A stretch of DNA of 63,557 bases, the filler included, from Reclinomonas americana ATCC 50394 (Eukaryota), in assembly GCA_048213135.1 (NCBI GenBank). It is 5 parts of 2 records of this genome, joined end to end, with 100 filler letters (N's around TTAATTAATTAA, not from the genome) between each part and the next. Parts side by side here need not be neighbours in the genome. Positions count along the whole stretch, not along the records: positions 1 to 18,468 come from PS015100.1; 4 more parts are not named here. One strand, 5' to 3'. How positions within the stretch are numbered: the first letter of the stretch is position 1; every line of letters begins with the position of its first letter. The notes under the pieces are model-generated. The model had not been told where the DNA came from, made no database searches, and was given only the letters and a program-made list of their open reading frames with translations. The position numbers were made by a program, and so were the translations under genes. This document shows positions 1 to 63,557 of the stretch, one piece after another.

Positions 1-36
1 GCATGTTTGTTGATCTTCTTATTTTATTCTCTGCAG

Positions 37-3000
37 ACCCAAGGTCTTCTCGTCGGTCAGTGCAGTGCAGGCGGCGCTGTGGGCCGCCGAGAAGCGCCTG
101 GAGTCGTACTTCCGTGTGTTGGACGTGGTACCGGATGCCGCCATTGCACTGCTGGCAGAGCTCGGAGACCTGGTGGTGCCGGCTGGTGGCAACGCCACGG
201 CGGCCATCGAGGTGCTGCTCATCCGTTCGGTGCTCAACCAGCTGAAGCCAGACTTGCGCGACCACAAGAAGGACGAAGCCATGCCGTCTTTCGAGGAGGC
301 AGACATTCTGGCGGCGCTCAAGTTTGCCGAGGGCGACGAGAAGGGCGAGAGCGAAGAGTGGCGCAAGTCTGTGCAGGACTGGCTGCTGAAGACCTCGTCG
401 GTGCGCTCGGCGATCGAGTATCTCTTCTCCACCGTCGGTGGCTGTTGCGTTTTGATGGCAGGTCTGTCTCTCTTTTACGCGCTCACCTTCATTTGGGTAC
501 AGCCAATGCGGAGATCGAACTGATTCGTCGCGACTGGCGCCTCATTCGACTCACCGAGCACTTTGTGCGCGATGTGGCATTGTCGATTGGCTTGCCGCGT
601 CGCTTGGTGCAGCTGTTCTGGTTCCGTGCCCCCGAAGCAGTGGCGTTGCCGCCGTCGGTGGGATTGGAGAATACGATGCGCCTGCTCACCCTCCTCAACC
701 GCTACTACGCGCGCAAGGGTGATGAGCACGAGTGCTTTGTGTGCTACAACATCCCGAAGGATGGCGTGCGCACCAAGTGCTGCCATCGAATCATCTGCCG
801 CGAGTGTGCGGTGTCCTGTTTCACGCAGCGTTGCGTGCGCTTGCCGACCGCCGAGCATCTACTAATTGGTCAATCGACTCATTGTGTTCACGCCGGGGGT
901 TTGCAGACATGACCAAGTGCGCGTGGTGCCGCAGTCAGGATCTCATCACCATGGACATCAACTTTGAGGACCTNNNNNNNNNNNNNNNNNNNNNNNNNNN
1001 NNNNNNNNNNNNNNNNNNNNNNNNNNNNNNNNNNNNNNNNNNNNNNNNNNNNNNNNNNNNNNNNNNNNNNNNNNNNNNNNNNNNNNNNNNNNNNNNNNNN
1101 NNNNNNNNNNNNGACGGCGGAAGAGAATCTCTTCTTGTCGCACGAGAAGGAGCGCCTGATGAAGGAGAAGTGCAGGTGCGCACGATGCAACTCCCATGTT
1201 TCTCAGTTGCTCGTGCTGACACCATTTGCTTCCTCCATTTCTCTCAGCTTGCTGATGGAGTTCTACATTGCGCACTTTGTTTTCGAGGCCGGCGACGATC
1301 TCATGAACACGCAGATGATGTCGCTGCTGATTGATCTGGTGAGTGTGGCGCTGTCGCCCTGGCTGTTTCGTCGCTCGAGTCGCTCACTGCTCGCCGGCAG
1401 ATCTCTGGACGCAACTTTGGCGACGAGGAGGCGGCACCGGCGGCGGCCGATGCGGGACGCGGTGGTGCCTCGTTCTTTGCCGACTTTAAGCTCTCCATCT
1501 CCACTCGTGTGTCTGTGCTGCGTCGTCTGCTGAGTGTTGGCAGCAAGGCTGCGGCGGTGGCACCAGCGGCCGCTGGAGTCGCTGGCCACTTCCTCGCCGG
1601 CAGCAGTGCTGCTGGTGGAGGTGCGTCCAATCTGTGCTCGACCACCAAAAAACAATTTGATCTCATTGTGCGTGCGTGCGTGCGTCGGCAGCAGAGTCGG
1701 CGGTGGCTTCGGTCAACGTGGTCAAGCAGCTGTTGGCGGAGCGTGTGGCGGCCGAGTATGCCCACCACGGCGAGAGCTTGTCGTTCGACCTGGCCCTGTT
1801 GTTGGTGCAGGCTGCGGAAGATGAGTGGCACAACAAGCTGCGGTGCGTGATGCAGTCCTGCTATGGCGTACTCGCGTCAGTCTCTTTATCTCCGTGCTCA
1901 CGTGTGTGCACGGGCAGCTCAACATTGATGCAAGAGTGCCGTGGCGACTTTGTGGTGCTGTGCGACACGGTTGTACGGCAGGCACTTGCTCGCGGTCAGC
2001 CGCCCGACATGCCCGACGTGAACGTGCTGGCGCGCCTCAATGCCCCGGCGGCGTTCTCAGCCTTGCAACTCATTGGCTACGTTCGTGCCTTCCTCACCCT
2101 GTACAGCCGTGTGCTCGCTGAGAATCGTTGCGTTTTTTTGGTTTTGTGCGCGTTTCCCACACACCATGCATGGCACACTTGTTTTCTCACTCCGATTGCT
2201 CGCTTCACTGCAGCGGCGGCGTGTGAGGACCCGCGCGTCGGAAGCGTGGCCGACATGGTGTTGAATGTGCCGTTGCCGGCGCAGCGTGCGTGCCGCATGT
2301 TTGTCGTCAAGCAGTGGGAGCGTGCATCGGGCCGCACCGCCGCTCGTGGCATGCTGCAGCGTCTGAAACTGGCCAACTCTGGGTGGGTGACATCGTGGAT
2401 CGAGCACGAGGCGCAGGTGTCGCGATTCGCCACCGGCTCCGCGTCGCTCCCGTCAGATGATCCGTTCCGCTACCGGGTGAGTGTGCTGCCGTGGTGACGC
2501 GATTGTGCAGTATTGTTTTTTTGTCTGACGGTGGTGATCGTCCCAGACGGCACANNNNNNNNNNNNNNNNNNNNCGCCCGCCTGTACACTGAGCTCAGCG
2601 GCGTGTTCTCGGCCGTGCTCAACGACGGCGAGGTCGAAAATGTGCGTGTGTCATTCGACGCCCACGCCGGCGACAGCCACTTTGCCGAGGCGGCGTTGCT
2701 GGCCATCTTCTACCATGTGCACACTGTGTACCTCACGCACCTGTCGCCGTCGCTGTGCGCCAATCTGGAGCGCCTGGCGGAATTCATTCGCACCTGCGAC
2801 GCCCTGGAATCCATGCCGCAAGTGCGTGAGCTGGCTGCCTGCATGGTGGCCAATCGGTTCCCGCATCTGCAGTTGCGATTTGGGGAAAAAGAAATAGTAG
2901 TGCGTGAAGCGGACGAGGAGTCTCGTACTTATGCGCATTATTGTGTGTGTGTGTGTGTGTGTGTGTGTTGGCACTGCAGACGCACTGCGGCACAGGAGCT

Positions 3001-6000
3001 CTTTGAGCTCGGCGAGCACACGACGCTGCAGCACATGCTTCTGCTGCGCGTCATTGTGCACTCAGTGGCGCTGGCCACCATCTATGTCGACGTGAATCCG
3101 TTCGAAACGTTGCTGTGCCACGTGTCGTCGCTGGTGGACCGCTGCCTGTTCACCATGCCGGAAGACGACCGCGCGGCTCTGCAAGGTCTGTTTTGTTGTT
3201 TGCGTAATAATACGTGTGATTAAGCTGGCACTGAGTGCATTCGCATCAGCCGCCATGCCTGGAGGATGGTACGAGTGCCCGAACGGACACACGTACTACG
3301 TCAGTGAGTGCGGTCAGCCGATGCAGCGGTACAATTGCCCCGAGTGCGGCGCCGACATTGGTGGCTCCGACCACGTGCTGCTCGATACGAACAAGAGGGT
3401 GAGGCGTCGCGAGTGTGCTGCGTGGCGATGATCCCTTGTGCTCACGCGAGGCTCCTCTGTTTTCTGTTTTGTCAGATCAATGGCGAGGACCGCAGTCCGG
3501 CGGGCTACGCTCTGCGGCCGGCTGCGCAGGAGTCGGAGCTGTACTTGAGCTATCGTGGCATGCAGCCGTCGTCTCTCCGTGTGCTGCGTATCGTGATGCA
3601 CTCGCTTCTGCTGGCGGCATACGCCACCACAGACCCTCACGTGGTGGCTTTCGAACGCATTGTCAACAACACGTACGGCCGACCACAGGTACGATACAAT
3701 GCAGCCTTCTTTGCCACTCTTGAAACTCATCGCCTTCCTGTGTCTGCGTCGTCAGCGTCCTATCGATTTCTTTGTCGAGCACTTGCGCGGAGACTTCACC
3801 TTGCTTCGACGCATGGTCGACAAGAATGAGGAGGACACGTCGATCTTTGTGCACTTGTCGCTGTCGGCCCTGCAGGCAGAACCATCGTTGCGTCGCCCTT
3901 TTTTTGATTAACAAACGCGTGCGTGTGTCAGTTTATTCACCAAGATCGCCACCACAGCAAATGGGGTGTGGAGTGTTTCACTCGTGAGACACGCAAGCCG
4001 TGGGAGCTGGCCGTGCAGGGCGTGTTGGGCAAGATCTCCAACAACCTGGACGATCATCTGCGCCAGTACCACGCCGCCATGCAGAGCGACGAGGGTGCAC
4101 AGGCTGGTTTCTTCACCGAGGTACGTGTGGCACCGAAGAGAGGCTGTCCGGCGAGCTGTGCACTGACGCGAGAATGTGTTGCACAGGTCACCGAGTCGAA
4201 TCCAGTCATTCGAGAGCCTGCTGGCAGCTTGATCACCGCCATGCGCTTCCGCAAGCACTTCTCCATTGATGACATGCGCACGCAGTTCACCAAGGACGGT
4301 GCCAACATCCAGAGCTTCCCGATTTTGAGTGCCATTCTCACCAGGAAGGAGCACTTTGACTGCGTGCGGTACGTACCGTCCGTCCGTTGCACGCTCCGTG
4401 CTACCAATCACCTCACCTGCTCATCTCGTAGGTTCTTGTACTCCACCATTCGCTGGTACCAGTTGGTGCTCAATCGCTTCAACCGCAAGATTGAGCGCGA
4501 CTTTGCTCGCGAGACCACCATTGGTTCCGTGATCATGGGCATCGAGTCGGATGCCGACCGACAGGGTTGCGTCTTCACTATTCTCGATCGCACATTGGTT
4601 GGAAAAAAACGTGTCATTGACGCGCCATGTTTTTTCGTTATTTTGTTTGCGCAGTGTGGCAAGAGTCATTTGGAGGCTTTGCGGCTGCGTGGCGCGCCGG
4701 CTGGGCCAATGTCGATCGGTACGGCTGCTTGGAGATCCCGCCGCCGTACAAGGCCACCGAGATGGGGCCGAACACGCCGCTCTCGTTCTGCACCGCCAAC
4801 GAGAAGGACGAATCGATCTGCATGTTGGCCATCTTGCGCCACTTGGTCGACAAGCACAACGAGATCATTGAGGCGGCCACCACCTCGCAAACGCGCGCTT
4901 TCAAGGCCGAGCAGCTGAAGTGTTGCGTGCACAAATCACAACCGCCTTTCGTGTCTGTTGGCACTCACCGCTGCCGTGTCACAGTGTCGACNNNNNNNNN
5001 NNNNNNNNNNNGCCGACCATCACCAGTCGCCAGATGGATCCGAGCCACGTGGTGGCCTACGATTTCGAGGGCGAGATTGCCAGCTTTGTGCAAGATCACT
5101 GCACTGTGTCGCTCAAGTATGGCGATGGCGGCACTTTGTTCTACGACTTTGCCGCCATTGAGCAGTTCATCATCGACTCGTTCGTACACTCGCGCTGCTT
5201 GCGTTTTATTTCTCTTGCGTGTGACTCACTGTATGCGCCGTCAGCTACTTTGCCGGCAAGCCGCTCATCCAGCTGGAGATTCGCGTGTTCGATTTTATCG
5301 ACGAGCAGCGCAGCGTTGGCGGCTTGCAGAGCCTGCGCACCAAGTTGGCTCAGATGGAGCTGCCGTCGGGTGCGTTTTTTTTTTCTCGTGTTCTTGTGAG
5401 TGGCGATGCCGATCCCTCGCACACGCAACGCGTCTGCGTAGATGTGCGCGATCGCATTCGTCTCGAGCTCGGCTCAACCGACAATGCACGTGTGGCACGT
5501 CGCATCATCGAGACTGTCATCAGCTTCGTGCAGGCCACAGGTGGTACGATGGTACAGCGTCTCGAGGACCAGGCTGGTGAGCAGCTGGTGTTCGACTACG
5601 TGCGCGATGTGCTGTTGATGTCCGACGGCGTCGACGTGCTCGGCACACCGACACTGTCGGCGGTGGTGCGCCTGAAGCATCTCATCTCGCTGTTCAACCT
5701 CGTCGAGGTACTGTCGCATATGTTGCTGTGGTATGGGAGAGGACGAATGGTGTTTATGCTGACGCTCCTCTTTCGTGTGTGCTTCGTGCAGAGCATGCTC
5801 GTCAGTAATCCGATGATGGATGTGCGGCCGAAGGTTGATGGCTGATTCTGTCACCGCTTTTCGTCTCTGCATTCCGCTCACCTATGCGTGTGTGCGTGTA
5901 CCCTACAGTACAAGGAGCCTCTAACGGAGGATCAGGCGACGGAGCTCAAATCGGCATGTGCAACCATGGACACGGCGCTCTTGTCGACGTCCATGCGCGA

Positions 6001-6276
6001 GTTCGCCATTGACACTCTGCGCGAGGACACACTGGGCACGGCGCAGTCGCTCAAGCTCGTTCTTTCGTACGTCGAGACGAGCGACAATTCTGGTGCGCCA
6101 TCATCCCCCCCGCCTCCGATCCCTGTCCTTCACGCACTCACTGCTCTGTGCGCCGAACAGGTCGTACGTTTGTCGACTTTGGCTGGTTCGATCGCTTCCC
6201 GGAGTCACTGACCATGGCCAACTGGGTGTCGGCGTACGAGCTCGTCTTGGCGATGCACAATGGCCGCGAGGACTGA
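37..6276 (+). CDS. RNF213: RNF213/mysterin-like E3 ubiquitin ligase, C-terminal part (RING, RZ finger, CTD); multi-exon, 5' end outside window
   Basis: RING CFVC..CCHRIICREC..KCAWC at about 734-930. RZ finger WYECPNGHTYYVSECGQPMQRYNCPECGADIGGSDH at about 3267-3375. Downstream segments resemble the RNF213 C-terminus (YDFAAIEQFII..YFAGKPLI). About 20 GT-AG introns splice in frame to TGA at 6274-6276. Confidence 0.85.
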
Positions 6277-6522
6277 GAGGATAGTGAGGTGTAAACTTCT
6301 TTCGATGACTTACCGTGCATGCACCAACACTTGTGCACATTGGCAATATCGCACACCCACCTGCACGATGATTGCGACGAGTGCAGACGAACCCCACCGT
6401 CTACTCTGCAAAGGCAACACTATCACGAGTACTCAGTTGCCACGAGCAGTCCGTCCGCACCCATCGCCGGCTTCATTGACAGGATCTTTCGTGTCCGGCG
6501 TGCTGGAAAAATCTTGTCATAA

Positions 6523-6670
6523 ATGCGTCGGAGCGGAGGTCGTGCGCCTATCTTCGATGAGGTCAAGCAGCAGTACGATGAGGCTAAGCGGCACTACGAC
6601 AGTGGTGACTATGCCACCGCCGCACCCCCCCTCGCTCGCTGCATGCGCGACTTTGAGGACTTGCGCGCGC
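6523..6670 (+). pseudogene. Truncated 5' relic of the TPR-kinase-RING gene family
   Basis: MRRSGGRAPIFDEVKQQYDEAKRHYDSGDYATAAPPLARCMRDFEDLR aligns with the N-termini at 6900 and 37483; homology then stops and the frame closes at 6747. Confidence 0.75.
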
Positions 6671-6899
6671 GGTTCGATGCATGCATGGATCACGACCTCG
6701 ACCTCGATCGTCGAGCTTGTCGATCTGTCGCGCATGTGGGATCATAAGCACTTCTCCATGTTTGTACTTCGCTTGGCGATGGGTGATCTGCGCAACGTGT
6801 GTCGATATTACAGCCTCTTCTTGAGTGAACTTCGAACTGTCTGCCAATACATGTCAAAAAAGTCCTTTTGTGGTTATCGTCCGGCGTGTGTTTGTCGTC

Positions 6900-9800
6900 A
6901 TGCAACGACGCGAAGGCCCGACGCCGAGTTTCGATGAGATAAGGCAGCAGTATGATGAAGCCAGACGGCTCTGCGACAGCGGTGATCATGCCACTGCCGC
7001 ACCCATTCTCAGTTCCTGCCTAAGAGATTTTGAGGACTTGCGCGGCCCTGACGACGACGCGACTCTTGTGTGCGCCTTCAAGTATGCGGTCGCGCTCCGC
7101 GAGTCGGGAGACACGCAGAGCGCATTGTCGCTGTTCGACGATGTGCTGGAGAGGAGGAAGCGTCTGTTGGGCGCGACTCACAAGAGAACGTTGCAGACAG
7201 CTTTCAACAAGGGTCGCACACTTGTGGCACTCAAGTGGTACGACGAGGCCATTGCATTGCTGCGCGACACGGCGGCGAAGCAGGAACGCTACGTGGATGA
7301 AGGTGATCAGGAGGTGTTGGATACGTTACACTGTCTGGCTTTCGCGCTCGTCGGTAACAGGGAGTACGAGGAGTCAGTTCGAGTCTCGCGTGACGTTGTG
7401 CGCCGGAGACGTGAAGTGTTGGGTGCGGATCACCCTGCAACACTGACGAGCATGCACAATATGGCATGCGCACTGGCCGATGCAGGTGGCTTGACCAATC
7501 TGGAGGAGGCTTTGCAGATCTACGAGGAAGTCTTGCCGCTTCGTCGTCGCGTGCTGGGGCCGAACCACGTGCACACCCAGCACACTGCCGACAACCTTTC
7601 CGAAACCCAAGCAGAGCTGGCCGTTGCGCGGCGACGTCGTGACGCTGCACGCATATTCCGTGCGTATCCTTGCATCATGCTTCGTGTTTATGCGCTTGTA
7701 CATGTTGACGGTTTTGCGTGATGCGCAGCGCCTTCGAGGTCTTCAGCCTCTGCGTACATCGCACCACCACATACACCGCGGCCAGTGCACCGCTCGCCAC
7801 CAGTGTACGACGCACCGCCAGCGTTCGGCTCTCCTCCGGCAGCAGCAGCATACGTCCCTCCACCAGTGCTACCTCAAGCCCCAGCTGCAGCATTCGCCGC
7901 TCCTGCAGCGTACGGCTATCCTCAAATGTACCCACCACCAGTGTACGACGCACCTCCACCGTACCAAGCACCCCCAGTGTTCTCCCCGGCTCCACGAATG
8001 GCTTACCCGCCGGTGAGGAATGACAACATTATTGATGCTATGTTGACGCTCATCGAGATTGAGTGCAACAGCCACCGCAAGTGAACTCGGGCCGCGAGCA
8101 GGAGCTGGAGGCGACTATTGCACAACTGCAACGCGACCTGACGGAGCAGCGAGCGACAGCACAGCAGCAAGATGCCACGATTGCGCAGGTGCTGGATGAG
8201 GCGGACGTGCAGCAGGCGGCTGTCCGCGAGCGAACAGCTCAAGTGGATGCATTGCAACAGCAAGTGCAGCAACATGAAGCCACCATTGCGCAGCTGAGGC
8301 GGGAGGTAGAGGAGCAGCGGCAGCAGCAGCAGACGGCTGTCCGCGAGCGAAATGCCCAAGCGGATGTGTTGCAGCAGCGCGTACAACAACAAGATGCCAC
8401 CATTGGGCGATTGCGGCGCGAGGTGGAGATGCAGCGGTTGCATGTGCAGCCACAGCGAGAAGCCGCGGTGCAGCGCTTGCGCGAGGAATGTGCGGCTCTT
8501 CGAGTCTCCTTGGAGCGAATGGACGAGCAGCGGCAGCAAGAGTACGACCGCGCACAGCGACTGGCCGCTGATTTGGCCGCCGCGCAGCACGAGCTCAACC
8601 ATCGTGGTGAGTGCGAGTGAGTGTGCGGCAAAGATTGCTTGTGCTCATGTGCAGCTTTGCAGTTCCACTGACGGTCTTTTCGTGGAGGCAAATCGGCGCC
8701 ATGACAAATGGCTTTGCTCGTCGTCTTGGCGTGGGTGGACAGGGAAGCGTGTTTTCTGGCGCGTGGAAGGAGCAGCAGGTGGCCGTCAAAGTGTTCGACA
8801 GCGATGCGCCGTGGTGCATCGAGTCGTTCTCCAATGAGGTGAGAGTATTCGTGTGGGGAGACCTGGCCATGGTGATCATCGCATTTTGTTTACCGTTATT
8901 TGCTGGGTGCAGTTGGAGAAACTAAAGAATGTGATGGTGCCTGGCGTGGTTCGCATTATTGGGTTTGCCGAGTCTGACCGTGGTGAAAAGTGCATTGTGC
9001 TGGAGGCCATGAGGTTGGTGGATATTGCGTATTCCTGCTGGTTGCATGCAATTCTTCTGGCACGTTGTTGCTGATGCACTGTCTTTCTCTTGATCATTCT
9101 CAAGCGAGCACAACCTCGAGCACCGGTTGTTGGAGTATCAAGCACTCGGATTGTCCGTCATGGCCATCGAGGAACGGATGACATGCCTGCTTCGCTGTTC
9201 GGAGATCGTGGCGGCATTGCACAGGTGAGGCAGCGGATGAAGTGGGAAGTCGGGTGCTTGTGGTCGTTTCTCATCATCTCTTGTTGTACAGGATGGTTTG
9301 TGTTACTGTCGTGCTACTTGATGACGTCGTTTCTCACTCCCCTTCCCTCTCACTGTCACTGCTTTCTGTTCTCGCCTTCACCCAGAATGGTGAGTCTCCG
9401 TGAACTCGGTTGTGAGTGATTTGACCTCGCTTGTTAACCATGATTCGCAGTCATTCACCGCGACCTGAAGCCCGCCAACATCCTGTTTGACGAGCGTGGC
9501 CAGGCGTGCATCTCGGACCTGGGAATCGCGCACTGGTTCCGCACCGCCGGGGTGAGTGTGCACTCTCTCTTCCCTCGCCTTCCCACCGATAATATACTCA
9601 TGAGTGCACGTGTGGCGACAAGCAGACACACCTGTCGGTGCAGTTTGCAGGCGACCACGACTATGCCGATCCGCAGGCACTGCGTGGCATTCTGCGCCCG
9701 ACTGCCGACGTGTACATGTACTGCCTCGGACTCATTCTGCTGCAACTATTCTCCAGTCAGCCGATTGCCGAGGTACACAAGTGGATCGAGGGAATGGTGG

Positions 9801-10282
9801 AGGACGACGACGCGGCGAGACTCGATGAGGCCGCTGTGCTGCTGGCCGACGCCGCGGTCGGCCGGGAATGGCCCACTTCCGTCTGTCGCCGTCTTGTGCG
9901 GTTGGCCATGCGGTGAGTAGTAAGCATCAGCCCCGTTGCATATTTGCACTGCGTAGGTTTCCCTCAGAATTCGAGAAACAGATGTGTCGACCATCGACCT
10001 AATCGCCGACCGAGTGCCGACGAGCTGGTGGCCGAGATGCGCGATCTCACTGCGTTGTCGTGCCGTCGCGCCTGCGTTCTCTGTTATGATGTGCGCGAAA
10101 CTCGACTGCGTCCGTGCGGACACGAGGTGGTGTGCCGCAACTGTGCGCAGCAAGTGGTCGAGCGACGTGGCAAATGTCCTCTCTGTCGCACCTCGGTCAC
10201 TCGCTTCGACTCGGGAGATGAGTACGGCTATCACACACTTGTGCTGGCGCCGCCGTCAGCTGCGGCCGCCGCGAGCCCGTGA
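6900..10282 (+). CDS. TPR (kinesin-light-chain-like) - Pro-rich - coiled coil - IRAK/Pelle/RLCK-like kinase - RING protein, paralog A
   Basis: TPRs of about 42 aa (LGxxHPxTL). In-frame GT-AG introns link them to a Pro/Tyr-rich exon, a Gln-rich coiled coil and a kinase (FSWRQI..TNGF..LGVGGQGSV, VAVK, HRDLKPAN, DLG, DVY), then a RING CVLC..PCGH..CRNC..CPLC; stop at 10282. Confidence 0.8.
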
Positions 10283-10355
10283 TGACTGTTGGCAAGTGCA
10301 AACATGTAATTACAGATTTCATTTGGCAAGAATCTCTCTCTCTATCTACTCTCGT

Positions 10356-11075
10356 CTACTGCGTGCAGCTGTCAAACGGAGACTGACTGCAGGTGGCACC
10401 ACTGTAGCTGCCGCAGCAGTTGCCGTTGCCGAGGTGAGTGCTGGTGCCGGGGCACGAGGCGGTGCCAGCGGCCACGGCGGGGTAGTTGTTGCAGGCGTAG
10501 TGGCACTGGCAAGTCAGATCGACCGTGCAGTAACCGTGGTTGTTGCATGCGCCGGGGGCATCAGTGCACACCGGCACCGGCGGCCACGCAGCCGGGAACG
10601 GCGAGTTCTCGCAGTGGCTGCCCGACCAGCTGCCGCAGCAGTTGCCTGTGAGGGAGAGAGAGAGGGAGGAGAGTTGAGTCATTGCGGAAATGGAGCAGAG
10701 GAGCAGACAAGTGACAAACCGTTGCCAGCATTGTCGGTGCCGGGCGGGCACACGGCAGTGCCGAGGGCCACCTGCACGTAGTTGACGCAGTTGTAGTAGC
10801 AGGCGCAGGTGAGGTCGGGCTTGCAGAAGCCGTTGCTGTTGCAGGCACCCGGCTCGTTGGTGCACACGGCGACTGGCGGCCACACGGCGGGGAAGGGAGA
10901 GACGTCGCAGTTGGCGCCCGAGTAGAAGCCGCAGCAGTTGCCGTTGGTGAGGTCGCTGGTGTTGGGTGGGCACGAGGCGGTGCCGAGGCGCACAGCGTCG
11001 TAGTTCTTGCAGGTGTAGGCGCACGAATCGGCCAGTGCGACGGCCACACAGACGGCCAGCACGGCGACAAAGAGG
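10356..11075 (-). CDS. Secreted cysteine-rich 74-aa repeat protein with EGF-like elements, copy A; start codon lies in the gap
   Basis: Signal-peptide-like LFVAVLAVCVAVALA, one intron, near-identical to 33007-33744. Confidence 0.85.
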   Translation of the reverse strand, partial: PLCRRAGRLCGRRTGRFVRLHLQELRRCAPRHRLVPTQHQRPHQRQLLRLLLGRQLRRLSLPRRVAASRRVHQRAGCLQQQRLLQARPHLRLLLQLRQLRAGGPRHCRVPARHRQCWQRFVTCLLLCSISAMTQLSSLSLSLTGNCCGSWSGSHCENSPFPAAWPPVPVCTDAPGACNNHGYCTVDLTCQCHYACNNYPAVAAGTASCPGTSTHLGNGNCCGSYSGATCSQSPFDSCTQ

Positions 11076-11487
11076 NNNNNNNNNNNNNNNNNNNNNNNNN
11101 NNNNTTATGGCCTTTTCCCGAATTCGATGTGCCGTGTACGATCGCAGAAAACGCTATGCGTCTATGCAAGTGCGTCAAATCCACTGGTCAACCACGCTTA
11201 TGCGGTGAAGATCGCAGTTCTCGACTTGTTCGGAGCTCCGAGAGCGAACACACACACACAAGGAACCTGCTGCTGCCTCAAGATTGGTGTCTGTGTTGAT
11301 GTTTTGGATACGGCTGAACTTGGTCATCAAGACAGCTGTTGCTTGTTTGTTGGTGAATGAATTGTTGTTGTTGTTGCACTCCGTGGTGACACAGACAATC
11401 ACTTCCGTCAACGCTCGTGTGCCCGTGTGTTTGGGCGCTGTGCTCACAGACTCTTGACGAAAACAATCACGATTGATATTTCTTGGT

Positions 11488-12176
11488 TTACAGCGGATGT
11501 TCTTCATCGATTTCGTCGTCCCCGGGCGTCAGCGACTGCGCGCGTGCGATTCGGATTTGGAATTCGACTTTGAGCAGATTGGATCGCGCGGCTGCCAGCT
11601 CGGGGTCAATAGCCAAGGCACGCTCAAGCGACTGCCTGGCCATGTGAAGATCTCCTTGCCCGATGTAGACGAGCGCCACGTTGTTGTGTGCCTGCGACGA
11701 GGAGTATTGAGACCACGTCGAGGTGTCGAATCAGCATGGTACACGCAAACGAAACTACAGCATTGTCGGGCTCCTTCTCCAGACACCGTCTGAAGGCCTC
11801 CATGGCGTCCTCGTAGAGGCCTGCGGGCAAGTGTCGATGTGAGACGGCAGACACATGCGTGGGAAAGAGAGACAATATTCGCACCTTGATGTCGCAGCAG
11901 GTTGCCAAGATTGTTCTGAATGGAGGGTCGTGCATCGAGCTCGAGAGCCTTGTTGTAGACCACACCGGCCTCTTGAAGCTCTCCATTGAGGTGCATGGCC
12001 AGGCCTACGAACACGGGGGAAATGTGAGAGAATAAATCAGCGCAGTAAAACGCCGATTGTACACCACGTACCGAGATCGCTCCACACAATCGGCGACAGC
12101 AGATCACGCAGTACGGATTGTTTGAAGAATTCCGCGGCCATGTCGTACGCGCCTTCCGTGAGGCACAGCATGCCCA
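11488..12176 (-). CDS. 3' exons of a TPR protein, probably the continuation of the gene at 12719 / 16820
   Basis: TPR motifs IQNNLGNLLRHQ, YEDAMEAFRRCLE, HNNVALVYIGQG..ALAIDPELAAARSNL; stop at 11488. Confidence 0.7.
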
Positions 12177-12293
12177 GCTAAACATAACAACTGCGTGAGA
12201 AAGCATGACGCACAACANNNNNNNNNNNNNNNNNNNNTCTCCTCCTCCTCCTCCTTCCTTCTCTCTCTCTCTCTCTCGTCTCTCCTCCTCCTC

Positions 12294-12347
<54 letters not shown>

Positions 12348-12436
12348 AGTGTGCAAGAGGTAACAATGCAGACCGCGGACGAGCAGCATTCTCTCTTACT
12401 CTTTTCTCTTTCTCTCTGTGTGTGTTGTTGTATGTA

Positions 12437-12537
12437 CCCATGGAAGGCGCAATGAGTGTGGGAGCATCGTCGCCGGCGAACCCGGCCTTGCACGAGTCCG
12501 ACCCAAAGTCAAAGATCACTGTGAGCTTCTCGTCCAT
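12437..12537 (-). CDS. First exon of actin-related protein (duplicate of 18214)
   Basis: MDEKLTVIFDFGSDSCKAGFAGDDAP is the actin phosphate-1 motif. Confidence 0.8.
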
Positions 12538-12718
12538 TTTGTGCTGTTGTCAGTGACAGAGAGAGAAATGGGGGAAAGAGAGAGAGAAGGAGAGCAGTTA
12601 GTGCATAGAGAGAAGGTGGAGGGACGAGAAGGAGAGAGCATCATTCAGGCATACCTCGCCTCACACCTGTGTTATTCCGTCGACCGGCACTCTGCCCACT
12701 TCGCTTCAATTGCGCCCA

Positions 12719-15052
12719 TGGACTTTCTCGGCTGCGATGAACCCCCCGTGGGCTCTCCCACAGCAGCAGCAGCCGCATCACGTGCGAGCAAGTCATCATC
12801 GACTGCAATGGTGTGTGTGTGTGTGTGTGTGTGTTTGATCGATCACCACCATGCCCACTCTTCTCTCGCACGCACAGCACGTGGACTCCACTGGTGCGCG
12901 TCGTGCCACTGCTGCACAGAAGAAGCGCGCGCGCGGGAGCACACGACACGACGATGACGATGACGAAGAAGATGATGACTTTGATGATGATGATGATGAT
13001 GCAATGCACGAGGACGACGACGACGATGACAGTGGCGAGTACGATGATGATGCACCAGTGGTCAAGCGATCGCGACGTGCATCAGCAGCAGCAAAGAAGA
13101 AGAGTGGGAAGAGTGGGAAACGAGGAGGCGGAAAACGCGCAAGTGCCTCTGCCTCTGTGGCGGCGGCCACGGTGAGTGCGACCAGTGAGGTGGCATTGGC
13201 GTATCCCGAGGCCGAGGGAGACGCGGGACCGGTGAGTGAAGAAGCGTCTTCTTGTGTAGTTGTGTGTGGTGACTGACAGCTGTGCGCAGGAGCGGTGAGC
13301 ACAAGCCCGGTGACGTTGTTGTTGGTGTTGAATAGACAGATGGTGACATGTAGTGTGCGCAGTGTCGATTTGGATGTGTATGAGGCGCGTCTGGCAGTGG
13401 GAAGATCGCGATCACTCAAGAAGGTTTTCTTCCTCTCGCGAGCGCGCGTCCGCTGCTGCTGCTGCTGCTGCCGACGCGCGTGTGTTTCTGCGTAGGTGAT
13501 TGAGCATGCGGCGAAGAAGCATCCGGGCAGCTGGCGATCGCAGTTTGCGTTGGGATTGTTGCATATTCGACTGGGTGATGCGGAACAGGTGCGTGCGTGT
13601 ATTTGCTGCGTTGTCGAGCATGGGAACTGAGTGAGACACGCAGGCGCAAGCGGCGTTTACGCGGGCCAAGGCGGCGTTTGCCAGTATGGTTGCGAAAGTG
13701 GTGGAGGTGCAGCGGCGGCAGGTACGCTCTCCCCCAGCCCCCGATTGAATGCCTGGCGCTGTCGCTCCTCACTCCGTGGTGCAGCATGTGCTGAGTGCGC
13801 TGCCGTCGGAGTTTGTGGCGCGCCTTCCGCCGCGGTTGCAGGCGCTCGAGGCCATGCTTGACAATCACCTGGCGCAGGCACAGGCCATGCACGGTGCCAG
13901 TGGAACTGTGTTGCAGAGTGTGCAGCAGCAGCTCACGGCCGCCACGAGAGTTTCGTGCAACAATCAATCTATGGATCCCCTTTCCTCTCTTACCGGCGTG
14001 TTGCCTCCTCCCGCCCGCAGAAAGACAATGGCCAGCCGGACATTTGGAATAATCTTGGCCTGTTGCATCTGAATGCCTCCAAGTGGGAGGGCGCCAAGAC
14101 CATCCTCACTCCGATCCACAAAATCTTCCCCGAATACTACGATGCGGTCACCAACTTGGCCCTGAGCTACTTTGGTGCCATGGACGTTGCGTCTTGTGAA
14201 GCGCTCTCCAACCCATCGACGACATGCGTCGCTGACAGCCGAAGAAATTGTGTGCCGTCGCAGTTCGAGACGGCCACTAAGTTGTACCAGGATGTGCTTC
14301 TCAGCGATCGCCAGCATCTGGAGGCACTGAGCAACTATGGCGTACTATTTTTGCGACAGCGTCTGTTACGTGGAGAGAGAGAGAGAGAAAGCGAGCGTGC
14401 GCGCGAGTGGGAGGTTCACTTACCGGTCGCTGCACAGGTTTCCGTACGCTGTCTCCATCTTTGAGGATGCACTCGAAGTCAATCCGCGCTCCGCCTACGT
14501 GTGGAACAATCTGGGCGTGTCCTACAGGTTTCTCAATCGTCTGCAAGATGCGCACGACTCGTTCGCCAAGGTGCGTTGTTATTTCGCAGTTCGTACTGGT
14601 GACAGCTGCTCATCTCTTGCGGCAGGCGGCCAAGCTAGAGACCACGGACGAAGTGCGACACATTATTCTCGTGAATCAGGCCTCGGCACTCGTCGGACTC
14701 AGCAGGTTCGACGAGGCCGAGGTCATTTACGAGCAAATTCTGGAGGCCACTGAACGTCGCTCGGCGCATGCGCTCATCGGCCTCGCGAGGGTGCGCTGCG
14801 TGTTTCGTTGCCGCTCAATACTTTGTATTGGCTAACTGTATCGAACAGTTGCGTGCACGGCGACAAGAGGAGCTGCTGCAGAGCGACGGCAAGACAGACG
14901 CCACTGACGCGCTTGCCGCACAAGGTGTGGTGTTGTCTCTCTTTCTCTCTCTCTCTCGGTGTTTCCTTACTCTTGCTTGTGCGAATACAGCGCTGGCAAC
15001 CTACATGGAGGCGTCTCGGCTCAACGACAAGGACTTTTATCCGCTGTTCCAG
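12719..15052 (+). CDS. TPR protein with acidic/basic low-complexity N-terminus, 5' and middle exons (copy on contig 12238-15077)
   Basis: PDIWNNLGLLHL, YDAVTNLALSY, EALSNYG, AYVWNNLGVSY; in-frame splicing includes a 5-nt exon at 13290-13294. Confidence 0.75.
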
Positions 15053-15097
15053 GTGACACATACGTCCCTATGCTCTGNNNNNNNNNNNNNNNNNNNN

Positions 15098-15168
<71 letters not shown>

Positions 15169-15171
15169 CGC

Positions 15172-16820
15172 AACAGACGCTGTCGCAAAAATAGTACGCC
15201 ATAGTTGCTCAGTGCCTCCAGATGCTGGCGGTCGCTGAGAAGCACATCCTGGTACAACTTGGTGGCCGTTTCGAACTGCGACGGCACACAATTTCTTCGG
15301 CTGTCAGCGACGCATGCAGTCGATGGGTTGGAGAGCGCTTCACAAGACGCAACGTCCATGGCACCAAAGTAGCTCAGGGCCAAGTTGGTGACCGCATCGT
15401 AGTATTCGGGGAAGATTTTGTGGATCGGAGTGAGGATGGTCTTGGCGCCCTCCCACTTGGAGGCATTCAGATGCAACAGGCCAAGATTATTCCAAATGTC
15501 CGGCTGGCCATTGTCTTTCTGCGGGCGGGAGGAGGCAACACACCGGTAAGAGAGGAAAGGGGATCCATAGATTGATTGTTGCACGAAACTCTCGTGGCGG
15601 CCGTGAGCTGCTGCTGCACACTCTGCAACACAGTTCCACTGGCACCGTGCATGGCCTGCGCCTGCGCCAGGTGATTGTCAAGCATGGCCTCGAGCGCCTG
15701 CAACCGCGGCGGAAGGCGCGCCACAAACTCCGACGGCAGCGCACTCAGCACATGCTGCACCACGAAGTGAGGAGCGACAGCGCCAGGCATTCAATCGGGG
15801 GCTGGGGGAGAGCGTACCTGCCGCCGCTGCACCTCCACCACTTTCGCAACCATGCTGGCAAACGCCGCCTTGGCCCGCGTAAACGCCGCTTGCGCCTGCG
15901 TGTCTCACTCAGTTCCCATGCTCGACAACGCAGCAAATACACGCACGCACCTGTTCCGCATCACCCAGTCGAATATGCAACAATCCCAACGCAAACTGCG
16001 ATCGCCAGCTGCCCGGATGCTTCTTCGCCGCATGCTCAATCACCTACGCAGAAACACACGCACGTCGGCAGCAGCAGCGGACGCGGAGACGCGCGCGAGA
16101 GGAACAAAACCTTCTTGAGCGATCGCGATCTTCCCACTGCCAGACGCGCCTCATACACATCCAAATCGACACTGCGCACACTACATGTCACCATCCTGTC
16201 TCTTCAACAACAACATCACCAGGCTTGTGCTCACCGCTCCTGCGCACAGCTGTCAGTCACCACACAACAACTACACAAGAAGACGCTTCTTCACTCACCG
16301 GTCCCGCGTCTCCCTCGGCCTCGGGATACGCCAATGCCACCTCACTGGCCGCACTCACCGTGGCCGCCGCCGAGGCAGAGGCACTTGCGCGCTTTCCGCC
16401 TCCTCGTTTCCCACTCTTCCCACTCTTCTTCTTTGCTGCTGCTGATGCACGTCGCGATCGCTTGACCACTGGTGCATCATCATCGTACTCGCCACTGTCA
16501 TCATCATCGTCGTCGTCGTCCTCGTGCATTGCATCATCGTCATCATCATCAAAGTCATCATCTTCTTCGTCATCGTCATCGTCGTGTCGTGTGCTCCCGC
16601 GTGCGCGCTTCTTCTGTGCAGCAGCAGTGGCACGACGCGCACCAGTGGAGTCCACGTGCTGTGCGTGCGAGAGAAGAGTGGGCATGGTGGTGATCGATCA
16701 AACACACACACACACACACACACCATTGCAGTCGATGATGACTTGCTCGCACGTGATGCGGATGCGGCGGCTGCTGTGGGAGAGCCCACGGGGGGTTCAT
16801 CGCAGCCGAGGAAATCCATG
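15172..16820 (-). CDS. Second, near-identical copy (likely other haplotype) of the TPR protein 5' exons
   Basis: Reverse-complement match to 12719-14370, differing by SNPs and repeat lengths. Confidence 0.75.
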
Positions 16821-16827
16821 AGCGCAA

Positions 16828-18093
16828 TTGAAGCGAAGTGGGTAGAGCGCCAGTCGACGAAAACACCACGGCCCACTACACCACAACCACATGCACGACT
16901 GAAGACGCCTTCCTTACGCAGCTCCGAGTCACTATGGGTGCCTCTCCCTCTTACGGTGAGTGTTGCATCGATCTCTTTCTCGCACACACACACACTCACT
17001 TTACACATCGCAGGCAATCTCAATCCGCTGCACCTTGCCACCATAAGAGAGTGAGTGAGTGCGTGACGCAGACGATGCATGCACGTTGCTCAGGCGTTGA
17101 CATTGTGTAGATGCCTGATGCACAACATCGAGGCCACCTTGCGCAAGTACAGAAAGGTATGCAACTGATGCTCGTGTCTGCGTCGCTCTTCCTGCTGCTG
17201 AGCATTCGCGCAGGTTATCAAGCTGACACCTCGCGGAAGCGCGGAAGAACGCAGTGTCCATGAGCTTGAACGCATTCTCACGCGACTGCGGCACCACCAC
17301 CATCGAATATCGGAGCGCGAGTGGCGCCAGGTGTGTCAGCAAGTGCTGCAGGCGATCAACCAGCTTCAACGCGTGCTCCCTGCCGAGTCCACGGTTGATT
17401 TCAACTCCGAGGCCAGCTCGTGTGCCTCGTGTGTCGTTGATCCTCCCGAGAGCGACGACTCCAGTGACGCTGGCCTTGAGTCCAGCGGCGAGGAGTCGGA
17501 CGATTTGCAAAGTTGGGGCGACGACGCCGGCCACCCACGAGGTTCTGATGAGCGTCGCTGATGCTGTGGGTCTCTCCCTGCGCACTGACACGTACACTAT
17601 AGAACCTGTCGATTTGACGCCGCCCCGACTTCGCGGTCGCAAGTCGGTGTCGACGGAGATTCAAGTCGGGTCTCGCGGTGGCCTTTTCTTGGAGGTCGAG
17701 TCCAAGAAAACCGGTCGCCAGTACACTTGCTATCTAGCCGCCGGTGAACGCGCGGTCGTTGAGTCGTGGATGAAACAGTACTTTGAGCGACAAGCAGCTG
17801 CTCTGGTCTCGAGCGATCTGATCGATCCTGCTGCTGGTGCGGGTCTGTCGCAGTAAGGCGTGAGTACAAGTGACACGGTGTAATAGTCAAGCATGCAGCG
17901 AGTTGCACGCTGTGAGTCCGCTCTTCCGATATCGATTGAAATCTGATGCAAGCGCGCGCCCTTTTCCCTCCACGATGGCCGCGTTATGAGATGTGCGGAA
18001 GACAGCAGCATTCGTGAAGAAAACCACTGCAGTGACCGTCTTTCCTGGTCAGTTGAAGCGAAGTGCGGTAGAGTGCCAGTCGACGGAACAACA
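16828..18093. repeat. Imperfect direct repeats of about 38 bp (16828-16866, 18053-18093) bracketing a 1.2-kb segment
   Basis: TTGAAGCGAAGTG(C)GGTAGAGYGCCAGTCGACG occurs at both ends; the other copy has a single version at about 12670-12710. Confidence 0.7.
16934..17856 (+). CDS. Hypothetical 5-exon protein on a segment present in only one of the two copies
   Basis: Exons splice in frame through four GT-AG introns: MGASPSYG-NLNPLHLATIRE-CLMHNIEATLRKYRK-VIKL...HPR-EPVDL...GSRGGLFLEVESKKTGRQY...stop. Confidence 0.6.
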
Positions 18094-18213
18094 CTTTGTG
18101 AGGCGAGGTATGCCTGAATGATGCTCTCTCCTTCTCGCCCCTCACCTTCTCTCTATGCACTGACTGCTCTCCTTCTCTCTCTCTTTCCCCCATGTCACTG
18201 ACAACAGCACAAA

Positions 18214-18402
18214 ATGGACGAGAAGCTCACAGTGATCTTTGACTTTGGGTCGGACTCGTGCAAGGCCGGGTTCGCCGGCGACGATGCGCCCACACTCATT
18301 GCGCCTTCCATGGGTACATACAACAATACACACACAGAGAGAAAGAGAAAAGAGAAAGAGAGAATGCTGCTCGTCCGCGGTCTGCATTGCTTCTTGGTCA
18401 CT

Positions 18403-18468
<66 letters not shown>

Positions 18469-20185
18469 NNNNNNNNNNNNNNNNNNNNNNNNNNNNNNNN
18501 NNNNNNNNNNNNTTAATTAATTAANNNNNNNNNNNNNNNNNNNNNNNNNNNNNNNNNNNNNNNNNNNNCAAACATGACGACCCGCCGGTGCACACAATCG
18601 ACTGCAACAGCTCCGCGCGCAGATCCATGTCGCACTTGTTGATCGACGACATGACAAGCTCGGCCACACCTCGTTCCTCGGTGCCGATGGTGGTCGGGTG
18701 GAAGAGCGCCTCGGAGCACTTGAAGAGCTCCGACTGCAACTCCACCATCTCTGAGCCCTCGCCCAACTGGAACGGTACCGGTCGTGTGCCCGACGCATCT
18801 ACATACGTCGATGAGCAGTCGCCGCAATTCACCACACAATCGAGCCCACACGCCTCACCTCGTCGATGGTCCGTCGAGCAGAACGCGTACTGCTCCTTTA
18901 ATCGCTTGCACGTGTCTCGCTCCGCCGCAGTCCGCACATGCAAATCGTGCTCCGCCAACAACTGCACCCCACATGAGCCACGACGGAGTATTCCCTCGCT
19001 CTCTCTCTACCCACTCCACGCGCAACTCGAATAAAGTGATCAGTGACATCGCGTCCGCCAATCTTCGACAGCTCCACCGCGCTGCTGACGGCGAACCCAT
19101 CAAACACCGGAATCGTGTGCATCTGCGAGTGGCCCACGTCGATGACGAGCCCTGTATGGAACACTTGAGCACAGACAATGGGTGGGGAAACGAGAGAGAG
19201 CAGATGAAGGTACTCGCCAGTGAGACGCCCCGTGGAGTAGATGGACAACAGTCCCTGCAACGCGAAAAACACCGACGACGCCGAGTACNNNNNNNNNNNN
19301 NNNNNNNNNNNNNNNNNNNNNNNNNNNNNNNNNNNNNNNNNNNNNNNNNNNNNNNNNNNNNNNNNNNNNNNNNNNNNNNNNNNNNNNNNNNNNNNNNNNN
19401 NNNNNNNNNNNNNNNNNNNNNNNNNNNNNNNNNNNNNNNNNNNNNNNNNNNNNNNNNNNNNNNNNNNNNNNNNNNNNNNNNNNNNNNNNNNNNNNNNNNN
19501 NNNNNNNNNNNNNNNNNNNNNNNNNNNNNNNNNNNNNNNNNNNNNNNNNNNNNNNNNNNNNNNNNNNNNNNNNNNNNNNNNNNNNNNNNNNNNNNNNNNN
19601 NNNNNNNNNNNNNNNNNNNNNNNNNNNNNNNNNNNNNNNNNNNNNNNNNNNNNNNNNNNNNNNNNNNNNNNNNNNNNNNNNNNNNNNNNNNNNNNNNNNN
19701 NNNNNNNNNNNNNNNNNNNNNNNNNNNNNNNNNNNNNNNNNNNNNNNNNNNNNNNNNNNNNNNNNNNNNNNNNNNNNNNNNNNNNNNNNNNNNNNNNNNN
19801 NNNNNNNNNNNNNNNNNNNNNNNNNNNNNNNNNNNNNNNNNNNNNNNNNNNNNNNNNNNNNNNNNNNNNNNNNNNNNNNTAATGGTTTGTCTTTTCCCCT
19901 TCGGTCGCATCGTATCTTTCTATCTCTCCCTCCCTCCCTCTCTCTCTCTCCGTTCGTATCTTCCCTTGCCTGACCGCGTGTGCAGGATTCGGCAACCGGC
20001 TCACACAGGGACTGCTCGAGCGCGCACCCTACGCGCGCACCAAGGTCGTGCTGCCGAAGGATCGCAGATACGGCGTGTGGGCGGGCGCGTCGACGTTTGC
20101 GTCGTTTAGTGTGTTCCCACAGTTGCGGATCACCAAGGAGGAGTACGAGGAGAATGGGCCAGCGATTTTGCACACGCGCATGTGA
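18214..20185. CDS. Actin-related protein split over contigs: exon 1 on + at 18214, middle exons on - at 18569-19288, last exon on + at about 19986-20185
   Basis: DFGSDSCKAGFAG; TGLVIDVG; LFKCSEALFHP; SINKCDMDLRAEL..IVCTGGSS; AERYTACGRARRR region ending WITKEEYEENGPAILH-like motif. Confidence 0.75.
18513..18524. other. Artificial scaffold-joining spacer TTAATTAATTAA (also 28121-28132, 41809-41820, 54886-54897)
   Basis: Identical 12-mer with stops in all six frames, always flanked by N runs of about 44. Confidence 0.95.
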
Positions 20186-20253
20186 TGCGATGCGGAGGGG
20201 CAGCGTAGAGTGGGAACGAAGAATACAGCACCACTGTTGCTTCGCTCTATTTT

Positions 20254-23200
20254 TCAAAATCCACTTGAACCACCACCACCACCACCACCACTACCACTAC
20301 CACTACCACTACCACTGCCACTGCCGCTCGCCGCACCCCCTGACGATGATCCCGAGGCGGCAGCCGACGGCGTGGCTCCTGTCAGGGAGGTGCTAATGCC
20401 CAGTTGCTGCTGGAGATCGGCGTTTGCGTATGGACTTTCGGTGGTCTGGTACGCAAACCAGTATGCGCCACACATCGGGCAGTGCAAATCGAAGAGTGGC
20501 GGCGTTTGCTGCTCCGCGTCCAGCGAATGCAATCGGTAGCAGCGCGAGCACACCAACCACGGGGGTGACGGGTTCATCGACTTGCTCACCACGTCCACGA
20601 GCGCATGCAGCAGCGATTCGTCCACCAGACGCGGCTGTGAAAAAGGAAAATCAACAATCAAGTCCACTTCGGAAACAGGGGGAAAACACACTCGCACCTT
20701 GATATGCGGGAGCGACAGCGGGTGGATGCGCGACATGAGCTGGCCAATGCCCAGCGAGAAAATGATGCGATGGGGCACGGGTCGGTCAAACAGCTGGTGG
20801 GCGTCGTACGGAACCGGATCGACGTTGCGGCGTTGCCGCCACGCAAAGACGCTGGTGTGCGTGATGTTCTGCTCGTGCGGATGGTCTACCCTCCACGCTT
20901 TCAGCTGGGTTCTGCGGTGCGAGGGACAAAGAGAGAGAGAGAGGGAGAAAGAAAAGGACACACACGCGGAGTAAAAAGAAAAAGAGAGAGAGAGAGAATG
21001 AGAAAGAGAGAGAGAGAGAGGTCAGCTCACAGACAGGGCACGCCGTCGCGCAGAAACAAGACCGCACCGCATGTCCATGAGCGCATTCTTCATGTTGTTC
21101 GACAACTCGGGGCGATTGATGATGCTCTTGAGAATGCGGTTGGCCAGCTCAAACATGCTCTCGAGCCCTCGATTACGCAGCTCTGCCACTGCCGCGTCGG
21201 CAAAGAGCAACAGAAGCATCAGACGTTGAAGCCGCCAGTCTTCGTTGACCGTGTCGTTCGCCTGCACGTGCACAATGAGGACGAGGAGAGCAGACAATGG
21301 CTACTGGCGAGGTCGACAAACCGTGGCCGTGGTGTCGTACGTCACGTCCACTGCTCAAGGAAGTGGTGAGTGACATGAGAGTCTCGCCAAACTCACAATT
21401 GACGCAACTGGGGCGGAACAACATCCAAGTGTCCATCATTCGCTGATACAGAATCTCGTGCAAGACGTTGAGGAAGGGCATTGTACGCCGCAGGTCGCCT
21501 GCACAAACAATACTGAGTATGTGCTCAACCGACAATCGCATGTTAGTGGTGAAGAGAACACAACTGGCACTGGCCGCGTGGCATGCACGGATGTACGATT
21601 CACGCTGCGCATCGGCGGCTTGCGCTGTACGAGGAGAACACGAGCGCATGTGAGTATCTTGCAGCAACGACACACAATTCCCCTCCACACGCACTGTGAT
21701 CAAACTGGACACCCAGCAGACGAGACAGCGATTGGAACGACTGCTCCTCCATGATGCGAAGCTGCACGGCCAGCAACTGCGGCCACATCTTGTCCGACAT
21801 GCTACGCACGACAATGATGAGCCAAGACAATAAACACAAAGGCACAACGAAAACAGATCGCGAACCGACACAGGTATTGTTGCATCCACGCAAACGGTAA
21901 CCGCATGCTCTCCTTGTTTCGCGACTGTGCCGCCATGTTTCGCGTCAACAGTGTGTGCGCAGTTGCCACAATATCTGCGGCGCTTCATCAGCCATCCAGT
22001 GGCAGAAATGAGACATGATCACATACACCGCGCCACGCACTATCCATGGCCTCGGAGCCTTCCGAAAAAATGGCGAGCAGTGCCGCGACATCGAATGGAT
22101 CCGAGTGCTGCCACATGCACATTTCGAGGCGCGCCGCTACATATTGCGCAACTTGTGCACATTCACTCGGTGGCAGATCTGGGAGGCACGCGGTTAGTCC
22201 ACGAGAACACACACACACACTTGGTTGGTCAGCAATGCACCTCGATTTCTGCCTTTCGTTGGCAGCAGAATACTCGACAGCGGCACGAAATGCAAGTGAT
22301 GCCACTCATCGAGGTACGCCACACAGGTGCTGTGGTACGAGAAGCAGAAGCGGACCATGACACGCCGACGCCATTCACCGTGTTCCTCCGTCATGTCGGT
22401 CATTGTTGCATCCGAGTCGGCACTGGCACTGCCTTCGCCCATACGTGATCGCTTGCGCGGTGCTGTGTGGAATGTGAGCAGGAAGTGACGAGAAATGCAG
22501 GCGACCACAGCAAAAAAGCGCGTCTCACGTTCGCCATCGGCCGCCGCGGCAGCGTCCTCGGCTGTCGGGTGCGGTCGCAGTGGCACACTGCCCAAGCGAT
22601 GCAAGTTGTGACTGCGAATGCAATCATGTGAGTCCTTCACAGAAGCAGCAATATAAGAGCGGGTGAGTGACGCACATGTTCGAGACGTGGATGGTGCTCT
22701 GGTCGTGTGCCAAGTAGGCCACCATGTTTCCATCGGGCGACACCAGCATTTGTCCGTATTCAGACTGCGTGACGACAGTCAGAAGCAAAGAGAAAGAAGA
22801 GTGCAGTCACCTGTCTCCCAGATACACAACATCGTGCTTGATCGCCGAGCGCGGCTTGGTCGGGTGCTTCACCTCCACCGATCGGTCCTTGTCCACGTCC
22901 AAGTGCTCGCCGGTATCACGCACGCCCCAGCTGCTGACTAGCAACTCTGTGTCCGTGTGGGTGGTACACAAGACATTGAAGCTGCCGTTGTGGTCAGCAA
23001 TCGCCAGCGACACCAGTGAAGCCGAGGGATCATCCGAGGCTGCACCGTGCTCACATAAGCACCAGAATAAAAACGGTGAGAGCATGCGAAATCGCAACTG
23101 ATGAATGGCTCCGACTGACGAACTCGTGCGTCCATGGCTGTGGGAAGGGGAGCGGGGGGTTAAGCTACAGAATCAAAAATATGTGGATTGTGCGAGGATG

Positions 23201-24514
23201 CGCGCGAAACAATCATCGGTGAACTCCAGACGAACGACAAACATGGAGACCTCGGCCGGACTGCGCATTCCACTGTGATGGATCACGATAGCCACGTCTC
23301 CCGCTGCGCAGCATCGGGGCATGAGTCACGTAAAAAAGGTGAATGTGCGTGAATAGGAGTCCACACTCAACAAGGAAGCAGGCGAACATCAGCAGCCGTC
23401 ACTTTCCAGTGCGACGCCACGCCCGGCAACTGCAGCTGCGAGCGCACAAAGAGACCTCCGTCGGGTCTCGGGAGGGACGCTTCGTGGTAGATGACCATCT
23501 GCACATTGTCAAGGTGATTGACTGTTTGCTTGCAATCTCAACGTGTGAGAGAACGCACCTCGCCATTGGAGACCACCAAGCAGAACGCACTCAAGCTCCG
23601 TGCTCCTCGCGCTGAAGAGAATCAAGTGAGCGTGGAGAGAGAGATAAACCACAGTCAAACAGCACTCGCACCATGCACGGGCGTGATGCGAAGACCAGGC
23701 ACTGGTTCCCGTTGGCCGGCATCCACCACAATCTACAATGCAAAACACACGTGGGTTGACTGAGAGAAGGAAAAGTGTGTGTGTGTGTGAAAGAGAGAGA
23801 GAAAGAGAGAGAGAGAGACAAACAAATGGAGAGAAACACAGATTTTTGAGCGAGAGAAAGAAGAAAAGCGGGAGAGAGCGAGCTTGAGAGACCATGAGAA
23901 GGAGAGGGGGAGGAAATGGTAGAGAGAAGGAAAGTGATCGAGAGCCAATGTAACACACCCGTCGACCAAACGGCAGCCATCGCGCCGCAACAACCGTGCG
24001 CATCTCCGACGACGAGAATATCTCACTCATGAAGCTCTTGCATCCACGCTGCATGTTTTACAACCGCAATCAGTGTCCAGCTACGCAAGTGCCATCGCAG
24101 ACACACGCACCGCCATTTGCCACACCGCCAAGTCGCCCGCCTGATCAATCGACAGTAGTCGCTGGTGATTCGACGGTGTGCCCCATTCCAGGAATGACAC
24201 GGGGAATGCATGTGCTGCGTGGAGGGAGAGGGTGGGGAGGGGGAGGGAGGAAGGGGAGTGAGGGAGAAGGAGGGAGGGGGAGGGAGGGGGGAGGGGGGCA
24301 GATGAGAGGAGAGGAGGGAAATGGAGAGACAGTGAGAAGCAGTGAGAGGAAGGAGAATAAGTGAGAGACACGGAGAAAAAGAGTGTCCGCAGCAGACAGC
24401 GAGAGACCGGGAGAGTAAGGGACAGGCAGTGAGAGGCAGAAAGAGGCAGGAGAGAAAGGGAGAGACTGCGAGAGAGTGGAAAGGGAGAGAGAGGGTCAGC
24501 AGCAGACAGCGAGA

Positions 24515-24557
<43 letters not shown>

Positions 24558-25860
24558 GAGACAGAGAAAAGAGACAGAGACAGACAGACAGACAGACAGA
24601 GAGAGAGAGAGGCAGAAAGCGAGAAAGGGAGAGACAGTGAGAGGCAGTGAGAGGCAGGAAGACGCAGGAGAGGAAGGGAGAGACAGCGAGAGTGGAAAGG
24701 AAGAGAGCAGGTCAGCAGCAGACTGAAAAGAGAGACAAACAGACAGACAGAGAGACAGAGACAAAGAGACAGACAGACAGACAGAGAGAGAGAGAGAGAG
24801 ACACGGAGAAAGGGAAAGGCAGCGAAAGGCAGGGAGAGGAAGGAGAGGAAGGGAGACAGCAAGAGAGTAGAATGGAAGGAGAAGGTCAACAGACAGACAA
24901 CAGGCAGACAGACAACAGACAGTGAGAGAGGGGAGAGAGAGTGTGTGCAGAGAGTGGGAGACCGAGAGAGGGAGAGAGACAACAAGCAGACAATTAATTC
25001 TCCAGCCGTCCACCCACTCACCAGTGCGCAATAACGTGTATCTCGCCGGCATGGACGCATCGACCAGCACAATCGGGAATCGCCTACATACACGCACACA
25101 ATCAGCATCCCAGCATCCGACGATGACACGGACAACTGCGATCAAAATACGCAGCTGCACAGTGCGCGCCGAGGTCTCACACGACACACTCTCCGCCGTG
25201 CTCATTGCAATCACATTGTGCGGTGAGTGCGCCATTACAGCACACACTCGCTCAGTGGCCGCGGCTGCACAACGACAGTCAGTGTGTGAGAGAGAGAGAG
25301 AGAGAGACAGAGAGGGAGAGGGAGAGGGAGAGAGACAGAGAAGAAGAGAAGCGGAGAAAGTGAGACACACACACACACACACACAGAGAGAGACAAAGAC
25401 GGGGAGAGAGATTGAGGACGAGGCACAGAGACAGAGAGGGACAGAGAGACAGAGACAGAGAGACAGAGAAAGACTTGCACATAGAGACACAGAGACACAC
25501 AAAGACAGAGAGACAGAGACAGAGACAGAGAGACACAGAGACAGAGAGACGGTGAGACAACAGACCTTCCGCCAGAGAGCGCTTCTTGTCGCCCTTCATG
25601 ACCAGCGAGCGCACCAATGCACCAGTTCCCATGGACGCCACTGCTGCAGCAGCAGCACTGCTCTCTGCTGCAGCAGTCGAGGAAGACGACGCGCCCACAC
25701 TCACACAACTCGACTCCACATCCTCTCCCACCTGTCAGAGAAGAGAGTGAGAGTGAGCGCGCAAGACAATGACTGTGCACAGAGAGAAAGAGTGTGTGTG
25801 CGTAACGAGGTCTGCAGTGGAGAGAGGCAGCGCAATGTGCGCGCACCACAAGTCGTCCAT
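20254..25860 (-). CDS. MED16: Mediator complex subunit 16-like
   Basis: N-terminal propeller segments (AHSPHNVIAM; HAFPVSFLEWGTPSNHQRLLSIDQAGDLAVWQM) and C-terminal Zn motif CSRC...CPMCGAYW match MED16 as I remember it; many exons; start position approximate. Confidence 0.7.
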
Positions 25861-26087
25861 GACAAAAGTGCGTGCGATGACGTCATGCATCGTCTGTCCC
25901 CGCATCTGTCCGCACTTCAACTTTTTGTGTGTCACTGTGTGAAGTACAGACAACACAGGTGCGTCAATCACACAGTACACACGCGCGGGTGTCACATACC
26001 TACGCACGAACGCTTCTTTTCCTCTTATGTGTGTCGCACATGGCCATCGATGCAACCTTTGTCTCACGCTCTTCCTCACAGCAACCA

Positions 26088-26548
26088 ATGGCGTCTGCTC
26101 TCACCCGCGCTGTGCGCTACGTTGTCCCGTCGTCGTCCTCCTCCTCGTCTGCGTCTGCGGCTGCGTCATTATGGTCAGTGCGCGCGTCATCAATAACAAC
26201 GTCGGCTGTGCTGAGAGCAGTCGATGCCTCCACGGTAAGCACACACACACACAAACAAGAGAAAGAGAGAGAGAGAAAGAGAAAGACACTCTAAGGAATG
26301 AGATTTGAAGCACGCGTTGAATCAATTGCATCTCTTTTGTGTGTTAGCAGCGCAAGAAGACTCCGGAGCAGTTGATTGCGGATCAGGCGGTTCGTGTGGT
26401 TGATGGATCGGTGGCCAAGTGCGACGGCGGCAGCAATCAGTTGGGCCATCCGGTGGAATTCATCAAGATTCGCGAGGGAGTCGTCGAGACGTGCAAGTAC
26501 TGCGGCTTGCGCTTCACCCGTGGTCATCACAATCACCAGCATCACTGA
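26088..26548 (+). CDS. NDUFS6: Mitochondrial complex I zinc-finger (zf-CHCC) subunit
   Basis: Ser/Ala/Arg-rich presequence exon, then CDGGSNQLGHPVEFIKI..TCKYCGLRF; one intron. Confidence 0.85.
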
Positions 26549-26782
26549 GGAGAATGATGATGATGATGATGAGGTTGTGTGTGTGTGCCCCCCCTCTGCC
26601 CCGCTCATGTGGGCCACGGAGGCGTTTGTATTGGTCAGGTTTGCTTGCTTCGCGGTGATTAAAAGAAACCGGCGGCGTTTCTTGGATTTCTCGTTGTGTT
26701 GTTTTTTTGTTTTACTCGTCGTGGCTGTCGTGGGATCCATCATCATATAATAATTCTACTGGGACGACACGGCGCGCGCGCT

Positions 26783-27389
26783 TCACTCGGCCGACGCGGG
26801 AGCCTTGCGCAGACGGGCCATCTCCTCGGCCATTCTGTCGCGCTCCAGCATCAGCTGCTCCACTTGCGTGCGCATCTTCGAGTTCATCTCGCGCAGAGTC
26901 TCAATCTCCGACTTCTGTGGAGCGACGGAGGGAAGAGGAGGCGCAGTGTTCAGCTGGAATCATCATCACGACAGAGGAAACGAGAGTTACCGCACCTCCG
27001 CAGCAGGGGCCGCCGACGACGCCGCCGCCTTGGCCAACATCTCCTCGTCGGCGTGGCCGCGCTCCATCATCCACTCGGGCCTGAGGAACTTGGTCATGTA
27101 GTTGCGCAGACCGTCGGGCAAAATCACCACCACGCGCGCGTCAGCCGGCAGCTGTCACACAAGACTCAGAAAAATGCCTCCTCCCACTTGCACGAGAACA
27201 ACAAAACAACATACCGTGCGTGCCACCTTCAGCGCAGCCACCATGGCACTGCCCGAGGAGCCGCCGCACAGCAGACCCTCCTCGCGGATCAGTCGGCGCG
27301 CCATCAAAAATGACTCCTTGTCGGTGCTCTTGTACCACTCGTCCACCAGACCGCGCTCCAGCACCTTCGGGATGAAATCGTATCCCACA
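26783..27389 (-). CDS. CBS: Cystathionine beta-synthase, 3' exons; 5' part missing
   Basis: [59 protein letters not shown]. Confidence 0.9.
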
Positions 27390-28015
27390 CTGCCCGTGGC
27401 ACACACACGAATGTCGTCAGCGGGCACGAAGAGAAAGGAGAGGGAGTGCAGGAGACGAAGGGGGGAAAGAGAGAGAGAGAGGAAGGAAAAAGGGAGAAAT
27501 GGTTTGGAAAGATTGAATAAAAATACTGAAAGTCTCGGGGGACAAGAGAGACGGAAAGCCAGGAGAGAGAGAAGAAGATGAAAGAGAAAAAACGAGAAGA
27601 AGAAGAAGAAGAATACGAAGAAGAAAAAGAAGAAAGAGAAAGAGAGAAGGGGAGAAGAAAGAGATCGACTGGAAGGTTGGGCGAACACATCGCAAGACTC
27701 GGCGAGGGAAGATCAAAGAAAAGCGGAAAGAAATATTCTGGAAAGTCTGGGAGAAATACATGAACAAGACTTGGGGTGTACACACAGAGAGAAGGACATC
27801 AGGAGAAAGGAGGAAAGAGACGGGGAAAGCGAGGAAAGAAAGGGAGAGAGAGAAAGATAGAAGGACGAGTGCAAGGGAGAGAAATAGTATCGAAAGGTTG
27901 AGGGAAACAGATGAAAAAAACTCCAACAGCGGCGGAAACCCCAAGAGAGAGGAAAATCAGGAGAAGAGAGAGAGAGAGAAAAATCAGGAGAAGAGAGAGA
28001 GAGAGAAAAATCAGT

Positions 28016-28058
<43 letters not shown>

Positions 28059-28176
28059 AGAAGAAGAAGAGAGAATNNNNNNNNNNNNNNNNNNNNNNNN
28101 NNNNNNNNNNNNNNNNNNNNTTAATTAATTAANNNNNNNNNNNNNNNNNNNNNNNNNNNNNNNNNNNNNNNNNNNN

Positions 28177-28375
28177 ACAAGGGGAGCACAAGGGGGAACA
28201 CAAGGGGAACACACAGGGGAACACAAGGGGGAACACAAGGGGGAACACAAGGGGGAACACGAGGGGAACACAAGGGGAACACACAGGGGAACACACAGGG
28301 GAACACAAGGGGGAACACGAGGGGGAACACGAGGGGAACACGAGGGGAAAACGAGGGAAAACAAGAGGGAATACA
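28177..28375. repeat. Intronic minisatellite with units of about 11-12 bp (GGGGAACACAA); reverse-complement continuation at 29248-29410
   Basis: Tandem units visible on both sides of a probably flipped contig. Confidence 0.85.
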
Positions 28376-28422
28376 CGACTGCAAATGTCACTCTATCTCT
28401 CTCCCTCTTTCGCACACACATA

Positions 28423-29090
28423 CCTTCAATCGATCAGACACGCGCACCAGTGGCGCGCGGTCGGCAATCACCGGCTCCTGGGCACGACCGCCAGAGCGCA
28501 GGTTAAAGTTGATCTTTGGGATCTTTCCAATGGCAAAGGCGAGCGTGGAGCCCAGCCGACTAGTGGCCTGTTCCTCGCATCGCATGAGAATGCCATGAGA
28601 GACAAGTGGAACACATCCTCTGGAGGAAGAAGACCCACCGCCATGGCCGGTTGCGGCGCTGTCTCCTCACTCGTCGCCAACCCCAGCTCCACCTCCATCT
28701 GCCTCTGAATATCCTCCGACAACAGTCGATATCGCACACCCGTCATCGGCAGATCCTCCAGCCGCTTCAGCAGCGCCTTTGGACTGGACCGGCGATGCGG
28801 ATACGCATGCGGCAAGCGGGTGCCCTCCCGCCGAAAGATCTTTTGCACCTCCTTCCCGTCCAACACCAGCGGAACCTCCTCCAACGTCAGCTTCTTGTTG
28901 GTCTTGCGCGCGGCCTCAAATTGCACATCACGGTCTCGCTTCTGCTTCCACTCGTAGATCACTGCTGTGCATGTAAGCGCACAGTGACCAGTGACAATCG
29001 TTGTCGCAATTAGAGACGCAACGCAATTGGCGATCCTCTGCCAACGTCCACGCCGTTGGATCGTACTGTACACCATCCAATCCGCGTCCA
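28423..29090 (-). CDS. Probable 5' exons of the SPRY-domain gene on an inverted contig
   Basis: Spliced frame ends RVSDRLK|gtatgt (phase 0) into the minisatellite intron, matching the phase-0 acceptor at 29419. Confidence 0.55.
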
Positions 29091-29419
29091 TACTCGGTCG
29101 GCAATTGCAAGTTGAGCTCGGCACGGTGCGTTCGATCTGTGTTGGCCAATCAGTCAACGCTCTTTGTATGTGTGTGATAATGATCGAGTGTGACTCACCG
29201 GCAATCGACAGCGACAACTCATGCATTNNNNNNNNNNNNNNNNNNNNCTTGTGCTCCCTTTGTGTTCCCTTTCCCCTTGTGTTCCCCTGCGTGTTCCCCT
29301 TGTGTTCCCCTTACCTTCCTCTCGTGTTCCCCTTGTGTTCCCCTTGTGTTCCCCTTACCTTCCTCTCGTGTTCCCCTTGTGTTCCCCTTGTGTTCCACCC
29401 CTCATGTTCCCGTCCGCAG

Positions 29420-32400
29420 CGCATGGTGATGGAGAATTTGTTTATCGAGGACGAAGACCGGCTGGACCTCGACCGCTCCGACACGGTGATCGTGTTGGAC
29501 GACATGGCCGGTGACTTGGCCAAGTTCAACACCTTTGGCATGTACAGTGAGGATAATATCAAGAAGATGGCTGCGTTCTCCAAGGACTCGGATTCGCGTC
29601 AGAGAGTTACGTGGAGACAGCACGGCGAGGGAGTGAGGAGTGGTTGCTCACTCCACCGCCTCTGCAGGAAATCGACTTGGCCAACAAGGTGGCGGCCGCC
29701 AAGAAGCGAAGAGACGACACGATTGCCGAGCTTGTGGGTGATTTTGCCAAGAAGCGCGACGATTATGAGGCGTTGATCAAGTTGCGCATGGGGGGCAAGG
29801 AGGGCTCTGCTGTCTCTGCGACTTATGGTATGTCTCTCTCTTTGCGTGGCAGTCGTGAGTGCGACGACCGCAAGGCGGCGATCAAGAAGGATTTCGAGGC
29901 GTCGTTCCAAAAGGATTTGAAGAATTTGCAGCGCATGTACGAGTTCCACATGGAGGTGCGTGTGCGAGGAGAGAGAGAGAGAGAGATGCTGGTTTCAGCT
30001 CGCGGTCGAGCTCAACGCGCAAGGTTCCCGCTTCAATGAGTCTGTTCACTCACCGATTACTCCTGCCTGTGTGCAGAACGAGATCAAGAAGGTGGAGACC
30101 ATCTGTGAGCACCTGAAGCACGAGAAGAATTCGTTGTGTGAACGCGAGAGCCAGGACGCAGAGTTGCGATGACTTGTTTGGTTGTCGACGGGTGAGTTGA
30201 GGCTGACTGCATGCCGCAGGACGCTGGTGCTGCGTGTCTCAGGTGCGGAGATTCAGACGCTGGAGCGGGAGCAGGAGCGCAATGCGGCGGCGACGGCGTT
30301 TATTTTTGAGCCGGAGGGTTTGTCGAAGTTGTTCTTGTTGTCGAGTGCGCTGGAGGTGACGGATTTGAGGTGAGGGCGAGGGAGGGGGAGGAGGGGAAAG
30401 GGAGGGGAAAAGGGGAGAGGGAAAGGGAAGGGAAAGGAGGAGAGACGTAGAGACAGGCAGACGGAAAGAATGACAAACGGCAGTGAGAAAGGAGAATGGA
30501 AAGAAGGAAGATCAGCAAGGCAACATAATCGACATACAGACAGATGAAAAGAAGAAGAATGATAAAGAAGAGGGAGGGTGAGAAAGGGAGACAGGCGAGC
30601 AGAGACTTACGGACAGACAATGTGGGAAACATACAAATACAGAGAATGTGTGCAACTGAGTGAGACAAGCAGACAGGCTGGCTTGGAGGCACACAGACAG
30701 AATTAAGGAAACAGAGAAAGAGAGTCCGAAAGGCCGATTGACAGAGAAAGAGAGAAAGCGAGAGAGGCATTGAGAGGGAGAGGAAGAGGAGAGATAAGGC
30801 TGAAAGACTGGCCCAGTGNNNNNNNNNNNNNNNNNNNNNNNNNNNNNNNNNNNNNNNNNNNNNNNNNNNNNNNNNNNNNNNNNNNNNNNNNNNNNNNNNN
30901 NNNNNNNNNNNNNNNNNNNNNNNNNNNNNNNNNNNNNNNNNNNNNNNNNNNNNNNNNNNNNNNNNNNNNNNNNNNNNNNNNNNNNNNNNNNNNNNNNNNN
31001 NNNNNNNNNNNNNNNNNNNNNNNNNNNNNNNNNNNNNNNNNNNNNNNNNNNNNNNNNNNNNNNNNNNNNNNNNNNNNNNNNNNNNNNNNNNNNNNNNNNN
31101 NNNNNNNNNNNNNNNNNNNNNNNNNNNNNNNNNNNNNNNNNNNNNNNNNNNNNNNNNNNNNNNNNNNNNNNNNNNNNNNNNNNNNNNNNNNNNNNNNNNN
31201 NNNNNNNNNNNNNNNNNNNNNNNNNNNNNNNNNNNNNNNNNNNNNNNNNNNNTTTTATTCAACACGAACACCTCGAGAAGGAACTGAGATATCGGCAATT
31301 GATCTTTACTGAAGATTTAAGGTGCGACTGATATTACGTCGCCTTTTCCCTGGTTTCTTCTAGCTCGTTGACTGACCTTCGCGCGGTTGGTCAGACGCAA
31401 GACAATCGAGGACCTCGTTGAATTACTCGAATCCGGCACAACACCGTTCCCCGACCAGTTACGAGTGGAGATTGACAATCGGAGAAAGCGGCGGGTGAAA
31501 GTCGTTCTCAATCGGGTGCGTTTTACGGGAGGATGTGGACCAGCCGCTATGCTGAGGACTGATTGTGTCTACTTTTGCAGGAAACTGCGTCCTCGAACTT
31601 GGCCTTTGACGAACTGGGGTTGCGGATGAGCACCAAGGTGACCTGCAAGCGCAGAACGAGACGTCTGTCACTGCTCTTCATTGACTCCTGTCTCTTGCAA
31701 CAGGTCCCTCTCAAGTACATGTCGGTACAGACCGACAGCGGCAAGCTGAACACGGACTGGGGCAAGTTCTACTTCGAGGTGTACATTCACCGCTTCCCAG
31801 ACGCGCCTGGCTCAAGGTTTGTTGTGGCCTCTTCGCACATGCGCTGAAACTTTCGACTGACACTCCAATCACAGTGTCAGCATTGGGTGGGACGTGCAAC
31901 AAGACAAGTTGATGCACACGCGTGGTGTGATTCCCGGCCGCACGTGTCCACTGCGTGACCCGTCCAAGTGGTTCGCGTGCGGACTGCAAAGCACGGGAGG
32001 TACTGAGAGAAGAAGAGCAGTCCATAATCACTCCACATGTATCTCACTGCTGCGCTGCAGTGTTTTATCTGAGCGGCCGTGCGGACTATGTGCAAACCGC
32101 CATTGAGGAGGGCGACGTGTGGGGCATCTCTCTGGACCAGGATCGCAAGTTTATGCAGTTCTTCCGCAATGGCGAACTCGTGCGCTCGATTGGCCACTAG
32201 TTGCGTGCACCGCCCTCGTGTCCTTCCTCCCTTCAACGCTAACTTCTGGAGCGCGCGTGTGCAGTGGCAAAGTCAGCATTTCTGTGCCAGAGTACGCACT
32301 CTTCCCCACCATTTGCCTGTACAGCTCCAAGGTGGAGCTGCCGATCGAGGTGGAGGTGAACTTGGCCGGCCCCTTCCGGTTACCGGTGCCCGAGAATCAC

Positions 32401-32454
32401 ATTGCCTACAGTCAGGAGATCCCACATGCGCCGCTGTCGGGAGCTTCCTCGTGA
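29420..32454 (+). CDS. Coiled-coil plus C-terminal SPRY/B30.2 domain protein
   Basis: GKFYFEVYI, VSIGW, GDVWGISLDQDRKFMQFFRNG, LFPTICL, VEVNL..PF; stop at 32454. Confidence 0.75.
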
Positions 32455-32485
32455 GACTCCCAAATGTAAGCAAGGAAGCCGCACC

Positions 32486-32675
32486 AAGTCGAATTCCAAA
32501 TCCGAATCGCACGCGCGCAATCGCTGACGCCCGGGGACGACAAAATCGACGAAGAACATCCGCTGTAAACCAAGAAATATCAATCGTGATTGTTTTCGTC
32601 AAGAGTCTGAGAGCACATCGCCCATACACACGGGCACACGAGTGTTGACGGAAGAGATTGTCTGTGTGTCACCAC
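32486..32675 (+). repeat. Duplicated 3' end of the TPR gene (homologous to about 11380-11571, inverted)
   Basis: AAGTCGAATTCCAAATCCGAATCGCACGCGCGCA...CCGCTGTAAACCAAGAAATATCAATCGTG is shared. Confidence 0.85.
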
Positions 32676-33006
32676 TGAGTGCCAAGTGCGTTTTCACCAA
32701 TCAATTTTCGTTATTGGTGTGCGCACCACACTTTGCACTCGACAGCCTCGCCACCCCAGAGTCGACCTCACCACCGTCCCATGTTCCCAACTGCCACACA
32801 AGACGGGTGTCACCAACCGCCACTCGCAGGTGGCCCACCTTCACAAACTTGTCACCATCCTTTCGCCACACCAAAAGCTGCAAATCGTGTGTCCCAATAT
32901 CCGATATCTCACTTTGATTTATCCGAAACCGAACCCATCGCCGCCTTCAACCTCTGTCTGTGAGCCAACCTCATCCCCTCCCCCCCCCTTCCTCCCATCC
33001 TCCATA

Positions 33007-33744
33007 ATGATCGCCTCCAAGACCCTCTTTGTCGCCATGCTGGCCGTCTGTGTGGCCGTCGCACTGGCCGATTCGTGCGCCTACACTTGCAAGAACTACG
33101 ACGCCGTGCGTCTCGGCACCGCCTCGTGCCCACCCAACACCAGCGACCTCACCAACGGCAACTGCTGTGGCTTCTACTCGGGCGCCAACTGCGACGTCTC
33201 CCCCTTCCCCGCCGTGTGGCCGCCAGTCGCCGTGTGCACCAACGAGCCGGGTGCCTGCAACAGCAACGGCTTCTGCAAGCCCGACCTCACCTGCGCCTGC
33301 TACTACAACTGCGTCAACTACGTGCAGGTGGCCCTCGGCACTGCTGTGTGCCCGCCCGGCACCAACGATGCTGGCAACGGTTTGTCACTTGTCTGCTCTC
33401 TCTCTCTCTCTCTCTCATCCCCGCAATGACTCAACTCTCCTCTTTCCCTCACAGGCAACTGCTGCGGCAGCTGGTCGGGCAGCCACTGCGAGAACTCGCC
33501 GTTCCCGGCCGTGTGGCCGCCGGTGCCGGTGTGCACTGATGCCCCCGGCGCTTGCAACAACCACGGTTACTGCACGGCCGATCTGACTTGCCAGTGCCAC
33601 TACGCCTGCAACAACTACCCCGCCGTGGCCGCTGGCACCGCCTCGTGCCCCGGCACCAGCTCTCACCTCGGCAACGGCAACTGCTGCGGCAGCTACAGTG
33701 GTGCCACTTGCAGCCAGTCTCCGTTTGACAGCTGCACGAGGTAG
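33007..33744 (+). CDS. Secreted cysteine-rich 74-aa repeat protein, copy B (complete, 2 exons)
   Basis: Signal peptide MIASKTLFVAMLAVCVAVALA; about 2.6 repeats with 10 Cys each (GNCCG.YSG..C..SPFPAVWPP..C..CN..G.C..DLTC.C); strongly C-ending codons. Confidence 0.9.
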
Positions 33745-33809
33745 ACGAGAGAGAGAGAGAGATAGAGATTCTTGCCAAATGAAATCTGCAATTACATGTT
33801 TTGCAGTCC

Positions 33810-36800
33810 TCATACTCGAACGGCTGCCGCGGCAGGTGGTTCTGGCACAAACGCGTGGAAGCCGAACTCGTCTCCTGATTCAAAACGGGCGACCGAGGTG
33901 CGACAGAGAGGACACTCGCCGCGACGGTCGACAACTTGCTGCGCACAATTGCGACACACCACCTCGTGTCCGCATGGATGCAGTCGAGTGTTGCGCACAC
34001 TGTAACAGAGAACACAGGCACGACGGCACGACAATGCAGTCAGATCGCGCAACTCGGCCACCATGTCGTCGGCACTCGGGCGGCGATTGGGTCGATAGTC
34101 GACACAGCTGCAGCACCCCGAACCATGAGGGAAATGAATGACAATGTGCAGGGAGCAGCTCACTCACCGCATGGCCAAGCGCACAAGACGCCGACTGACA
34201 GATGTCGGCAACCCCCGACCGACCGTGACATCGGCTAGTTGCACAGCGGCCTCATCGAGTCTCGCCACGTCGTCGTCCTCCACCATTCCCTCAATCCACT
34301 TGTGCACTCTTGCAATTGGCTGACCGGAGAACAGTTGCAGCAGAATGAGTCCGAGGCAGTACACGTCGGTGCTCGGGCGCAGAATGCCACGCAGTGCCTG
34401 TGGATCAGCATAGTCGTGGTCGCCGGCAAACTGCACCGACAGGTGTGTCTGCTTGTCACCACACGTGCACTCATGAGTATATTATCGGTGGGAAGGCGAG
34501 GAAGGGAGAGAGCATACTCACCCCGGCGGTGCGGAACCAGTGCGCGATTCCGAGGTCCGAGATGCACGCCTGGCCACGCTCGTCAAACAGGATGTTGGCG
34601 GGCTTCAAGTCGCGATGAATGACTGCGAATCATGGTGAATAGGCGAGGTCACATCAACTACAAACGAGCTCACGAAGTCTCACCATTCTGGGTGAAGGCG
34701 AGAACAGAAAGCAGTGACAGTGAGAAGGAAGGAGAGTGAGAAACGACGTCATCAAGTAGCACGACAGCGACACAAACCATCCTGTACAACAAGAAACGAT
34801 GAGAAACGACCAAACGCACCTGCTTCTCATTGCAGCTGTCTCACCTATGCAACGCCGCCACGATCTCCGAACATCGAAGCAAACACGTCATCCGTTCCTN
34901 NNNNNNNNNNNNNNNNNNNTGAGTGTGCGGCAAAGATTGCTTGTGCGCTCTCGCTCATGTGCAGCTTTGCAGTTCCGCTCACGGCCTTCACCTGGGAGCA
35001 AGTCGGCGCCATTACAAATGGCTTTGCTCGTCGTCTTGGCGTGGGTGGACAGGGAAGCGTGTTTTCTGGCACGTGGAAAGAACAAGGGGTGGCTGTGAAG
35101 GTGTTCAACAGCGATGCGCCGTGGTGCATAGAGTCGTTCTCCAATGAGGTGAGCGCTGCGTGTGTCGAGAACAGGTGATCATCGCATTGTGTTGATAATT
35201 GTTTGTGCGGCACAGTTGGAGAAACTGAAGAGTGTGACGGTGCCTGGTGTGGTGCGCATGATTGGTTTTGCCGAGTCTGACCGTGGAGAAAAGTGCATTG
35301 TGCTGGCGGCCATGAGGTTTGTGGAGATCGCGTATTCTTGATTACGTGCAATTCTGGTCATTCTCCTGACCATTCTCAAGCGAGCACAACCTCGAGCACC
35401 GGTTGTTGGAGTATCAAGCACTCGGATTGCCCGTCATGGCCATCGNNNNNNNNNNNNNNNNNNNNNNNNNNNNNNNNNNNNNNNNNNNNNNNNNNNNNNN
35501 NNNNNNNNNNNNNNNNNNNNNNNNNNNNNNNNNNNNNNNNNNNNNNNNNNNNNNNNNNNNNNNNNNNNNNNNNNNNNNNNNNNNNCTCGCACTCACCACG
35601 ATGGTTGAGCTCGTGCTGCGCGGCGGCCAAATCAGCGGCCAGTCGTTGTGCGCGGTCGTATTCTTGCTGCCGCTGCTCGTCCATGCGCTCCAAGGAGACT
35701 CGAAGAGCCGCACATTCCTCGCGCAAGCGCTGCACCGCGGCCTCTCGCTGCGGCTGCACATGCGAGAGCGCAGTGCGCAGCTGGTGTATTGTGGTCTGGT
35801 TGGCGGCGAGTGACTGACGCAGGTTGACCACAGTGGTCTCCATCTCACGAGCACGGTTGTACCAGCCCGTAGCTCCTGTTTCTTGAAGCTGTGCGTGCGC
35901 TCGTTGCTCCTCCAGCTCCAGCTGCAGGCTTCGACCAGTCGCTTGTGCTGCGCCCACTTGAGCGGTCAACTGCACAACCTGTCGCCGCTGCTCCTCCGCC
36001 TCGCGCCGCAGCTGCGCAATGGTGGCCTCGTGTTGCTGCACTAGCTGCTGCGCGGCATTCATCTGCGTGGTCCGCTCGCGAACTGCGGCTTGCTGCGCCT
36101 CCAGCTCGCGACGCAATTGGGCGATGGTGGCTTCGTGTCGTTGAGCCTGCTCTTGCGACGCATCCACTTGGGCAGTCCGCTCGCGGATAATTGCTTGCTG
36201 ATCGTTCTTCTCGCGTTGCAGTTGCGAAATAGTGGCATCGCGACGCTGCACTCGCTGCTGCGCTGCATCCACTTGAGCGGCCAGCTCGCGGACCGCCGCC
36301 TGTTGCTCTTCCACCTCACGCCGCAGTTGCGCGATGGTTCCTTCGTGTTGCTGTGTCGCCGCTCGATGTTGCGCCAGGTCACGCTGCAGCTGGGCGATGG
36401 TGGCCTGCGACTGAGACTGCTCGCTGCGAAGCGTGGTCAACTCTCGCGTCTGTTGCCGCACAAGGCGCTGCTGCTCTACCAGATCGCGTTGCAGTTGTGC
36501 GTTTGCTGCCTCCAGCTGCTGCTCGCGGACCGAGTTCACCGGTGGCGGCTGGTTGGTGCACGTGAGGTAAGTGTCGGGCAAGCATCGGAACTTGTCAGTT
36601 TTCTCTCACCAGAGAACGCACTGGCGGGGGAGTGGACGCAGAAGCAGAGGAAGCTGCAGTCGCGGATGAACAACTAAAGTGTGGAGGATGAATCATAAGT
36701 GTGCGTCACTGACGTACCAGATGGGGAGGTCGTCGACGTAGTCTTGCGGAGTGCCGCCAGCTTTGCACGGGTGTTGGTAATGTGGTCAGCCGTGGTTTTG

Positions 36801-37483
36801 GTGCGTTCGTGATCCTGTCCCAGCACGCGGCGTTGCAGAGGCAACACCTCTTCATAGATCTGCAAAGCCTCCTCCAGATTGGCCAAGCCCCCTGCTTTGG
36901 CCAGCGTATACGCCATGTTAAACATGCTCATCAGCGTCTTGGGGTGATCCTCGCCCAACACCTGGCGTCTCCGGCGCACAAGGTCACGTGAAATTTGAAT
37001 CGACTCCTCGTACTCCTTGTTCTCATACAGTGCCGCGGCCAAGTGGTGCCACGTATTCAACGCATCCTCGACGTCCTCCTTGGCCCCGTAGCGCTCCTGC
37101 TTCTCCGCCGTGTCGCGCAGCAACGCGATGGCCTCGCGATACCGCCCGAGCTTCCTCAGCGCATTGCCTGTCTCAGCAGCCGCATTCAATGTCTCCTTGT
37201 GAGTCGCACCCAACACGCGCTTTTCCCTCTCCAGCACATCCTCGAGCACCGGCAGTGCGCTCTGTGCATCTCCTGCATTCAAGAGTGCATTCGCGTACCA
37301 CGCCACACACGAAAGCGTCCACTCATTGTCGGGTCCGCACAAGTCCTCAAAGTCTCGCATGCATCGAGCGAGGAGGGGTGCGGCGGTGGCATAGTTACCA
37401 CTGTCGAAATGCTGCAAGGCCTCATCATACTGCCGCTTGACCTCCTCGAAAGTCGGCGCAACACGACCTCCGCTCCGGCGCAT
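33810..37483 (-). CDS. TPR - coiled coil - IRAK/Pelle-like kinase - RING protein, paralog B; kinase N-lobe contig 34920-35445 is assembled on +
   Basis: Same exon series as 6900-10282, including both 4-nt exons; longer coiled coil and shorter Pro-rich exon. Confidence 0.8.
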
Positions 37484-37795
37484 GACGACTCGCCTGTCGG
37501 TCGGACAACATCATGAAGGACGATGCATTCTAGCAGACAGCAGACGTTCCTCGTGTCTAGAGCTGTAAGCACATCATCACATCATTTACTCAACCACACC
37601 ACCCGCTGTGGGCGACGGATCCACTGACATTGTCGACGTCGGAGTGGTTGGTGAAAGCAGCGGACCAACATGCTGCGGCTGCGGCGGCGGCTGCGACGCA
37701 CCAACCTCACCGGGCAGCAACAGCAAAGGATCTGCGCAACGAAAAGCAAACCAACGTCAACACGAGCTCTTGAAACGCACGGAGACTCGACCAAC

Positions 37796-38904
37796 TCAGC
37801 TGGTGTATCCATACGCCCGCAGCTGCATCTTGAGTTTGTCGACCTTGACGTCGTTCTCGTGGCGCCAGATTCTCCTCAGATCGCCCATCAGCACCGACAG
37901 CGTCTCACTTCCCGGCGGCACATTGGCCTCGGGTCGCGGCGGGAAAAACGCCCACACCCTCGTCCATCCATTCTGCTGCGAGAAACCATCCAGCGGCGGC
38001 AACACGCGCGTCGCATGATTGGCAAACGCCGACACATACTCGAACTCGCGGCCGTCGAACTCGATGCTGCCCGACGCACCAATGCGCACATCCGCAATCT
38101 TCTCCCTCAACCGGAAGCGCAACTCCTGGCCCACCCACAGCAGCCCGGCCTCGACCAGCTCCGCAATACGCACATTGCTCTGCGTCGTGCCCGCCACAGC
38201 CGTCGTACGCCGACGAGCAGGCCGCGCAGCCGATTCACCACCCGCCTCGCCCTCACCCGCCTCATCATCCTCGCCAGCCACATCGCCAGTCGACGTTCGG
38301 CGCCGCTTCAATTGCGGTGCACCGCCGCCAACACGCGCACCACCTGCATCGTCGCAGTTCAGTGCACGGTAATGATGAACTGTGCACACACGTGTCAGTG
38401 ACCTTTCTTGTTCTTGCCAGGCTCGTACTCGTCGTCCGAGTGGCCCTCGTGATCCGAGTTTCCCATCTCTGTCGATCGTGCTCTCTTGTTGACGCCAGCT
38501 GCCGTGGTGACTGCCGCGGTTGTGGCGACCGCCGGCACAGCTCGATTCACCGCAACCGCACCTCCTCCCGCACTCGTCCGACTGCCCGGCTTGCGCTGCT
38601 GCATCGCCGACCGTGCCGCCTGCTGCTTCTGGCGCACATGACTCGGCAGATACAATGTCGGCGCCGCATCCACCGCCATCTCTGTCACCGCGACTGCCGG
38701 CACCACCACTGCTGCAGTCGTTGCCGCAACCGCCGAAGCCGCCGCCGCCGCTGCTGCTGCTGCTGCAGTGGCCGCCTGCTGCGAGCGGTGCTCCATGACC
38801 TGCTGAATGGCCTCACCGACACTGTCGGCCATCGGCCGCGTAATGTTGACGTCGGCAAAGAGAACGTGATGCACGGCGCCTTCCATGTCGCGACGGAGCG
38901 CGCT
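37796..38904 (-). CDS. 3' exons of Shg1/BOD1-RAMA protein, containing the RAMA domain
   Basis: IAELVEAGLLWVGQELRF..GSIEFDGREFEYVSAFA..NGWTRV fits the RAMA consensus; linked in frame to the upstream exon by a phase-1 intron at about 38345-38402. Confidence 0.7.
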
Positions 38905-39106
38905 GTACACAAGGCAGCGGTCAGCGCGCGCGTCAGAGTGAGACACAGAGAGNNNNNNNNNNNNNNNNNNNNNNNNNNNNNNNNNNNNNNNNNNNNNNNN
39001 NNNNNNNNNNNNNNNNNNNNNNNNNNNNNNNNNNNNNNNNNNNNNNNGCACCGTCAACGATATGAGGACAAGGAGAAGAGTGATGACTTGCGCATGCCAA
39101 CGCAAC

Positions 39107-39767
39107 GTTCTCGTCAATCAAGTGCAGGCAACCGTCATTGGGGACGAATGCCGTCACCTTCTTGCCGTTCTTGATGAGCTGCACACGCACGCACTTACGA
39201 ATGGCAGAGTTCGGCTGCTTGGCCTCAATGCCGACTGCACAACAGCGAATGAATATGAGCCCAAAGAGACAAAGCGTTGGGTGAGAGAGAGAGCGCACAC
39301 ACACCCTTCTCGACGACAATGCCCTTGGCGTGGGACGAGCCTGCGCGCATCACAAGCAAAATCAGTCTCTCACACAAACTATGCCTGCTCCCTCAAAAGA
39401 CTCAATCAAAAGTGCACCTCCGAACGGGTTGGCCTATCAAGAAGGAGCACAACAGTGAGCAACCACGCACAGTCGGATGACGCACACTCTCTGTTGGCAC
39501 ACACCTTCAGGGCAGTGCCAAAGTGAGCCTTCTTGTAGGTCTTGTCGGCTGCACACAGAAAGTGAGTCACTCTGGAACCTCATCACAGCTGCTCTCTCAC
39601 AAACACGCACCCCAGCGGTTCAGCTGACGAGTCAGCTGTTCTCACACACACGCACAAGGAGGCGCAAACGAGTGAGCGACATGACGCACTTGAGCAAAGA
39701 CAGGCACTCACACACAAACCTTCAGCTTGCGACCAGCGTTCACACCACGAGGCTTGTGCGATCCCAT
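39107..39767 (-). CDS. RPS23: 40S ribosomal protein S23 (uS12), coding exons 1-6
   Basis: [72 protein letters not shown]. Confidence 0.97.
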
Positions 39768-40058
39768 GTTTTTCTCGGTTGTGTACAGAAAAGTCTGCGC
39801 ACACGAGAGAGCGAGAGAGTGAGAGAGGAGAGGCGCATGCCGCACATGCACATGACCACCATCACGCACACACGCAAACGCTCTCACAACGACGACACGC
39901 GCTCTCTGACTCCCACGCAACACACACACGCCACACACGCACAGCAAGACGACAGAAGGCAGCGAGAGACACAGAGGAGGCAATGTGCGCGCCCAGACAC
40001 GAACCTGTTGATGGTGAGTGAACCAATGGAACGGACGGTGAATTGACACATACTCAGA

Positions 40059-40368
40059 ATGTCACTGCGTGGCGACATCACCGAGCAGCAGGTCGTTGGC
40101 CGTCTGCAAGAAAGCGGGCGCTTTGATGCATTCCGCAAGCAAATCATTGAGACACTGCATCAGAATGTTGCGCACAATGAGTGAGAGACAGAGAGGGAAA
40201 CCCCATCGGAACTGACACTCTCTCTCTCTCTCTGTGACAGGGTGCCATGGAGCAACTGCAGAAACGCGCAATGCGCATTGTATCGGCCAGTCGCGCCATT
40301 CAAGACGCGTGCGAGCGCGATACGCCCAAGCGCGAGTTGTTTGCCGCGCTCAAGTCGGAAGTCTTCAA
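40059..40368 (+). CDS. 5' exons of Shg1/BOD1-like (COMPASS-associated) domain protein
   Basis: ITEQQVVGRLQESGRFDAFRKQII is the GxFDxxR hallmark; ends in a phase-2 donor compatible with the acceptor at 38904. Confidence 0.7.
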
Positions 40369-41276
40369 GTTCCGCACACATGCTNNNNNNNNNNNNNNNN
40401 NNNNNNNNNNNNNNNNNNNNNNNNNNNNNNNNNNNNNNNNNNNNNNNNNNNNNNNNNNNNNNNNNNNNNNNNNNNNNNNNNNNNNNNNNNNNNNNNNNNN
40501 NNNNNNNNNNNNNNNNNNNNNNNNNNNNNNNNNNNNNNNNNNNNNNNNNNNNNNNNNNNNNNNNNNNNNNNNNNNNNNNNNNNNNNNNNNNNNNNNNNNN
40601 NNNNNNNNNNNNNNNNNNNNNNNNNNNNNNNNNNNNNNNNNNNNNNNNNNNNNNNNNNNNNNNNNNNNNNNNNNNNNNNNNNNNNNNNNNNNNNNNNNNN
40701 NNNNNNNNNNNNNNNNNNNNNNNNNNNNNNNNNNNNNNNNNNNNNNNNNNNNNNNNNNNNNNNNNNNNNNNNNNNNNNNNNNNNNNNNNNNNNNNNNNNN
40801 NNNNNNNNNNNNNNNNNNNNNNNNNNNNNNNNNNNNNNNNNNNNNNNNNNNNNNNNNNNNNNNNNNNNNNNNNNNNNNNNNNNNNNNNNNNNNNNNNNNN
40901 NNNNNNNNNNNNNNNNNNNNNNNNNNNNNNNNNNNNNNNNNNNNNNNNNNNNNNNNNNNNNNNNNNNNNNNNNNNNNNNNNNNNNNNNNNNNNNNNNNNN
41001 NNNNNNNNNNNNNNNNNNNNNNNNNNNNNNNNNNNNNNNNNNNNNNNNNNNNNNNNNNNNNNNNNNNNNNNNNNNNNNNNNNNNNNNNNNNNNNNNNNNN
41101 NNNNNNNNNNNNNNNNNNNNNNNNNNNNNNNNNNNNNNNNNNNNNNNNNNNNNNNNNNNNNNNNNNNNNNNNNNNNNNNNNNNNNNNNNNNNNNNNNNNN
41201 NNNNNNNNNNNNNNNNNNNNNNNNNNNNNNNNNNNNNNNNNNNNNNNNNNNNNNNNNNNNNNNNNNNNNNNNNNAG

Positions 41277-41417
41277 GATGAGGTCCTCGTCGCTGGTTTC
41301 GGTCGCTCTGGTCACGCCGTCGGCGATATTCCCGGTGTGCGTTTCAAGATTGTGAAGGTGGCCAACACTGGCCTGTACGCCATGTTCCGAGGCAAGAAGG
41401 AGAAGCCACGCGCCTAA
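41277..41417 (+). CDS. RPS23: RPS23 last exon
   Basis: [37 protein letters not shown]. Confidence 0.97.
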
Positions 41418-42047
41418 ACTGCATGTGACTAGCCTCGTTTGCTCCTGTTGCAGAGGCACTCGCTACCCATGTGTTGTGTCGGTCGTCTGGTAAATCTCGA
41501 AAGCCTGAAAACAACTTACTGACTGAGCGAGCGAGCAGGCAGGAGTGAGAGAGGGTGTGTGGCACCATGGGGTTGCATTTACAAGCACGCAGAAAACAGG
41601 GGCATGTATACACAAACAGAGGGTTGGACAGAGGACGGAGGAGAGAATGAGAAGAGAAGCTACCCTGTAGCTGCACCACCATAACAATGAGTTAAACAGC
41701 GACAGCGGGGGACGAGCACGGATGCACGCCCTCACACTGCGGAGCACGGTGGAGAAGGAAGTGGNNNNNNNNNNNNNNNNNNNNNNNNNNNNNNNNNNNN
41801 NNNNNNNNTTAATTAATTAANNNNNNNNNNNNNNNNNNNNNNNNNNNNNNNNNNNNNNNNNNNNGGAAAAACAAGAGGAGGAGATATAGAAATAGGTGTG
41901 TGTGGACACTGCAAGTACCAAGCCAGGCAGCTGACAAAGCGGTACGGACATTAGGGCGACAAGAGTGCCTGTGCAGAGAGAGAAAAGGAGGGTGAGCCCA
42001 CTGGGCGGCAAGCACAGCAACAGTTTTTGAAGCACCGCACCATTGGT

Positions 42048-44794
42048 TTAGGCCTTCAGCGGCTTCTGGAACACGCAATAGTACCTGCAGAGTGGCCGTC
42101 ATGTCAGCGAGTGCTGCTGCTTTACAAAAAGAACAAAGAGAGACGACGGCACGCAACATGGGAGTGAAGATACCGCACTCGCCAGCGTCCGACAGATCCT
42201 TGGCGGTACGCATGAGCAGCGAGCTCACACCGACGGTGCCCTTCGGGGCCCAGCGGATGAACTCCAGGAACTTGCAAGTGAGATGCGTCACCCAGAACGA
42301 AATGCGGCCGCGCTTCAGCGGGTTCCACCACGGGATCTGCAAGTGGATCGCTGCTGTGAGCAACGATGCACGACCGAGCAGAGGCTCAAATAATCTTGCA
42401 AACCTCAGCGTCGTCCACCAAGTCCTTCTCCATCACCACGTCAAAGCCGACCGAGCGGGCCTTCTCGCCAATGTCGACACGGCGGCGCATCTCGGGCAGG
42501 CCGTTGCCGAGGTTGATGGCCTCGATGATGCCGCGGTGCTCGGGGTTCTCGTGATCGTACTTGTCGGTCTGCGTATTGTTCAAGCTTGTGAGCACTGACT
42601 GCATCCTCCAAGCGTCTCAACAGCTGTGCCACTCACCGTCACCCACTCGTACACGGCAAACTTGCCACCGGGGCGCAGCACACGGTACGCCTCGGCGTAC
42701 ATGTCCTCCACCTTGGGCGCGTGGCAGCTGGCCTCAATCGCGAAAATGGCATCAAACGAGTTGTCCTCGAACGGCAGATCGAGGAAGTTGGCCTGCAGCA
42801 CGCGGCACGTGGACGAGAAGCCGTCCTTCTCAATGTACTCGTTGGCGCGCTTCACCTGGTACTCGCAGATGGTGACGCCGGTGATGTGGGCGCCAGAGAA
42901 GCGAGCAATGTTGCGCAGCGGACCGGCCACTNNNNNNNNNNNNNNNNNNNNNNNNNNNNNNNNNNNNNNNNNNNNNNNNNNNNNNNNNNNNNNNNNNNNN
43001 NNNNNNNNNNNNNNNNNNNNNNNNNNNNNNNNNNNNNNNNNNNNNNNNNNNNNNNNNNNNNNNNNNNNNNNNNNNNNNCCGCAGCCGGCGTCGAGCACCT
43101 GCTGACCGGGCTTCAACTCCAAATCGTCGGCAATGCGCTTCTCGTGGCGCAGCATCGACTCCTTGAACGACTCGTGGTTCATCTGCTGCGTGAAATGGAA
43201 CGACTGGCCCTGTGTGTGTGCGTGTGTGGCAAAAAGCAAGGCGAATGAGTTGACCGAACACACTCGGAAAAACAGAGCATCTTGACGGGGGAATCGAGGC
43301 GCAGAGAGGAGCGTGTGTGCAGTCAACGAACCCATCCATACGTGTAAAAGTCCTGCGCATGCATGCAGCGGAGATGACACAACAATGATGAGTGTGTGCG
43401 AAATGCGAGGCGAATCGCGCGCGACTCATGACACACACACTCACCGTCACCAAGTTGTAGAACTTCTCCACCTTTTGCGGAGTTGTTCCACTGCCACGCA
43501 CGCCACTCTGCCCAGCAAACACGATAANNNNNNNNNNNNNNNNNNNNNNNNNNNNNNNNNNNNNNNNNNNNNNNNNNNNNNNNNNNNNNNNNNNNNNNNN
43601 NNNNNNNNNNNNNNNNNNNNNNNNNNNNNNNNNNNNNNNNNNNNNNNNNNNNNNNNNNNNNNNNNNNNNNNNNNNNNNNNNNNNNNNNNNNNNNNNNNNN
43701 NNNNNNNNNNNNNNNNNNNNNNNNNNNNNNNNNNNNNNNNNNNNNNNNNNNNNNNNNNNNNNNNNNNNNNNNNNNNNNNNNNNNNNNNNNNNNNNNNNNN
43801 NNNNNNNNNNNNNNNNNNNNNNNNNNNNNNNNNNNNNNNNNNNNNNNNNNNNNNNNNNNNNNNNNNNNNNNNNNNNNNNNNNNNNNNNNNNNNNNNNNNN
43901 NNNNNNNNNNNNNNNNNNNNNNNNNNNNNNNNNNNNNNNNNNNNNNNNNNNNNNNNNNNNNNNNNNNNNNNNNNNNNNNNNNNNNNNNNNNNNNNNNNNN
44001 NNNNNNNNNNNNNNNNNNNNNNNNNNNNNNNNNNNNNNNNNNNNNNNNNNNNNNNNNNNNNNNNNNNNNNNNNNNNNNNNNNNNNNNNNNNNNNNNNNNN
44101 NNNNNNNNNNNNNNNNNNNNNNNNNNNNNNNNNNNNNNNNNNNNNNNNNNNNNNNNNNNNNNNNNNNNNNNNNNNNNNNNNNNNNNNNNNNNNNNNNNNN
44201 NNNNNNNNNNNNNNNNNNNNNNNNNNNNNNNNNNNNNNNNNNNNNNNNNNNNNNNNNNNNNNNNNNNNNNNNNNNNNNNNNNNNNCGACACAAAAGGTAA
44301 GAAAATTGTGAACAAACGGACATGAGAATCGAAAAAGTTTTTCGCAAACGTGTGTGAGAAGAGTTCCCACACAAACGGAGCGAGAGCGAGAGAGACAACA
44401 CATGACAACACAAGGCAAGAAGAACGCAGCAAAAAAAGAAAAGACAAACAAAACAAAGAGTGTGAAATGTCCATGTCACGCACTCACACTCACGCGCGCT
44501 CACCTCATAGTACGAGACGTAGTCCTGCAGATCATTCTCTGCGACCTGGCGACCGCGGGACTCGTGGAGCAGCTGTGTGCGACTCTCGCCATTGGGGCCG
44601 CGCGAGGTGAGAATGTGGCGAATGAGGAAGCCGGCAAAAGTCAGGAGGCACACAGTCACGGCGACAAACGTCGGCAGTCCGCCGTCAAACGGGGACATCT
44701 GTGTGTGCGGGAGTGGGAGATGAGTCATCGTGTGTGGGCGGTGCGCGAGGCGGGAGGCGGGGAGAGACGAAACACTTTGCATGAGGGACATCAT
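42048..44794 (-). CDS. SMT1: Sterol 24-C-methyltransferase (SMT/ERG6 family) with N-terminal TM helix
   Basis: FYNLVTDFYTYGWGQSFHF, VLDAGCG, IEASCHAP, VLRPGG.FAVYEW, GIFTPMY..QKP; start approximate. Confidence 0.92.
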
Positions 44795-44943
44795 GGTCGC
44801 GCGCGTCGGCGGTCAAAGTGTGAGGAAATGAATATTCGGCCGTGCTCGCTCGGGGCTAATGCATGGGAACATTCCCGTATTTTGCGCGCCTTGTAATGAG
44901 AGTACTCATACTTGGTAGTCTCCTCTCGAGCTCGTGAGAGTGC

Positions 44944-47900
44944 TTACTGCTGCGTGAGAGAAACGGAGGCGGCGCGACGGTGGTGCGCGGCGGCGAGCTT
45001 GACCATCGGGTCCATGGTGTGCTCCTCGTAGCGCACGTCCTCGCCGAGGAACGGGCACTTGGTGCTGCACTTGGAGACGTCGTCTGTGTGCATGTGTGTA
45101 TTACAAGAGAGCAGAGGTGAGGCGGAGAGGGAGAGCGTGTGTGCGCGCACAAGGGGGTAACACAAACCGGGCAGCGCAAACTCCTTCACGTCGACAGTGT
45201 TGACGGCAAAGTCGCCAAAGTTCCACGTCACGCCCGTGGGGCCTGCGAGAGGGGAAGAAAGAGGGGAAGGGAGAGGGGGAGGGGAAGGGAGGAGGGGAGG
45301 GGGAAGAAGGTGAGGGTGAGGGAAAAGGGTTGTGGGACAAGCAATGCAGAAGGCAAGAGGCGAGGGGAAGGAAGTGAGCAAGAAAAGGGAGAACAGGGAC
45401 GTGAGAGGAGAGTTGCAAAGTGGCGAGACGTGACGAGGAAGGGGTACGTGACAGAAAATAGCGGAGAGGCGAAGGAGGAGGTGAGAAAGGGGAGGGCGGA
45501 GGAATACGAAGAAAGGAGGGATGAACATGGCGATACGCAAGAATGCGAGAGACGAGGGGAGAATGGGCTGGGAAAGGAGTGTTGCAACAAGGGCTGAGGA
45601 GAGATACGGGTTGTACGAGAAGGCGAGAGATGAGGGGAGAAAGGAAAGGGAGGAAAGAGGGGAAGGGAGGGTTGAGGCCAAGGGGAGTGAGAAGCGAGTT
45701 GCATAACAAGAGATGAGGGGAAAGGAAGTGAGAAAGAAAACAAAAGACCAAGGGAGAAGAGGGACGTGAGAGGAGAGTTGCAACAAGTCGAGAGGCGAGG
45801 GTGGAGAGTCACAATGATATGGGCGAGAAGGTGAGACGAGGAGCAAAGTGAAGTCAGGGGAGAGTTGCTTGAAGGCGAGGGATGAGGGGAAAGGGATGTG
45901 AGAGGAAGGCGATGGATGAGGGGAGAAAGGTATGCGACAAGAGAGTTGCAACAGGCGAGAGATGAGAGGATTGAGGCGTGTGAGAGGAGAATTACAACAT
46001 AGTGAGATAAGTGTTGCACGAGGATGGGGAAGAACGGGACGTGTGAGGAGGGTTGCGGAAGGATAGCGTACCGTCGCGGAAGTGCACGTCAAAGCCGGTG
46101 GTGACATCGGTCCAGTAGCCTGCGAACGAGAACAGAATGAGGCAAGTAACAGAAGAGGATTGCATCGAGAGCAATACGCACCGAAACCCTCCTCGCCGAC
46201 TATTATGGCGTGGGCGAATAGAGAAGAGATAAGCGAGTGAGTGTCACACCATGCAACTGTGGAAGAGACACAGTTTTACGCACGCCAGTAGTTGCACTGG
46301 TGAGTCTGCGAAGTGGAGGTGATGAGCACACGATGCCTGGCCAGCGAGGAGTAAGATACATGCGTTCACCTTGCCGTAGTAGTCAATGGCCGACTCGACG
46401 CTCGAGTAGTTGAAGCCGCGGAGGAAATCGGGCGGGACGGCGCCGACATTGGCGGTCATCATGCAGCACTGTGGGGGGAAGGGGGTCAAAGGGAGAAGGA
46501 GGGGAAGGAAGCTGGAGACAAGAAACATTGACAAAAGTAAGAGCAGAGAGAGGTGAGAGATCGAGGATGACGGAGGCGAAGGGAAGGAGGAGGAAGACAA
46601 GGAAATGGAAAGCGGCGAAGAGAGCAGAGAAGGAAGAGCAGAAATTCGAGAAAAACATTGACAGACAACGAGGAAGACGTAGACGAGAAAGGGTGCGGAA
46701 GAAAGGGAAGGGAACGGAAAGGAAGGGGAAGGGGGAGGAGGAAGAAGACAAGGAATGGGGAAACAGTGAGGTCGAAGGAAGGCAAGAAGGGAAAAGGAGG
46801 CGAAGCAGCAGAGAGGAAAAGCTGAAACAGGAAAAGAGCAGTGAGAGGTGATGAGGAAAGGTGAATTGGAGTGACAAGGGAACGGAAAGGAAGGGGGAAG
46901 GGGGAAGGAGGAAGAAGGAAACAGTGAGGTCGAAGGGAGGCAAGAAGGGAAAAGGAGGCGAAGGAGCAGAGAGGAAGAGCTGACACAGGAAAGAGCAGAG
47001 AGAGGCGATGACGAGGATTGTGAAGGTGGATTGGAGTGACAGGGGAACGGAAAGGAAGGAAGGAGGAGGAATAAGGAAAGGGGAAGAGGAATGCAAGGTC
47101 GAAAGGCAAGAAGGCGCAAAGAGGCGAAGGAGCAGAGACGAAGAGCTGAAACAGGAAGAGAGCAGTGAGAGGTGATATCGAGGAAGACGCAGCTGACAGG
47201 GATGGGATGAAAAGAACAGAGAAAGGGGAGGTGACGGGAGATATTCCGAGAAATATGTCGAAGGAAGAGAGACGGCGGCGAACGGAAGAGAGAGAGGAGG
47301 AGAGAGAGGCACGGGCAGGAAGCGACTCACCTCCAGTCCAGTCTGCGGCTGGTGCACATAGATACCTGCACACCACACACACCATGACCAAACAAACAGC
47401 ACACACATACTAACACACACTGCCACACAAACCAGCGGGCAGGAAGTACAACTGGCGCAAACAAGCAGTCAGTCACATACGCGAGGAGACAAGAGCGAAA
47501 ACACAACCCTCCGCTCACCTGGCACGGGAAACGATAGGCGTCCCAGTGCACAAGCCTGCACAGAGAGAGAGAAAGAGTGAGAAACCAGTCACAAAAGCTG
47601 AGGAAGAAAAACCAGTCAAGAAAACGCAACGCTAATCATGATGCACCAAAGACAGAGACACAGGTGAGCAAGTCAGTCACAGTGACCAGTAACCACACAC
47701 ACACAAAGAACGCAACGCTGCATGAGTGAGAAAGAGAAAGAGAGTGAGTACGCGGAGAAATACTCTCCTTCTTACATGCTCAACTCCACTCACCAAGCAG
47801 TGCTGGAAGTAGTCAATGCGCTGCGCCTGAATCGTGTTGTCAAAGCGGTACAGCATCTGACTAGTGGCTGCAAACACACACAAACACACACACATAACAC

Positions 47901-48001
47901 AGTCAGAGAATGACAGAATGACACACTAACACTCTCACACACTCACTCTCTCTCTCTCTCCCTGACACACACACACACTTAACACACACACACACACACT
48001 C

Positions 48002-48054
<53 letters not shown>

Positions 48055-48499
48055 NNNNNNNNNNNNNNNNNNNNNNNNNNNNNNNNNNNNNNNNNNNNNN
48101 NNNNNNNNNNNNNNNNNNNNNNNNNNNNNNNNNNNNNNNNNNNNNNNNNNNNNNNNNNNNNNNNNNNNNNNNNNNNNNNNNNNNNNNNNNNNNNNNNNNN
48201 NNNNNNNNNNNNNNNNNNNNNNNNNNNNNNNNNNNNNNNNNNNNNNNNNNNNNNNNNNNNNNNNNNNNNNNNNNNNNNNNNNNNNNNNNNNNNNNNNNNN
48301 NNNNNNNNNNNNNNNNNNNNNNNNNNNNNNNNNNNNNNNNNNNNNNNNNNNNNNNNNNNNNNNNNNNNNNNNNNNNNNNNNNNNNNNNNNNNNNNNNNNN
48401 NNNNNNNNNNNNNNGACACAACAACTACTCTACACACACACTCTCTCTCTCTCTCCTCCTACACACACACACACTACTACACACACACACACACCCTCC

Positions 48500-48560
<61 letters not shown>

Positions 48561-48867
48561 CATTACCATTGGAAACTGCACGCGTGTGCACACAGTAAGT
48601 AACAGCAGTGAAGAAGAACAGACTGCAAGAGAGAGACGCAACACTTTGGCACGACGGAGTTGAGACCAAAGGGCGCGCTGTTTGTGTTGTGCAGTCAGTG
48701 ACCCCCGAGTTGGCATCGGAGTTTGTGTATTGAGTGACAGTGACAGTGCGTAACGTAAAGGAGGTGGGCCACACGGGCTTGTCGGGAGCGGCGGTGCATG
48801 TGTAGGCCAAGGCCGCGGCGAGGGCGAGGGCGATGAGGAGAAGGCGGTGAGCTGTGCGCGCTTGCAT
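44944..48867 (-). CDS. Secreted ependymin-related (EPDR+)-like protein with many small exons
   Basis: Signal peptide, P.WP..F, YRFD..AQRID, PC..F..IY..P..CC..VG..PPDF, CNYW, F..P..C..C pattern; the frame requires two 1-nt exons. Confidence 0.6.
46700..47175. repeat. Three degenerate purine-rich tandem units of about 160-175 bp inside a long intron
   Basis: AGGTCGAA..GGCAAGAAGG..AGGCGAAG.AGCAGAGA.GAA.AGCTGA.ACAGGAA recurs at about 46769, 46927 and 47096. Confidence 0.7.
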
Positions 48868-49492
48868 GTCTGGAAAGTGCAGTGTGTCCTGTGTCCAATA
48901 ATCTGCAAAGGTGAATCGGGGCTCCGATTATGCACGTGTGAGTAGACGGGCGATTAGCTGTACTCGCGGGTCCGCGCATTGCAAGCGCTTGCATGGCGGT
49001 CCGACAGCTCTTACGTGGAATTTCTCGAGCGTCGAGCTGCCTCCTGTGACAAGCAAGCATGCCTGGTCATCTATGAGCGAAGGATATGCAACTTTACTAA
49101 TCCAAACAGCAACACAGCTGCATGATGATCACCATCTTGAGTGAGCACCAGAAACTCAGACATCACGAAAAAAAAGCGAGAAAAAGTCGAGATGGCTAAT
49201 GCTGGCGTTTCTGCAAGAGAAACCACGGCTCATGACAAGCATGGATTTGACGACATGTATGGCAAGCGTATAACACGGTCCGAGCTTTAATGCAAGCGAA
49301 AGTGACGAGAGAAGCAAGAAAACACAAACGTCGACGTCGTAGGGCTCGATATCGATAGAAGAGATTACTGACAGTCGAATGCTGAGGACGTCTCGACTGG
49401 CGTTGCAAAGCAGGTCCTACTTCGACTCTCCACGCAGTAATTAAGAAGAGCGTTCCGTTTTGGTCGGACGAAAGATGCATTGTGTAAACGTA

Positions 49493-51845
49493 CACAGCCA
49501 GGACTGTCCCTTGTCGTACGGCACCGGAACAATTCGGCAACGGTGCCGTCCGGCACCGTCCGGTGAAAATCCTCCCTTAGTGAACCCTTACATGCAACCA
49601 ATGAATACGGTACCGTCCACGGTACCGTCCAGACGCCGAACGGCACCGTTCTTACACTTAGATTATGCCTCATTCTTCCGGTGATCGACAAAAAAGGAGA
49701 AAAAAACTCACCTGTTCTGCTGAATGAAGCTCATCCGGCGTCGTCCGGTGCCGGGACGGTGCCCATTTTTAGCCGCGGCTGCCCCGGCCCCGCCCCCCGC
49801 CCCCGCTCCGCTTTGCATGCACTCCCTCGCCCCACCACCCACCATCTACTACAGGTGCCACACTCCATGGATTCACTCATACTCATACAAAATGCTCTAA
49901 GAGAGAAAAAACAAAGAAAAACGCCAGAGTCGGAAACTCGTGAAGTCCTCCGCATAGCGTTGACCCAGGAAGCGCCCACAGTCCCGAGAAGCATCCATCA
50001 TCCAGCAATCGGTGGCACACGAACTGCCAGCACAATCCAGCTCCACTCCAGAAGGATTCAGCACCGCCGCATCACCGTCACCAGACGAGGTCGACCTCCT
50101 CCTTGTAACAGCACGGCAGCAGCACCGGCAAAGAGCCATCCAGCGTCACAAGCGTTCCACAAGCAAGTCTGGGCACGATCGTAAACAGCCGATCCACCGT
50201 CAAGTGGAGATGCAAGCACCCGTCATTCGGCAGCAATGCAGTCAAGTCTTGAAACACATTGCCGTGAACGAACTCCACAGAGACTCCACGAAGATGAGCG
50301 AGTATCTGCACGGCGAACGTATAATGAGAACGTGCAGTTCGTACAGCGCGCAGTGTCTCACAATGCATCTGTGCATCAAGTCAGCAGGAGGACTGAGAGG
50401 AGAGAGAGTGAGACTCACCATCAAACCGAATGTACTATCTGTGCCACTTGGTTCGNNNNNNNNNNNNNNNNNNNNGGTTGATCACACTGGAATGTCAGAA
50501 TGCTCACTCGCAAAGAAACAGCGGCAGCGGTGCACTGCAGCAGCCATCCACAACAGTGTGGCAAAGAGCATGGCAACCGCTCGTCCATATCGACAGTGGA
50601 TTCGACTGTGGCGCGAGAGATGCATCAACATAAGCACCACACCACTGCAGCGCATGCACACCTGCAGAAGATGGCACGCTGGCCGCTGGCCGCTGCGCGA
50701 CGAGTGATCACGAAGCGACAATGGTCGTGGCCTCGCAATGCTCATCTGCATGGCTGGGCTCGAGTGGTGATGCGTGATCAATGCGTGAGGTTCTCATTCA
50801 TGCATTCTCGCGACACCGTTCGGTGCGGCAGGATGTTGGAGACGGTGCCGTTCGGAGACTCGTGGAGGTGGTGAGTAGCCGGACGGCACCGTCCGGCGGC
50901 GCAGAAGAATGGTCACGGTGCCGTACGGAGACTCAGGTGGCGGTGAGTGGCCGGACGGCATCGGAATCGCTGGCGACAGCCGAACTNNNNNNNNNNNNNN
51001 NNNNNNNNNNNNNNNNNNNNNNNNNNNNNNNNNNNNNNNNNNNNNNNNNNNNNNNNNNNNNNNNNNNNNNNNNNNNNNNNNNNNNNNNNNNNNNNNNNNN
51101 NNNNNNNNNNNNNNNNNNNNNNNNNNNNNNNNNNNNNNNNNNNNNNNNNNNNNNNNNNNNNNNNNNNNNNNNNNNNNNNNNNNNNNNNNNNNNNNNNNNN
51201 NNNNNNNNNNNNNNNNNNNNNNNNNNNNNNNNNNNNNNNNNNNNNNNNNNNNNNNNNNNNNNNNNNNNNNNNNNNNNNNNNNNNNNNNNNNNNNNNNNNN
51301 NNNNNNNNNNNNNNNNNNNNNNNNNNNNNNNNNNNNNNNNNNNNNNNNNNNNNNNNNNNNNNNNNNNNNNNNNNNNNNNNNNNNNNNNNNNNNNNNNNNN
51401 NNNNNNNNNNNNNNNNNNNNNNNNNNNNNNNNNNNNNNNNNNNNNNNNNNNNNNNNNNNNNNNNNNNNNNNNNNNNNNNNNNNNNNNNNNNNNNNNNNNN
51501 NNNNNNNNNNNNNNNNNNNNNNNNNNNNNNNNNNNNNNNNNNNNNNNNNNNNNNNNNNNNNNNNNNNNNNNNNNNNNNNNNNNNNNNNNNNNNNNNNNNN
51601 NNNNNNNNNNNNNNNNNNNNNNNNNNNNNNNNNNNNNNNNNNNNNNNNNNNNNNNNNNNNNNNNNNNNNNNNNNNNNNNGTCCGGCACCGGCTCTCTTCG
51701 AGCTTTGCCCGTCACCGTACCGACACCGCATGGACAAAGGTCCAACGGTAAACCGTCTTCCCCAACTCATACGGCACCGGACGGTGAAGTGGAAGGAAAG
51801 CCCAGCAAATACGGTGCCGGACGGCTCACTGTGGTCCTGGCTGTG
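49493..51845. mobile_element. TIR DNA transposon, probably non-autonomous, flanked by TA
   Basis: Perfect 12-bp TIR CACAGCCAGGAC (49493-49504 / 51834-51845), TA on both sides, and clustered subterminal ACGGYRCCG motifs at both ends. Confidence 0.75.
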
Positions 51846-52083
51846 TAGATCGAGTTGATGTGAGATCAAGGGAGAGGCGGAGGAGCGTGGTGGTCGCAAA
51901 AAGTACGGTGGTTGAGTTTTTGGAAAGAGAATACTGAGTGAATGATGCGTGGCGTGTGTGACCATTGTGCCGGATCCGGAGGATTCGGAGGAAGATGAGC
52001 CAGGCGGACAAAACCTGTCACTGGCAGAATCCGACATTTGTCGTATTCGTTCATTTTTGTCGTGGCGTGGAGCACTCGTCGTC

Positions 52084-53399
52084 ATGATCTTTGCTGTCCT
52101 CAAGTCTTCCTGCAGTCGGTACCTGCGCACCGACGCTGGTGGTGCCGTGTCGACAGTGCGCTATCCCGACGATCACTGTCTGGTGATGGTGCGGGAGATT
52201 GCCGAGCGTCGAGTTACCATTCAGTTTGTGGCCACACGTCGATTCCTTTGTGCCGAAGGAAACCATGCCATTGTGGCTAACCGTGAGGTGGCCTCCACAT
52301 GGGAGGAGTTTCAAGTGTGCGAGGTGAGCCAGCTTGTGCATATATTTCTCCTTTACAATGCGATTATTTGCATGATGATTGATCGAGACTGCGACATCAG
52401 CACGCACGTGATGCAGAATTTGAGTCGCTGCGAACACATCATGGCAAATACGTCAACTGTGATCCGTCGAACGGTCAAGTGCGAGGCAATGGCGAGGCGC
52501 CCTTGGATTGGGAACGGTGGACGATCGATGAGGTGGAGGACCCTTTGGAATTCAAGCCAACAATTTACGAGGTCGACATGGTGATTGCGTCCTTCACTGG
52601 CCCGGTGCTCTTTGACGGTGGATCGGAGCATCACCTGGTCGGACACAGCGGGCTGATTCTTCGAGACGAAGGCCGGGTGTGGTCTTGCCAGTTAGACATG
52701 GTTGCGTTGTTGCGCGTGCGCGCGATATCGATATCGATATCGCAAAGATTGTGCAGTTGGCCTGTTGGTGGTGCCTTACTCGTCAACGCATATCTATGCA
52801 TATGTGCATGCTTTCAGGACGGCGACGTCGTGCTTGACGAACACGAGACAGTAGACCAAGCTGGACGTGCTATCCGCGACTTGTTCAAGGAGTGGGAGTG
52901 CGGCGACTGGAAGTACGAAGACACTCGTGACATGAACCGCAATGCGCGGCCGTTGAGCATGGCCGCCGTGCGCGTCTTCAAGGACGAGTGGGAGGAAGGT
53001 GGCGGCTACAGTCTGCGCCACCGAAACTGCCATCACTTTTCGCGAGCATTCCTGTCGGTGTTTTGTGCGGGTGCCGGTTCTCTCAACCGAGGCCAGCCGA
53101 GCAGCTTTGGTGACCATATTGCCGATGACTTGGCCGAGCTGGGCAAGCATCCTGTCAATCAGGTGCTTGTGGCTGCCCGCGCCGTTGATGCACTCGTGCG
53201 TGGTGAGGTTCGAGAGGCGGTGGAACACACTGCTGCATTCGTAGTTAAACCGGTCGAGGTGGTTGCCAGGCCAGTGTTGAGGGTTGTTGAACACGGCGGT
53301 CGTGCGGTGGCAAAGCCGGTAGAGGCCGTCGCCAAACCGGTTCTACGAGTAGTGCGGAAGCCGCTAAAGGCAATCGGCAAACTGATCGGCTTTTTGTGA
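52084..53399 (+). CDS. Fascin-like beta-trefoil fused to a permuted papain-like (PPPDE/LRAT-type) domain, with VAKPV-repeat tail
   Basis: FLCAEG..IVANR..STWEEF, SLRTHHGKYV, WERW (fascin); GHSGL...YSL..RNCHHFS (His/Cys dyad); two in-frame introns. Confidence 0.7.
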
Positions 53400-53858
53400 T
53401 GTGCTTAGAGTATGTGTGCCGGGTTTCTTGATTTGCAATCTGCTTTGCTCCGTCGTGTACAACCAGTGAATTCCGTCATCCATGTATGGCCATGGCCACG
53501 CAGTGTAGCGATCGAAGGTGTGCATGCAGCAAGAATTCGTGTCCGTCGACGTCGCTACGATTCCCGGCAGCCACCACGATGACGTGCGTGCGCATGGGCG
53601 ACTCATCAGCGACGAGCCGAGACGGTGATAAGTGTGGAGGCACAAGGCAACAGCGCAACGTGCGTCCGACAGTCGCCAGTGGGAACATCGAGTGAGACAA
53701 TCTCAAGCATCCAGCAACATGCCAAGAAGTGCCACACAAACCGATGGATGACGAACAATGCGACACAAGAAAGGCAAGATTACTCTCACCCACAGAGGCT
53801 TTTCACTCTGCCTGCGCTTCTGTGTGTGTCTCTCCCTCTCTTGATCCACTTCTCTTCC

Positions 53859-54841
53859 TTACGGCCACCATCCGTTGTCCGTCATGTAGCCCACAAAGGC
53901 GCCAAACGGCATCAGTGGCATTCCACTGCCCTGCTCAGCACTCGCCTGCTGCGGGGTCAAGTTGTACGGCAAGCTCGGCTCCAACAAGGGAATTACCTTG
54001 ATGGCGAAGCACCGATTACTGCCACTGCGCTTGCCAGCCACACGATGCACCGAGCATTCTCGGCACATGTGCCGGAACTGCGCAAAGCTGGAGGGGAACA
54101 ACACTTTCACGTCGTCGATGATCACAGCATTCGCCAGTCGGTACCTGTGTCGCACGCGCAGAAGTACGTGAGACAACATGCGAAACAATCATCCTCGTCA
54201 TCGACAGCAGCACGACGCACACAAAGCAGCGTGTCAGTGGATCAAAGCGCGCCTCGCCTGCTTCGTCGTACACTGGAATGTACGGACGGTACGCCACCAT
54301 GTACCGCTCGCGCTCGAGTGGCTCGGAGGCCCGCACGTGACGCCGTCGGCCAGTGTAAAACCCCTCGATCCGGCAGTGCAGCACCGGGAGACTCGCGGAG
54401 CCCACTGTCTCCTGCAGAGCTGACGGCGCGTCCTTGCGCAACAGGCCGACCGACGCACCAGCATTGACAAGACTGTCCTTGCCGAACTGGATGCGACNNN
54501 NNNNNNNNNNNNNNNNNNNNNNNNNNNNNNNNNNNNNNNNNNNNNNNNNNNNNNNNNNNNNNNNNNNNNNNNNNNNNNNNNNNNNNNNNNNNNNAGTCAT
54601 CATGCACGACGAGCACAGCCACGCACCGGCCGTCACCAAAAAAGTATTCTCGGTCTGCCGCAACCGAAAACTTGATGTCCTCTGCTGGCACACCAGACGT
54701 GCTGCTCAGTTGCCGCAGTTGGTAGTCGGCCAGACGCAACACCTTGTTTCGGTTCTGCCACTCAAACTTCGTTGACCGAACTGCCGGCGATCCGTCGGCG
54801 GCGGTCAGCGTTGCGAATACCGGCATCGTGCCCTCGCGTCG
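53859..54841 (-). CDS. Hypothetical protein, 3' part, with HxCxxCxxH motif
   Basis: Open frames on both sides of a gap, joined to a last exon by a phase-2 GTGCGT..CAG intron; family not recognised. Confidence 0.45.
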
Positions 54842-54941
54842 NNNNNNNNNNNNNNNNNNNNNNNNNNNNNNNNNNNNNNNNNNNNTTAATTAATTAANNN
54901 NNNNNNNNNNNNNNNNNNNNNNNNNNNNNNNNNNNNNNNNN

Positions 54942-54983
<42 letters not shown>

Positions 54984-55202
54984 AAAACAAGTGAGAAACT
55001 CTCGCACGAATGCACACATAGAGTGAGAAGAAGAGTCTTTGAGAGACAAATGACTGCCGACAGAGGCACAGTACAGCTCTCTTTCCCCATCCCTTTATCC
55101 TCCTTCCGACGCACCGACAAATCCATACGACGAGTACTACAAAAACAGCACAAAATCAGACACACATCATCATGACACCAAACAAGATAGCACACACCAA
55201 CA

Positions 55203-55705
55203 ACGTGCTCTTCTGGAACACAACGGCCTCGGTGATTCCCGGCACCTTGGAGCAGGCCAGACCCGACCACGACTCAATCACGTCCTTGCCGCATGTCGTG
55301 CACGCCGCAAGGTACGCCGAGTACTGAGCACACACACACACACACAAAGAAAGAAAGAGATATCAGCACATGTGCTGTTTGCTTGTGAGTGTGTCTCTCT
55401 TGAGTGTGCGCTTTACCTTTGCAAAGTCGGGGTCGTAGTTGTATTGCTGAGCTGCGAACAGAAATGGGGGTCAGTGTGACTGTTTCTTCTCGCACTCTCT
55501 CTTTCTTTTCCTTTCTTTCCACACACTCGCTCATCATGCAGGGTGCCTCATCATGGTGCAGTTTGTCTGCCGCCAAGTGTGACATGAGCGCGATTTCCGT
55601 CTCTCTCTCTCCCCCTCTTCGCCTTCTTCTCTCGCGTGCGCGCGTGCACTCACCAGCCACTGCAGTGACGGCAACCAGGAGCAGCGCGACGAAGACAGAC
55701 TTCAT
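55203..55705 (-). CDS. Secreted class 3 lipase-like protein, 5' exons
   Basis: Signal peptide MKSVFVALLLVAVTAVA, then Y.PDFAK-YSAYLAA..C..IESWS..ACS, typical of class 3 lipase N-termini; catalytic part not in the window. Confidence 0.55.
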
Positions 55706-55812
55706 GTCTCCCACAGAAACACACGCAGGGGGTGTGCGAGCATCGGTGACCCTTAAATTTTTCGAAAGTGAACCCTTAAGTTTTCCTGGGCCACTTCACT
55801 TCCAACTAAACA

Positions 55813-57032
55813 ATGAGCGCGCCTTCCTCCTCCTCCTCGCCGCCTATGCCACCACTTCAAGTGGCGCAACGTGGATCCGTCGCACGGGTCACGGATTACG
55901 GACAGCACACGATCAATGCATGCACTGTGAATGCAGAGGCCAGTGTCGCGCTGGTGGATGATGCTGGCGATCACGATCACCGTCGACGTCGGCATCGTGT
56001 GGTGTGCGTGTCAGGTGAGGGCTGCGATCGATCTTTTTTTGCGATCGATGCTATTTTTGCACAAAAAAGACAACTCGTGCAGACACGCACGCGCAGCAAG
56101 GCAAGTTCGAGTCGGTGCTGGGCGCCGCTGTGCCGACTGGCGATATCCTCGTTCATGCCGGTCAGTTGTCTCGCTCGTTTGCGATCGATCGCTGTTCCGA
56201 AAACCGATCGATCGTTTCATGCAGGCGATTTCACGCTCATGTCACGCCAGGCGCACTTCGTGGCCTTCAACGAGTGGCTGGGCACGTTGCCGCACCAGCA
56301 CAAGGTGGTGATCTGCGGGAATCACGAGCGGAATTATGTGGACCTCGATCTGGGCGGGTATGAGGGTTTGCGGGAGGTGCTGTCGAATGCCACCGCCGTG
56401 TTGCACACGGATCACGAGGCGGTCGAGTGCGACGGTGTGCGGATCATTGGCCTGCCGTTTCAACCAGGTATGGAGACGCTGTGCTTGCATGCCATTGTGC
56501 CACTGCTCACAACGACGCGCCGCAGAGGGCACCCCGTACCAGCTGCCACGAGGAGCGGCGCCTGGCAGTGTCGATGTTTGTGTTCTCGTCTGTCCCCCTC
56601 AGCTGCACCTCCCCGGCACTGTTCCTCACCCAGGCCATTTCCGCACAGATCCTCATCACGCACCCACCACCGCAGGGCATTTGCGACGGTGGGCGAGCAG
56701 GCGGGTGTCCAGAGTTGCGTTGTTTTCTGTGCACAGCCTCGTCGTCGTTGATCGAGTGACTGACCACATCACATGCAGAGTCCTCCAGGTTGGCACACTC
56801 CATGCTCTCTTCCCTTTCACTCAAAGCTTAACTCTCCGCACACACACAGACAGTGAAGCACCTCCAGCCGCTGCTTCACGTATTCGGTCACATTCATGCC
56901 GGTTACGGGGTTGCGGTGCACGACAACACCCTGTTCGTCAACGCCGCCAACGTCGGCGGTGGCATGGACTCGCGCGTTCTCACCAACCGGCCAGTGGTGG
57001 TGGACATTGAGATTGGCGACGGCGAGGCGTGA
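55813..57032 (+). CDS. Metallophosphoesterase, MPPED1/2-like
   Basis: VVCVSDTH, DILVHAGDFT, KVVICGNHE, ILITHPPP, GCPE, LHVFGHIH.GYG, FVNAA. Confidence 0.92.
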
Positions 57033-57066
57033 AAGGACACAGAGCCAACAAGGAGTGCCCCTTCAT

Positions 57067-60000
57067 TCAGTCGTCGGTGGACATGTGAATGTGGGCAGGG
57101 CACGCGATGAAGGCCGCCGAATCTGCGATGGCGGGGGAGAGAGAGGGACACGGAGATGTGAGCCTGACTGTGAGACGAGCATAGCGCCCTGACAGTGATG
57201 ATCCAAGATAGAAGAAGGATGAACTCTGGGAATGAAAAACGACGACAGAGGAGAAGAGACAAGTAGGATGATTCTAGTAGAGTGTACTCCCACTCAACAA
57301 AGTTATCATCATATCGCTCTGTCCCTCTCTCTCTCGCACTCAAGAATGCCCATCCTCTCTGCTGGCTGTCACCTTTGCATTTGGGCACTCGCGCACACCT
57401 ACTCCTTGCAACATGTTCGCCTCATCTATCTCTCCTTCGCCCACTCCCGTTTCAACACATTCTATGCGTTGGCCGTCACCTTTACTCTCGGTAACTCAAG
57501 CATACCTCTCATTCCACATTCTCCTTGCTCCCCACCTGTTCTTGTCTTCAATTTCCAGTCACTCAACTGCACACACCCATTTTTCTTTCGGCTGCCATCT
57601 TCCTCTTGCTCATCAGCACCCTCTCTTACACCCTCGTGTCGTCTCCTCCCACACTTCCCCTTTCCCTTCCCTTTCACCCACCCGCCTTCTTCTTCCAAAA
57701 TTCACATTCCCTTACACATGGTCGCCGTCATTTTTGCTCTCCTTTACCTTCTCCCCCTCCTCTGTCCACTCCCTACCTCAGTCCCCTACACATACCCCTC
57801 CCCCTTCCACATCTATTACACAGATCCTCTCCTCAACTCAAACATGCTTTCTATGTCCACATCACCTTCCCATGTATTTATCGCTGACTCTCCCCACAAG
57901 TTCTTGTCTTTCTTCGCATATCACTATCCCAAGCAAATGTTCCTTTCACATTCCTCTATCTCTCTCCCTTTCTTGTCCTCCTGCCCATCTTCGTCTCTCA
58001 GACACACCCTGCCCTTCTTTGTGCCGCCGCGCACATCTTTTCCTTCTCTCCCCCTCTCTCTATTGTCACCAATCCCTCCCCCTTTCCCTCCCTACCCCTT
58101 TCCCTCCCTACCCCTTCCCCCTCCCTACTCCTTCCCCTCCCCCCACTCACCTTCCTCTTCCACCTCCGCCTCCATTTCCGCACCCTCGTCACTGTCCGCG
58201 ACGTCATCGTCTTCTTCCTGCATCTCCACGTCGTGCTCCTCCACCACAATCGGCGCCGCTGCGGAGCCAGCCGCCACGGCACCCGCAGCACCGCCATCAC
58301 CCTCTGGCAGCGGTGCGGCGGGCACCACTTGCACGAGTTGTCCGGTCTCGTCGTATATCCGCGACTCGACGGCCACAAACAGCCGTTCTTCAGCACTGTG
58401 TGTGGCGGAGTGAGTGAGAAACACAAAATCTAGCAAGGCACACACTGCACGAAAAAAGCACACCTCATCGGAGCTGGCGCATTCGCCGCGTCTGCAAACA
58501 CGAGAAGATTGAGTCACCAATACATCACTGCAACCAAATTGAGGCAAACCCACCGCCGATACTCCTGTCCTTGCGTGGCCTGCCTGGACCGCGCCGCTTG
58601 GGCACTACCTCGCCCGTCGCCTCCGACGACGACAAAGGCGATCCGAGAAGCGCAGCAGCGGCCGCAGCTGCCGAGCCCGTCTCTTTGCTCGCCTTTTTCG
58701 TGCGCGCCCGCTTCTTGGCCGACTGCTCCGCCGAGTCGCCTTCACCGTCGGCGGCACGCTTGCGGCCTTTGGAGCCACGCGCACTTCCCTGTCGAGCGTA
58801 GTCAGTTAACGGAAAGGGTGCACAGCTCAACAACACAGTCGCGCCCCACCGGTGTCGCAGTCTTCTCGCCCTCATTCTCATCCTCTTCCTCCTCCTCTTC
58901 CTCCAGATCGACCAGCTCCTCCACCGACAGCGCAGGCTTGTCCGACGGTCGACTGCTGCCCACAGGCAGTGCGGTCTTCATCCTTGCGTGCCTTGCGGCG
59001 ATGCTCAATCACATCCTCTCGTTCGGTGAGCGCCCTCCATCTGCACATCGTTGAGTGCGTCAATTCCCGGCTCCTTATTATTCATGCGCTTCAAACAAAC
59101 GCACCTTCTCCAGCACTGATTGTCGGTGCGATTGGGAATCTCGCGACAAATCAAACTCCACTTGCCGGCCCCATACTTCTCCACCACCTCCAGCAGCAGC
59201 TTGTCCTCGTCCTCGGTCCACTCGTGCATGGCCACCGACGGGTTGAGAATGTTTTCCCATCGCTCGCGGCACTGCACGTCGGTGCGATCTGCCAAACCCG
59301 AGATCGTGTCAGTTAGTGTAAAAACGGACACACCGAAACAATGTGAGAGTGAGAGAGAGAGAGAATGGGTGTGCGATCTACTGTGCTCTGTCTGTTGATG
59401 TGTTGCGTGTACTTGGTGTGCACGTACTGGGAACGTGGCGAGCGACATGCGTCCACTGGCCCTTCCCATACGCCTGCACAGCCAGCAAGAGACGCTGTGC
59501 ACGGCGGTGGGTGAGACTCAGAGAAAAGTAATCCACTAGCAAGTTGAGTGCACGCAACTCGGTCGTCGTCGGGCATCCACGGTGCGCGACAAATGCTCGG
59601 CCGCAGCGTCTTGTGCCACCGATGGAGACACTGCTGACCGGTGCGACCCTGTACAATGCTGGCAACTGCAGAGCAACCATCTATCGTGAATACGCGAAAG
59701 TGGCATTCTCTAAAGGGACCCACGAAACTCTGCTGCCAATTGCCCTCGCCATACATGCGCACACCCTCGCGCAGCTTCTCGTCGTCCTCGGAACTCCAGG
59801 CACTGCGCACCGCGAGTCAGCACTCAACTCCAAAGCATGCGCGCAACACTCACGGCGACCAGACCGTTTGGTCAATGTCTTGTTCAGCGACCGCTGATAC
59901 CGCACCAGGCACTGGAATGGCGTGCGATTCGTCTGCTCGGCCAACACAAACACAGTGCTAAGAACTTCCCACTTATCCCCACCGCACACACACACAATGT

Positions 60001-61532
60001 GCACACGAAACTCCCAGCTCGCTGCTGACGAGATCCCACTGATGTCCACCGTGCACGGCGGCCAGCCGGCGCAGCTCCTTCTCCTCCTCCTTGGTCCACG
60101 GGCCGCGATTGACCAGCGCACTCAGATGGTGGTACCAGTGCCACTGCAATTCACGCGGCTCACGCGACGCAAACTACGGCACGACACACACCATCAGTAT
60201 CCACTATAAAGACAACAAGGGAAGATTAAACGCAACACTGGACGCCGCCACCGCCCTCCAGTCAATCGGCTTCAGCGCCTTCTTCTCTAGCTCCTCCAGC
60301 GACTCCTCCGACAGCGCCTGCAGCTTGTCATTCAGCTCCGCAATGTCGCCGCCAGACATGTTGCTGTATCTACACACCCACAGTGAGAAGCTCGCCCACA
60401 CCTTCTACCACAATTATTGCACAACTGTTCCATGAGGTGGGCGGTGAGGTCCTCCAGGATGAGATTTCGCACTGTGTAGGTCAGCAGTGCGTCGTCCTCG
60501 GAAGACCCTGCAAACGGGAGGAGGGTGAGGGAGGAGGGTGAGGGGGGAAGGGAGAAGGGTGAGGGGGAGAGAGAGGGAGACAGCATATAGACTGGCAGGG
60601 CAGCATGCAGACTGATTGAGAGGGGGATAGGGAGGGAGGCAAGGAGAGAAGAGAGGAAGGCGAGGTATCGAATAGATGAAGGAGACAGAGTGAGAGGGAG
60701 GAAGGGCAAGAACAAGGCTNNNNNNNNNNNNNNNNNNNNNNNNNNNNNNNNNNNNNNNNNNNNNNNNNNNNNNNNNNNNNNNNNNNNNNNNNNNNNNNNN
60801 NNNNNNNNNNNNNNNNNNNNNNNNNNNNNNNNNNNNNNNNNNNNNNNNNNNNNNNNNNNNNNNNNNNNNNNNNNNNNNNNNNNNNNNNNNNNNNNNNNNN
60901 NNNNNNNNNNNNNNNNNNNNNNNNNNNNNNNNNNNNNNNNNNNNNNNNNNNNNNNNNNNNNNNNNNNNNNNNNNNNNNNNNNNNNNNNNNNNNNNNNNNN
61001 NNNNNNNNNNNNNNNNNNNNNNNNNNNNNNNNNNNNNNNNNNNNNNNNNNNNNNNNNNNNNNNNNNNNNNNNNNNNNNNNNNNNNNNNNNNNNNNNNNNN
61101 NNNNNNNNNNNNNNNNNNNNNNNNNNNNNNNNNNNNNNNNNNNNNNNNNNNNNNNNNNNNNNNNNNNNNNNNNNNNNNNNNNNNNNNNNNNNNNNNNNNN
61201 NNNNNNNNNNNNNNNNNNNNNNNNNNNNNNNNNNNNNNNNNNNNNNNNNNNNNNNNNNNNNNNNNNNNNNNNNNNNNNNNNNNNNNNNNNNNNNNNNNNN
61301 NNNNNNNNNNNNNNNNNNNNNNNNNNNNNNNNNNNNNNNNNNNNNNNNNNNNNNNNNNNNNNNNNNNNNNNNNNNNNNNNNNNNNNNNNNNNNNNNNNNN
61401 NNNNNNNNNNNNNNNNNNNNNNNNNNNNNNNNNNNNNNNNNNNNNNNNNNNNNNNNNNNNNNNNNNNNNNNNNNNNNNNNNNNNNNNNNNNNNNNNNNNN
61501 NNGATGACTGAGTCTCTCTCTCTCTCTCTCTG

Positions 61533-61573
<41 letters not shown>

Positions 61574-61884
61574 CTCTTTCTCTAAGTCTCTCTCTCTCTC
61601 TCTTCTTCACCTCGCCTCTGACATCGATGAAGTACGACAAGCCGACTCCAGGCAAGTTGAGCTCACTCAGCATCGCAGAGCTCTCAGCAATGAACGAGTC
61701 AACAGCCCTCTGTGCAGAGAAGTGAGACACACACAGAGAAAGAGAACGTCGCGTGTGTCTCACTCACCTTGGACGCTCGGTTGCTCATCATTGCGGCCTC
61801 GACTTTGGCGCGCTGCTCGGCGAGCACGCGCAGGTTGATGTCGCACAAGGCGAGGGCAGCACACAATCCGCGCCCGACTTCCAT
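57067..61884 (-). CDS. SNAPC4: snRNA-activating protein complex subunit 4 (SNAP190), about 4.5 Myb repeats
   Basis: IDWRAVA; WTKEEEKEL; NRTPFQCLVRYQRSLN; GRTGQQCLHRW; RTDVQCRERW; NRTDNQCWRRW; both ends approximate. Confidence 0.85.
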
Positions 61885-62306
61885 TTCTCAATTGCAGTGC
61901 TCAAAAGATGAGTCACCAATATCACCTCGTCGCTGTGAACTCGGCATTTGTCGCGGGCATAATATGCATATGCCCACTCGTTGGCGCGAGAAAGATACAT
62001 GCATTCACATGTTGCATACCTTCGAATTAATTATAATATATATATTCAGATATCGAGCCGGATCCTCCAGCTCGTCGAGCTCGTATTACGACTCCTGTTC
62101 GGATCTGTGCGCGCCTGCAACACGAGCGCGCTGCTGCTGTCCTTTGCGGAAACGCACATAGTCTCCTGTAGACCGCTGGGCGGGTGGTGGGCAGGTTGTC
62201 AGAAACCTGGCAGACCGGACATGGAAGTTGTCAAATGTGTTCGATTTTCGACGCATAAAAGACCGGCCATGAACGCTTGAAAAAACACGCATCCTTTTTC
62301 TTTCTC

Positions 62307-63158
62307 ATGCCGCGCGCGAACCGTGACCCTGAAGAGATCATCGCCGCAGAGGGGCTGGCGCAACTGCTCCTCGACGGCAAGCAGTCTGCAGACAGCATTC
62401 TTGAGAGCGCCAGCCTGTTGCGAGTGTGGTACTACCGGTGGAGCTGCGTCAAGGCAGTGGTGAGGAGCAACCCCGAGTTCAGCAGGCTGTTGCAGGACGG
62501 CGAGTATCGTCGCCTGGTCGAGCACTTCAAGCAAGAAGGATCCATGGCACTGATTCCCCTGCCACCAAGACCCGCAGCTGCTGCTGCACCAGAGGTCGTG
62601 GATCTTCCGCCTCCACTTCCACCTCGTGCTCAGGGGTGCGGCGTTGATCGACTCGTGAACCGAGGCCTCGCCAGTGGCGACTTGATGGGCGCCATCGCAC
62701 GAACTGCGAACGCACTCGGCCGTGGTCGATGGACAGTAGATGAACTTGTCGCCTCCGCGAGGGATCACTTCAACGTACCGCTCTCGAGCAGGGCGTCCGC
62801 TGCGCTCGGCGGTGTGAGGGGCCCCACCGCCGATCAACTGCTGGAGGCTGCAGGAGTGCCCACTCGCACTGCATCGCAGTCGACGTCAACAAGTGCGTCT
62901 GCAGCTGCAGGCGAGCCCATTCTCTCCCACCCGAGGCTGCCGTGGCTCCGTGCACCTGCACCTGCACCTGCACCTGCACCGGTACCTGCATCTGCGGGCT
63001 CGGCCAGCGCTCGGCAGCCCGCAAGCGCATCGATATCTCGTGCACGTGCACCTGCACCATCAGGCTCAAGATCAGCACCCACTGTGCGACGAAGTGGTGC
63101 TGCTGGATCGTCGACCAAGCCATGGTTGACCGATACACAGAGGCACACTGGACGTTGA
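62307..63158 (+). CDS. Hypothetical protein with helical N-terminus and Pro/Ala-rich tail; may splice to an exon ending at 63402
   Basis: Open frame of about 280 aa with coding-like composition; no recognised motif. Confidence 0.5.
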   Translation: MPRANRDPEEIIAAEGLAQLLLDGKQSADSILESASLLRVWYYRWSCVKAVVRSNPEFSRLLQDGEYRRLVEHFKQEGSMALIPLPPRPAAAAAPEVVDLPPPLPPRAQGCGVDRLVNRGLASGDLMGAIARTANALGRGRWTVDELVASARDHFNVPLSSRASAALGGVRGPTADQLLEAAGVPTRTASQSTSTSASAAAGEPILSHPRLPWLRAPAPAPAPAPVPASAGSASARQPASASISRARAPAPSGSRSAPTVRRSGAAGSSTKPWLTDTQRHTGR

Positions 63159-63436
63159 CTGTGCCCTCCTCCAACCCTGTTTGCTGAGACTTCGCAATGG
63201 AATGAAGTTCTATCCCACTGTCCTTCCGTCAGTCATTGTGTGCATGGGAAAGCGCAGGCGAAGTGGTGCTGGTGAGAGGGAAGATGATGACGAGCAAGGA
63301 AGTAGCAGTCGCAAGCGCAGACACACTGAGCGAGCGGTGGAGGAGCTGACTGAGGCCGATGTGATGTTGATGGTGTTCAAGGAGGCTGTGCAACCTGAGT
63401 GAGTCCTCTCTCTGTGCCTCTTGCTCTCTCTGTGCC

Positions 63437-63499
63437 TCTTCTTCTTCTTCTTCTTCTTCTTCTTCTTCTTCTTCTTCTTCTTCTTCTTCTTCTTCTTCT

Positions 63500-63557
<58 letters not shown>
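63437..63557. repeat. (CTT)n/(CT)n microsatellite
   Basis: Directly visible; similar GA/CA tracts border most gaps. Confidence 0.95.

Follow-up and report, generated by a model that had tools for sequence, protein, structure and literature searches.

How the reading frame of a protein kinase gene is carried across the 226 nt (9225-9450) between exons K3 and K4, directly ahead of the catalytic loop, is the question raised by this locus of Reclinomonas americana. A sequence-only reading had proposed that two tandem 4-nt microexons rebuild this stretch. From the analysis of the window, i.e., the whole 63,557-nt stretch of DNA, it is most likely that two consecutive 4-base exons keep the kinase catalytic core in frame, both in the gene studied here (gene A) and in a nearby duplicate (paralog B). 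Gene A is predicted to extend from ∼6900 to 10282 on the plus strand and to comprise 11 exons (Table 1). Its putative product of ∼890 residues would combine a protein kinase domain with TPR repeats, a proline-rich linker and a coiled coil on the N-terminal side and with a RING finger at the C-terminus.

Table 1. Predicted exons and introns of gene A and corresponding parts of paralog B, in window positions.
Feature	Position	Strand	Remarks
Exon 1, gene A	6900..7659	+	TPR_12/TPR_10 repeats; putative start ATG at 6900; donor GTGCGT at 7660
Intron, exons 1-2	7660..7728	+	69 nt; joins frames
Exon 2, gene A	7729..8012	+	Proline-rich linker; ORF 7722-8084
Exon 3, gene A	8072..8606	+	Glutamine-rich coiled-coil repeats; ORF 8063-8620
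Kinase exon K1	8663..8838	+	Glycine loop GVGGQGSV, VAVK lysine
Kinase exon K2	8913..9013	+	Donor GTTGGT in A, GTTTGT in B
Kinase exon K3	9105..9224	+	Ends ...AALH + AG in phase 2 (...GCA TTG CAC AG at 9224)
Intron, K3-microexon 1	9225..9291	+	67 nt; GTGAGG...ACAG; 80.6% identical to B
Microexon 1, GATG	9292..9295	+	tgtacAG/GATG/GTTTGT
Intron between microexons	9296..9385	+	90 nt; GTTTGT...CCAG; long pyrimidine tract; 95.6% identical to B
Microexon 2, AATG	9386..9389	+	cacccAG/AATG/GTGAGT; donor is the consensus GTGAGT
Intron, microexon 2-K4	9390..9450	+	61 nt; GTGAGT...GCAG; 82.0% identical to B
Kinase exon K4	9451..9551	+	Start ttcgcAG/TCATTCAC; VIHRDLKPAN catalytic loop, DLG
Kinase exon K5	9626..9912	+	Activation segment and C-lobe, divergent
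Exon K6	9982..10282	+	Kinase subdomain XI and C-terminal RING finger; stop 10280-10282
Paralog B, K1, K2 and first 65 nt of K3	34920..35445	+	On a contig of flipped orientation in the scaffold, with an N run on either side
Paralog B, microexon 1, GATG	34778..34781	-	Matches A
Paralog B, microexon 2, AATG	34684..34687	-	Donor GTGAGA
Paralog B, exon K4	34522..34622	-	98/101 nt identical to A

Profile searches identified domains at both ends of the predicted protein. The first ORF (6825-7721) matched Pfam TPR_12 (E 1.1e-31, 109.3 bits, cut-off 30.1) and TPR_10 (E 8.5e-29, 99.1 bits, cut-off 27.5), and exon 3, which carries 112-nt internal repeats of 79% identity, gave weak matches of coiled-coil type. 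When the kinase exons were searched one by one, K1 yielded a weak Pkinase/PK_Tyr_Ser-Thr match over profile positions 4-41 (Pkinase E 0.23), and K4 matched Pkinase (PF00069) over profile positions 119-148 with an E of 1.9e-08 (34.4 bits, cut-off 31.7). Against the PDB, K4 matched kinases, with MKK7 as the best (E 4.7e-07). It carries the HRDLKxxN catalytic loop, and its DFG-type motif reads DLG, not DFG. K6 matched zf-C3HC4_3 (PF13920) with an E of 2.8e-10 (40.3 bits, curated cut-off 27). Neither K2, K3 nor K5 alone gave a Pfam match, and K3 alone was also without a match in the PDB. A Pfam search of 62 long ORFs (at least ∼180 aa; out of 206 of at least 110 aa) identified nothing beyond a RAMA domain, a fragment of PALP and a protein with TPR repeats.

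No homologue from another species in which conservation of the microexons could be followed was found in protein and metagenome contig searches with K5, K6 and K4-centred queries. K5 had no homologue in a word-based search of longer proteins and no match at E <= 0.001 among 1.84 billion protein representatives, and K6, which covers the kinase end and the RING finger, had none among longer proteins at E <= 0.1. A metagenome locus (65% GC) found with K5 was rejected as a relative: it shared only 24 residues around one back-translated pattern. A K4-centred query of 40 aa retrieved seven kinases at E <= 10, and these were used only for spacing and fit; they are distant, mostly of bacterial type, and were chosen by their similarity to K4.

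The comparison of A with B points to the frame in which K4 and the following exons are read. From IHRD to the stop (225 codons) dN/dS was 0.186 (Sd 54.7/S 170.2, Nd 37.3/N 504.8; Fisher p = 2.5e-14), and it was 0.18 for the complete kinase-RING region (361 codons). For K6, pN/pS was 0.27 in the frame set by HRD, compared to 2.41 and 1.65 in the two alternative frames. Purifying selection acts on the downstream codons in the HRD-set frame and in no other, which requires that the frame be restored between K3 and K4. Reading through K3 leads immediately to a TGA stop (CAC AGG TGA), the K4 frame opens only at 9444 with a sole acceptor AG that ends at 9450, and none of the phase-1 positions at the K3 end precedes GT, GC or AT. 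Therefore, a single GT-AG, GC-AG or AT-AG intron cannot restore the frame. Exactly 8 extra nucleotides are needed.

Both GATG and AATG lie exactly where the sequence-only reading had placed them, each with a YAG acceptor directly ahead and a GTNNG donor directly behind. The 4+4 join places GATGAATG between K3 and K4 and, as had been claimed, translates as ...AALH-RMN-VIHRDLKPAN, in which the terminal AG of K3, the two microexons and the first TC of K4 encode Arg-Met-Asn-Val. These residues would correspond to the three-residue turn and the first hydrophobic residue that precede IHRD. Among the seven comparison kinases, all eight catalytic loops have His, three residues, two hydrophobic residues and H[RG]D, which bears out the canonical LHxxxVIHRD spacing that had been proposed. 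The spliced 4+4 protein gave local matches to 7/7 of these kinases (33.5-109.6 bits). The best-supported model is that the two 4-nt exons would rebuild the stretch between the αE 'LH' and the HRD catalytic loop, and it draws on arguments from selection, splice signals and protein fit.

Restoration of the frame by non-canonical splice sites, by RNA editing or by a programmed ribosomal frameshift is regarded as highly improbable. No evidence for any of these was found. With a +1 shift after splicing of a single intron, three residues would be missing between LH and HRD. A fully canonical solution is available. RNA folding of 9205-9470 revealed no special structure, being no better than that of shuffled sequence (z = 0.10), and no part of the window matched Rfam at the gathering threshold. 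The lack of an Rfam match also leaves an intron-borne snoRNA without support as an explanation for the conserved middle intron.

The canonical solutions were enumerated. There are 87 in-frame, stop-free GT-AG paths across the interval, of which 12 retain K3 to 9224, and three of these 12 insert exactly 8 nt. Strict signals were taken from the other introns of the gene (an acceptor reading YAG, a donor with G at +5 and a length of at least 45 nt). G is found at +5 in 10/10 donors of A and in 7/7 readable donors of B, a base of 17 donors from two related genes that includes three microexon donors (two of A and one of B). With these signals the real interval offers three paths, and only one restores the frame, namely the 4+4 path. 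Its introns of 67, 90 and 61 nt compare well in size with the other seven introns of A (56-91 nt) and with those of B (60-90 nt), and GTTTGT, the donor of microexon 1, is used by the ordinary K2 intron of B as well.

The two remaining 8-nt insertions are single microexons: GATGGTTT (9292-9299, donor GTGTTA, followed by a 151-nt intron) and AATGGTGA (9386-9393, donor GTCTCC, preceded by a 161-nt intron). Both follow canonical GT-AG paths with canonical spacing (LH-RMV-FIHRD or LH-RMV-IIHRD), and in the literature single 8-nt microexons are commoner than tandem 4-nt ones. That one 8-nt exon restores the frame is nevertheless unlikely. Both donors lack the G at +5, which is present in all 17 donors, including the 14 outside microexons, and introns of 151 or 161 nt would be about twice as long as the longest other intron (91 nt). 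In paralog B the donor of the 9386-9393 candidate is GA and this path is therefore absent, while the 9292-9299 path would have to bypass a strong pyrimidine tract with CAG at 9385 and a perfect GTGAGT at 9390. When seven of the 12 K3-keeping paths were scored by phmmer, the 4+4 product was best against 7/7 kinases with a summed score of 393.8 bits, compared to 379.0 and 367.0 bits for the 8-nt alternatives, each of which scored lower against every kinase, and 338.6-351.5 bits for the four other paths.

The tandem arrangement exceeds chance expectation. Both strands of the window together contain 44 instances of the pattern YAG-N4-GTNNG (∼0.086 per 226 nt), but the full tandem layout, in which a donor, two microexons and an acceptor follow one another at intervals of 45-110 nt each, is confined in the whole window to the two paralogous loci. 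A 4+4 path was offered by 6/5000 random 226-nt segments of the window, which corresponds to a chance rate of ∼0.1%. Besides paralog B, no further copy of the interval is present in the window. An origin of the pair by tandem duplication was considered and rejected: a local similarity of 29 columns between the introns 9225-9291 and 9296-9385 (z = 3.3, p ∼0.015) is not in register with the microexons, and with 28 intron pairs tested it loses significance after correction for multiple testing.

That paralog B retains both 4-mers was confirmed, with flanking dinucleotides identical to those of A. The segment 8618-9169 of A matches its counterpart in B in plus orientation, and the neighboring pieces match in minus orientation; K3 of B is intact at 120 nt when its pieces of 65 and 55 nt are combined. 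The eight exon borders are all preserved and the ORF is intact in A as well as in B, and the coding indels between them (6 nt in K5; 3 nt in K6, within the C-terminal tail) all leave the frame unchanged. Within 9225-9450, 28 of the 226 positions differ, but none of the 23 critical positions, i.e., splice dinucleotides, G at +5 and microexon bases (P = 0.04 if changes are uniform). The intron between the microexons is 95.6% identical, compared to 48-93% for other introns of the copies. The tract 9258-9700 as a whole is ∼93-97% identical, including 93.2% for the ordinary intron 9552-9625, and microexon retention in B is therefore weak evidence. The pattern of this high-identity tract would fit gene conversion as well as constraint.

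It might be argued that both copies are untranslated or decaying pseudogenes, in which a single frame-breaking intron fills the 226-nt interval and the microexon-like motifs are coincidental. The searched databases hold no annotated protein for the gene, and the assembly is a gapped draft. The constraint on the sequence past the interval (dN/dS 0.19), which is restricted to the HRD frame, intact borders and reading frames with in-frame indels in both copies, and the chance rate of the tandem layout make this very unlikely.

Translation shows that skipping of either or both microexons shifts the frame, as the sequence-only reading had stated, and results in a stop 7-16 codons past the His. The microexons could then be regulated cassette exons whose skipping turns the kinase off through a truncated protein or mRNA decay. 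In such a frameshift-coupled switch, the 90-nt middle intron would hold regulatory elements, and a kinase-RING signaling protein could be converted into a truncated scaffold or a decay target. The early stop after loss of any microexon agrees with this, as does the unusual conservation of the middle intron, which can be compared with the conserved flanking introns described for the 4-bp exon of human MPC1 (PMC9929638). An analogous logic is described for Trichoderma virens Xlr2, where inclusion or skipping of a microexon decides on a domain, as documented there by expression data (PMC11121469). Against it, the splice signals of the microexons are equal to or better than those of the neighboring constitutive introns, the conserved tract also spans an ordinary exon and intron, the human MPC1 exon is reported to be constitutive (PMC9929638), and a rice 4-nt microexon is reported as validated by RT-PCR (PMC8831610). 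In addition, the skipped product would terminate inside the kinase domain, past the N-lobe, rather than at a domain border. The suggestion that skipping could act as an on/off switch yielding a kinase-less TPR-coiled-coil product found no support, and with its early stop within the kinase domain a skipped mRNA would not encode a clean product of this kind. Regulated skipping, and likewise the switch built on it, is considered improbable.

The best explanation, which we consider likely on the basis of the sequence comparisons, is that gene A is a TPR-kinase-RING gene with two constitutive 4-nt exons that predate the duplication giving rise to B. GATG and AATG would both be included in the mRNA as constitutive exons between K3 and K4. 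In this short-intron genome every intron would be recognized across itself (intron definition), and the three K3-K4 introns would be excised successively. After the first splice, a 4-nt piece would already be joined to a long exon before its other side is spliced. Stepwise removal of this kind is proposed in PMC4674806 for a 1-nt Arabidopsis exon and reported there for a 9-nt exon of potato invertase. The microexon arrangement would be older than the duplication, and we propose that it was retained since A and B both continue to encode a functional kinase-RING protein.

Ultra-short microexons, microexons of a length not divisible by three (non-3n) and adjacent microexons are already known in plants and humans, and the K3-K4 pair probably belongs among them. 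Plant microexons are described as 1-15 nt in length, lying between canonical introns and inside conserved protein motifs, with about half of them non-3n; cases reported include the rice microexon mentioned above and a Peptidase M1 gene whose two adjacent microexons, of 5 and 12 nt, have RT-PCR and RNA-seq support (PMC8831610, Yu et al., 2022; PMC11096116, Zygnema genomes). The pair described here is likewise ultra-short, flanked by canonical introns and located in a conserved protein motif, but both neighbors are 4 nt long (8 nt in total), they were recognized by sequence alone, and the host is a non-plant-like genome with introns of 56-91 nt. The single-nucleotide constitutive exon of Arabidopsis APC11 is too small for exon definition and was verified experimentally, and intron definition with successive removal of its two flanking introns was proposed (PMC4674806, Guo and Liu, 2015); that is one exon, whereas two in tandem are read here. 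The human MPC1 microexon is also 4 bp, non-3n and constitutively included (PMC9929638, Koh et al., 2023), but it stands alone, in a genome with long introns and exon definition. Human RPS24 has a row of consecutive microexons as well (3, 18, and 22 bp; PMC12207440, PMC11162997), but these are alternatively spliced and located at the C-terminal end of the gene, outside a catalytic domain. In the literature searched, no consecutive exon pair shorter than 4 + 4 nt was found.

The K3-K4 pair does not open a new mechanism, since there are documented precedents for 1-nt, 4-nt and adjacent microexons. If confirmed, it would be a clean example of the reach of intron-defined splicing, with two 4-base exons in the structural core of an enzyme maintained through a duplication. 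The pair would also be an annotation trap, in that both kinase genes would be called as frameshifted or truncated by gene finders or RNA-seq aligners ignoring 4-nt exons. Annotation is reported to miss plant microexons routinely, resulting in frameshifted gene models (PMC8831610, PMC11096116), and such errors are described as pervasive in plants (PMC8831610).

The window, draft sequence from a eukaryote, has a GC content of ∼57% and is interrupted by 28 N runs. The model of gene A, a kinase gene on the plus strand, combines open reading frames with splice signals and matches to Pfam, and its start codon was placed at 6900 by inference. The kinase domain is split over several exons, which are designated K1 to K6 from the start of the domain to the end of the gene. 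Searched alone, K4 scored 34.4 bits against Pfam Pkinase, over the cut-off of that profile, and covered its positions 119-148. At E ≤ 0.01 it also matched 499 distinct sequences of solved kinases, with MKK7 as best match. Neither K5 nor K6 had relatives in the two protein libraries searched, and the sole metagenome locus from the K5 search was rejected as spurious.

Predicted exons of gene A and the candidate 8-nt insertions between K3 and K4
Feature	Positions	Strand	Content
Gene A	∼6900-10282	+	one gene
Exon 1	6900-7659	+	TPR_12/TPR_10 repeats (Pfam TPR_12, E 1.1e-31)
Exon 2	7729-8012	+	proline-rich
Exon 3	8072-8606	+	coiled coil, glutamine-rich
K1	8663-8838	+	part of split protein kinase domain
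K2	8913-9013	+	part of split protein kinase domain
K3	9105-9224	+	part of split protein kinase domain
K4	9451-9551	+	part of split protein kinase domain
K5	9626-9912	+	part of split protein kinase domain
K6, last exon	9982-10282	+	end of kinase domain and RING finger (zf-C3HC4_3, E 2.8e-10)
8-nt path, 4+4	9292-9295 and 9386-9389	+	microexon 1 and microexon 2
8-nt path, single exon	9292-9299	+	donor GTGTTA
8-nt path, single exon	9386-9393	+	donor GTCTCC

K3 ends with GCA TTG CAC AG, followed by GTGAGG, and K4 starts as GCAG/TCATTCAC. In the interval between them (9225-9450) a sequence-only reading had placed two 4-nt exons, and their bases and positions in gene A were exactly as described there, with ACAG/GATG/GTTTGT for microexon 1 and CCAG/AATG/GTGAGT for microexon 2. 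Translation of K3 joined to both microexons and K4 gave AALH-RMN-VIHRDLKPAN, and omission of one or both microexons led, as had been claimed, to a frameshift; a stop then follows within 7-16 codons past the His. Both microexons could also be identified in paralog B, the second copy of the gene on the minus strand (∼37.5 kb to 33.8 kb), at 34781-34778 and 34687-34684, the positions given in the sequence-only reading, with flanking dinucleotides identical to those in A.

In the kinase-RING region, comparison of A and B over 361 aligned codons resulted in a dS of 0.37, a dN of 0.067 and a dN/dS of 0.18. For the 225 codons from IHRD to the stop, 3′ of the microexons, dN/dS was 0.186 (Fisher p = 2.5e-14). 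In K6 a purifying pattern was observed only in the frame set by HRD (pN/pS of 0.27 versus 2.41 and 1.65 in the remaining frames), which indicates that both lineages use this frame to translate the exons 3′ of the interval. The only coding indels between A and B are in frame. One, of 3 nt, lies in the C-terminal tail of K6; the other, of 6 nt, lies in K5 and removes Tyr-Met from the DVY..CLG stretch in B (34360-34372 versus 9727-9732 in A). All 8 exon borders are undamaged in A and B, and since the structure of the interval is common to both copies, it predates their divergence. The frame across the interval thus requires restoration, which one intron alone cannot provide. Read-through from K3 immediately meets a TGA, at the K3 end no phase-1 position precedes GT, GC or AT, and the frame of K4 is open only from 9444, with a single AG there, ending at 9450.

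All GT-AG paths with at most three introns, each of at least 40 nt, were enumerated. Of the 87 paths that were in frame and free of stops, 12 kept K3 through 9224 and three of these inserted exactly 8 nt. The two-microexon model is therefore not the sole canonical solution: a single 8-nt exon, 9292-9299 or 9386-9393, would also restore the frame with canonical GT-AG introns and an exact 8-nt insert. The two microexons are nevertheless favoured by splice signals, paralog B, intron length and protein fit. G at donor position +5 was found in 10/10 donors of gene A and 7/7 readable donors of B, but is missing from the donors of both single exons, and GTTTGT, the donor of microexon 1, also serves the ordinary K2 intron in B. 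When YAG acceptors, GTNNG donors and introns of at least 45 nt were required, the interval contained three paths, of which only the 4+4 path restored the frame. This path has introns of 67, 90, and 61 nt, compared to 56-91 nt for the seven other introns of A and 60-90 nt for those of B, whereas the single exons require introns of 151 or 161 nt. The path through 9386-9393 is moreover unavailable in B, because its donor GT at 9394 is GA there. In the catalytic loops of seven kinases fetched with K4, the pattern His-x3-two hydrophobic-H[RG]D was present in 8/8, with G, Q or H as third spacer residue. Seven of the 12 paths keeping K3 were scored against these kinases by phmmer. The 4+4 product scored highest in 7/7 (summed 393.8 bits), above both single exons for every kinase (sums of 379.0 and 367.0 bits) and four other paths (338.6-351.5 bits); as the kinases compared are distant and few, this fit is supportive only. 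Altogether, the interval probably contains the two 4-nt exons.

Bare AG-N4-GT motifs are common, with 367 on both strands of the window (∼0.7 per 226 nt). The stricter motif with the signals used by gene A itself, a YAG acceptor, four nucleotides and a donor with G at +5, occurred 44 times on both strands (∼0.086 per 226 nt). The layout donor-microexon-microexon-acceptor with intron-like spacings was found in the whole window only at the two paralogous loci. When 5000 segments of 226 nt, drawn at random from the window, were examined for paths with gene A's signals, some frame-restoring path was present in 1422 segments, a path inserting 8 nt in 245 and a 4+4 path in 6.

That the microexons are conserved in both paralogs, as the sequence-only reading held, is true, but weak as evidence, because the high identity runs on past the interval. 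The three introns around the microexons are 80.6%, 95.6%, and 82.0% identical between A and B, above the values of the outer three (66%, 58%, and 48%), and exon identities are 81-97%. The 90-nt intron 9296-9385, at 95.6%, exceeds every other intron and all exons except one; it matched no Rfam family, and its fold was unremarkable. Within 9225-9450, 28 positions are changed and 0/23 critical positions are hit (P = 0.04 if changes are uniform). The tract 9258-9700 is 93-97% identical, and high identity continues across K4 (97%) and the ordinary intron 9552-9625 (93%) into the first part of K5, which gene conversion would explain as well as microexon-specific constraint. Along 6900-10300 versus 37500-33800 the copies form a mosaic, since the TPR exon is only ∼72% identical, compared to 97% for 8440-8617, 82% for 8618-9169 and 88% for 9170-10999; such differences point to several rounds of gene conversion between the copies, which are inverted and lie ∼25 kb apart. 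Introns 9225-9291 and 9296-9385 share a 29-column local similarity ending in GTCGTTTCTCA (z = 3.3). As a sign of duplication of the microexon pair it was rejected, because it is not in register with the microexons and loses significance once the 28 comparisons are taken into account.

With introns of 56-91 nt, gene A fits intron-defined splicing. Because a 4-nt exon would be too small for factors on both sides simultaneously, the introns are likely removed stepwise, each 4-nt piece being already joined to a long exon before splicing at its second side. Such stepwise removal was proposed for a 1-nt exon in Arabidopsis and reported for a 9-nt exon in potato (PMC4674806). Across the microexon region no special RNA fold (z = 0.10) and no Rfam family match was found. 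It had also been proposed that skipping could act as a kinase switch, which is not absurd, since Trichoderma Xlr2 has a genuine microexon switch (PMC11121469). However, the splice signals of the microexons equal those of the neighbouring introns in quality, a 4-bp exon of human MPC1 is constitutive (PMC9929638), a 4-nt microexon of rice was validated by RT-PCR (PMC8831610), and a skipped mRNA would stop within the kinase domain, past the N-lobe. Nothing in this analysis speaks for regulated skipping.

In ten plants 2,398 ultra-short microexons were described, most of them missing from annotations and around half with a length not divisible by three, and a 4-nt exon is known in rice (PMC8831610). 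A 1-nt exon (PMC4674806) and a neighbouring pair of 5 and 12 nt (PMC8831610; PMC11096116) are also known. The predicted pair in gene A is shorter than this plant pair, and open-access papers on tandem, consecutive or adjacent microexons and on 4-nt exons yielded no pair as short. Ultra-short microexons are an established class to which gene A would probably add one case, of interest mainly as an extreme example and an annotation trap.

Some further features were observed in the window. In paralog B, the piece 34920-35445, bounded by N runs on both sides, is flipped against its scaffold neighbours. It carries K1, K2 and the initial 65 nt of K3 on the plus strand, whereas B is otherwise on the minus strand. 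The 20-N gap 34900-34919 lies inside K3 and the pieces abut exactly (65 + 55 = 120 nt); the flipped segment is a scaffolding error, not a broken gene. About 250 nt upstream of exon 1 of gene A, a second first-exon-like segment starting with ATG (6523-6667) resembles the start of paralog B (37483-37336; 85.8% identity) more than A's own first exon (6922-7044; only 76%). A tandem-duplication remnant or an alternative first exon may be present here. Both kinase copies are directly followed by cysteine-rich units of ∼70 residues in tandem (10356-11153, minus strand, and 33075-33657) with the recurring motif C-x-C...NY...GTA-C-P...GNCCG-YSGA-C; long ORFs overlapping the B-side repeats, the only ones searched, had no Pfam match. 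A large inverted duplication (13400-14500 / 15000-16500) contains near-identical ORFs at 13862-14464 (plus) and 15021-15677 (minus), with (GA)n/(CT)n microsatellites and an N gap between its arms. The ORF 37799-38812 (minus), adjoining paralog B, matched the RAMA (Restriction Enzyme Adenine Methylase Associated) domain (E 1.2e-09). A fragment at 27158-27712 (minus) matched PALP, a PLP-dependent enzyme family, under the curated cut-off (E 1.9e-06), and probably represents one of the exons of a split gene.

Follow-up and report, generated by a model that had tools for sequence, protein, structure and literature searches.

A duplicated Reclinomonas americana locus predicted to encode a TPR, coiled-coil, IRAK/Pelle-type kinase and RING protein

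Does a single gene of Reclinomonas americana join a TPR domain to a kinase and a RING, and if so, is its product an immune receptor? These questions are raised by a locus in the 63,557-nucleotide stretch of DNA from strain ATCC 50394 (assembly GCA_048213135.1) that was analyzed here, hereafter the window, which codes, from N- to C-terminus, for TPR, Pro-rich linker, coiled coil, IRAK/Pelle-type kinase and RING (Table 1). An initial annotation had put the locus forward as a candidate cytosolic immune receptor. We favor, with a probability of roughly 0.6, the reading that it represents one multi-exon gene with a paralogue, and that the product is a cytosolic protein of about 890-920 residues, comprising TPR, linker, a coiled coil forming a parallel dimer, an intact kinase and a RING, within a divergent kinase-RING family.

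Table 1. Predicted exons of the gene (copy 1) and related features of the locus, in window coordinates
Feature	Position	Strand	Content
Relic of a third copy	6523..6667	+	first 48 TPR-exon codons; ORF then diverges, stop at 6745-6747
Exon 1	6900..7659	+	ATG and kinesin-light-chain (KLC)-type TPR, 253 aa; donor C/GTGCGT, phase 1
Exon 2	7729..8012	+	Pro-rich low-complexity linker, 94 aa, PPVY and PPPY motifs; read from sequence
Exon 3	8072..8606	+	coiled coil, 178 aa, with 39-aa repeat
Exon 4	8663..8838	+	pre-kinase motif FSWRQIGAMTNGF, G-loop GVGGQGSV, VAVK, alpha-C Glu
Exon 5	8913..9013	+	kinase beta4-beta5 and hinge; 88% aa identity to copy 2; alignable with relatives
Exon 6	9105..9224	+	kinase alphaD-alphaE, ending ...EIVAALH; donor AG/GTGAGG, phase 2; alignable with relatives
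Candidate exon 7 (uncertain)	9292..9389	+	98 nt; frame restored, 32-aa insert before HRD
Alternative micro-exon, 26 nt	9386-9411	+	frame-restoring
Alternative micro-exon, 14 nt	9386-9399	+	frame-restoring
Alternative micro-exon, 8 nt	9292-9299	+	frame-restoring
Exon 8	9451..9551	+	catalytic loop IHRDLKPAN and DLG; 100% aa identity to copy 2
Exon 9	9626..9912	+	activation segment (YADPQALRG) to alphaH
Exon 10	9982..10282	+	kinase subdomain XI (HRPNRRPS), C3HC4 RING, conserved tail FDSGDEYGYHTL, stop at 10280-10282
Paralogue (copy 2)	33810..37483	-	same domain order; inverted relative to copy 1

The N-terminal half of the predicted protein was analyzed exon by exon. Pfam identified the first exon as TPR (TPR_12, 5.3e-32; TPR_10, 1.3e-29; TPR-S, 4.2e-7), and all 16 of its PDB matches at E ≤ 1e-5 are kinesin-light-chain-type TPRs, namely KLC1, KLC2 and Podospora KLC-like TPRs, with E-values down to 2.7e-12. 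In protein searches with this exon, every hit was a bacterial or fungal TPR protein, with 26-38% identity, and none came from the window's own genome. Among its closest relatives in the database are NB-ARC-, TIR- and CHAT-TPR proteins, fungal NPHP3-like proteins and bacterial kinases. The N-terminal part of the protein is hydrophilic, and the linker exon matched no Pfam family. The third exon, for which Pfam gave weak coiled-coil matches only, contains a 117-nt tandem repeat (2.0 copies) and heptads in which, by a crude count, 50-75% of the a/d positions are hydrophobic. Modeled as two copies, this exon was predicted to form a parallel dimer with a score of 0.42 against 0.00 for the best of three controls (individual runs 0.00, 0.43 and 0.42; contact agreement of at least 2%, partner pLDDT of at least 59). 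This mark is attained by no fewer and no more than 21 of 30 solved homomers, by none of 23 single chains and, among eukaryotes, by 17 of 29, with only 1 of 7 among those that have no older solved relative. The model points to dimerization through the coiled coil.

The kinase exons (8663-9912) carry G-loop, VAVK, HRDLKPAN and DLG motifs, and the catalytic set is present in both copies of the gene (the Lys of VAVK, the alpha-C Glu in SNELEKL, IHRDLKPAN and SDLG); the Glu of the APE motif is replaced by Gln, the motif reading DPQ. Taken alone, the N-lobe and catalytic-loop exons did not discriminate between kinase classes in PDB searches: exon 4 (PK_Tyr_Ser-Thr in Pfam, 0.034) had TKL-group kinases as its top PDB matches, all at E ≥ 0.026, and exon 8 matched Pkinase in Pfam (8.6e-8). 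The C-lobe exon 9 was not recognized by Pfam and had no match at E ≤ 1e-3 in a search restricted to longer proteins. In the PDB, all 30 of its matches at E ≤ 10 are IRAK4, PBL2 or ScRIPK-type chains, the best being IRAK4 (8.4e-4), with which it shares the pattern Y..P.ALRG...P..D.Y..G..LL; its nearest Atlas clusters, to be read as a lead only, are PK_Tyr_Ser-Thr, with Streptophyta as the commonest taxon. A profile of 13 kinase-RING relatives (described below) placed exclusively IRAK4 or plant RLKs among its top 52 PDB matches, at 250-287 bits, with IRAK4 at 286 bits and the first other kinase, EGFR, at 243 bits. Both rankings support an IRAK/Pelle/RLK-like kinase of the TKL group, and the pre-kinase motif aligns with an L..AT..F motif of the relatives. 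No death-domain family was found on any exon by Pfam at E ≤ 1, and Pfam detected neither NB-ARC nor NACHT on any exon.

The last exon matched zf-C3HC4_3 in Pfam (2.8e-10), with zf-RING_UBOX falling below the cut-off (0.0086), and all eight zinc ligands are present in both copies in the arrangement C-x2-C-x10-C-x-H-x3-C-x2-C-x10-C-x2-C. The domains listed in the initial annotation, namely TPRs of KLC and NLR-like type, a Pro-rich linker, a coiled coil, an RLK/Pelle-style pre-domain, a kinase of IRAK/Pelle/RLK affinity and a terminal RING, were all recovered in these analyses at the positions that it gives.

The same annotation had called the architecture unknown. A profile search based on exon 10 returned 696 proteins at E ≤ 1e-3, and the joined model aligned from kinase to RING (q ≤ 700 to q ≥ 890) with 18 of the retrieved proteins at 24-31% identity, its best relative being P0131 (7e-34; 29% identity over kinase and RING). 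The joined model scored 148.7 bits against the kinase HMM of these relatives, and the exon 10 tail is conserved in their alignment. Kinase and zf-C3HC4_3 occur together in 27 of the 30 relatives scanned, behind N-terminal Ank, WD40, LRR (Capsaspora), UBA or CUE domains. The window protein and its relatives share the L..AT..F motif, the kinase, the C3HC4_3 RING at the extreme C-terminus and a tail of the form D.G.F..TF, and read DVG or DLG at the DFG position; unlike them, the window protein is headed by TPR, the Pro-rich linker and a long coiled coil, and it possibly carries an insert before HRD. TPR was found in none of the 30 relatives scanned and the N-terminal 527 residues of the joined model matched none of 152 retrieved relatives, so that the TPR-kinase-RING fusion was seen only in this window. 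The novelty claim thus holds for the TPR and coiled-coil front, which was not found elsewhere, but not for the kinase-RING module with its tail, which is already in databases: Capsaspora owczarzaki XP_004347679.1 is an LRR-kinase-RING protein that UniRef names 'TKL/IRAK protein kinase', whereas the Ank-, WD40-, UBA- and CUE-kinase-RING proteins are unnamed and come from transcript-sized contigs.

These comparisons suggest that the window gene is an N-terminal variant within a kinase-RING family of unicellular eukaryotes that has drawn little attention, and that it has diverged very far from the other members. In a tree of 15 of the 32 kinase-bearing relatives, computed without the short exon of uncertain status and without codons split across junctions, the window kinase lies on a very long branch of 2.6 substitutions per site; as this tree is unrooted and contains family members only, with no outgroup, it is silent on whether the window kinase belongs inside or beside the family. 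A search of the open-access literature found no description of this protist kinase-RING family. IRAK-like kinases have been reported in protists, with five in Phytophthora infestans in one study (PMC3019232).

The paralogue lies about 23 kb from copy 1 in window coordinates, and a small contig flanked by runs of N (34920-35445) carries its kinase N-lobe exons in inverted orientation. By tblastn, it is 60% identical to copy 1 in the TPR, 52-54% in the coiled coil, 86-100% in the kinase exons and 81% in the RING exon. Since this inverted paralogue preserves the domain order, the arrangement of the domains is not due to chance. The relic upstream of copy 1 shows 67% amino acid identity to TPR residues 1-48 (tblastn), and is closer at the nucleotide level to the 5' end of copy 2 (86%) than to that of copy 1 (78%; blastn).

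A locus duplicated and rearranged in this manner, with two copies and a relic, and with its greatest divergence in the TPR (59% amino acid identity, versus 91% for the kinase), might be expected of an innate immune sensor, that is, of a NOD-less receptor whose TPR recognizes a microbial or viral ligand and whose kinase and RING fire a defense response. Such a function would also be in keeping with the TPR_10/TPR_12/TPR-S type and its NB-ARC-, TIR-, CHAT-TPR and NPHP3-like relatives, and with the exchange of Ank, WD40 and LRR on one kinase-RING module among the relatives. The participation of IRAK/RLK kinases and of RING/U-box E3s in animal and plant immunity is established (see also bioRxiv 10.64898/2026.02.10.704836). 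However, dN/dS between the copies is 0.32 in the TPR (0.16-0.48 in nine sliding windows), 0.16 in the kinase and 0.20 in the RING exon, values that speak against positive selection on the TPR and indicate purifying selection. The greater divergence of the TPR tracks dS, which reaches 0.95 in the TPR versus 0.30 in the kinase, and the pattern fits an older divergence of the TPR, or a 3' half homogenized by gene conversion, better than diversifying selection. Moreover, only two copies are visible within the window, TPRs of this type are also found in kinesin light chains and in bacterial kinases, and the relatives headed by UBA or CUE domains speak for ubiquitin signaling in general. We consider the immune-sensor interpretation unlikely.

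The reading of the locus as a single gene rests on the comparison of its two copies. Exons 1-3 differ in length between them by 6, 240 and 417 nt, the linker exon being shorter (44 nt) and the coiled-coil exon longer (952 nt) in copy 2, yet their splice phases are identical. Once spliced, the N-terminal part of copy 2 comprises 587 stop-free codons and is devoid of Met between residues 190 and 433, a span of 243 codons that takes in all of the linker and some 160 codons of coiled coil. Because the exon-length differences between copies are all multiples of three, dN/dS is low in every domain and copy 2 is ATG-free over those 243 codons, we infer that the exons from TPR to RING are spliced into one mRNA. 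For the last exon, 9981 was preferred to 9975 as the acceptor, since of the two sites only 9981 has a counterpart in copy 2.

A split into two genes, one for a small protein of TPR alone, its ORF ending at a stop in 7719-7721, and a downstream one for coiled coil, kinase and RING, would account for the presence of that stop 60 nt past the proposed donor, for the lack of TPR in the relatives scanned and for the in-frame Met at residues 320 and 344 in the linker of copy 1. This division is difficult to reconcile with the maintenance of GT-AG sites and phases at three junctions in both copies despite length differences of 240 and 417 nt, or with the ATG-free frame of copy 2 across the linker and much of the coiled coil, and we regard it as quite improbable.

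Under the single-gene reading, one junction departs from the uninterrupted spliced frame proposed in the initial annotation. Joining 9224 directly to 9451 shifts the frame and leads into a stop, and was rejected on account of that shift, which would break the frame before HRD; an additional short exon is required between 9225 and 9450, with a length of 2 modulo 3, for which candidates of 98, 26, 14 or 8 nt are suitable. The 98-nt candidate has strong splice sites, the best among the candidates, and lies between introns of 67 and 61 nt, and the segment is 96% identical and gap-free between copies, versus 81-82% in its flanks (Fisher p = 9e-4). Its composition is intron-like (GC 0.50, T 0.38), and the 32-residue insert that it would add is hydrophobic (KD19 1.83), is skipped by the family HMM of the relatives and would fall where the 10 aligned relatives carry approximately 5-12 residues. 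A decaying or pseudogenized pair of duplicates, with a genuine frame break at this junction and an untranslated kinase-RING part, would explain the stop reached by the direct joint and the intron-like composition of the 98-nt segment, but is very improbable given that the exons past the break evolve at dN/dS of 0.16-0.20, that the catalytic and zinc-binding residues are intact in both copies and that both copies offer several of the same short exons that keep the frame and are bounded by GT-AG sites.

The neighborhood of the gene yielded a different picture from that initially described, in which RNF213 was placed about 620 bp upstream. Pfam analysis of seven upstream ORFs gave only a sub-threshold RING (1.1e-3), no RNF213 chain appeared among the PDB matches of three upstream ORFs, and the upstream ORF had no usable Atlas match; solved RNF213 structures are included in the PDB. 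The RNF213 assignment was consequently not reproduced, and the upstream gene may be a distant RNF213 homologue.

For the preferred single-chain protein, the domain order suggests a working mechanism. A partner or a client peptide would dock in the TPR groove, two chains would be kept in register by the coiled coil, and the paired kinases could then phosphorylate each other in trans; phosphorylation would in turn tune the RING E3, which may ubiquitylate the bound client, another substrate or itself. The retained catalytic and zinc-binding residues suggest both kinase and E3 activities, and coupling between the two is proposed by analogy with plant PUB33. Kinase and E3 in a single chain are a rare combination, whose biochemistry is only beginning to be studied, in plants, with PUB33. 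An IRAK/RLK-type kinase-RING fusion exists in protists too, where it is joined to repeat domains of several kinds. Should these repeats serve as sensors, the family would offer a view on the coupling of phosphorylation and ubiquitylation in early eukaryotic signaling, possibly in defense; if they do not, the protein would still be a tractable dual enzyme for crosstalk between both modifications. It is conceivable, though we would give such a proposal poor odds, that unicellular eukaryotes possess a family of NOD-less one-chain receptors in which swappable repeat sensors (TPR, or else LRR, WD40 or Ank) are set on an IRAK-like kinase-RING effector to sense microbes or viruses. A module of the IRAK and TRAF6/Pellino type would then be fused in one polypeptide, and the window locus would be one receptor cluster.

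Comparison with known systems places the parts of the window protein in several contexts. IRAK4 is the closest solved match of its C-lobe, but in contrast to IRAK4 and Pelle it has no death domain, and whereas IRAK recruits its E3, TRAF6 or Pellino, in trans, the window kinase is fused to its RING. The TPR_10/TPR_12 (and TPR-S) type is common to the window protein, STAND/NLR-like TPR proteins and bacterial Ser/Thr-kinase-TPR proteins, and in the latter the kinase comes first and the TPR last. Kinesin light chain likewise combines a coiled coil with TPR, but in reversed order, the heptad region preceding the TPR, and with neither kinase nor RING. Kinase and RING-type domain also share one chain in plant RING-kinase-WD40 proteins, in animal MAP3K1 and in KEG; in KEG and the RING-kinase-WD40 proteins the RING is N-terminal to the kinase, and the kinase subfamilies and partner domains differ from those of the window protein.

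KEG is mentioned in the preprint that also covers the plant RLCK-IXb/PUB-VI proteins (bioRxiv 10.64898/2026.02.10.704836). The latter are arranged, according to that source, as USP, alpha-helical domain, kinase and U-box, and PUB33 is reported there as a homomerizing dual kinase and E3. PUB-VI/RLCK-IXb proteins (PUB32, PUB33 and PUB35, among others), as portrayed there, resemble the window protein in placing an IRAK/RLK-type kinase between a long helical, possibly coiled-coil, domain and a C-terminal E3, an order that bears out the plant RLCK-IX analogy drawn in the initial annotation. They differ from it in having a U-box instead of a zinc RING and an N-terminal USP instead of TPR, and the kinase-E3 fusions of plant PUB-VI proteins and of the window protein may have arisen independently.

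Copy 1, the gene under study, lies in eukaryotic DNA (6900-10282, plus strand) with a G+C content of about 57%, short GT-AG introns and numerous scaffolding N runs. Separate translation of its open stretches, with a Pfam scan of each, bore out the TPR, Pro-rich, coiled-coil, kinase and RING segments named in the initial annotation, and their order, and all 16 matches of the TPR exon to solved chains at E ≤ 1e-5 were kinesin-light-chain-type TPRs. Canonical GT-AG exons keep the frame in two blocks. The protein has a hydrophilic N-terminus, its sole hydrophobic peak being a doubtful 32-residue insert before the catalytic loop, and is most likely a cytosolic dual enzyme, as judged from its sequence. 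The copy-1 linker contains two PPVY and one PPPY motifs, which we take to resemble PPxY WW-domain ligands; the 15-residue linker of copy 2 has none.

Features of the two gene copies and their surroundings in the window
Feature	Positions	Strand	Observation
Copy 1, first block, exon 1	6900-7659	+	Pfam TPR_12 5.3e-32, TPR_10 1.3e-29, TPR-S 4.2e-7
Exon 2, Pro-rich	7729-8012	+	94 residues; no Pfam family found
Exon 3, Q/E/R/A-rich	8072-8606	+	178 residues; weak coiled-coil Pfam matches, no others
Exons 4, 5 and 6	8663-8838, 8913-9013, 9105-9224	+	
Candidate 98-nt exon	9292-9389	+	Strongest splice sites; flanking introns 67 and 61 nt
Copy 1, second block, IHRDLKPAN exon	9451-9551	+	Pfam Pkinase 8.6e-8
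Following exon	9626-9912	+	Two-residue insertion (MY) in DVY..G motif, start of helix F
Last exon	9982-10282	+	Pfam zf-C3HC4_3 2.8e-10
Copy 2	37483-33810	-	Domain order as in copy 1
Contig with three inverted copy-2 kinase exons	34920-35445		526 nt; flanked by N runs 34900-34919 and 35446-35585
Inverted segmental duplication	6922-11075 vs 37458-33024		Takes in both gene copies
Cys-rich gene	10356-11104 and 32964-33429	- and +	Tail-to-tail with each copy, within inverted segmental duplication; ~89% nt
Third-copy relic	6523-6667 (element listed to 6747)	+	Truncated; first 48 codons of TPR gene
Second inverted duplication	12279-14395 vs 18468-15144		92-96% identical, surrounding N run
RAMA-domain ORF	37796-38812	-	Upstream of copy 2; Pfam PF18755, 1.2e-9
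Low-complexity tracts	~24000-27900, 44900-47500, 57200-58400		Long, strand-asymmetric, CT/GA-rich
Sterol 24-C-methyltransferase exon	42640-42930	-	Best database identity 61%

Copy 2 came to light when the translated exons were used as tblastn queries on the window; its identity to copy 1 is 60% in the TPR, 52-54% in the coiled coil, 86-100% in the kinase exons and 81% in the RING exon. Comparison of the two suggests that the exons from TPR to RING form a single gene, with a probability of about 0.8. The first three exons are of unequal length in the two copies, by 6, 240 and 417 nt respectively; each difference is a multiple of three, and splice phases are identical. The spliced N-terminal part of copy 2 is stop-free over 587 codons and, between residues 190 and 433, free of Met. 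As this interval covers the entire linker and about 160 coiled-coil codons, a downstream gene on its own would lack a start codon there. The inversion of three copy-2 kinase exons looks like scaffold misorientation, not biology.

The junction at 9225-9450 is not closed: after the phase-2 end of exon 6, the exon bearing the catalytic loop requires phase 1, which calls for an intervening short exon whose length is 2 mod 3. Among the stop-free GT-AG candidates, listed exhaustively for this interval in both copies, the 98-nt exon leaves introns resembling the gene's others (56-91 nt) and is 96% identical between copies, gapless, as against 81% and 82% in its flanks (Fisher p = 9e-4). Counting against it is an intron-like composition (GC 0.50, T 0.38). 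Its use would lengthen the segment from helix E to the catalytic loop by 32 residues, most of them hydrophobic; ten aligned relatives have about 5-12 residues there, and the family HMM passes over the added stretch. Micro-exons of 26, 14 or 8 nt would give normal loop lengths and leave unusual introns of 151-161 nt, with others of 39-51 nt for the 26- and 14-nt options.

Purifying selection acts on every domain: between copies, dS is 0.95 and dN 0.30 for the TPR (ratio 0.32), dS 0.30 for the kinase (ratio 0.16) and dS 0.58 for the RING exon (ratio 0.20). Such unequal dS values, and the near identity of introns in the kinase part, point to gene conversion or to a 3' half of more recent origin rather than to diversifying selection on the TPR. 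The third-copy relic resembles copy 2 (86% nt identity) more than the adjoining copy 1 (78%), and is thus a remnant of an additional duplication or rearrangement. The Cys-rich gene matched no Pfam family and has a hydrophobic N-terminus resembling a signal peptide. The second inverted duplication contains ORFs with weak TPR_11 similarity; near-palindromes of this kind may be assembly artefacts.

Exon 3 carries a 117-nt repeat (2.0 units) in copy 1 and a 105-nt repeat (3.5 units) in copy 2, and a crude count puts the hydrophobic share of a and d positions at 50-75% over long stretches of constant register. Modelled in two copies, it gave a parallel, in-register dimer scoring 0.42 (best of three controls, 0.00), a mark that in benchmarking was reached by 21/30 proteins solved as one-chain pairs and 0/23 solved as single chains, and among eukaryotes by 17/29, with just 1/7 where there was no older solved relative. 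Individual scores of the three runs were 0.00, 0.43 and 0.42, with contact agreement of at least 2% and partner pLDDT of at least 59. The modelling supports a putative dimerisation of the coiled-coil exon.

Both copies keep the G-loop, VAVK, the alpha-C Glu, HRDLKPAN and DLG, and have DPQ for APE; the MY insertion of copy 1 is absent from copy 2 and ten aligned relatives. When each kinase exon was compared separately with solved structures, the N-lobe exon gave weak TKL-group matches (BMPR1B, TGFBR1, SYMRK, BRAF; all E ≥ 0.026), the catalytic-loop exon generic kinase matches, and the C-lobe exon 30 matches at E ≤ 10, all of them IRAK4 (best 8.4e-4), PBL2 or ScRIPK-type chains. The C-lobe exon aligns with IRAK4 over a common Y..P.ALRG...P..D.Y..G..LL, and its Atlas look-alikes, as a lead only, are PK_Tyr_Ser-Thr clusters whose commonest taxon is Streptophyta.

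A profile built from the two copies' last exons, searched against 1.84 billion representatives, retrieved 696 proteins at E ≤ 1e-3, the best 150 of which were analysed further. Of these 150, 32 have a kinase domain matching the relatives' HMM at E ≤ 1e-5 (10 of the 32 had gone into building it), and the joined model, the conceptually spliced copy-1 protein, scores 148.7 bits against this HMM. Among the 150 and two cluster-mates, 18 proteins align unbroken with the joined model from kinase to RING at 24-31% identity (best E 7e-34, P0131), and none of the 152 matches its first 527 residues. Pfam scans of 30 relatives placed a kinase with zf-C3HC4_3 in 27, the RING of P0229 being counted from the last-exon profile search and joined-model comparison rather than from the Pfam matches listed; the other three are one alpha-kinase-RING protein and two RING-only fragments. 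N-terminally these relatives bear Ank (P0182, P0190), WD40 (P0272, P0229), LRR (P0255), UBA (P0228) or CUE (P0203) domains, or no recognisable domain; P0141 has Arm repeats downstream of the RING, and TPR was found in none of the 30. P0255 is Capsaspora owczarzaki XP_004347679.1, named 'TKL/IRAK protein kinase' in UniRef, and the other nine relatives looked up derive from transcript-sized contigs.

The consensus of 13 relatives (L..AT..F, G.GGFG.VY, HRD.KS.N.LLD, SDVGLAR, GT.GY.DPEY, DVFSFGVVLLELLTG) reads like a receptor-like kinase, and a conserved tail after the RING is common to the relatives and the window protein. Against PDB, the first 52 places of this 13-relative profile (250-287 bits) comprise FERONIA, IRAK4, ScRIPK, Pto, BIK1, BRI1, BAK1, SYMRK, PBL2, CERK1 and similar kinases, followed by EGFR (243 bits); CTR1 scores 196 bits. 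The kinase-RING module thus appears IRAK/RLK-like, with the window kinase a very divergent member; a 17-row tree lacking an outgroup gives it a stem of 2.6 substitutions per site. IRAK-like kinases in protists are already known and not new in themselves: passages of PMC3019232 report five in Phytophthora infestans, and those of a eukaryote-wide kinome tree place an inferred, often duplicated IRAK4-type kinase in the last eukaryotic common ancestor (bioRxiv 10.1101/2020.01.27.920793). The suggestion that the architecture is new to the literature holds in part: the kinase-RING module is already present in public data, although open-access full texts yielded no account treating it as a family, whereas among the sequences compared the TPR-coiled-coil front end was found in this window only.

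Among long proteins, the TPR finds its nearest relatives, at 26-38% identity, in bacterial Ser/Thr-kinase-TPR, NB-ARC-TPR, TIR-TPR and CHAT-TPR proteins and in fungal NPHP3-like proteins, in keeping with the earlier remark that this repeat type serves as sensor in fungal and bacterial NLR-like proteins. Kinesin light chains also use this repeat type, as cargo adaptor. The RNF213 neighbour proposed upstream of copy 1 was not reproduced: Pfam found a RING below its cut-off (1.1e-3) and nothing else in seven upstream ORFs, three of these matched no RNF213 chain in PDB, and an upstream ORF had no usable match in Atlas. The upstream gene is possibly a distant RNF213 homologue. Upstream of copy 2 lies the RAMA-domain ORF, so the neighbourhood is not conserved between copies. 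Elsewhere, the CT/GA-rich tracts translate as SLSLSL or RERERE in a six-frame listing, microsatellites and N runs are numerous, and the low identity of the sterol 24-C-methyltransferase exon indicates that the protein collection searched holds no close relative of the organism.

An immune role for the TPR-coiled-coil-kinase-RING protein is unlikely. The most suggestive fact in its favour is that Ank, WD40, LRR and TPR repeats are swapped on one effector module. Copy 1 versus copy 2 dN/dS revealed no diversifying selection, and relatives carrying UBA or CUE domains point to general ubiquitin signalling. The bolder, family-wide version of an immune role is slightly less probable still.

As a dual enzyme, the protein would bind a partner through its TPR; the coiled coil would pair two chains, the paired kinases would phosphorylate each other, and the RING would attach ubiquitin to the bound client or to the enzyme itself. 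The nearest functional analogue is the plant PUB-VI/RLCK-IXb group, ordered USP, alpha-helical domain, RLCK and U-box, whose member PUB33 is described in passages of bioRxiv 10.64898/2026.02.10.704836 as a homomerising kinase and E3 regulated by autophosphorylation. The window protein falls outside this group on both the U-box and the USP domain, and we therefore treat the likeness as functional only.

What the first reader, a model, noticed from the sequence alone, without database searches (positions are those of the whole stretch)
47555..47794. Two consecutive single-nucleotide exons supply one proline codon
Seen (minus strand): exon ...QHCL ends in phase 0 (ttg|gtgagt, 47794). The next normal exon starts in phase 2 (cag|g ctt gtg cac tgg, 47555), and its frame is fixed by downstream exons (PCQ-LYFLPA-GIYVHQP..LE-CCMM). 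The 238 nt between read as three normal introns of 76, 85 and 75 nt, each with a CTCAC branch motif and pyrimidine tract. They are separated by cag|C|gttgcgtt (47717) and tag|C|gttgcgtt (47631). C+C+G gives CCG (Pro) and restores the frame: QHCL-P-LVHW. Established: 1-nt exons exist but are very rare. Inference: a tandem pair building one codon would be exceptional and implies strictly ordered intron-definition splicing.
Basis: partly seen in the sequence, partly recalled or inferred. Interest (0 to 1): 0.88.

Follow-up and report, generated by a model that had tools for sequence, protein, structure and literature searches.

The report
Two possible one-base exons in tandem
Three ordinary-looking short introns lie head to tail in a protist-type gene, separated only by single C bases that would together restore the reading frame; if confirmed in mRNA this would be the first pair of consecutive one-base exons.

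Summary
On the minus strand, exon A ends TTG|GTGAGT at 47794. Single Cs stand at 47717 (CAG|C|GTTGCGTT) and 47631 (TAG|C|GTTGCGTT). Exon B starts CAG|G at 47555.

The frames of both exons are supported by codon statistics, so 2 nt (mod 3) are missing.

- GTTGCGT is a genuine, over-represented 5' splice motif in this genome. One case in the neighbouring sterol methyltransferase gene is fixed by homology.
- Each of the three units has the usual length (76/85/75 nt against a median of 71), a branch motif, and the first AG after it as acceptor.
- A rule-based scan finds such triple intron chains at only three loci in the window, against 0.08 expected per shuffle.
- The other two loci are kinase paralogs, where homology demands 8 nt. 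Two 4-nt exons (GATG, AATG) supply them best.

No RNA data, whole genome, orthologue or protein family could be obtained, so splicing itself is unproven.

Rivals remain:
- a 13- or 17-nt exon that uses a GT in the (GT)n run;
- retention of intron 1 or intron 3 as coding sequence;
- a frameshifted gene or an assembly error.

I put two 1-nt exons at about 0.55. Single 1-nt exons are already known; a tandem pair was not found in print.

The parts
47794..47867 (-). Exon A (74 nt), ...TSQMLYRFDNTIQAQRIDYFQHCL, ends in phase 0 before GTGAGT
   Evidence: Sequence. Codon log-odds are +13.4 bits in this frame and -7.4 in the other open frame.
47718..47793 (-). Intron unit 1 (76 nt): GTGAGT ... TACTCAC ... 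pyrimidine tract ... CAG
   Evidence: Read in exon A's frame it scores -1.5 bits over 24 codons, like stop-free windows of other introns (mean -2.7, sd 4.1, n=225).
47717..47717 (-). Candidate 1-nt exon C (first base of CCG)
   Evidence: CAG|C|GTTGCGTT. The role is inferred and has not been seen in RNA.
47632..47716 (-). Intron unit 2 (85 nt): GTTGCGTT ... CTGAC/CTCAC ... TAG. It contains a (GT)n run that offers rival donors.
   Evidence: Reading through it from C 47717 meets a stop (my reading; no stop-free path keeps the whole unit).
47631..47631 (-). Candidate 1-nt exon C (second base of CCG)
   Evidence: TAG|C|GTTGCGTT. The role is inferred and has not been seen in RNA.
47556..47630 (-). 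Intron unit 3 (75 nt): GTTGCGTT ... TTCTCAC ... CTCTTTCTCTCTCTCTCTGTGCAG
   Evidence: It is open in exon B's frame and scores +5.4 bits, so codon use alone does not exclude its retention.
47519..47555 (-). Exon B (37 nt), G + LVHWDAYRFPCQ, starts in phase 2
   Evidence: The frame is fixed by the chain to the 99-nt exon.
47433..47451 (-). 19-nt exon LYFLPA(+G)
   Evidence: Codon score +3.8 in this frame. It is needed to keep the frame to the 99-nt exon.
47331..47365 (-). 35-nt exon (G)IYVHQPQTGLE
   Evidence: Codon score +5.2.
46370..46468 (-). 99-nt exon CCMMTANVGAVPPDFLRGFNYSSVESAIDYYGK, the frame anchor downstream
   Evidence: Codon score +15.1 bits.
9292..9295 (+). Precedent in the same window: candidate 4-nt exon GATG of a protein kinase gene
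9386..9389 (+). Precedent: candidate 4-nt exon AATG of the same kinase gene. The paralog copies lie at 34778-34781 and 34684-34687 on the minus strand.

Best explanation
The 238 nt between exon A and exon B are three separate U2-type introns of 76, 85 and 75 nt. Each carries all of its own signals inside the intron: a 5' motif (GTGAGT or GTTGCGTT), a CTCAC-type branch site, a pyrimidine tract and a YAG acceptor. Removing all three leaves the two single Cs at 47717 and 47631 in the mRNA. Together with the first G of exon B these form CCG (Pro) and give ...QHCL-P-LVHW....

The acceptor of one intron and the donor of the next are only 1 nt apart, so they cannot be occupied at the same time. The introns must therefore be removed one after another, in a way that resembles recursive splicing except that each step leaves one base behind.

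Shown: the sequence anatomy, the need for 2 nt, the validity of GTTGCG as a donor in this genome, and the non-random occurrence of such triple chains. Inferred: that the spliceosome uses these sites, and the stepwise order.
For: 1. Anatomy and coordinates are exact.

2. The frames are supported. Exon A scores +13.4 against -7.4 bits and exon B +3.7 against -1.8/-3.2. The downstream exons are consistent with the chain.

3. GTTGCG is a real donor here.
- GTTGCGT occurs 27 times against 11.6 expected; 0 of 100 shuffles reach 27.
- 8 of the 27 sites have at least 8.7 bits of coding signal on both sides of a 59-125-nt interval.
- The site at 42157(-) is fixed by homology of the sterol methyltransferase C-terminus..GIFTPM|YYCVFQKPL against GIFTPMYLMVARKPL.
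- The site at 39106(-) follows ..CLHLIDEN of ribosomal protein S23 (the protein motif is recalled).

4. Unit sizes of 76/85/75 nt compare with 25 curated introns of 57-130 nt, median 71. Branch-to-end distances of 27, 33 and 22 nt fall within the curated 6-41 nt.

5. With the outer sites fixed, 12 in-frame stop-free paths exist. Only the C+C path uses GTGAGT/GTTGCG donors throughout. The rival micro-exons score -0.26 to -0.40 bits per codon, against +0.30 to +0.64 for the accepted exons of this gene.

6. Triple chains of intron-like units with gaps of 1-4 nt occur at 3 loci in the window. Shuffles give a mean of 0.083, and 5 of 60 shuffles have any.

7. The other two loci are kinase paralogs. 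Exactly 8 nt are needed to give AALH-RMN-VIHRDLKPANIL, which aligns without a gap to two database kinases. Skipping one or both micro-exons gives a frameshift and a stop. All 9 exon differences between the paralogs are synonymous in these frames (my reading).

8. Single 1-nt exons are confirmed by RNA in plants and in Fusarium (passages read in PMC8831610 and PMC12940212).
Against: - No RNA evidence of any kind could be obtained.
- No orthologue, paralog or protein family was found for this gene, so nothing tells whether one residue belongs between L and L.
- Donors in this genome are degenerate. GTGTGT, GTGCAC and GTGCGT are all used in the S23 gene, so the (GT)n run in unit 2 offers usable rival donors. 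These give a 17-nt exon plus a 145-nt intron, or 13/17-nt exons combined with 6/19-nt exons.
- Unit 3 is open in frame and has a mildly coding-like score of +5.4 bits.
- The context YAG-N|GTTGCG is common at ordinary exon ends: AGNGTTGCG occurs 13 times against 3.3 expected, and 4 of 13 curated GTTGCG donors follow CAGN. The shared 11-mer is therefore less striking than it looks.
- Acceptor-plus-donor pairs at a 1-nt gap number only 3 against 1.6 expected.
- In the kinase precedent, homology fixes only the total of 8 nt. A single 8-nt exon GATGGTTT remains possible.
- My own earlier inference of a 7-nt exon in this gene did not hold up; a 22-nt exon fits as well or better. This shows how easily such readings go wrong.
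- The assembly is a gapped draft with 28 runs of N.
Confidence: 0.55

Rival explanations
1. There is one larger micro-exon instead of two 1-nt exons. Intron 1 is spliced to 47718. The exon then runs from C 47717 into the (GT)n run and uses a GTGTGT donor. One version has a 17-nt exon CGTTGCGTTCTTTGTGT followed by a 145-nt intron to 47556, giving L-RCVLCV-L. Other versions pair a 13- or 17-nt exon with a second 6- or 19-nt exon.
For: These paths are in frame and stop-free (paths of 17, 23 and 32 nt among the 12 found). GTGTGT donors are used twice in the S23 gene of this window. Micro-exons of 16-25 nt are fixed by homology or motif in the SMT1 and S23 genes.
Against: - The model must ignore two copies of the strongest donor motif, each standing right after an acceptor.
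- The retained codons score -0.26 to -0.29 bits per codon, like non-coding sequence.
- A 145-nt intron is longer than all 25 curated short introns, which span 57-130 nt.
- Because the GT run offers all three phases, an in-frame path through it is expected by chance.
Confidence: 0.15
2. Only the first C is a 1-nt exon. Unit 3 is not removed, or is removed only in part, and is translated: ...QHCL-P-LRFLDWFFFLSFCDWFLTLSLSLCR-LVHW. A variant uses a 19-nt exon followed by a 57-nt GTTTTT intron.
For: Unit 3 is open in exon B's frame and scores +5.4 bits over 25 codons, at the upper edge of intron windows. The paths are listed.
Against: Unit 3 has a perfect GTTGCGTT donor, a TTCTCAC branch motif 22 nt from its end, a long CT tract and a CAG acceptor. 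The inserted peptide is a hydrophobic, low-complexity stretch, and its T-rich codons explain the score. GTTTTT is not among the donors seen.
Confidence: 0.1
3. Unit 1 is coding, not an intron. Exon A runs on to C 47717, adding VSGVEHVRRRVFLRVLTLFLFLTHAA. A single 161-nt intron (GTTGCG 47716 ... CAG 47556) then joins it to exon B, and no 1-nt exon is needed.
For: The path is in frame and stop-free, since 77 nt leaves a remainder of 2 when divided by 3. It uses a consensus donor and acceptor.
Against: Unit 1 starts with GTGAGT and has TACTCAC, a CT tract and CAG at 76 nt. Its in-frame codon score is -1.5 bits over 24 codons, typical of introns (mean -2.7, sd 4.1). Nine held-out exons score +0.15 to +0.62 bits per codon. 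The 161-nt intron would be longer than the curated short introns, and it would hold a complete, unused acceptor-C-donor junction.
Confidence: 0.05
4. No productive junction exists as written. The 238 nt may be removed as one intron, which shifts the frame; the gene would then be a decaying copy or give a non-productive isoform. Alternatively the draft assembly carries an indel near an exon end. A third possibility is non-GT boundaries: a GA donor 2 nt downstream, or GC donors that leave CGTT twice.
For: The assembly is a gapped draft with 28 runs of N in 63.6 kb, one of them 260 nt upstream of exon A. The gene has no detectable relatives. Exon 1 has a poor codon score of -5.4 bits. The CGTT+CGTT and GT-extension readings are also in frame (my reading).
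Against: - All downstream exons keep strong coding scores and canonical sites through to a stop codon.
- No frameshift relative to homologues is seen in the SMT1 and kinase exons. I read none in the S23 gene either, compared with its sequence as I recall it.
- None of the 25 curated introns, nor the S23 and kinase introns read, has a GC or GA donor.
- This rival leaves unexplained why two consensus donors stand exactly 1 nt after acceptors and why their sum restores the frame.
Confidence: 0.12

Closest known systems
Single 1-nt micro-exons: plant APC11 and VPS55 (PMC4674806, listing and start of abstract seen; PMC8831610, passages read) and Fusarium CYP621A (PMC12940212, passages read)
   Same: One exonic base lies between a complete acceptor and a complete donor (AG-N-GT). 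It is needed to reconcile the phases of two well-supported exons, and the flanking introns are short and ordinary. In Fusarium the case was first inferred, as here, from out-of-phase boundaries and was confirmed by reads years later.
   Different: Those are single 1-nt exons, confirmed by RNA-seq or RT-PCR and conserved across species. Here two would stand in tandem, 86 nt apart, and supply two bases of one codon. There is no RNA and no orthologue. The donor is GTTGCGTT rather than GTRAGT.
Recursive splicing at ratchet points in Drosophila (PMC8605326 and bioRxiv 10.1101/006163; listing and start of abstracts seen)
   Same: An acceptor and a donor stand side by side inside what would otherwise be one intron, so removal has to proceed stepwise.
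   Different: Ratchet points leave zero nucleotides and lie in very long introns. Here each junction would leave one coding base, and the whole interval is only 238 nt.
Stwintrons, the nested spliceosomal twin introns of fungi (PMC9024468, PMC5587772; listing and start of abstracts seen)
   Same: They are complex intervening sequences that need consecutive splicing reactions in a set order.
   Different: In a stwintron an internal intron interrupts a splice signal of the outer intron. Here the three units are side by side and each has complete signals of its own.
Tandem micro-exons in the kinase genes of this same window (9292-9295 and 9386-9389, with a paralog at 34.7 kb)
   Same: Three introns of 61-90 nt lie in a row, separated by tiny exons whose total length restores a frame.
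   Different: There the total of 8 nt is fixed by alignment to other kinases and by synonymous-only divergence between the paralogs. The exons are 4 nt rather than 1 nt, and a single 8-nt exon is not excluded.

Membership tests
1-nt micro-exon (APC11 / VPS55 / CYP621A type) | A single base lies directly between a functional-looking 3' splice site (branch motif, pyrimidine tract, YAG) and a 5' splice site | tested here: met
   Both Cs meet this. The donor motif GTTGCG is validated elsewhere in the window.
1-nt micro-exon (APC11 / VPS55 / CYP621A type) | The base is required to reconcile the phases of well-supported flanking exons | tested here: met
   Exon A ends in phase 0 and exon B starts in phase 2. 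The frames are supported by codon log-odds and by the chain of downstream exons. Other in-frame paths exist, however.
1-nt micro-exon (APC11 / VPS55 / CYP621A type) | The spliced junction is seen in mRNA (RNA-seq reads or RT-PCR) | not testable with these tools
   No run was listed for the locus, so no reads could be laid on it.
1-nt micro-exon (APC11 / VPS55 / CYP621A type) | Orthologues conserve it, or an intron-less homologue serves as a length marker | tested here: inconclusive
   No relatives were found by word search, by metagenome scan or within the window. No whole genome is held.
Recursive splice site (ratchet point) | Acceptor and donor juxtaposed with zero exonic nucleotides (AG|GT) | tested here: not met
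   One C lies between the AG and the GT at both junctions.
Recursive splice site (ratchet point) | Stepwise removal shown by intermediates or a sawtooth read pattern | not testable with these tools
   No RNA data are available.
Stwintron | An internal intron interrupts the donor, branch or acceptor element of an outer intron | tested here: not met
   Each unit has its own intact donor, branch motif and acceptor. None is split by another unit.
Introner-type (repeated, recently copied) introns | Copies share sequence well beyond the splice signals | tested here: not met
   Units 2 and 3 are 62% identical, which ranks 8th of 153 pairs among 18 introns (mean 54%, sd 5%). Each is as close, or closer, to an unrelated intron at 2127.

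The most novel reading that the evidence does not exclude
This organism's spliceosome defines introns entirely by intronic signals (GTTGCGT-type 5' motif, CTCAC branch site, first AG). It can therefore remove introns that abut one another with only 1-4 exonic bases between them. The CCG codon at 47717/47631/47555 would be assembled from three exons, two of them single bases, by obligatorily sequential splicing that leaves one base per step. This would be the first tandem pair of exons of the minimal possible size. Together with the kinase GATG/AATG pair, it would mark repeated intron gain at adjacent positions.
Probability: 0.5. Interest if true: 0.82.

Novelty: new variant of a known kind. 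Interest (0 to 1): 0.7.

Why it matters
[quoted passage not shown] Only a few are confirmed: two gene families in plants and one in Fusarium, according to the passages read.

A tandem pair would show three things:
- The limit can be met twice in a row.
- Exon sequence contributes nothing to recognition in such a system.
- Neighbouring splice sites whose footprints overlap can still be used, which forces an order on the reactions.

It would also give a compact natural substrate of 238 nt for studying ordered or recursive splicing and intron definition.

There is a practical side. Gene finders and read aligners miss such exons and call the gene frameshifted. The same window holds at least one kinase family where this already matters.

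The unusual GTTGCGT 5' motif is worth recording in its own right. No paper in the library held the word GTTGCG together with 'splice site' and 'intron'.

Tried and rejected
RNA evidence:
- No RNA holder was listed, and no run of any kind, for window:44830-47925. Read laying was therefore never used.

Whole genome:
- None is held.

Protein family of the gene:
- Pfam on single exons gave nothing credible. The only hit was a chance BldD-like_C match at E 0.015, below the cut-off.
- In one search the exon-1 entry was in the wrong frame. It was repeated in the right frame and matched 0 families.
- The PDB sequence search with the 99-nt exon gave one chance hit at E 1.1.
- The ESM Atlas gave no usable hit for the 99-nt exon or for exon 1.
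- The word-based homologue search with the 99-nt exon plus flanks gave 0 hits.
- The metagenome scan matched 380 pattern stretches, and none was confirmed as a relative.
Its single hit is meaningless, so the gene has not had a proper exhaustive search.
- A resemblance of the protein to ependymin-like domains is only recalled and was not tested.

Searches within the window and in earlier findings:
- The paralog search found only self-hits plus one weak 19-aa match at 49001-49057 (E 0.026), which I judged to be chance.
- Earlier findings of this scan: nothing was returned.

Methods that failed:
- Automatic intron calling from codon scores gave either far too many calls (1871 candidates; 387 left after the filter) or was too insensitive.
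- Pooled hexamer enrichment was uninformative.

Readings I retracted or dismissed:
- My inference of a 7-nt exon TTGCATG further down the gene. A 22-nt exon at 46305-46284 fits at least as well.
- A 5-nt 'exon' GCATA in the S23 gene. Reading the gene showed it lies inside an intron.
- Recent tandem duplication of unit 2 into unit 3 is not supported.

Not tried:
- A second metagenome scan with an exon A string. The exon-based scan had already shown that no relative is in that collection.
Full report
**What is there**

Reading the minus strand confirms the finding base for base.
- Exon A (47867..47794) ends ...CAG CAC TGC TTG and is followed by GTGAGT.
- A single C at 47717 lies between CATGCAG and GTTGCGTT.
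- A single C at 47631 lies between GATTAG and GTTGCGTT.
- Exon B (47555..47519) begins after GTGCAG with G CTT GTG CAC TGG.
- The three intervals measure 76, 85 and 75 nt.
- Each has a CTCAC-type motif 22-33 nt from its end, and the acceptor is the first AG after it.

The window is a gapped eukaryotic draft with 28 runs of N. No whole genome is held and no Rfam family matches.

**The gene**

The gene runs on the minus strand from about 48.9 kb to a TAA at 44944.
- After exon B come a 19-nt exon, a 35-nt exon and a roughly 0.86-kb CT-rich intron with a 158-nt tandem repeat.
- Then follow a 99-nt exon, an unresolved small exon, a 48-nt exon, a roughly 0.8-kb CT-rich intron, a 76-nt exon and the last exon.
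- A possible first exon with a signal-peptide-like start (ATG at 48867-48865) lies beyond a 360-N gap. It has a poor codon score of -5.4 bits, so its membership is uncertain.

**Are the frames right?**

I trained a codon log-odds table on 10 coding stretches of the window (1990 codons as counted). Two are TPR ORFs confirmed by Pfam and four are sterol methyltransferase exons placed by homology. The table was retrained with corrected frames.
- That other frame would have made a single 238-nt intron in-frame, so this rival is rejected.
- Exon B scores +3.7 against -1.8 and -3.2.
- The 19-, 35- and 99-nt exons each score best in the frame the chain needs.
- Two nucleotides (mod 3) are therefore missing between 47794 and 47555.

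**Is GTTGCG a donor?**

This was the weakest point of the reading, and it turned out to be its strongest.
- GTTGCGT is over-represented: 27 sites against 11.6 expected, and 0 of 100 shuffles reach 27.
- 8 of the 27 sites have at least 8.7 bits of coding signal on both sides of a 59-125-nt interval.
- The neighbouring sterol methyltransferase gene gives a case fixed by homology...GIFTP(AT|GTTGCGTG...CTGCAG|G)YYCVFQKPLKA*, against GIFTPMYLMVARKPL in its relatives.
- Further sites follow ...CLHLIDEN of ribosomal protein S23, a RING-finger exon at 830, and a Myb repeat at 59558. The motifs in these three are recalled knowledge.
- Donors are otherwise degenerate. In introns anchored by homology or frame (SMT1, S23, kinase, and the rest of this gene) I read GTGAGN most often. 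GTTTGY, GTTGCG, GTGTGT, GTGCGT, GTGCAC and others also occur.
- No GC or GA donor was seen.

**Do the three units look like this genome's introns?**

I compared them with 25 curated introns that exclude the three under test; 13 of these were chosen through GTTGCG and so are biased for that motif.
- The curated introns measure 57-130 nt, median 71. 24 end in CAG and 1 in TAG.
- 20 of the 25 have a YTVAY motif 6-41 nt from the end.
- A second TAG acceptor is fixed by the S23 protein.
- Units 1-3 fall inside all these ranges.
- Unit 1, read in exon A's frame, scores -1.5 bits over 24 codons. Stop-free windows of other introns have mean -2.7 and sd 4.1 (n=225), while nine held-out exons score +0.15 to +0.62 bits per codon (a tenth held-out stretch was mis-framed by me and is not counted).

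**Alternatives**

Formally there are many.
- With loose outer borders, 129 GT-AG paths of up to three introns are in frame and stop-free. This is because units 1 and 3 are open in the relevant frames.
- With the outer donor (47793) and acceptor (47556) fixed, introns of at least 45 nt and at most four introns, 12 paths remain.
- The shortest is C+C. The others keep 14-56 nt.
- Those without any 1-nt exon use a GT of the (GT)n run: a 17-nt exon plus a 145-nt intron, exons of 17+6 nt, exons of 13+19 nt, and so on.
- Their retained codons score -0.26 to -0.40 bits per codon, except where unit 3 sequence is kept.
- Retention of unit 3 (+5.4 bits) cannot be excluded by codon use. It still needs the first 1-nt exon.
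- Retention of unit 1 plus a 161-nt intron avoids 1-nt exons, but it treats a textbook intron as coding.

**Is the arrangement chance?**

- A rule-based scan was run over both strands. It required a donor from the observed classes, a length of 55-130 nt, a YTVAY motif 10-40 nt from a YAG, and gaps of 1-4 nt. It finds triple chains at three loci only: this one, and a kinase gene with its paralog. A further set of rows at this locus arises because GTGCAC inside exon B is counted as a donor.
- 60 block-wise dinucleotide shuffles gave a mean of 0.083 triples, and 5 shuffles had one.
- Pairs alone are not clearly enriched: 8 observed against a mean of 3.4 and a maximum of 8.
- The simpler acceptor/donor test gave 3 pairs at gap 1 against 1.6 expected.
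- The context AG-N|GTTGCG is common at ordinary exon ends. The identical 11-mer therefore adds less than it seems.
- Units 2 and 3 are not detectably recent copies of each other: 62% identity, rank 8 of 153 intron pairs.

**The kinase precedent**

The gene lies on the plus strand.
- The exon ending ...GCA TTG CAC AG (9224) and the exon starting TC ATT CAC CGC GAC CTG AAG (9451) are out of phase.
- The second exon matches Pfam Pkinase positions 120-148 (E 8.6e-8).
- Between them lie CAG|GATG|GTTTGT and CAG|AATG|GTGAGT, with introns of 67, 90 and 61 nt.
- Including both micro-exons gives ...EIVAALH-RMN-VIHRDLKPANILFDE. This aligns without a gap to ...LEYLHMQGIVHRDLKPANILFDE and ...LEAIHAGGILHRDLKPANILF of the two database kinases found.
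- Leaving out one or both gives a frameshift and a stop.
- The paralog at 34.4-34.9 kb (minus strand) is 94% identical and keeps both micro-exons. All 9 exon differences are synonymous in these frames.
- Homology fixes only the total of 8 nt. The single exon AATGGTGA is excluded because its GT donor is GA in the paralog. The single exon GATGGTTT, with a GTGTTA/GTGTCG donor and a 151-nt intron, is not excluded.

The window therefore certainly needs an exon of at most 8 nt. Most likely it holds two 4-nt exons in tandem, in the same architecture as the finding.

**Mechanism**

All recognisable signals are intronic. At a 1-nt exon the acceptor of one intron and the donor of the next overlap in footprint, so the reactions must be sequential. 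This follows from established knowledge of splice-site recognition and is an inference here.

Either order is possible:
- 5' to 3' removal, which leaves TTGC|GTTGCG and then TTGCC|GTTGCG;
- removal of the middle unit first, which makes a 2-nt exon.

It works like recursive splicing at ratchet points, but it is not a member of that class, because one base is kept each time and the interval is short.

**Comparison and novelty**

- Single 1-nt exons are documented with RNA evidence in plant APC11 and VPS55 (PMC8831610, passages read; PMC4674806, listing only) and in Fusarium CYP621A (PMC12940212, passages read).
- The nearest thing to adjacency in the text I read is a 5-nt and a 12-nt exon side by side in rice.
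- Searches for consecutive, tandem or adjacent micro-exons and for 2-nt or 3-nt exons brought no tandem 1-nt case.
- These are full-text searches of an open-access library and not proof of absence.
- If real, this is a new variant of a known kind.

**Verdict**

It is unproven for want of RNA or an orthologue. One RT-PCR would settle it.

Noticed in passing
whole window, e.g. 444, 830, 2127, 3887, 4566, 14186, 32200 (+); 60236, 59558, 42157, 39106, 29022 (-): GTTGCGT(T/G/C) is a frequent 5' splice motif in this genome alongside GTGAGT and GTTTGT. The base before it is rarely G, and CAG-N often precedes it. No paper in the library held the word GTTGCG together with 'splice site' and 'intron'.
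   Followed up: partly
window 8663-9700 (+) and 34380-34900 (-): Two protein kinase paralogs are 94% identical, and all 9 exon differences are synonymous. They need 8 nt between ...AALH and IHRDLKP. Two 4-nt exons (GATG, AATG) between introns of 67/90/61 nt supply this best. A single 8-nt exon GATGGTTT is not excluded.
   Followed up: yes
window 39048-39810 (-): The ribosomal protein S23 gene is split into very small exons of 25, 44, 16 and 36 nt, followed by a 128-nt exon. It has a TAG acceptor, GTGTGT/GTGCAC/GTGCGT donors and a GTTGCGTT donor after ...LIDEN.
   Followed up: partly
window 39990-40060 (-): In the leader of the S23 gene, a 49-nt GTATGT...CTCAC...CAACAG unit is followed directly by GTTCGT, giving an AG|GT junction with zero bases between. 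This may be two abutting introns or a recursive-type site.
   Followed up: no
window 43332-43352 (-): The sterol 24-C-methyltransferase gene (41.9-44.8 kb) has a 21-nt exon DFYTYGW. It is fixed by alignment to ...LFYEWGWGQSFHF of its relatives. The nearest database relative is only 61% identical.
   Followed up: yes
window 46120-46369 (-): The junction between the 99-nt exon (...YYGK) and the YWTDV exon of the target gene also needs a small exon. The candidates are a 22-nt exon at 46305-46284 (THQCNYW) and a 7-nt exon TTGCATG at 46256-46250. This is unresolved.
   Followed up: partly
window 45250-46070 and 46470-47330 (-): The target gene has two introns of 0.8-0.9 kb among its 60-130-nt introns. 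Both are CT-rich and of low complexity. One holds 2.6 copies of a 158-nt tandem repeat (46750-47176).
   Followed up: no
window 13289 (+) / 16240 (-), 13689/15850, 14186/15353: An inverted pair of near-identical gene segments (TPR-like) shares its introns, including a possible 5-nt exon GAGCG between CGCAG and GTGAGC.
   Followed up: no
window 54842-54941; similar pairs of 44-N runs at 18469-18568, 28077-28176 and 41765-41864: Two 44-N runs are separated by 12 bases. At 54.9 kb these 12 bases read TTAATTAATTAA, a stop-in-all-frames scaffolding linker and not biology. (GT)n/(GA)n microsatellites border several gaps, including the one 260 nt upstream of exon A.
   Followed up: no
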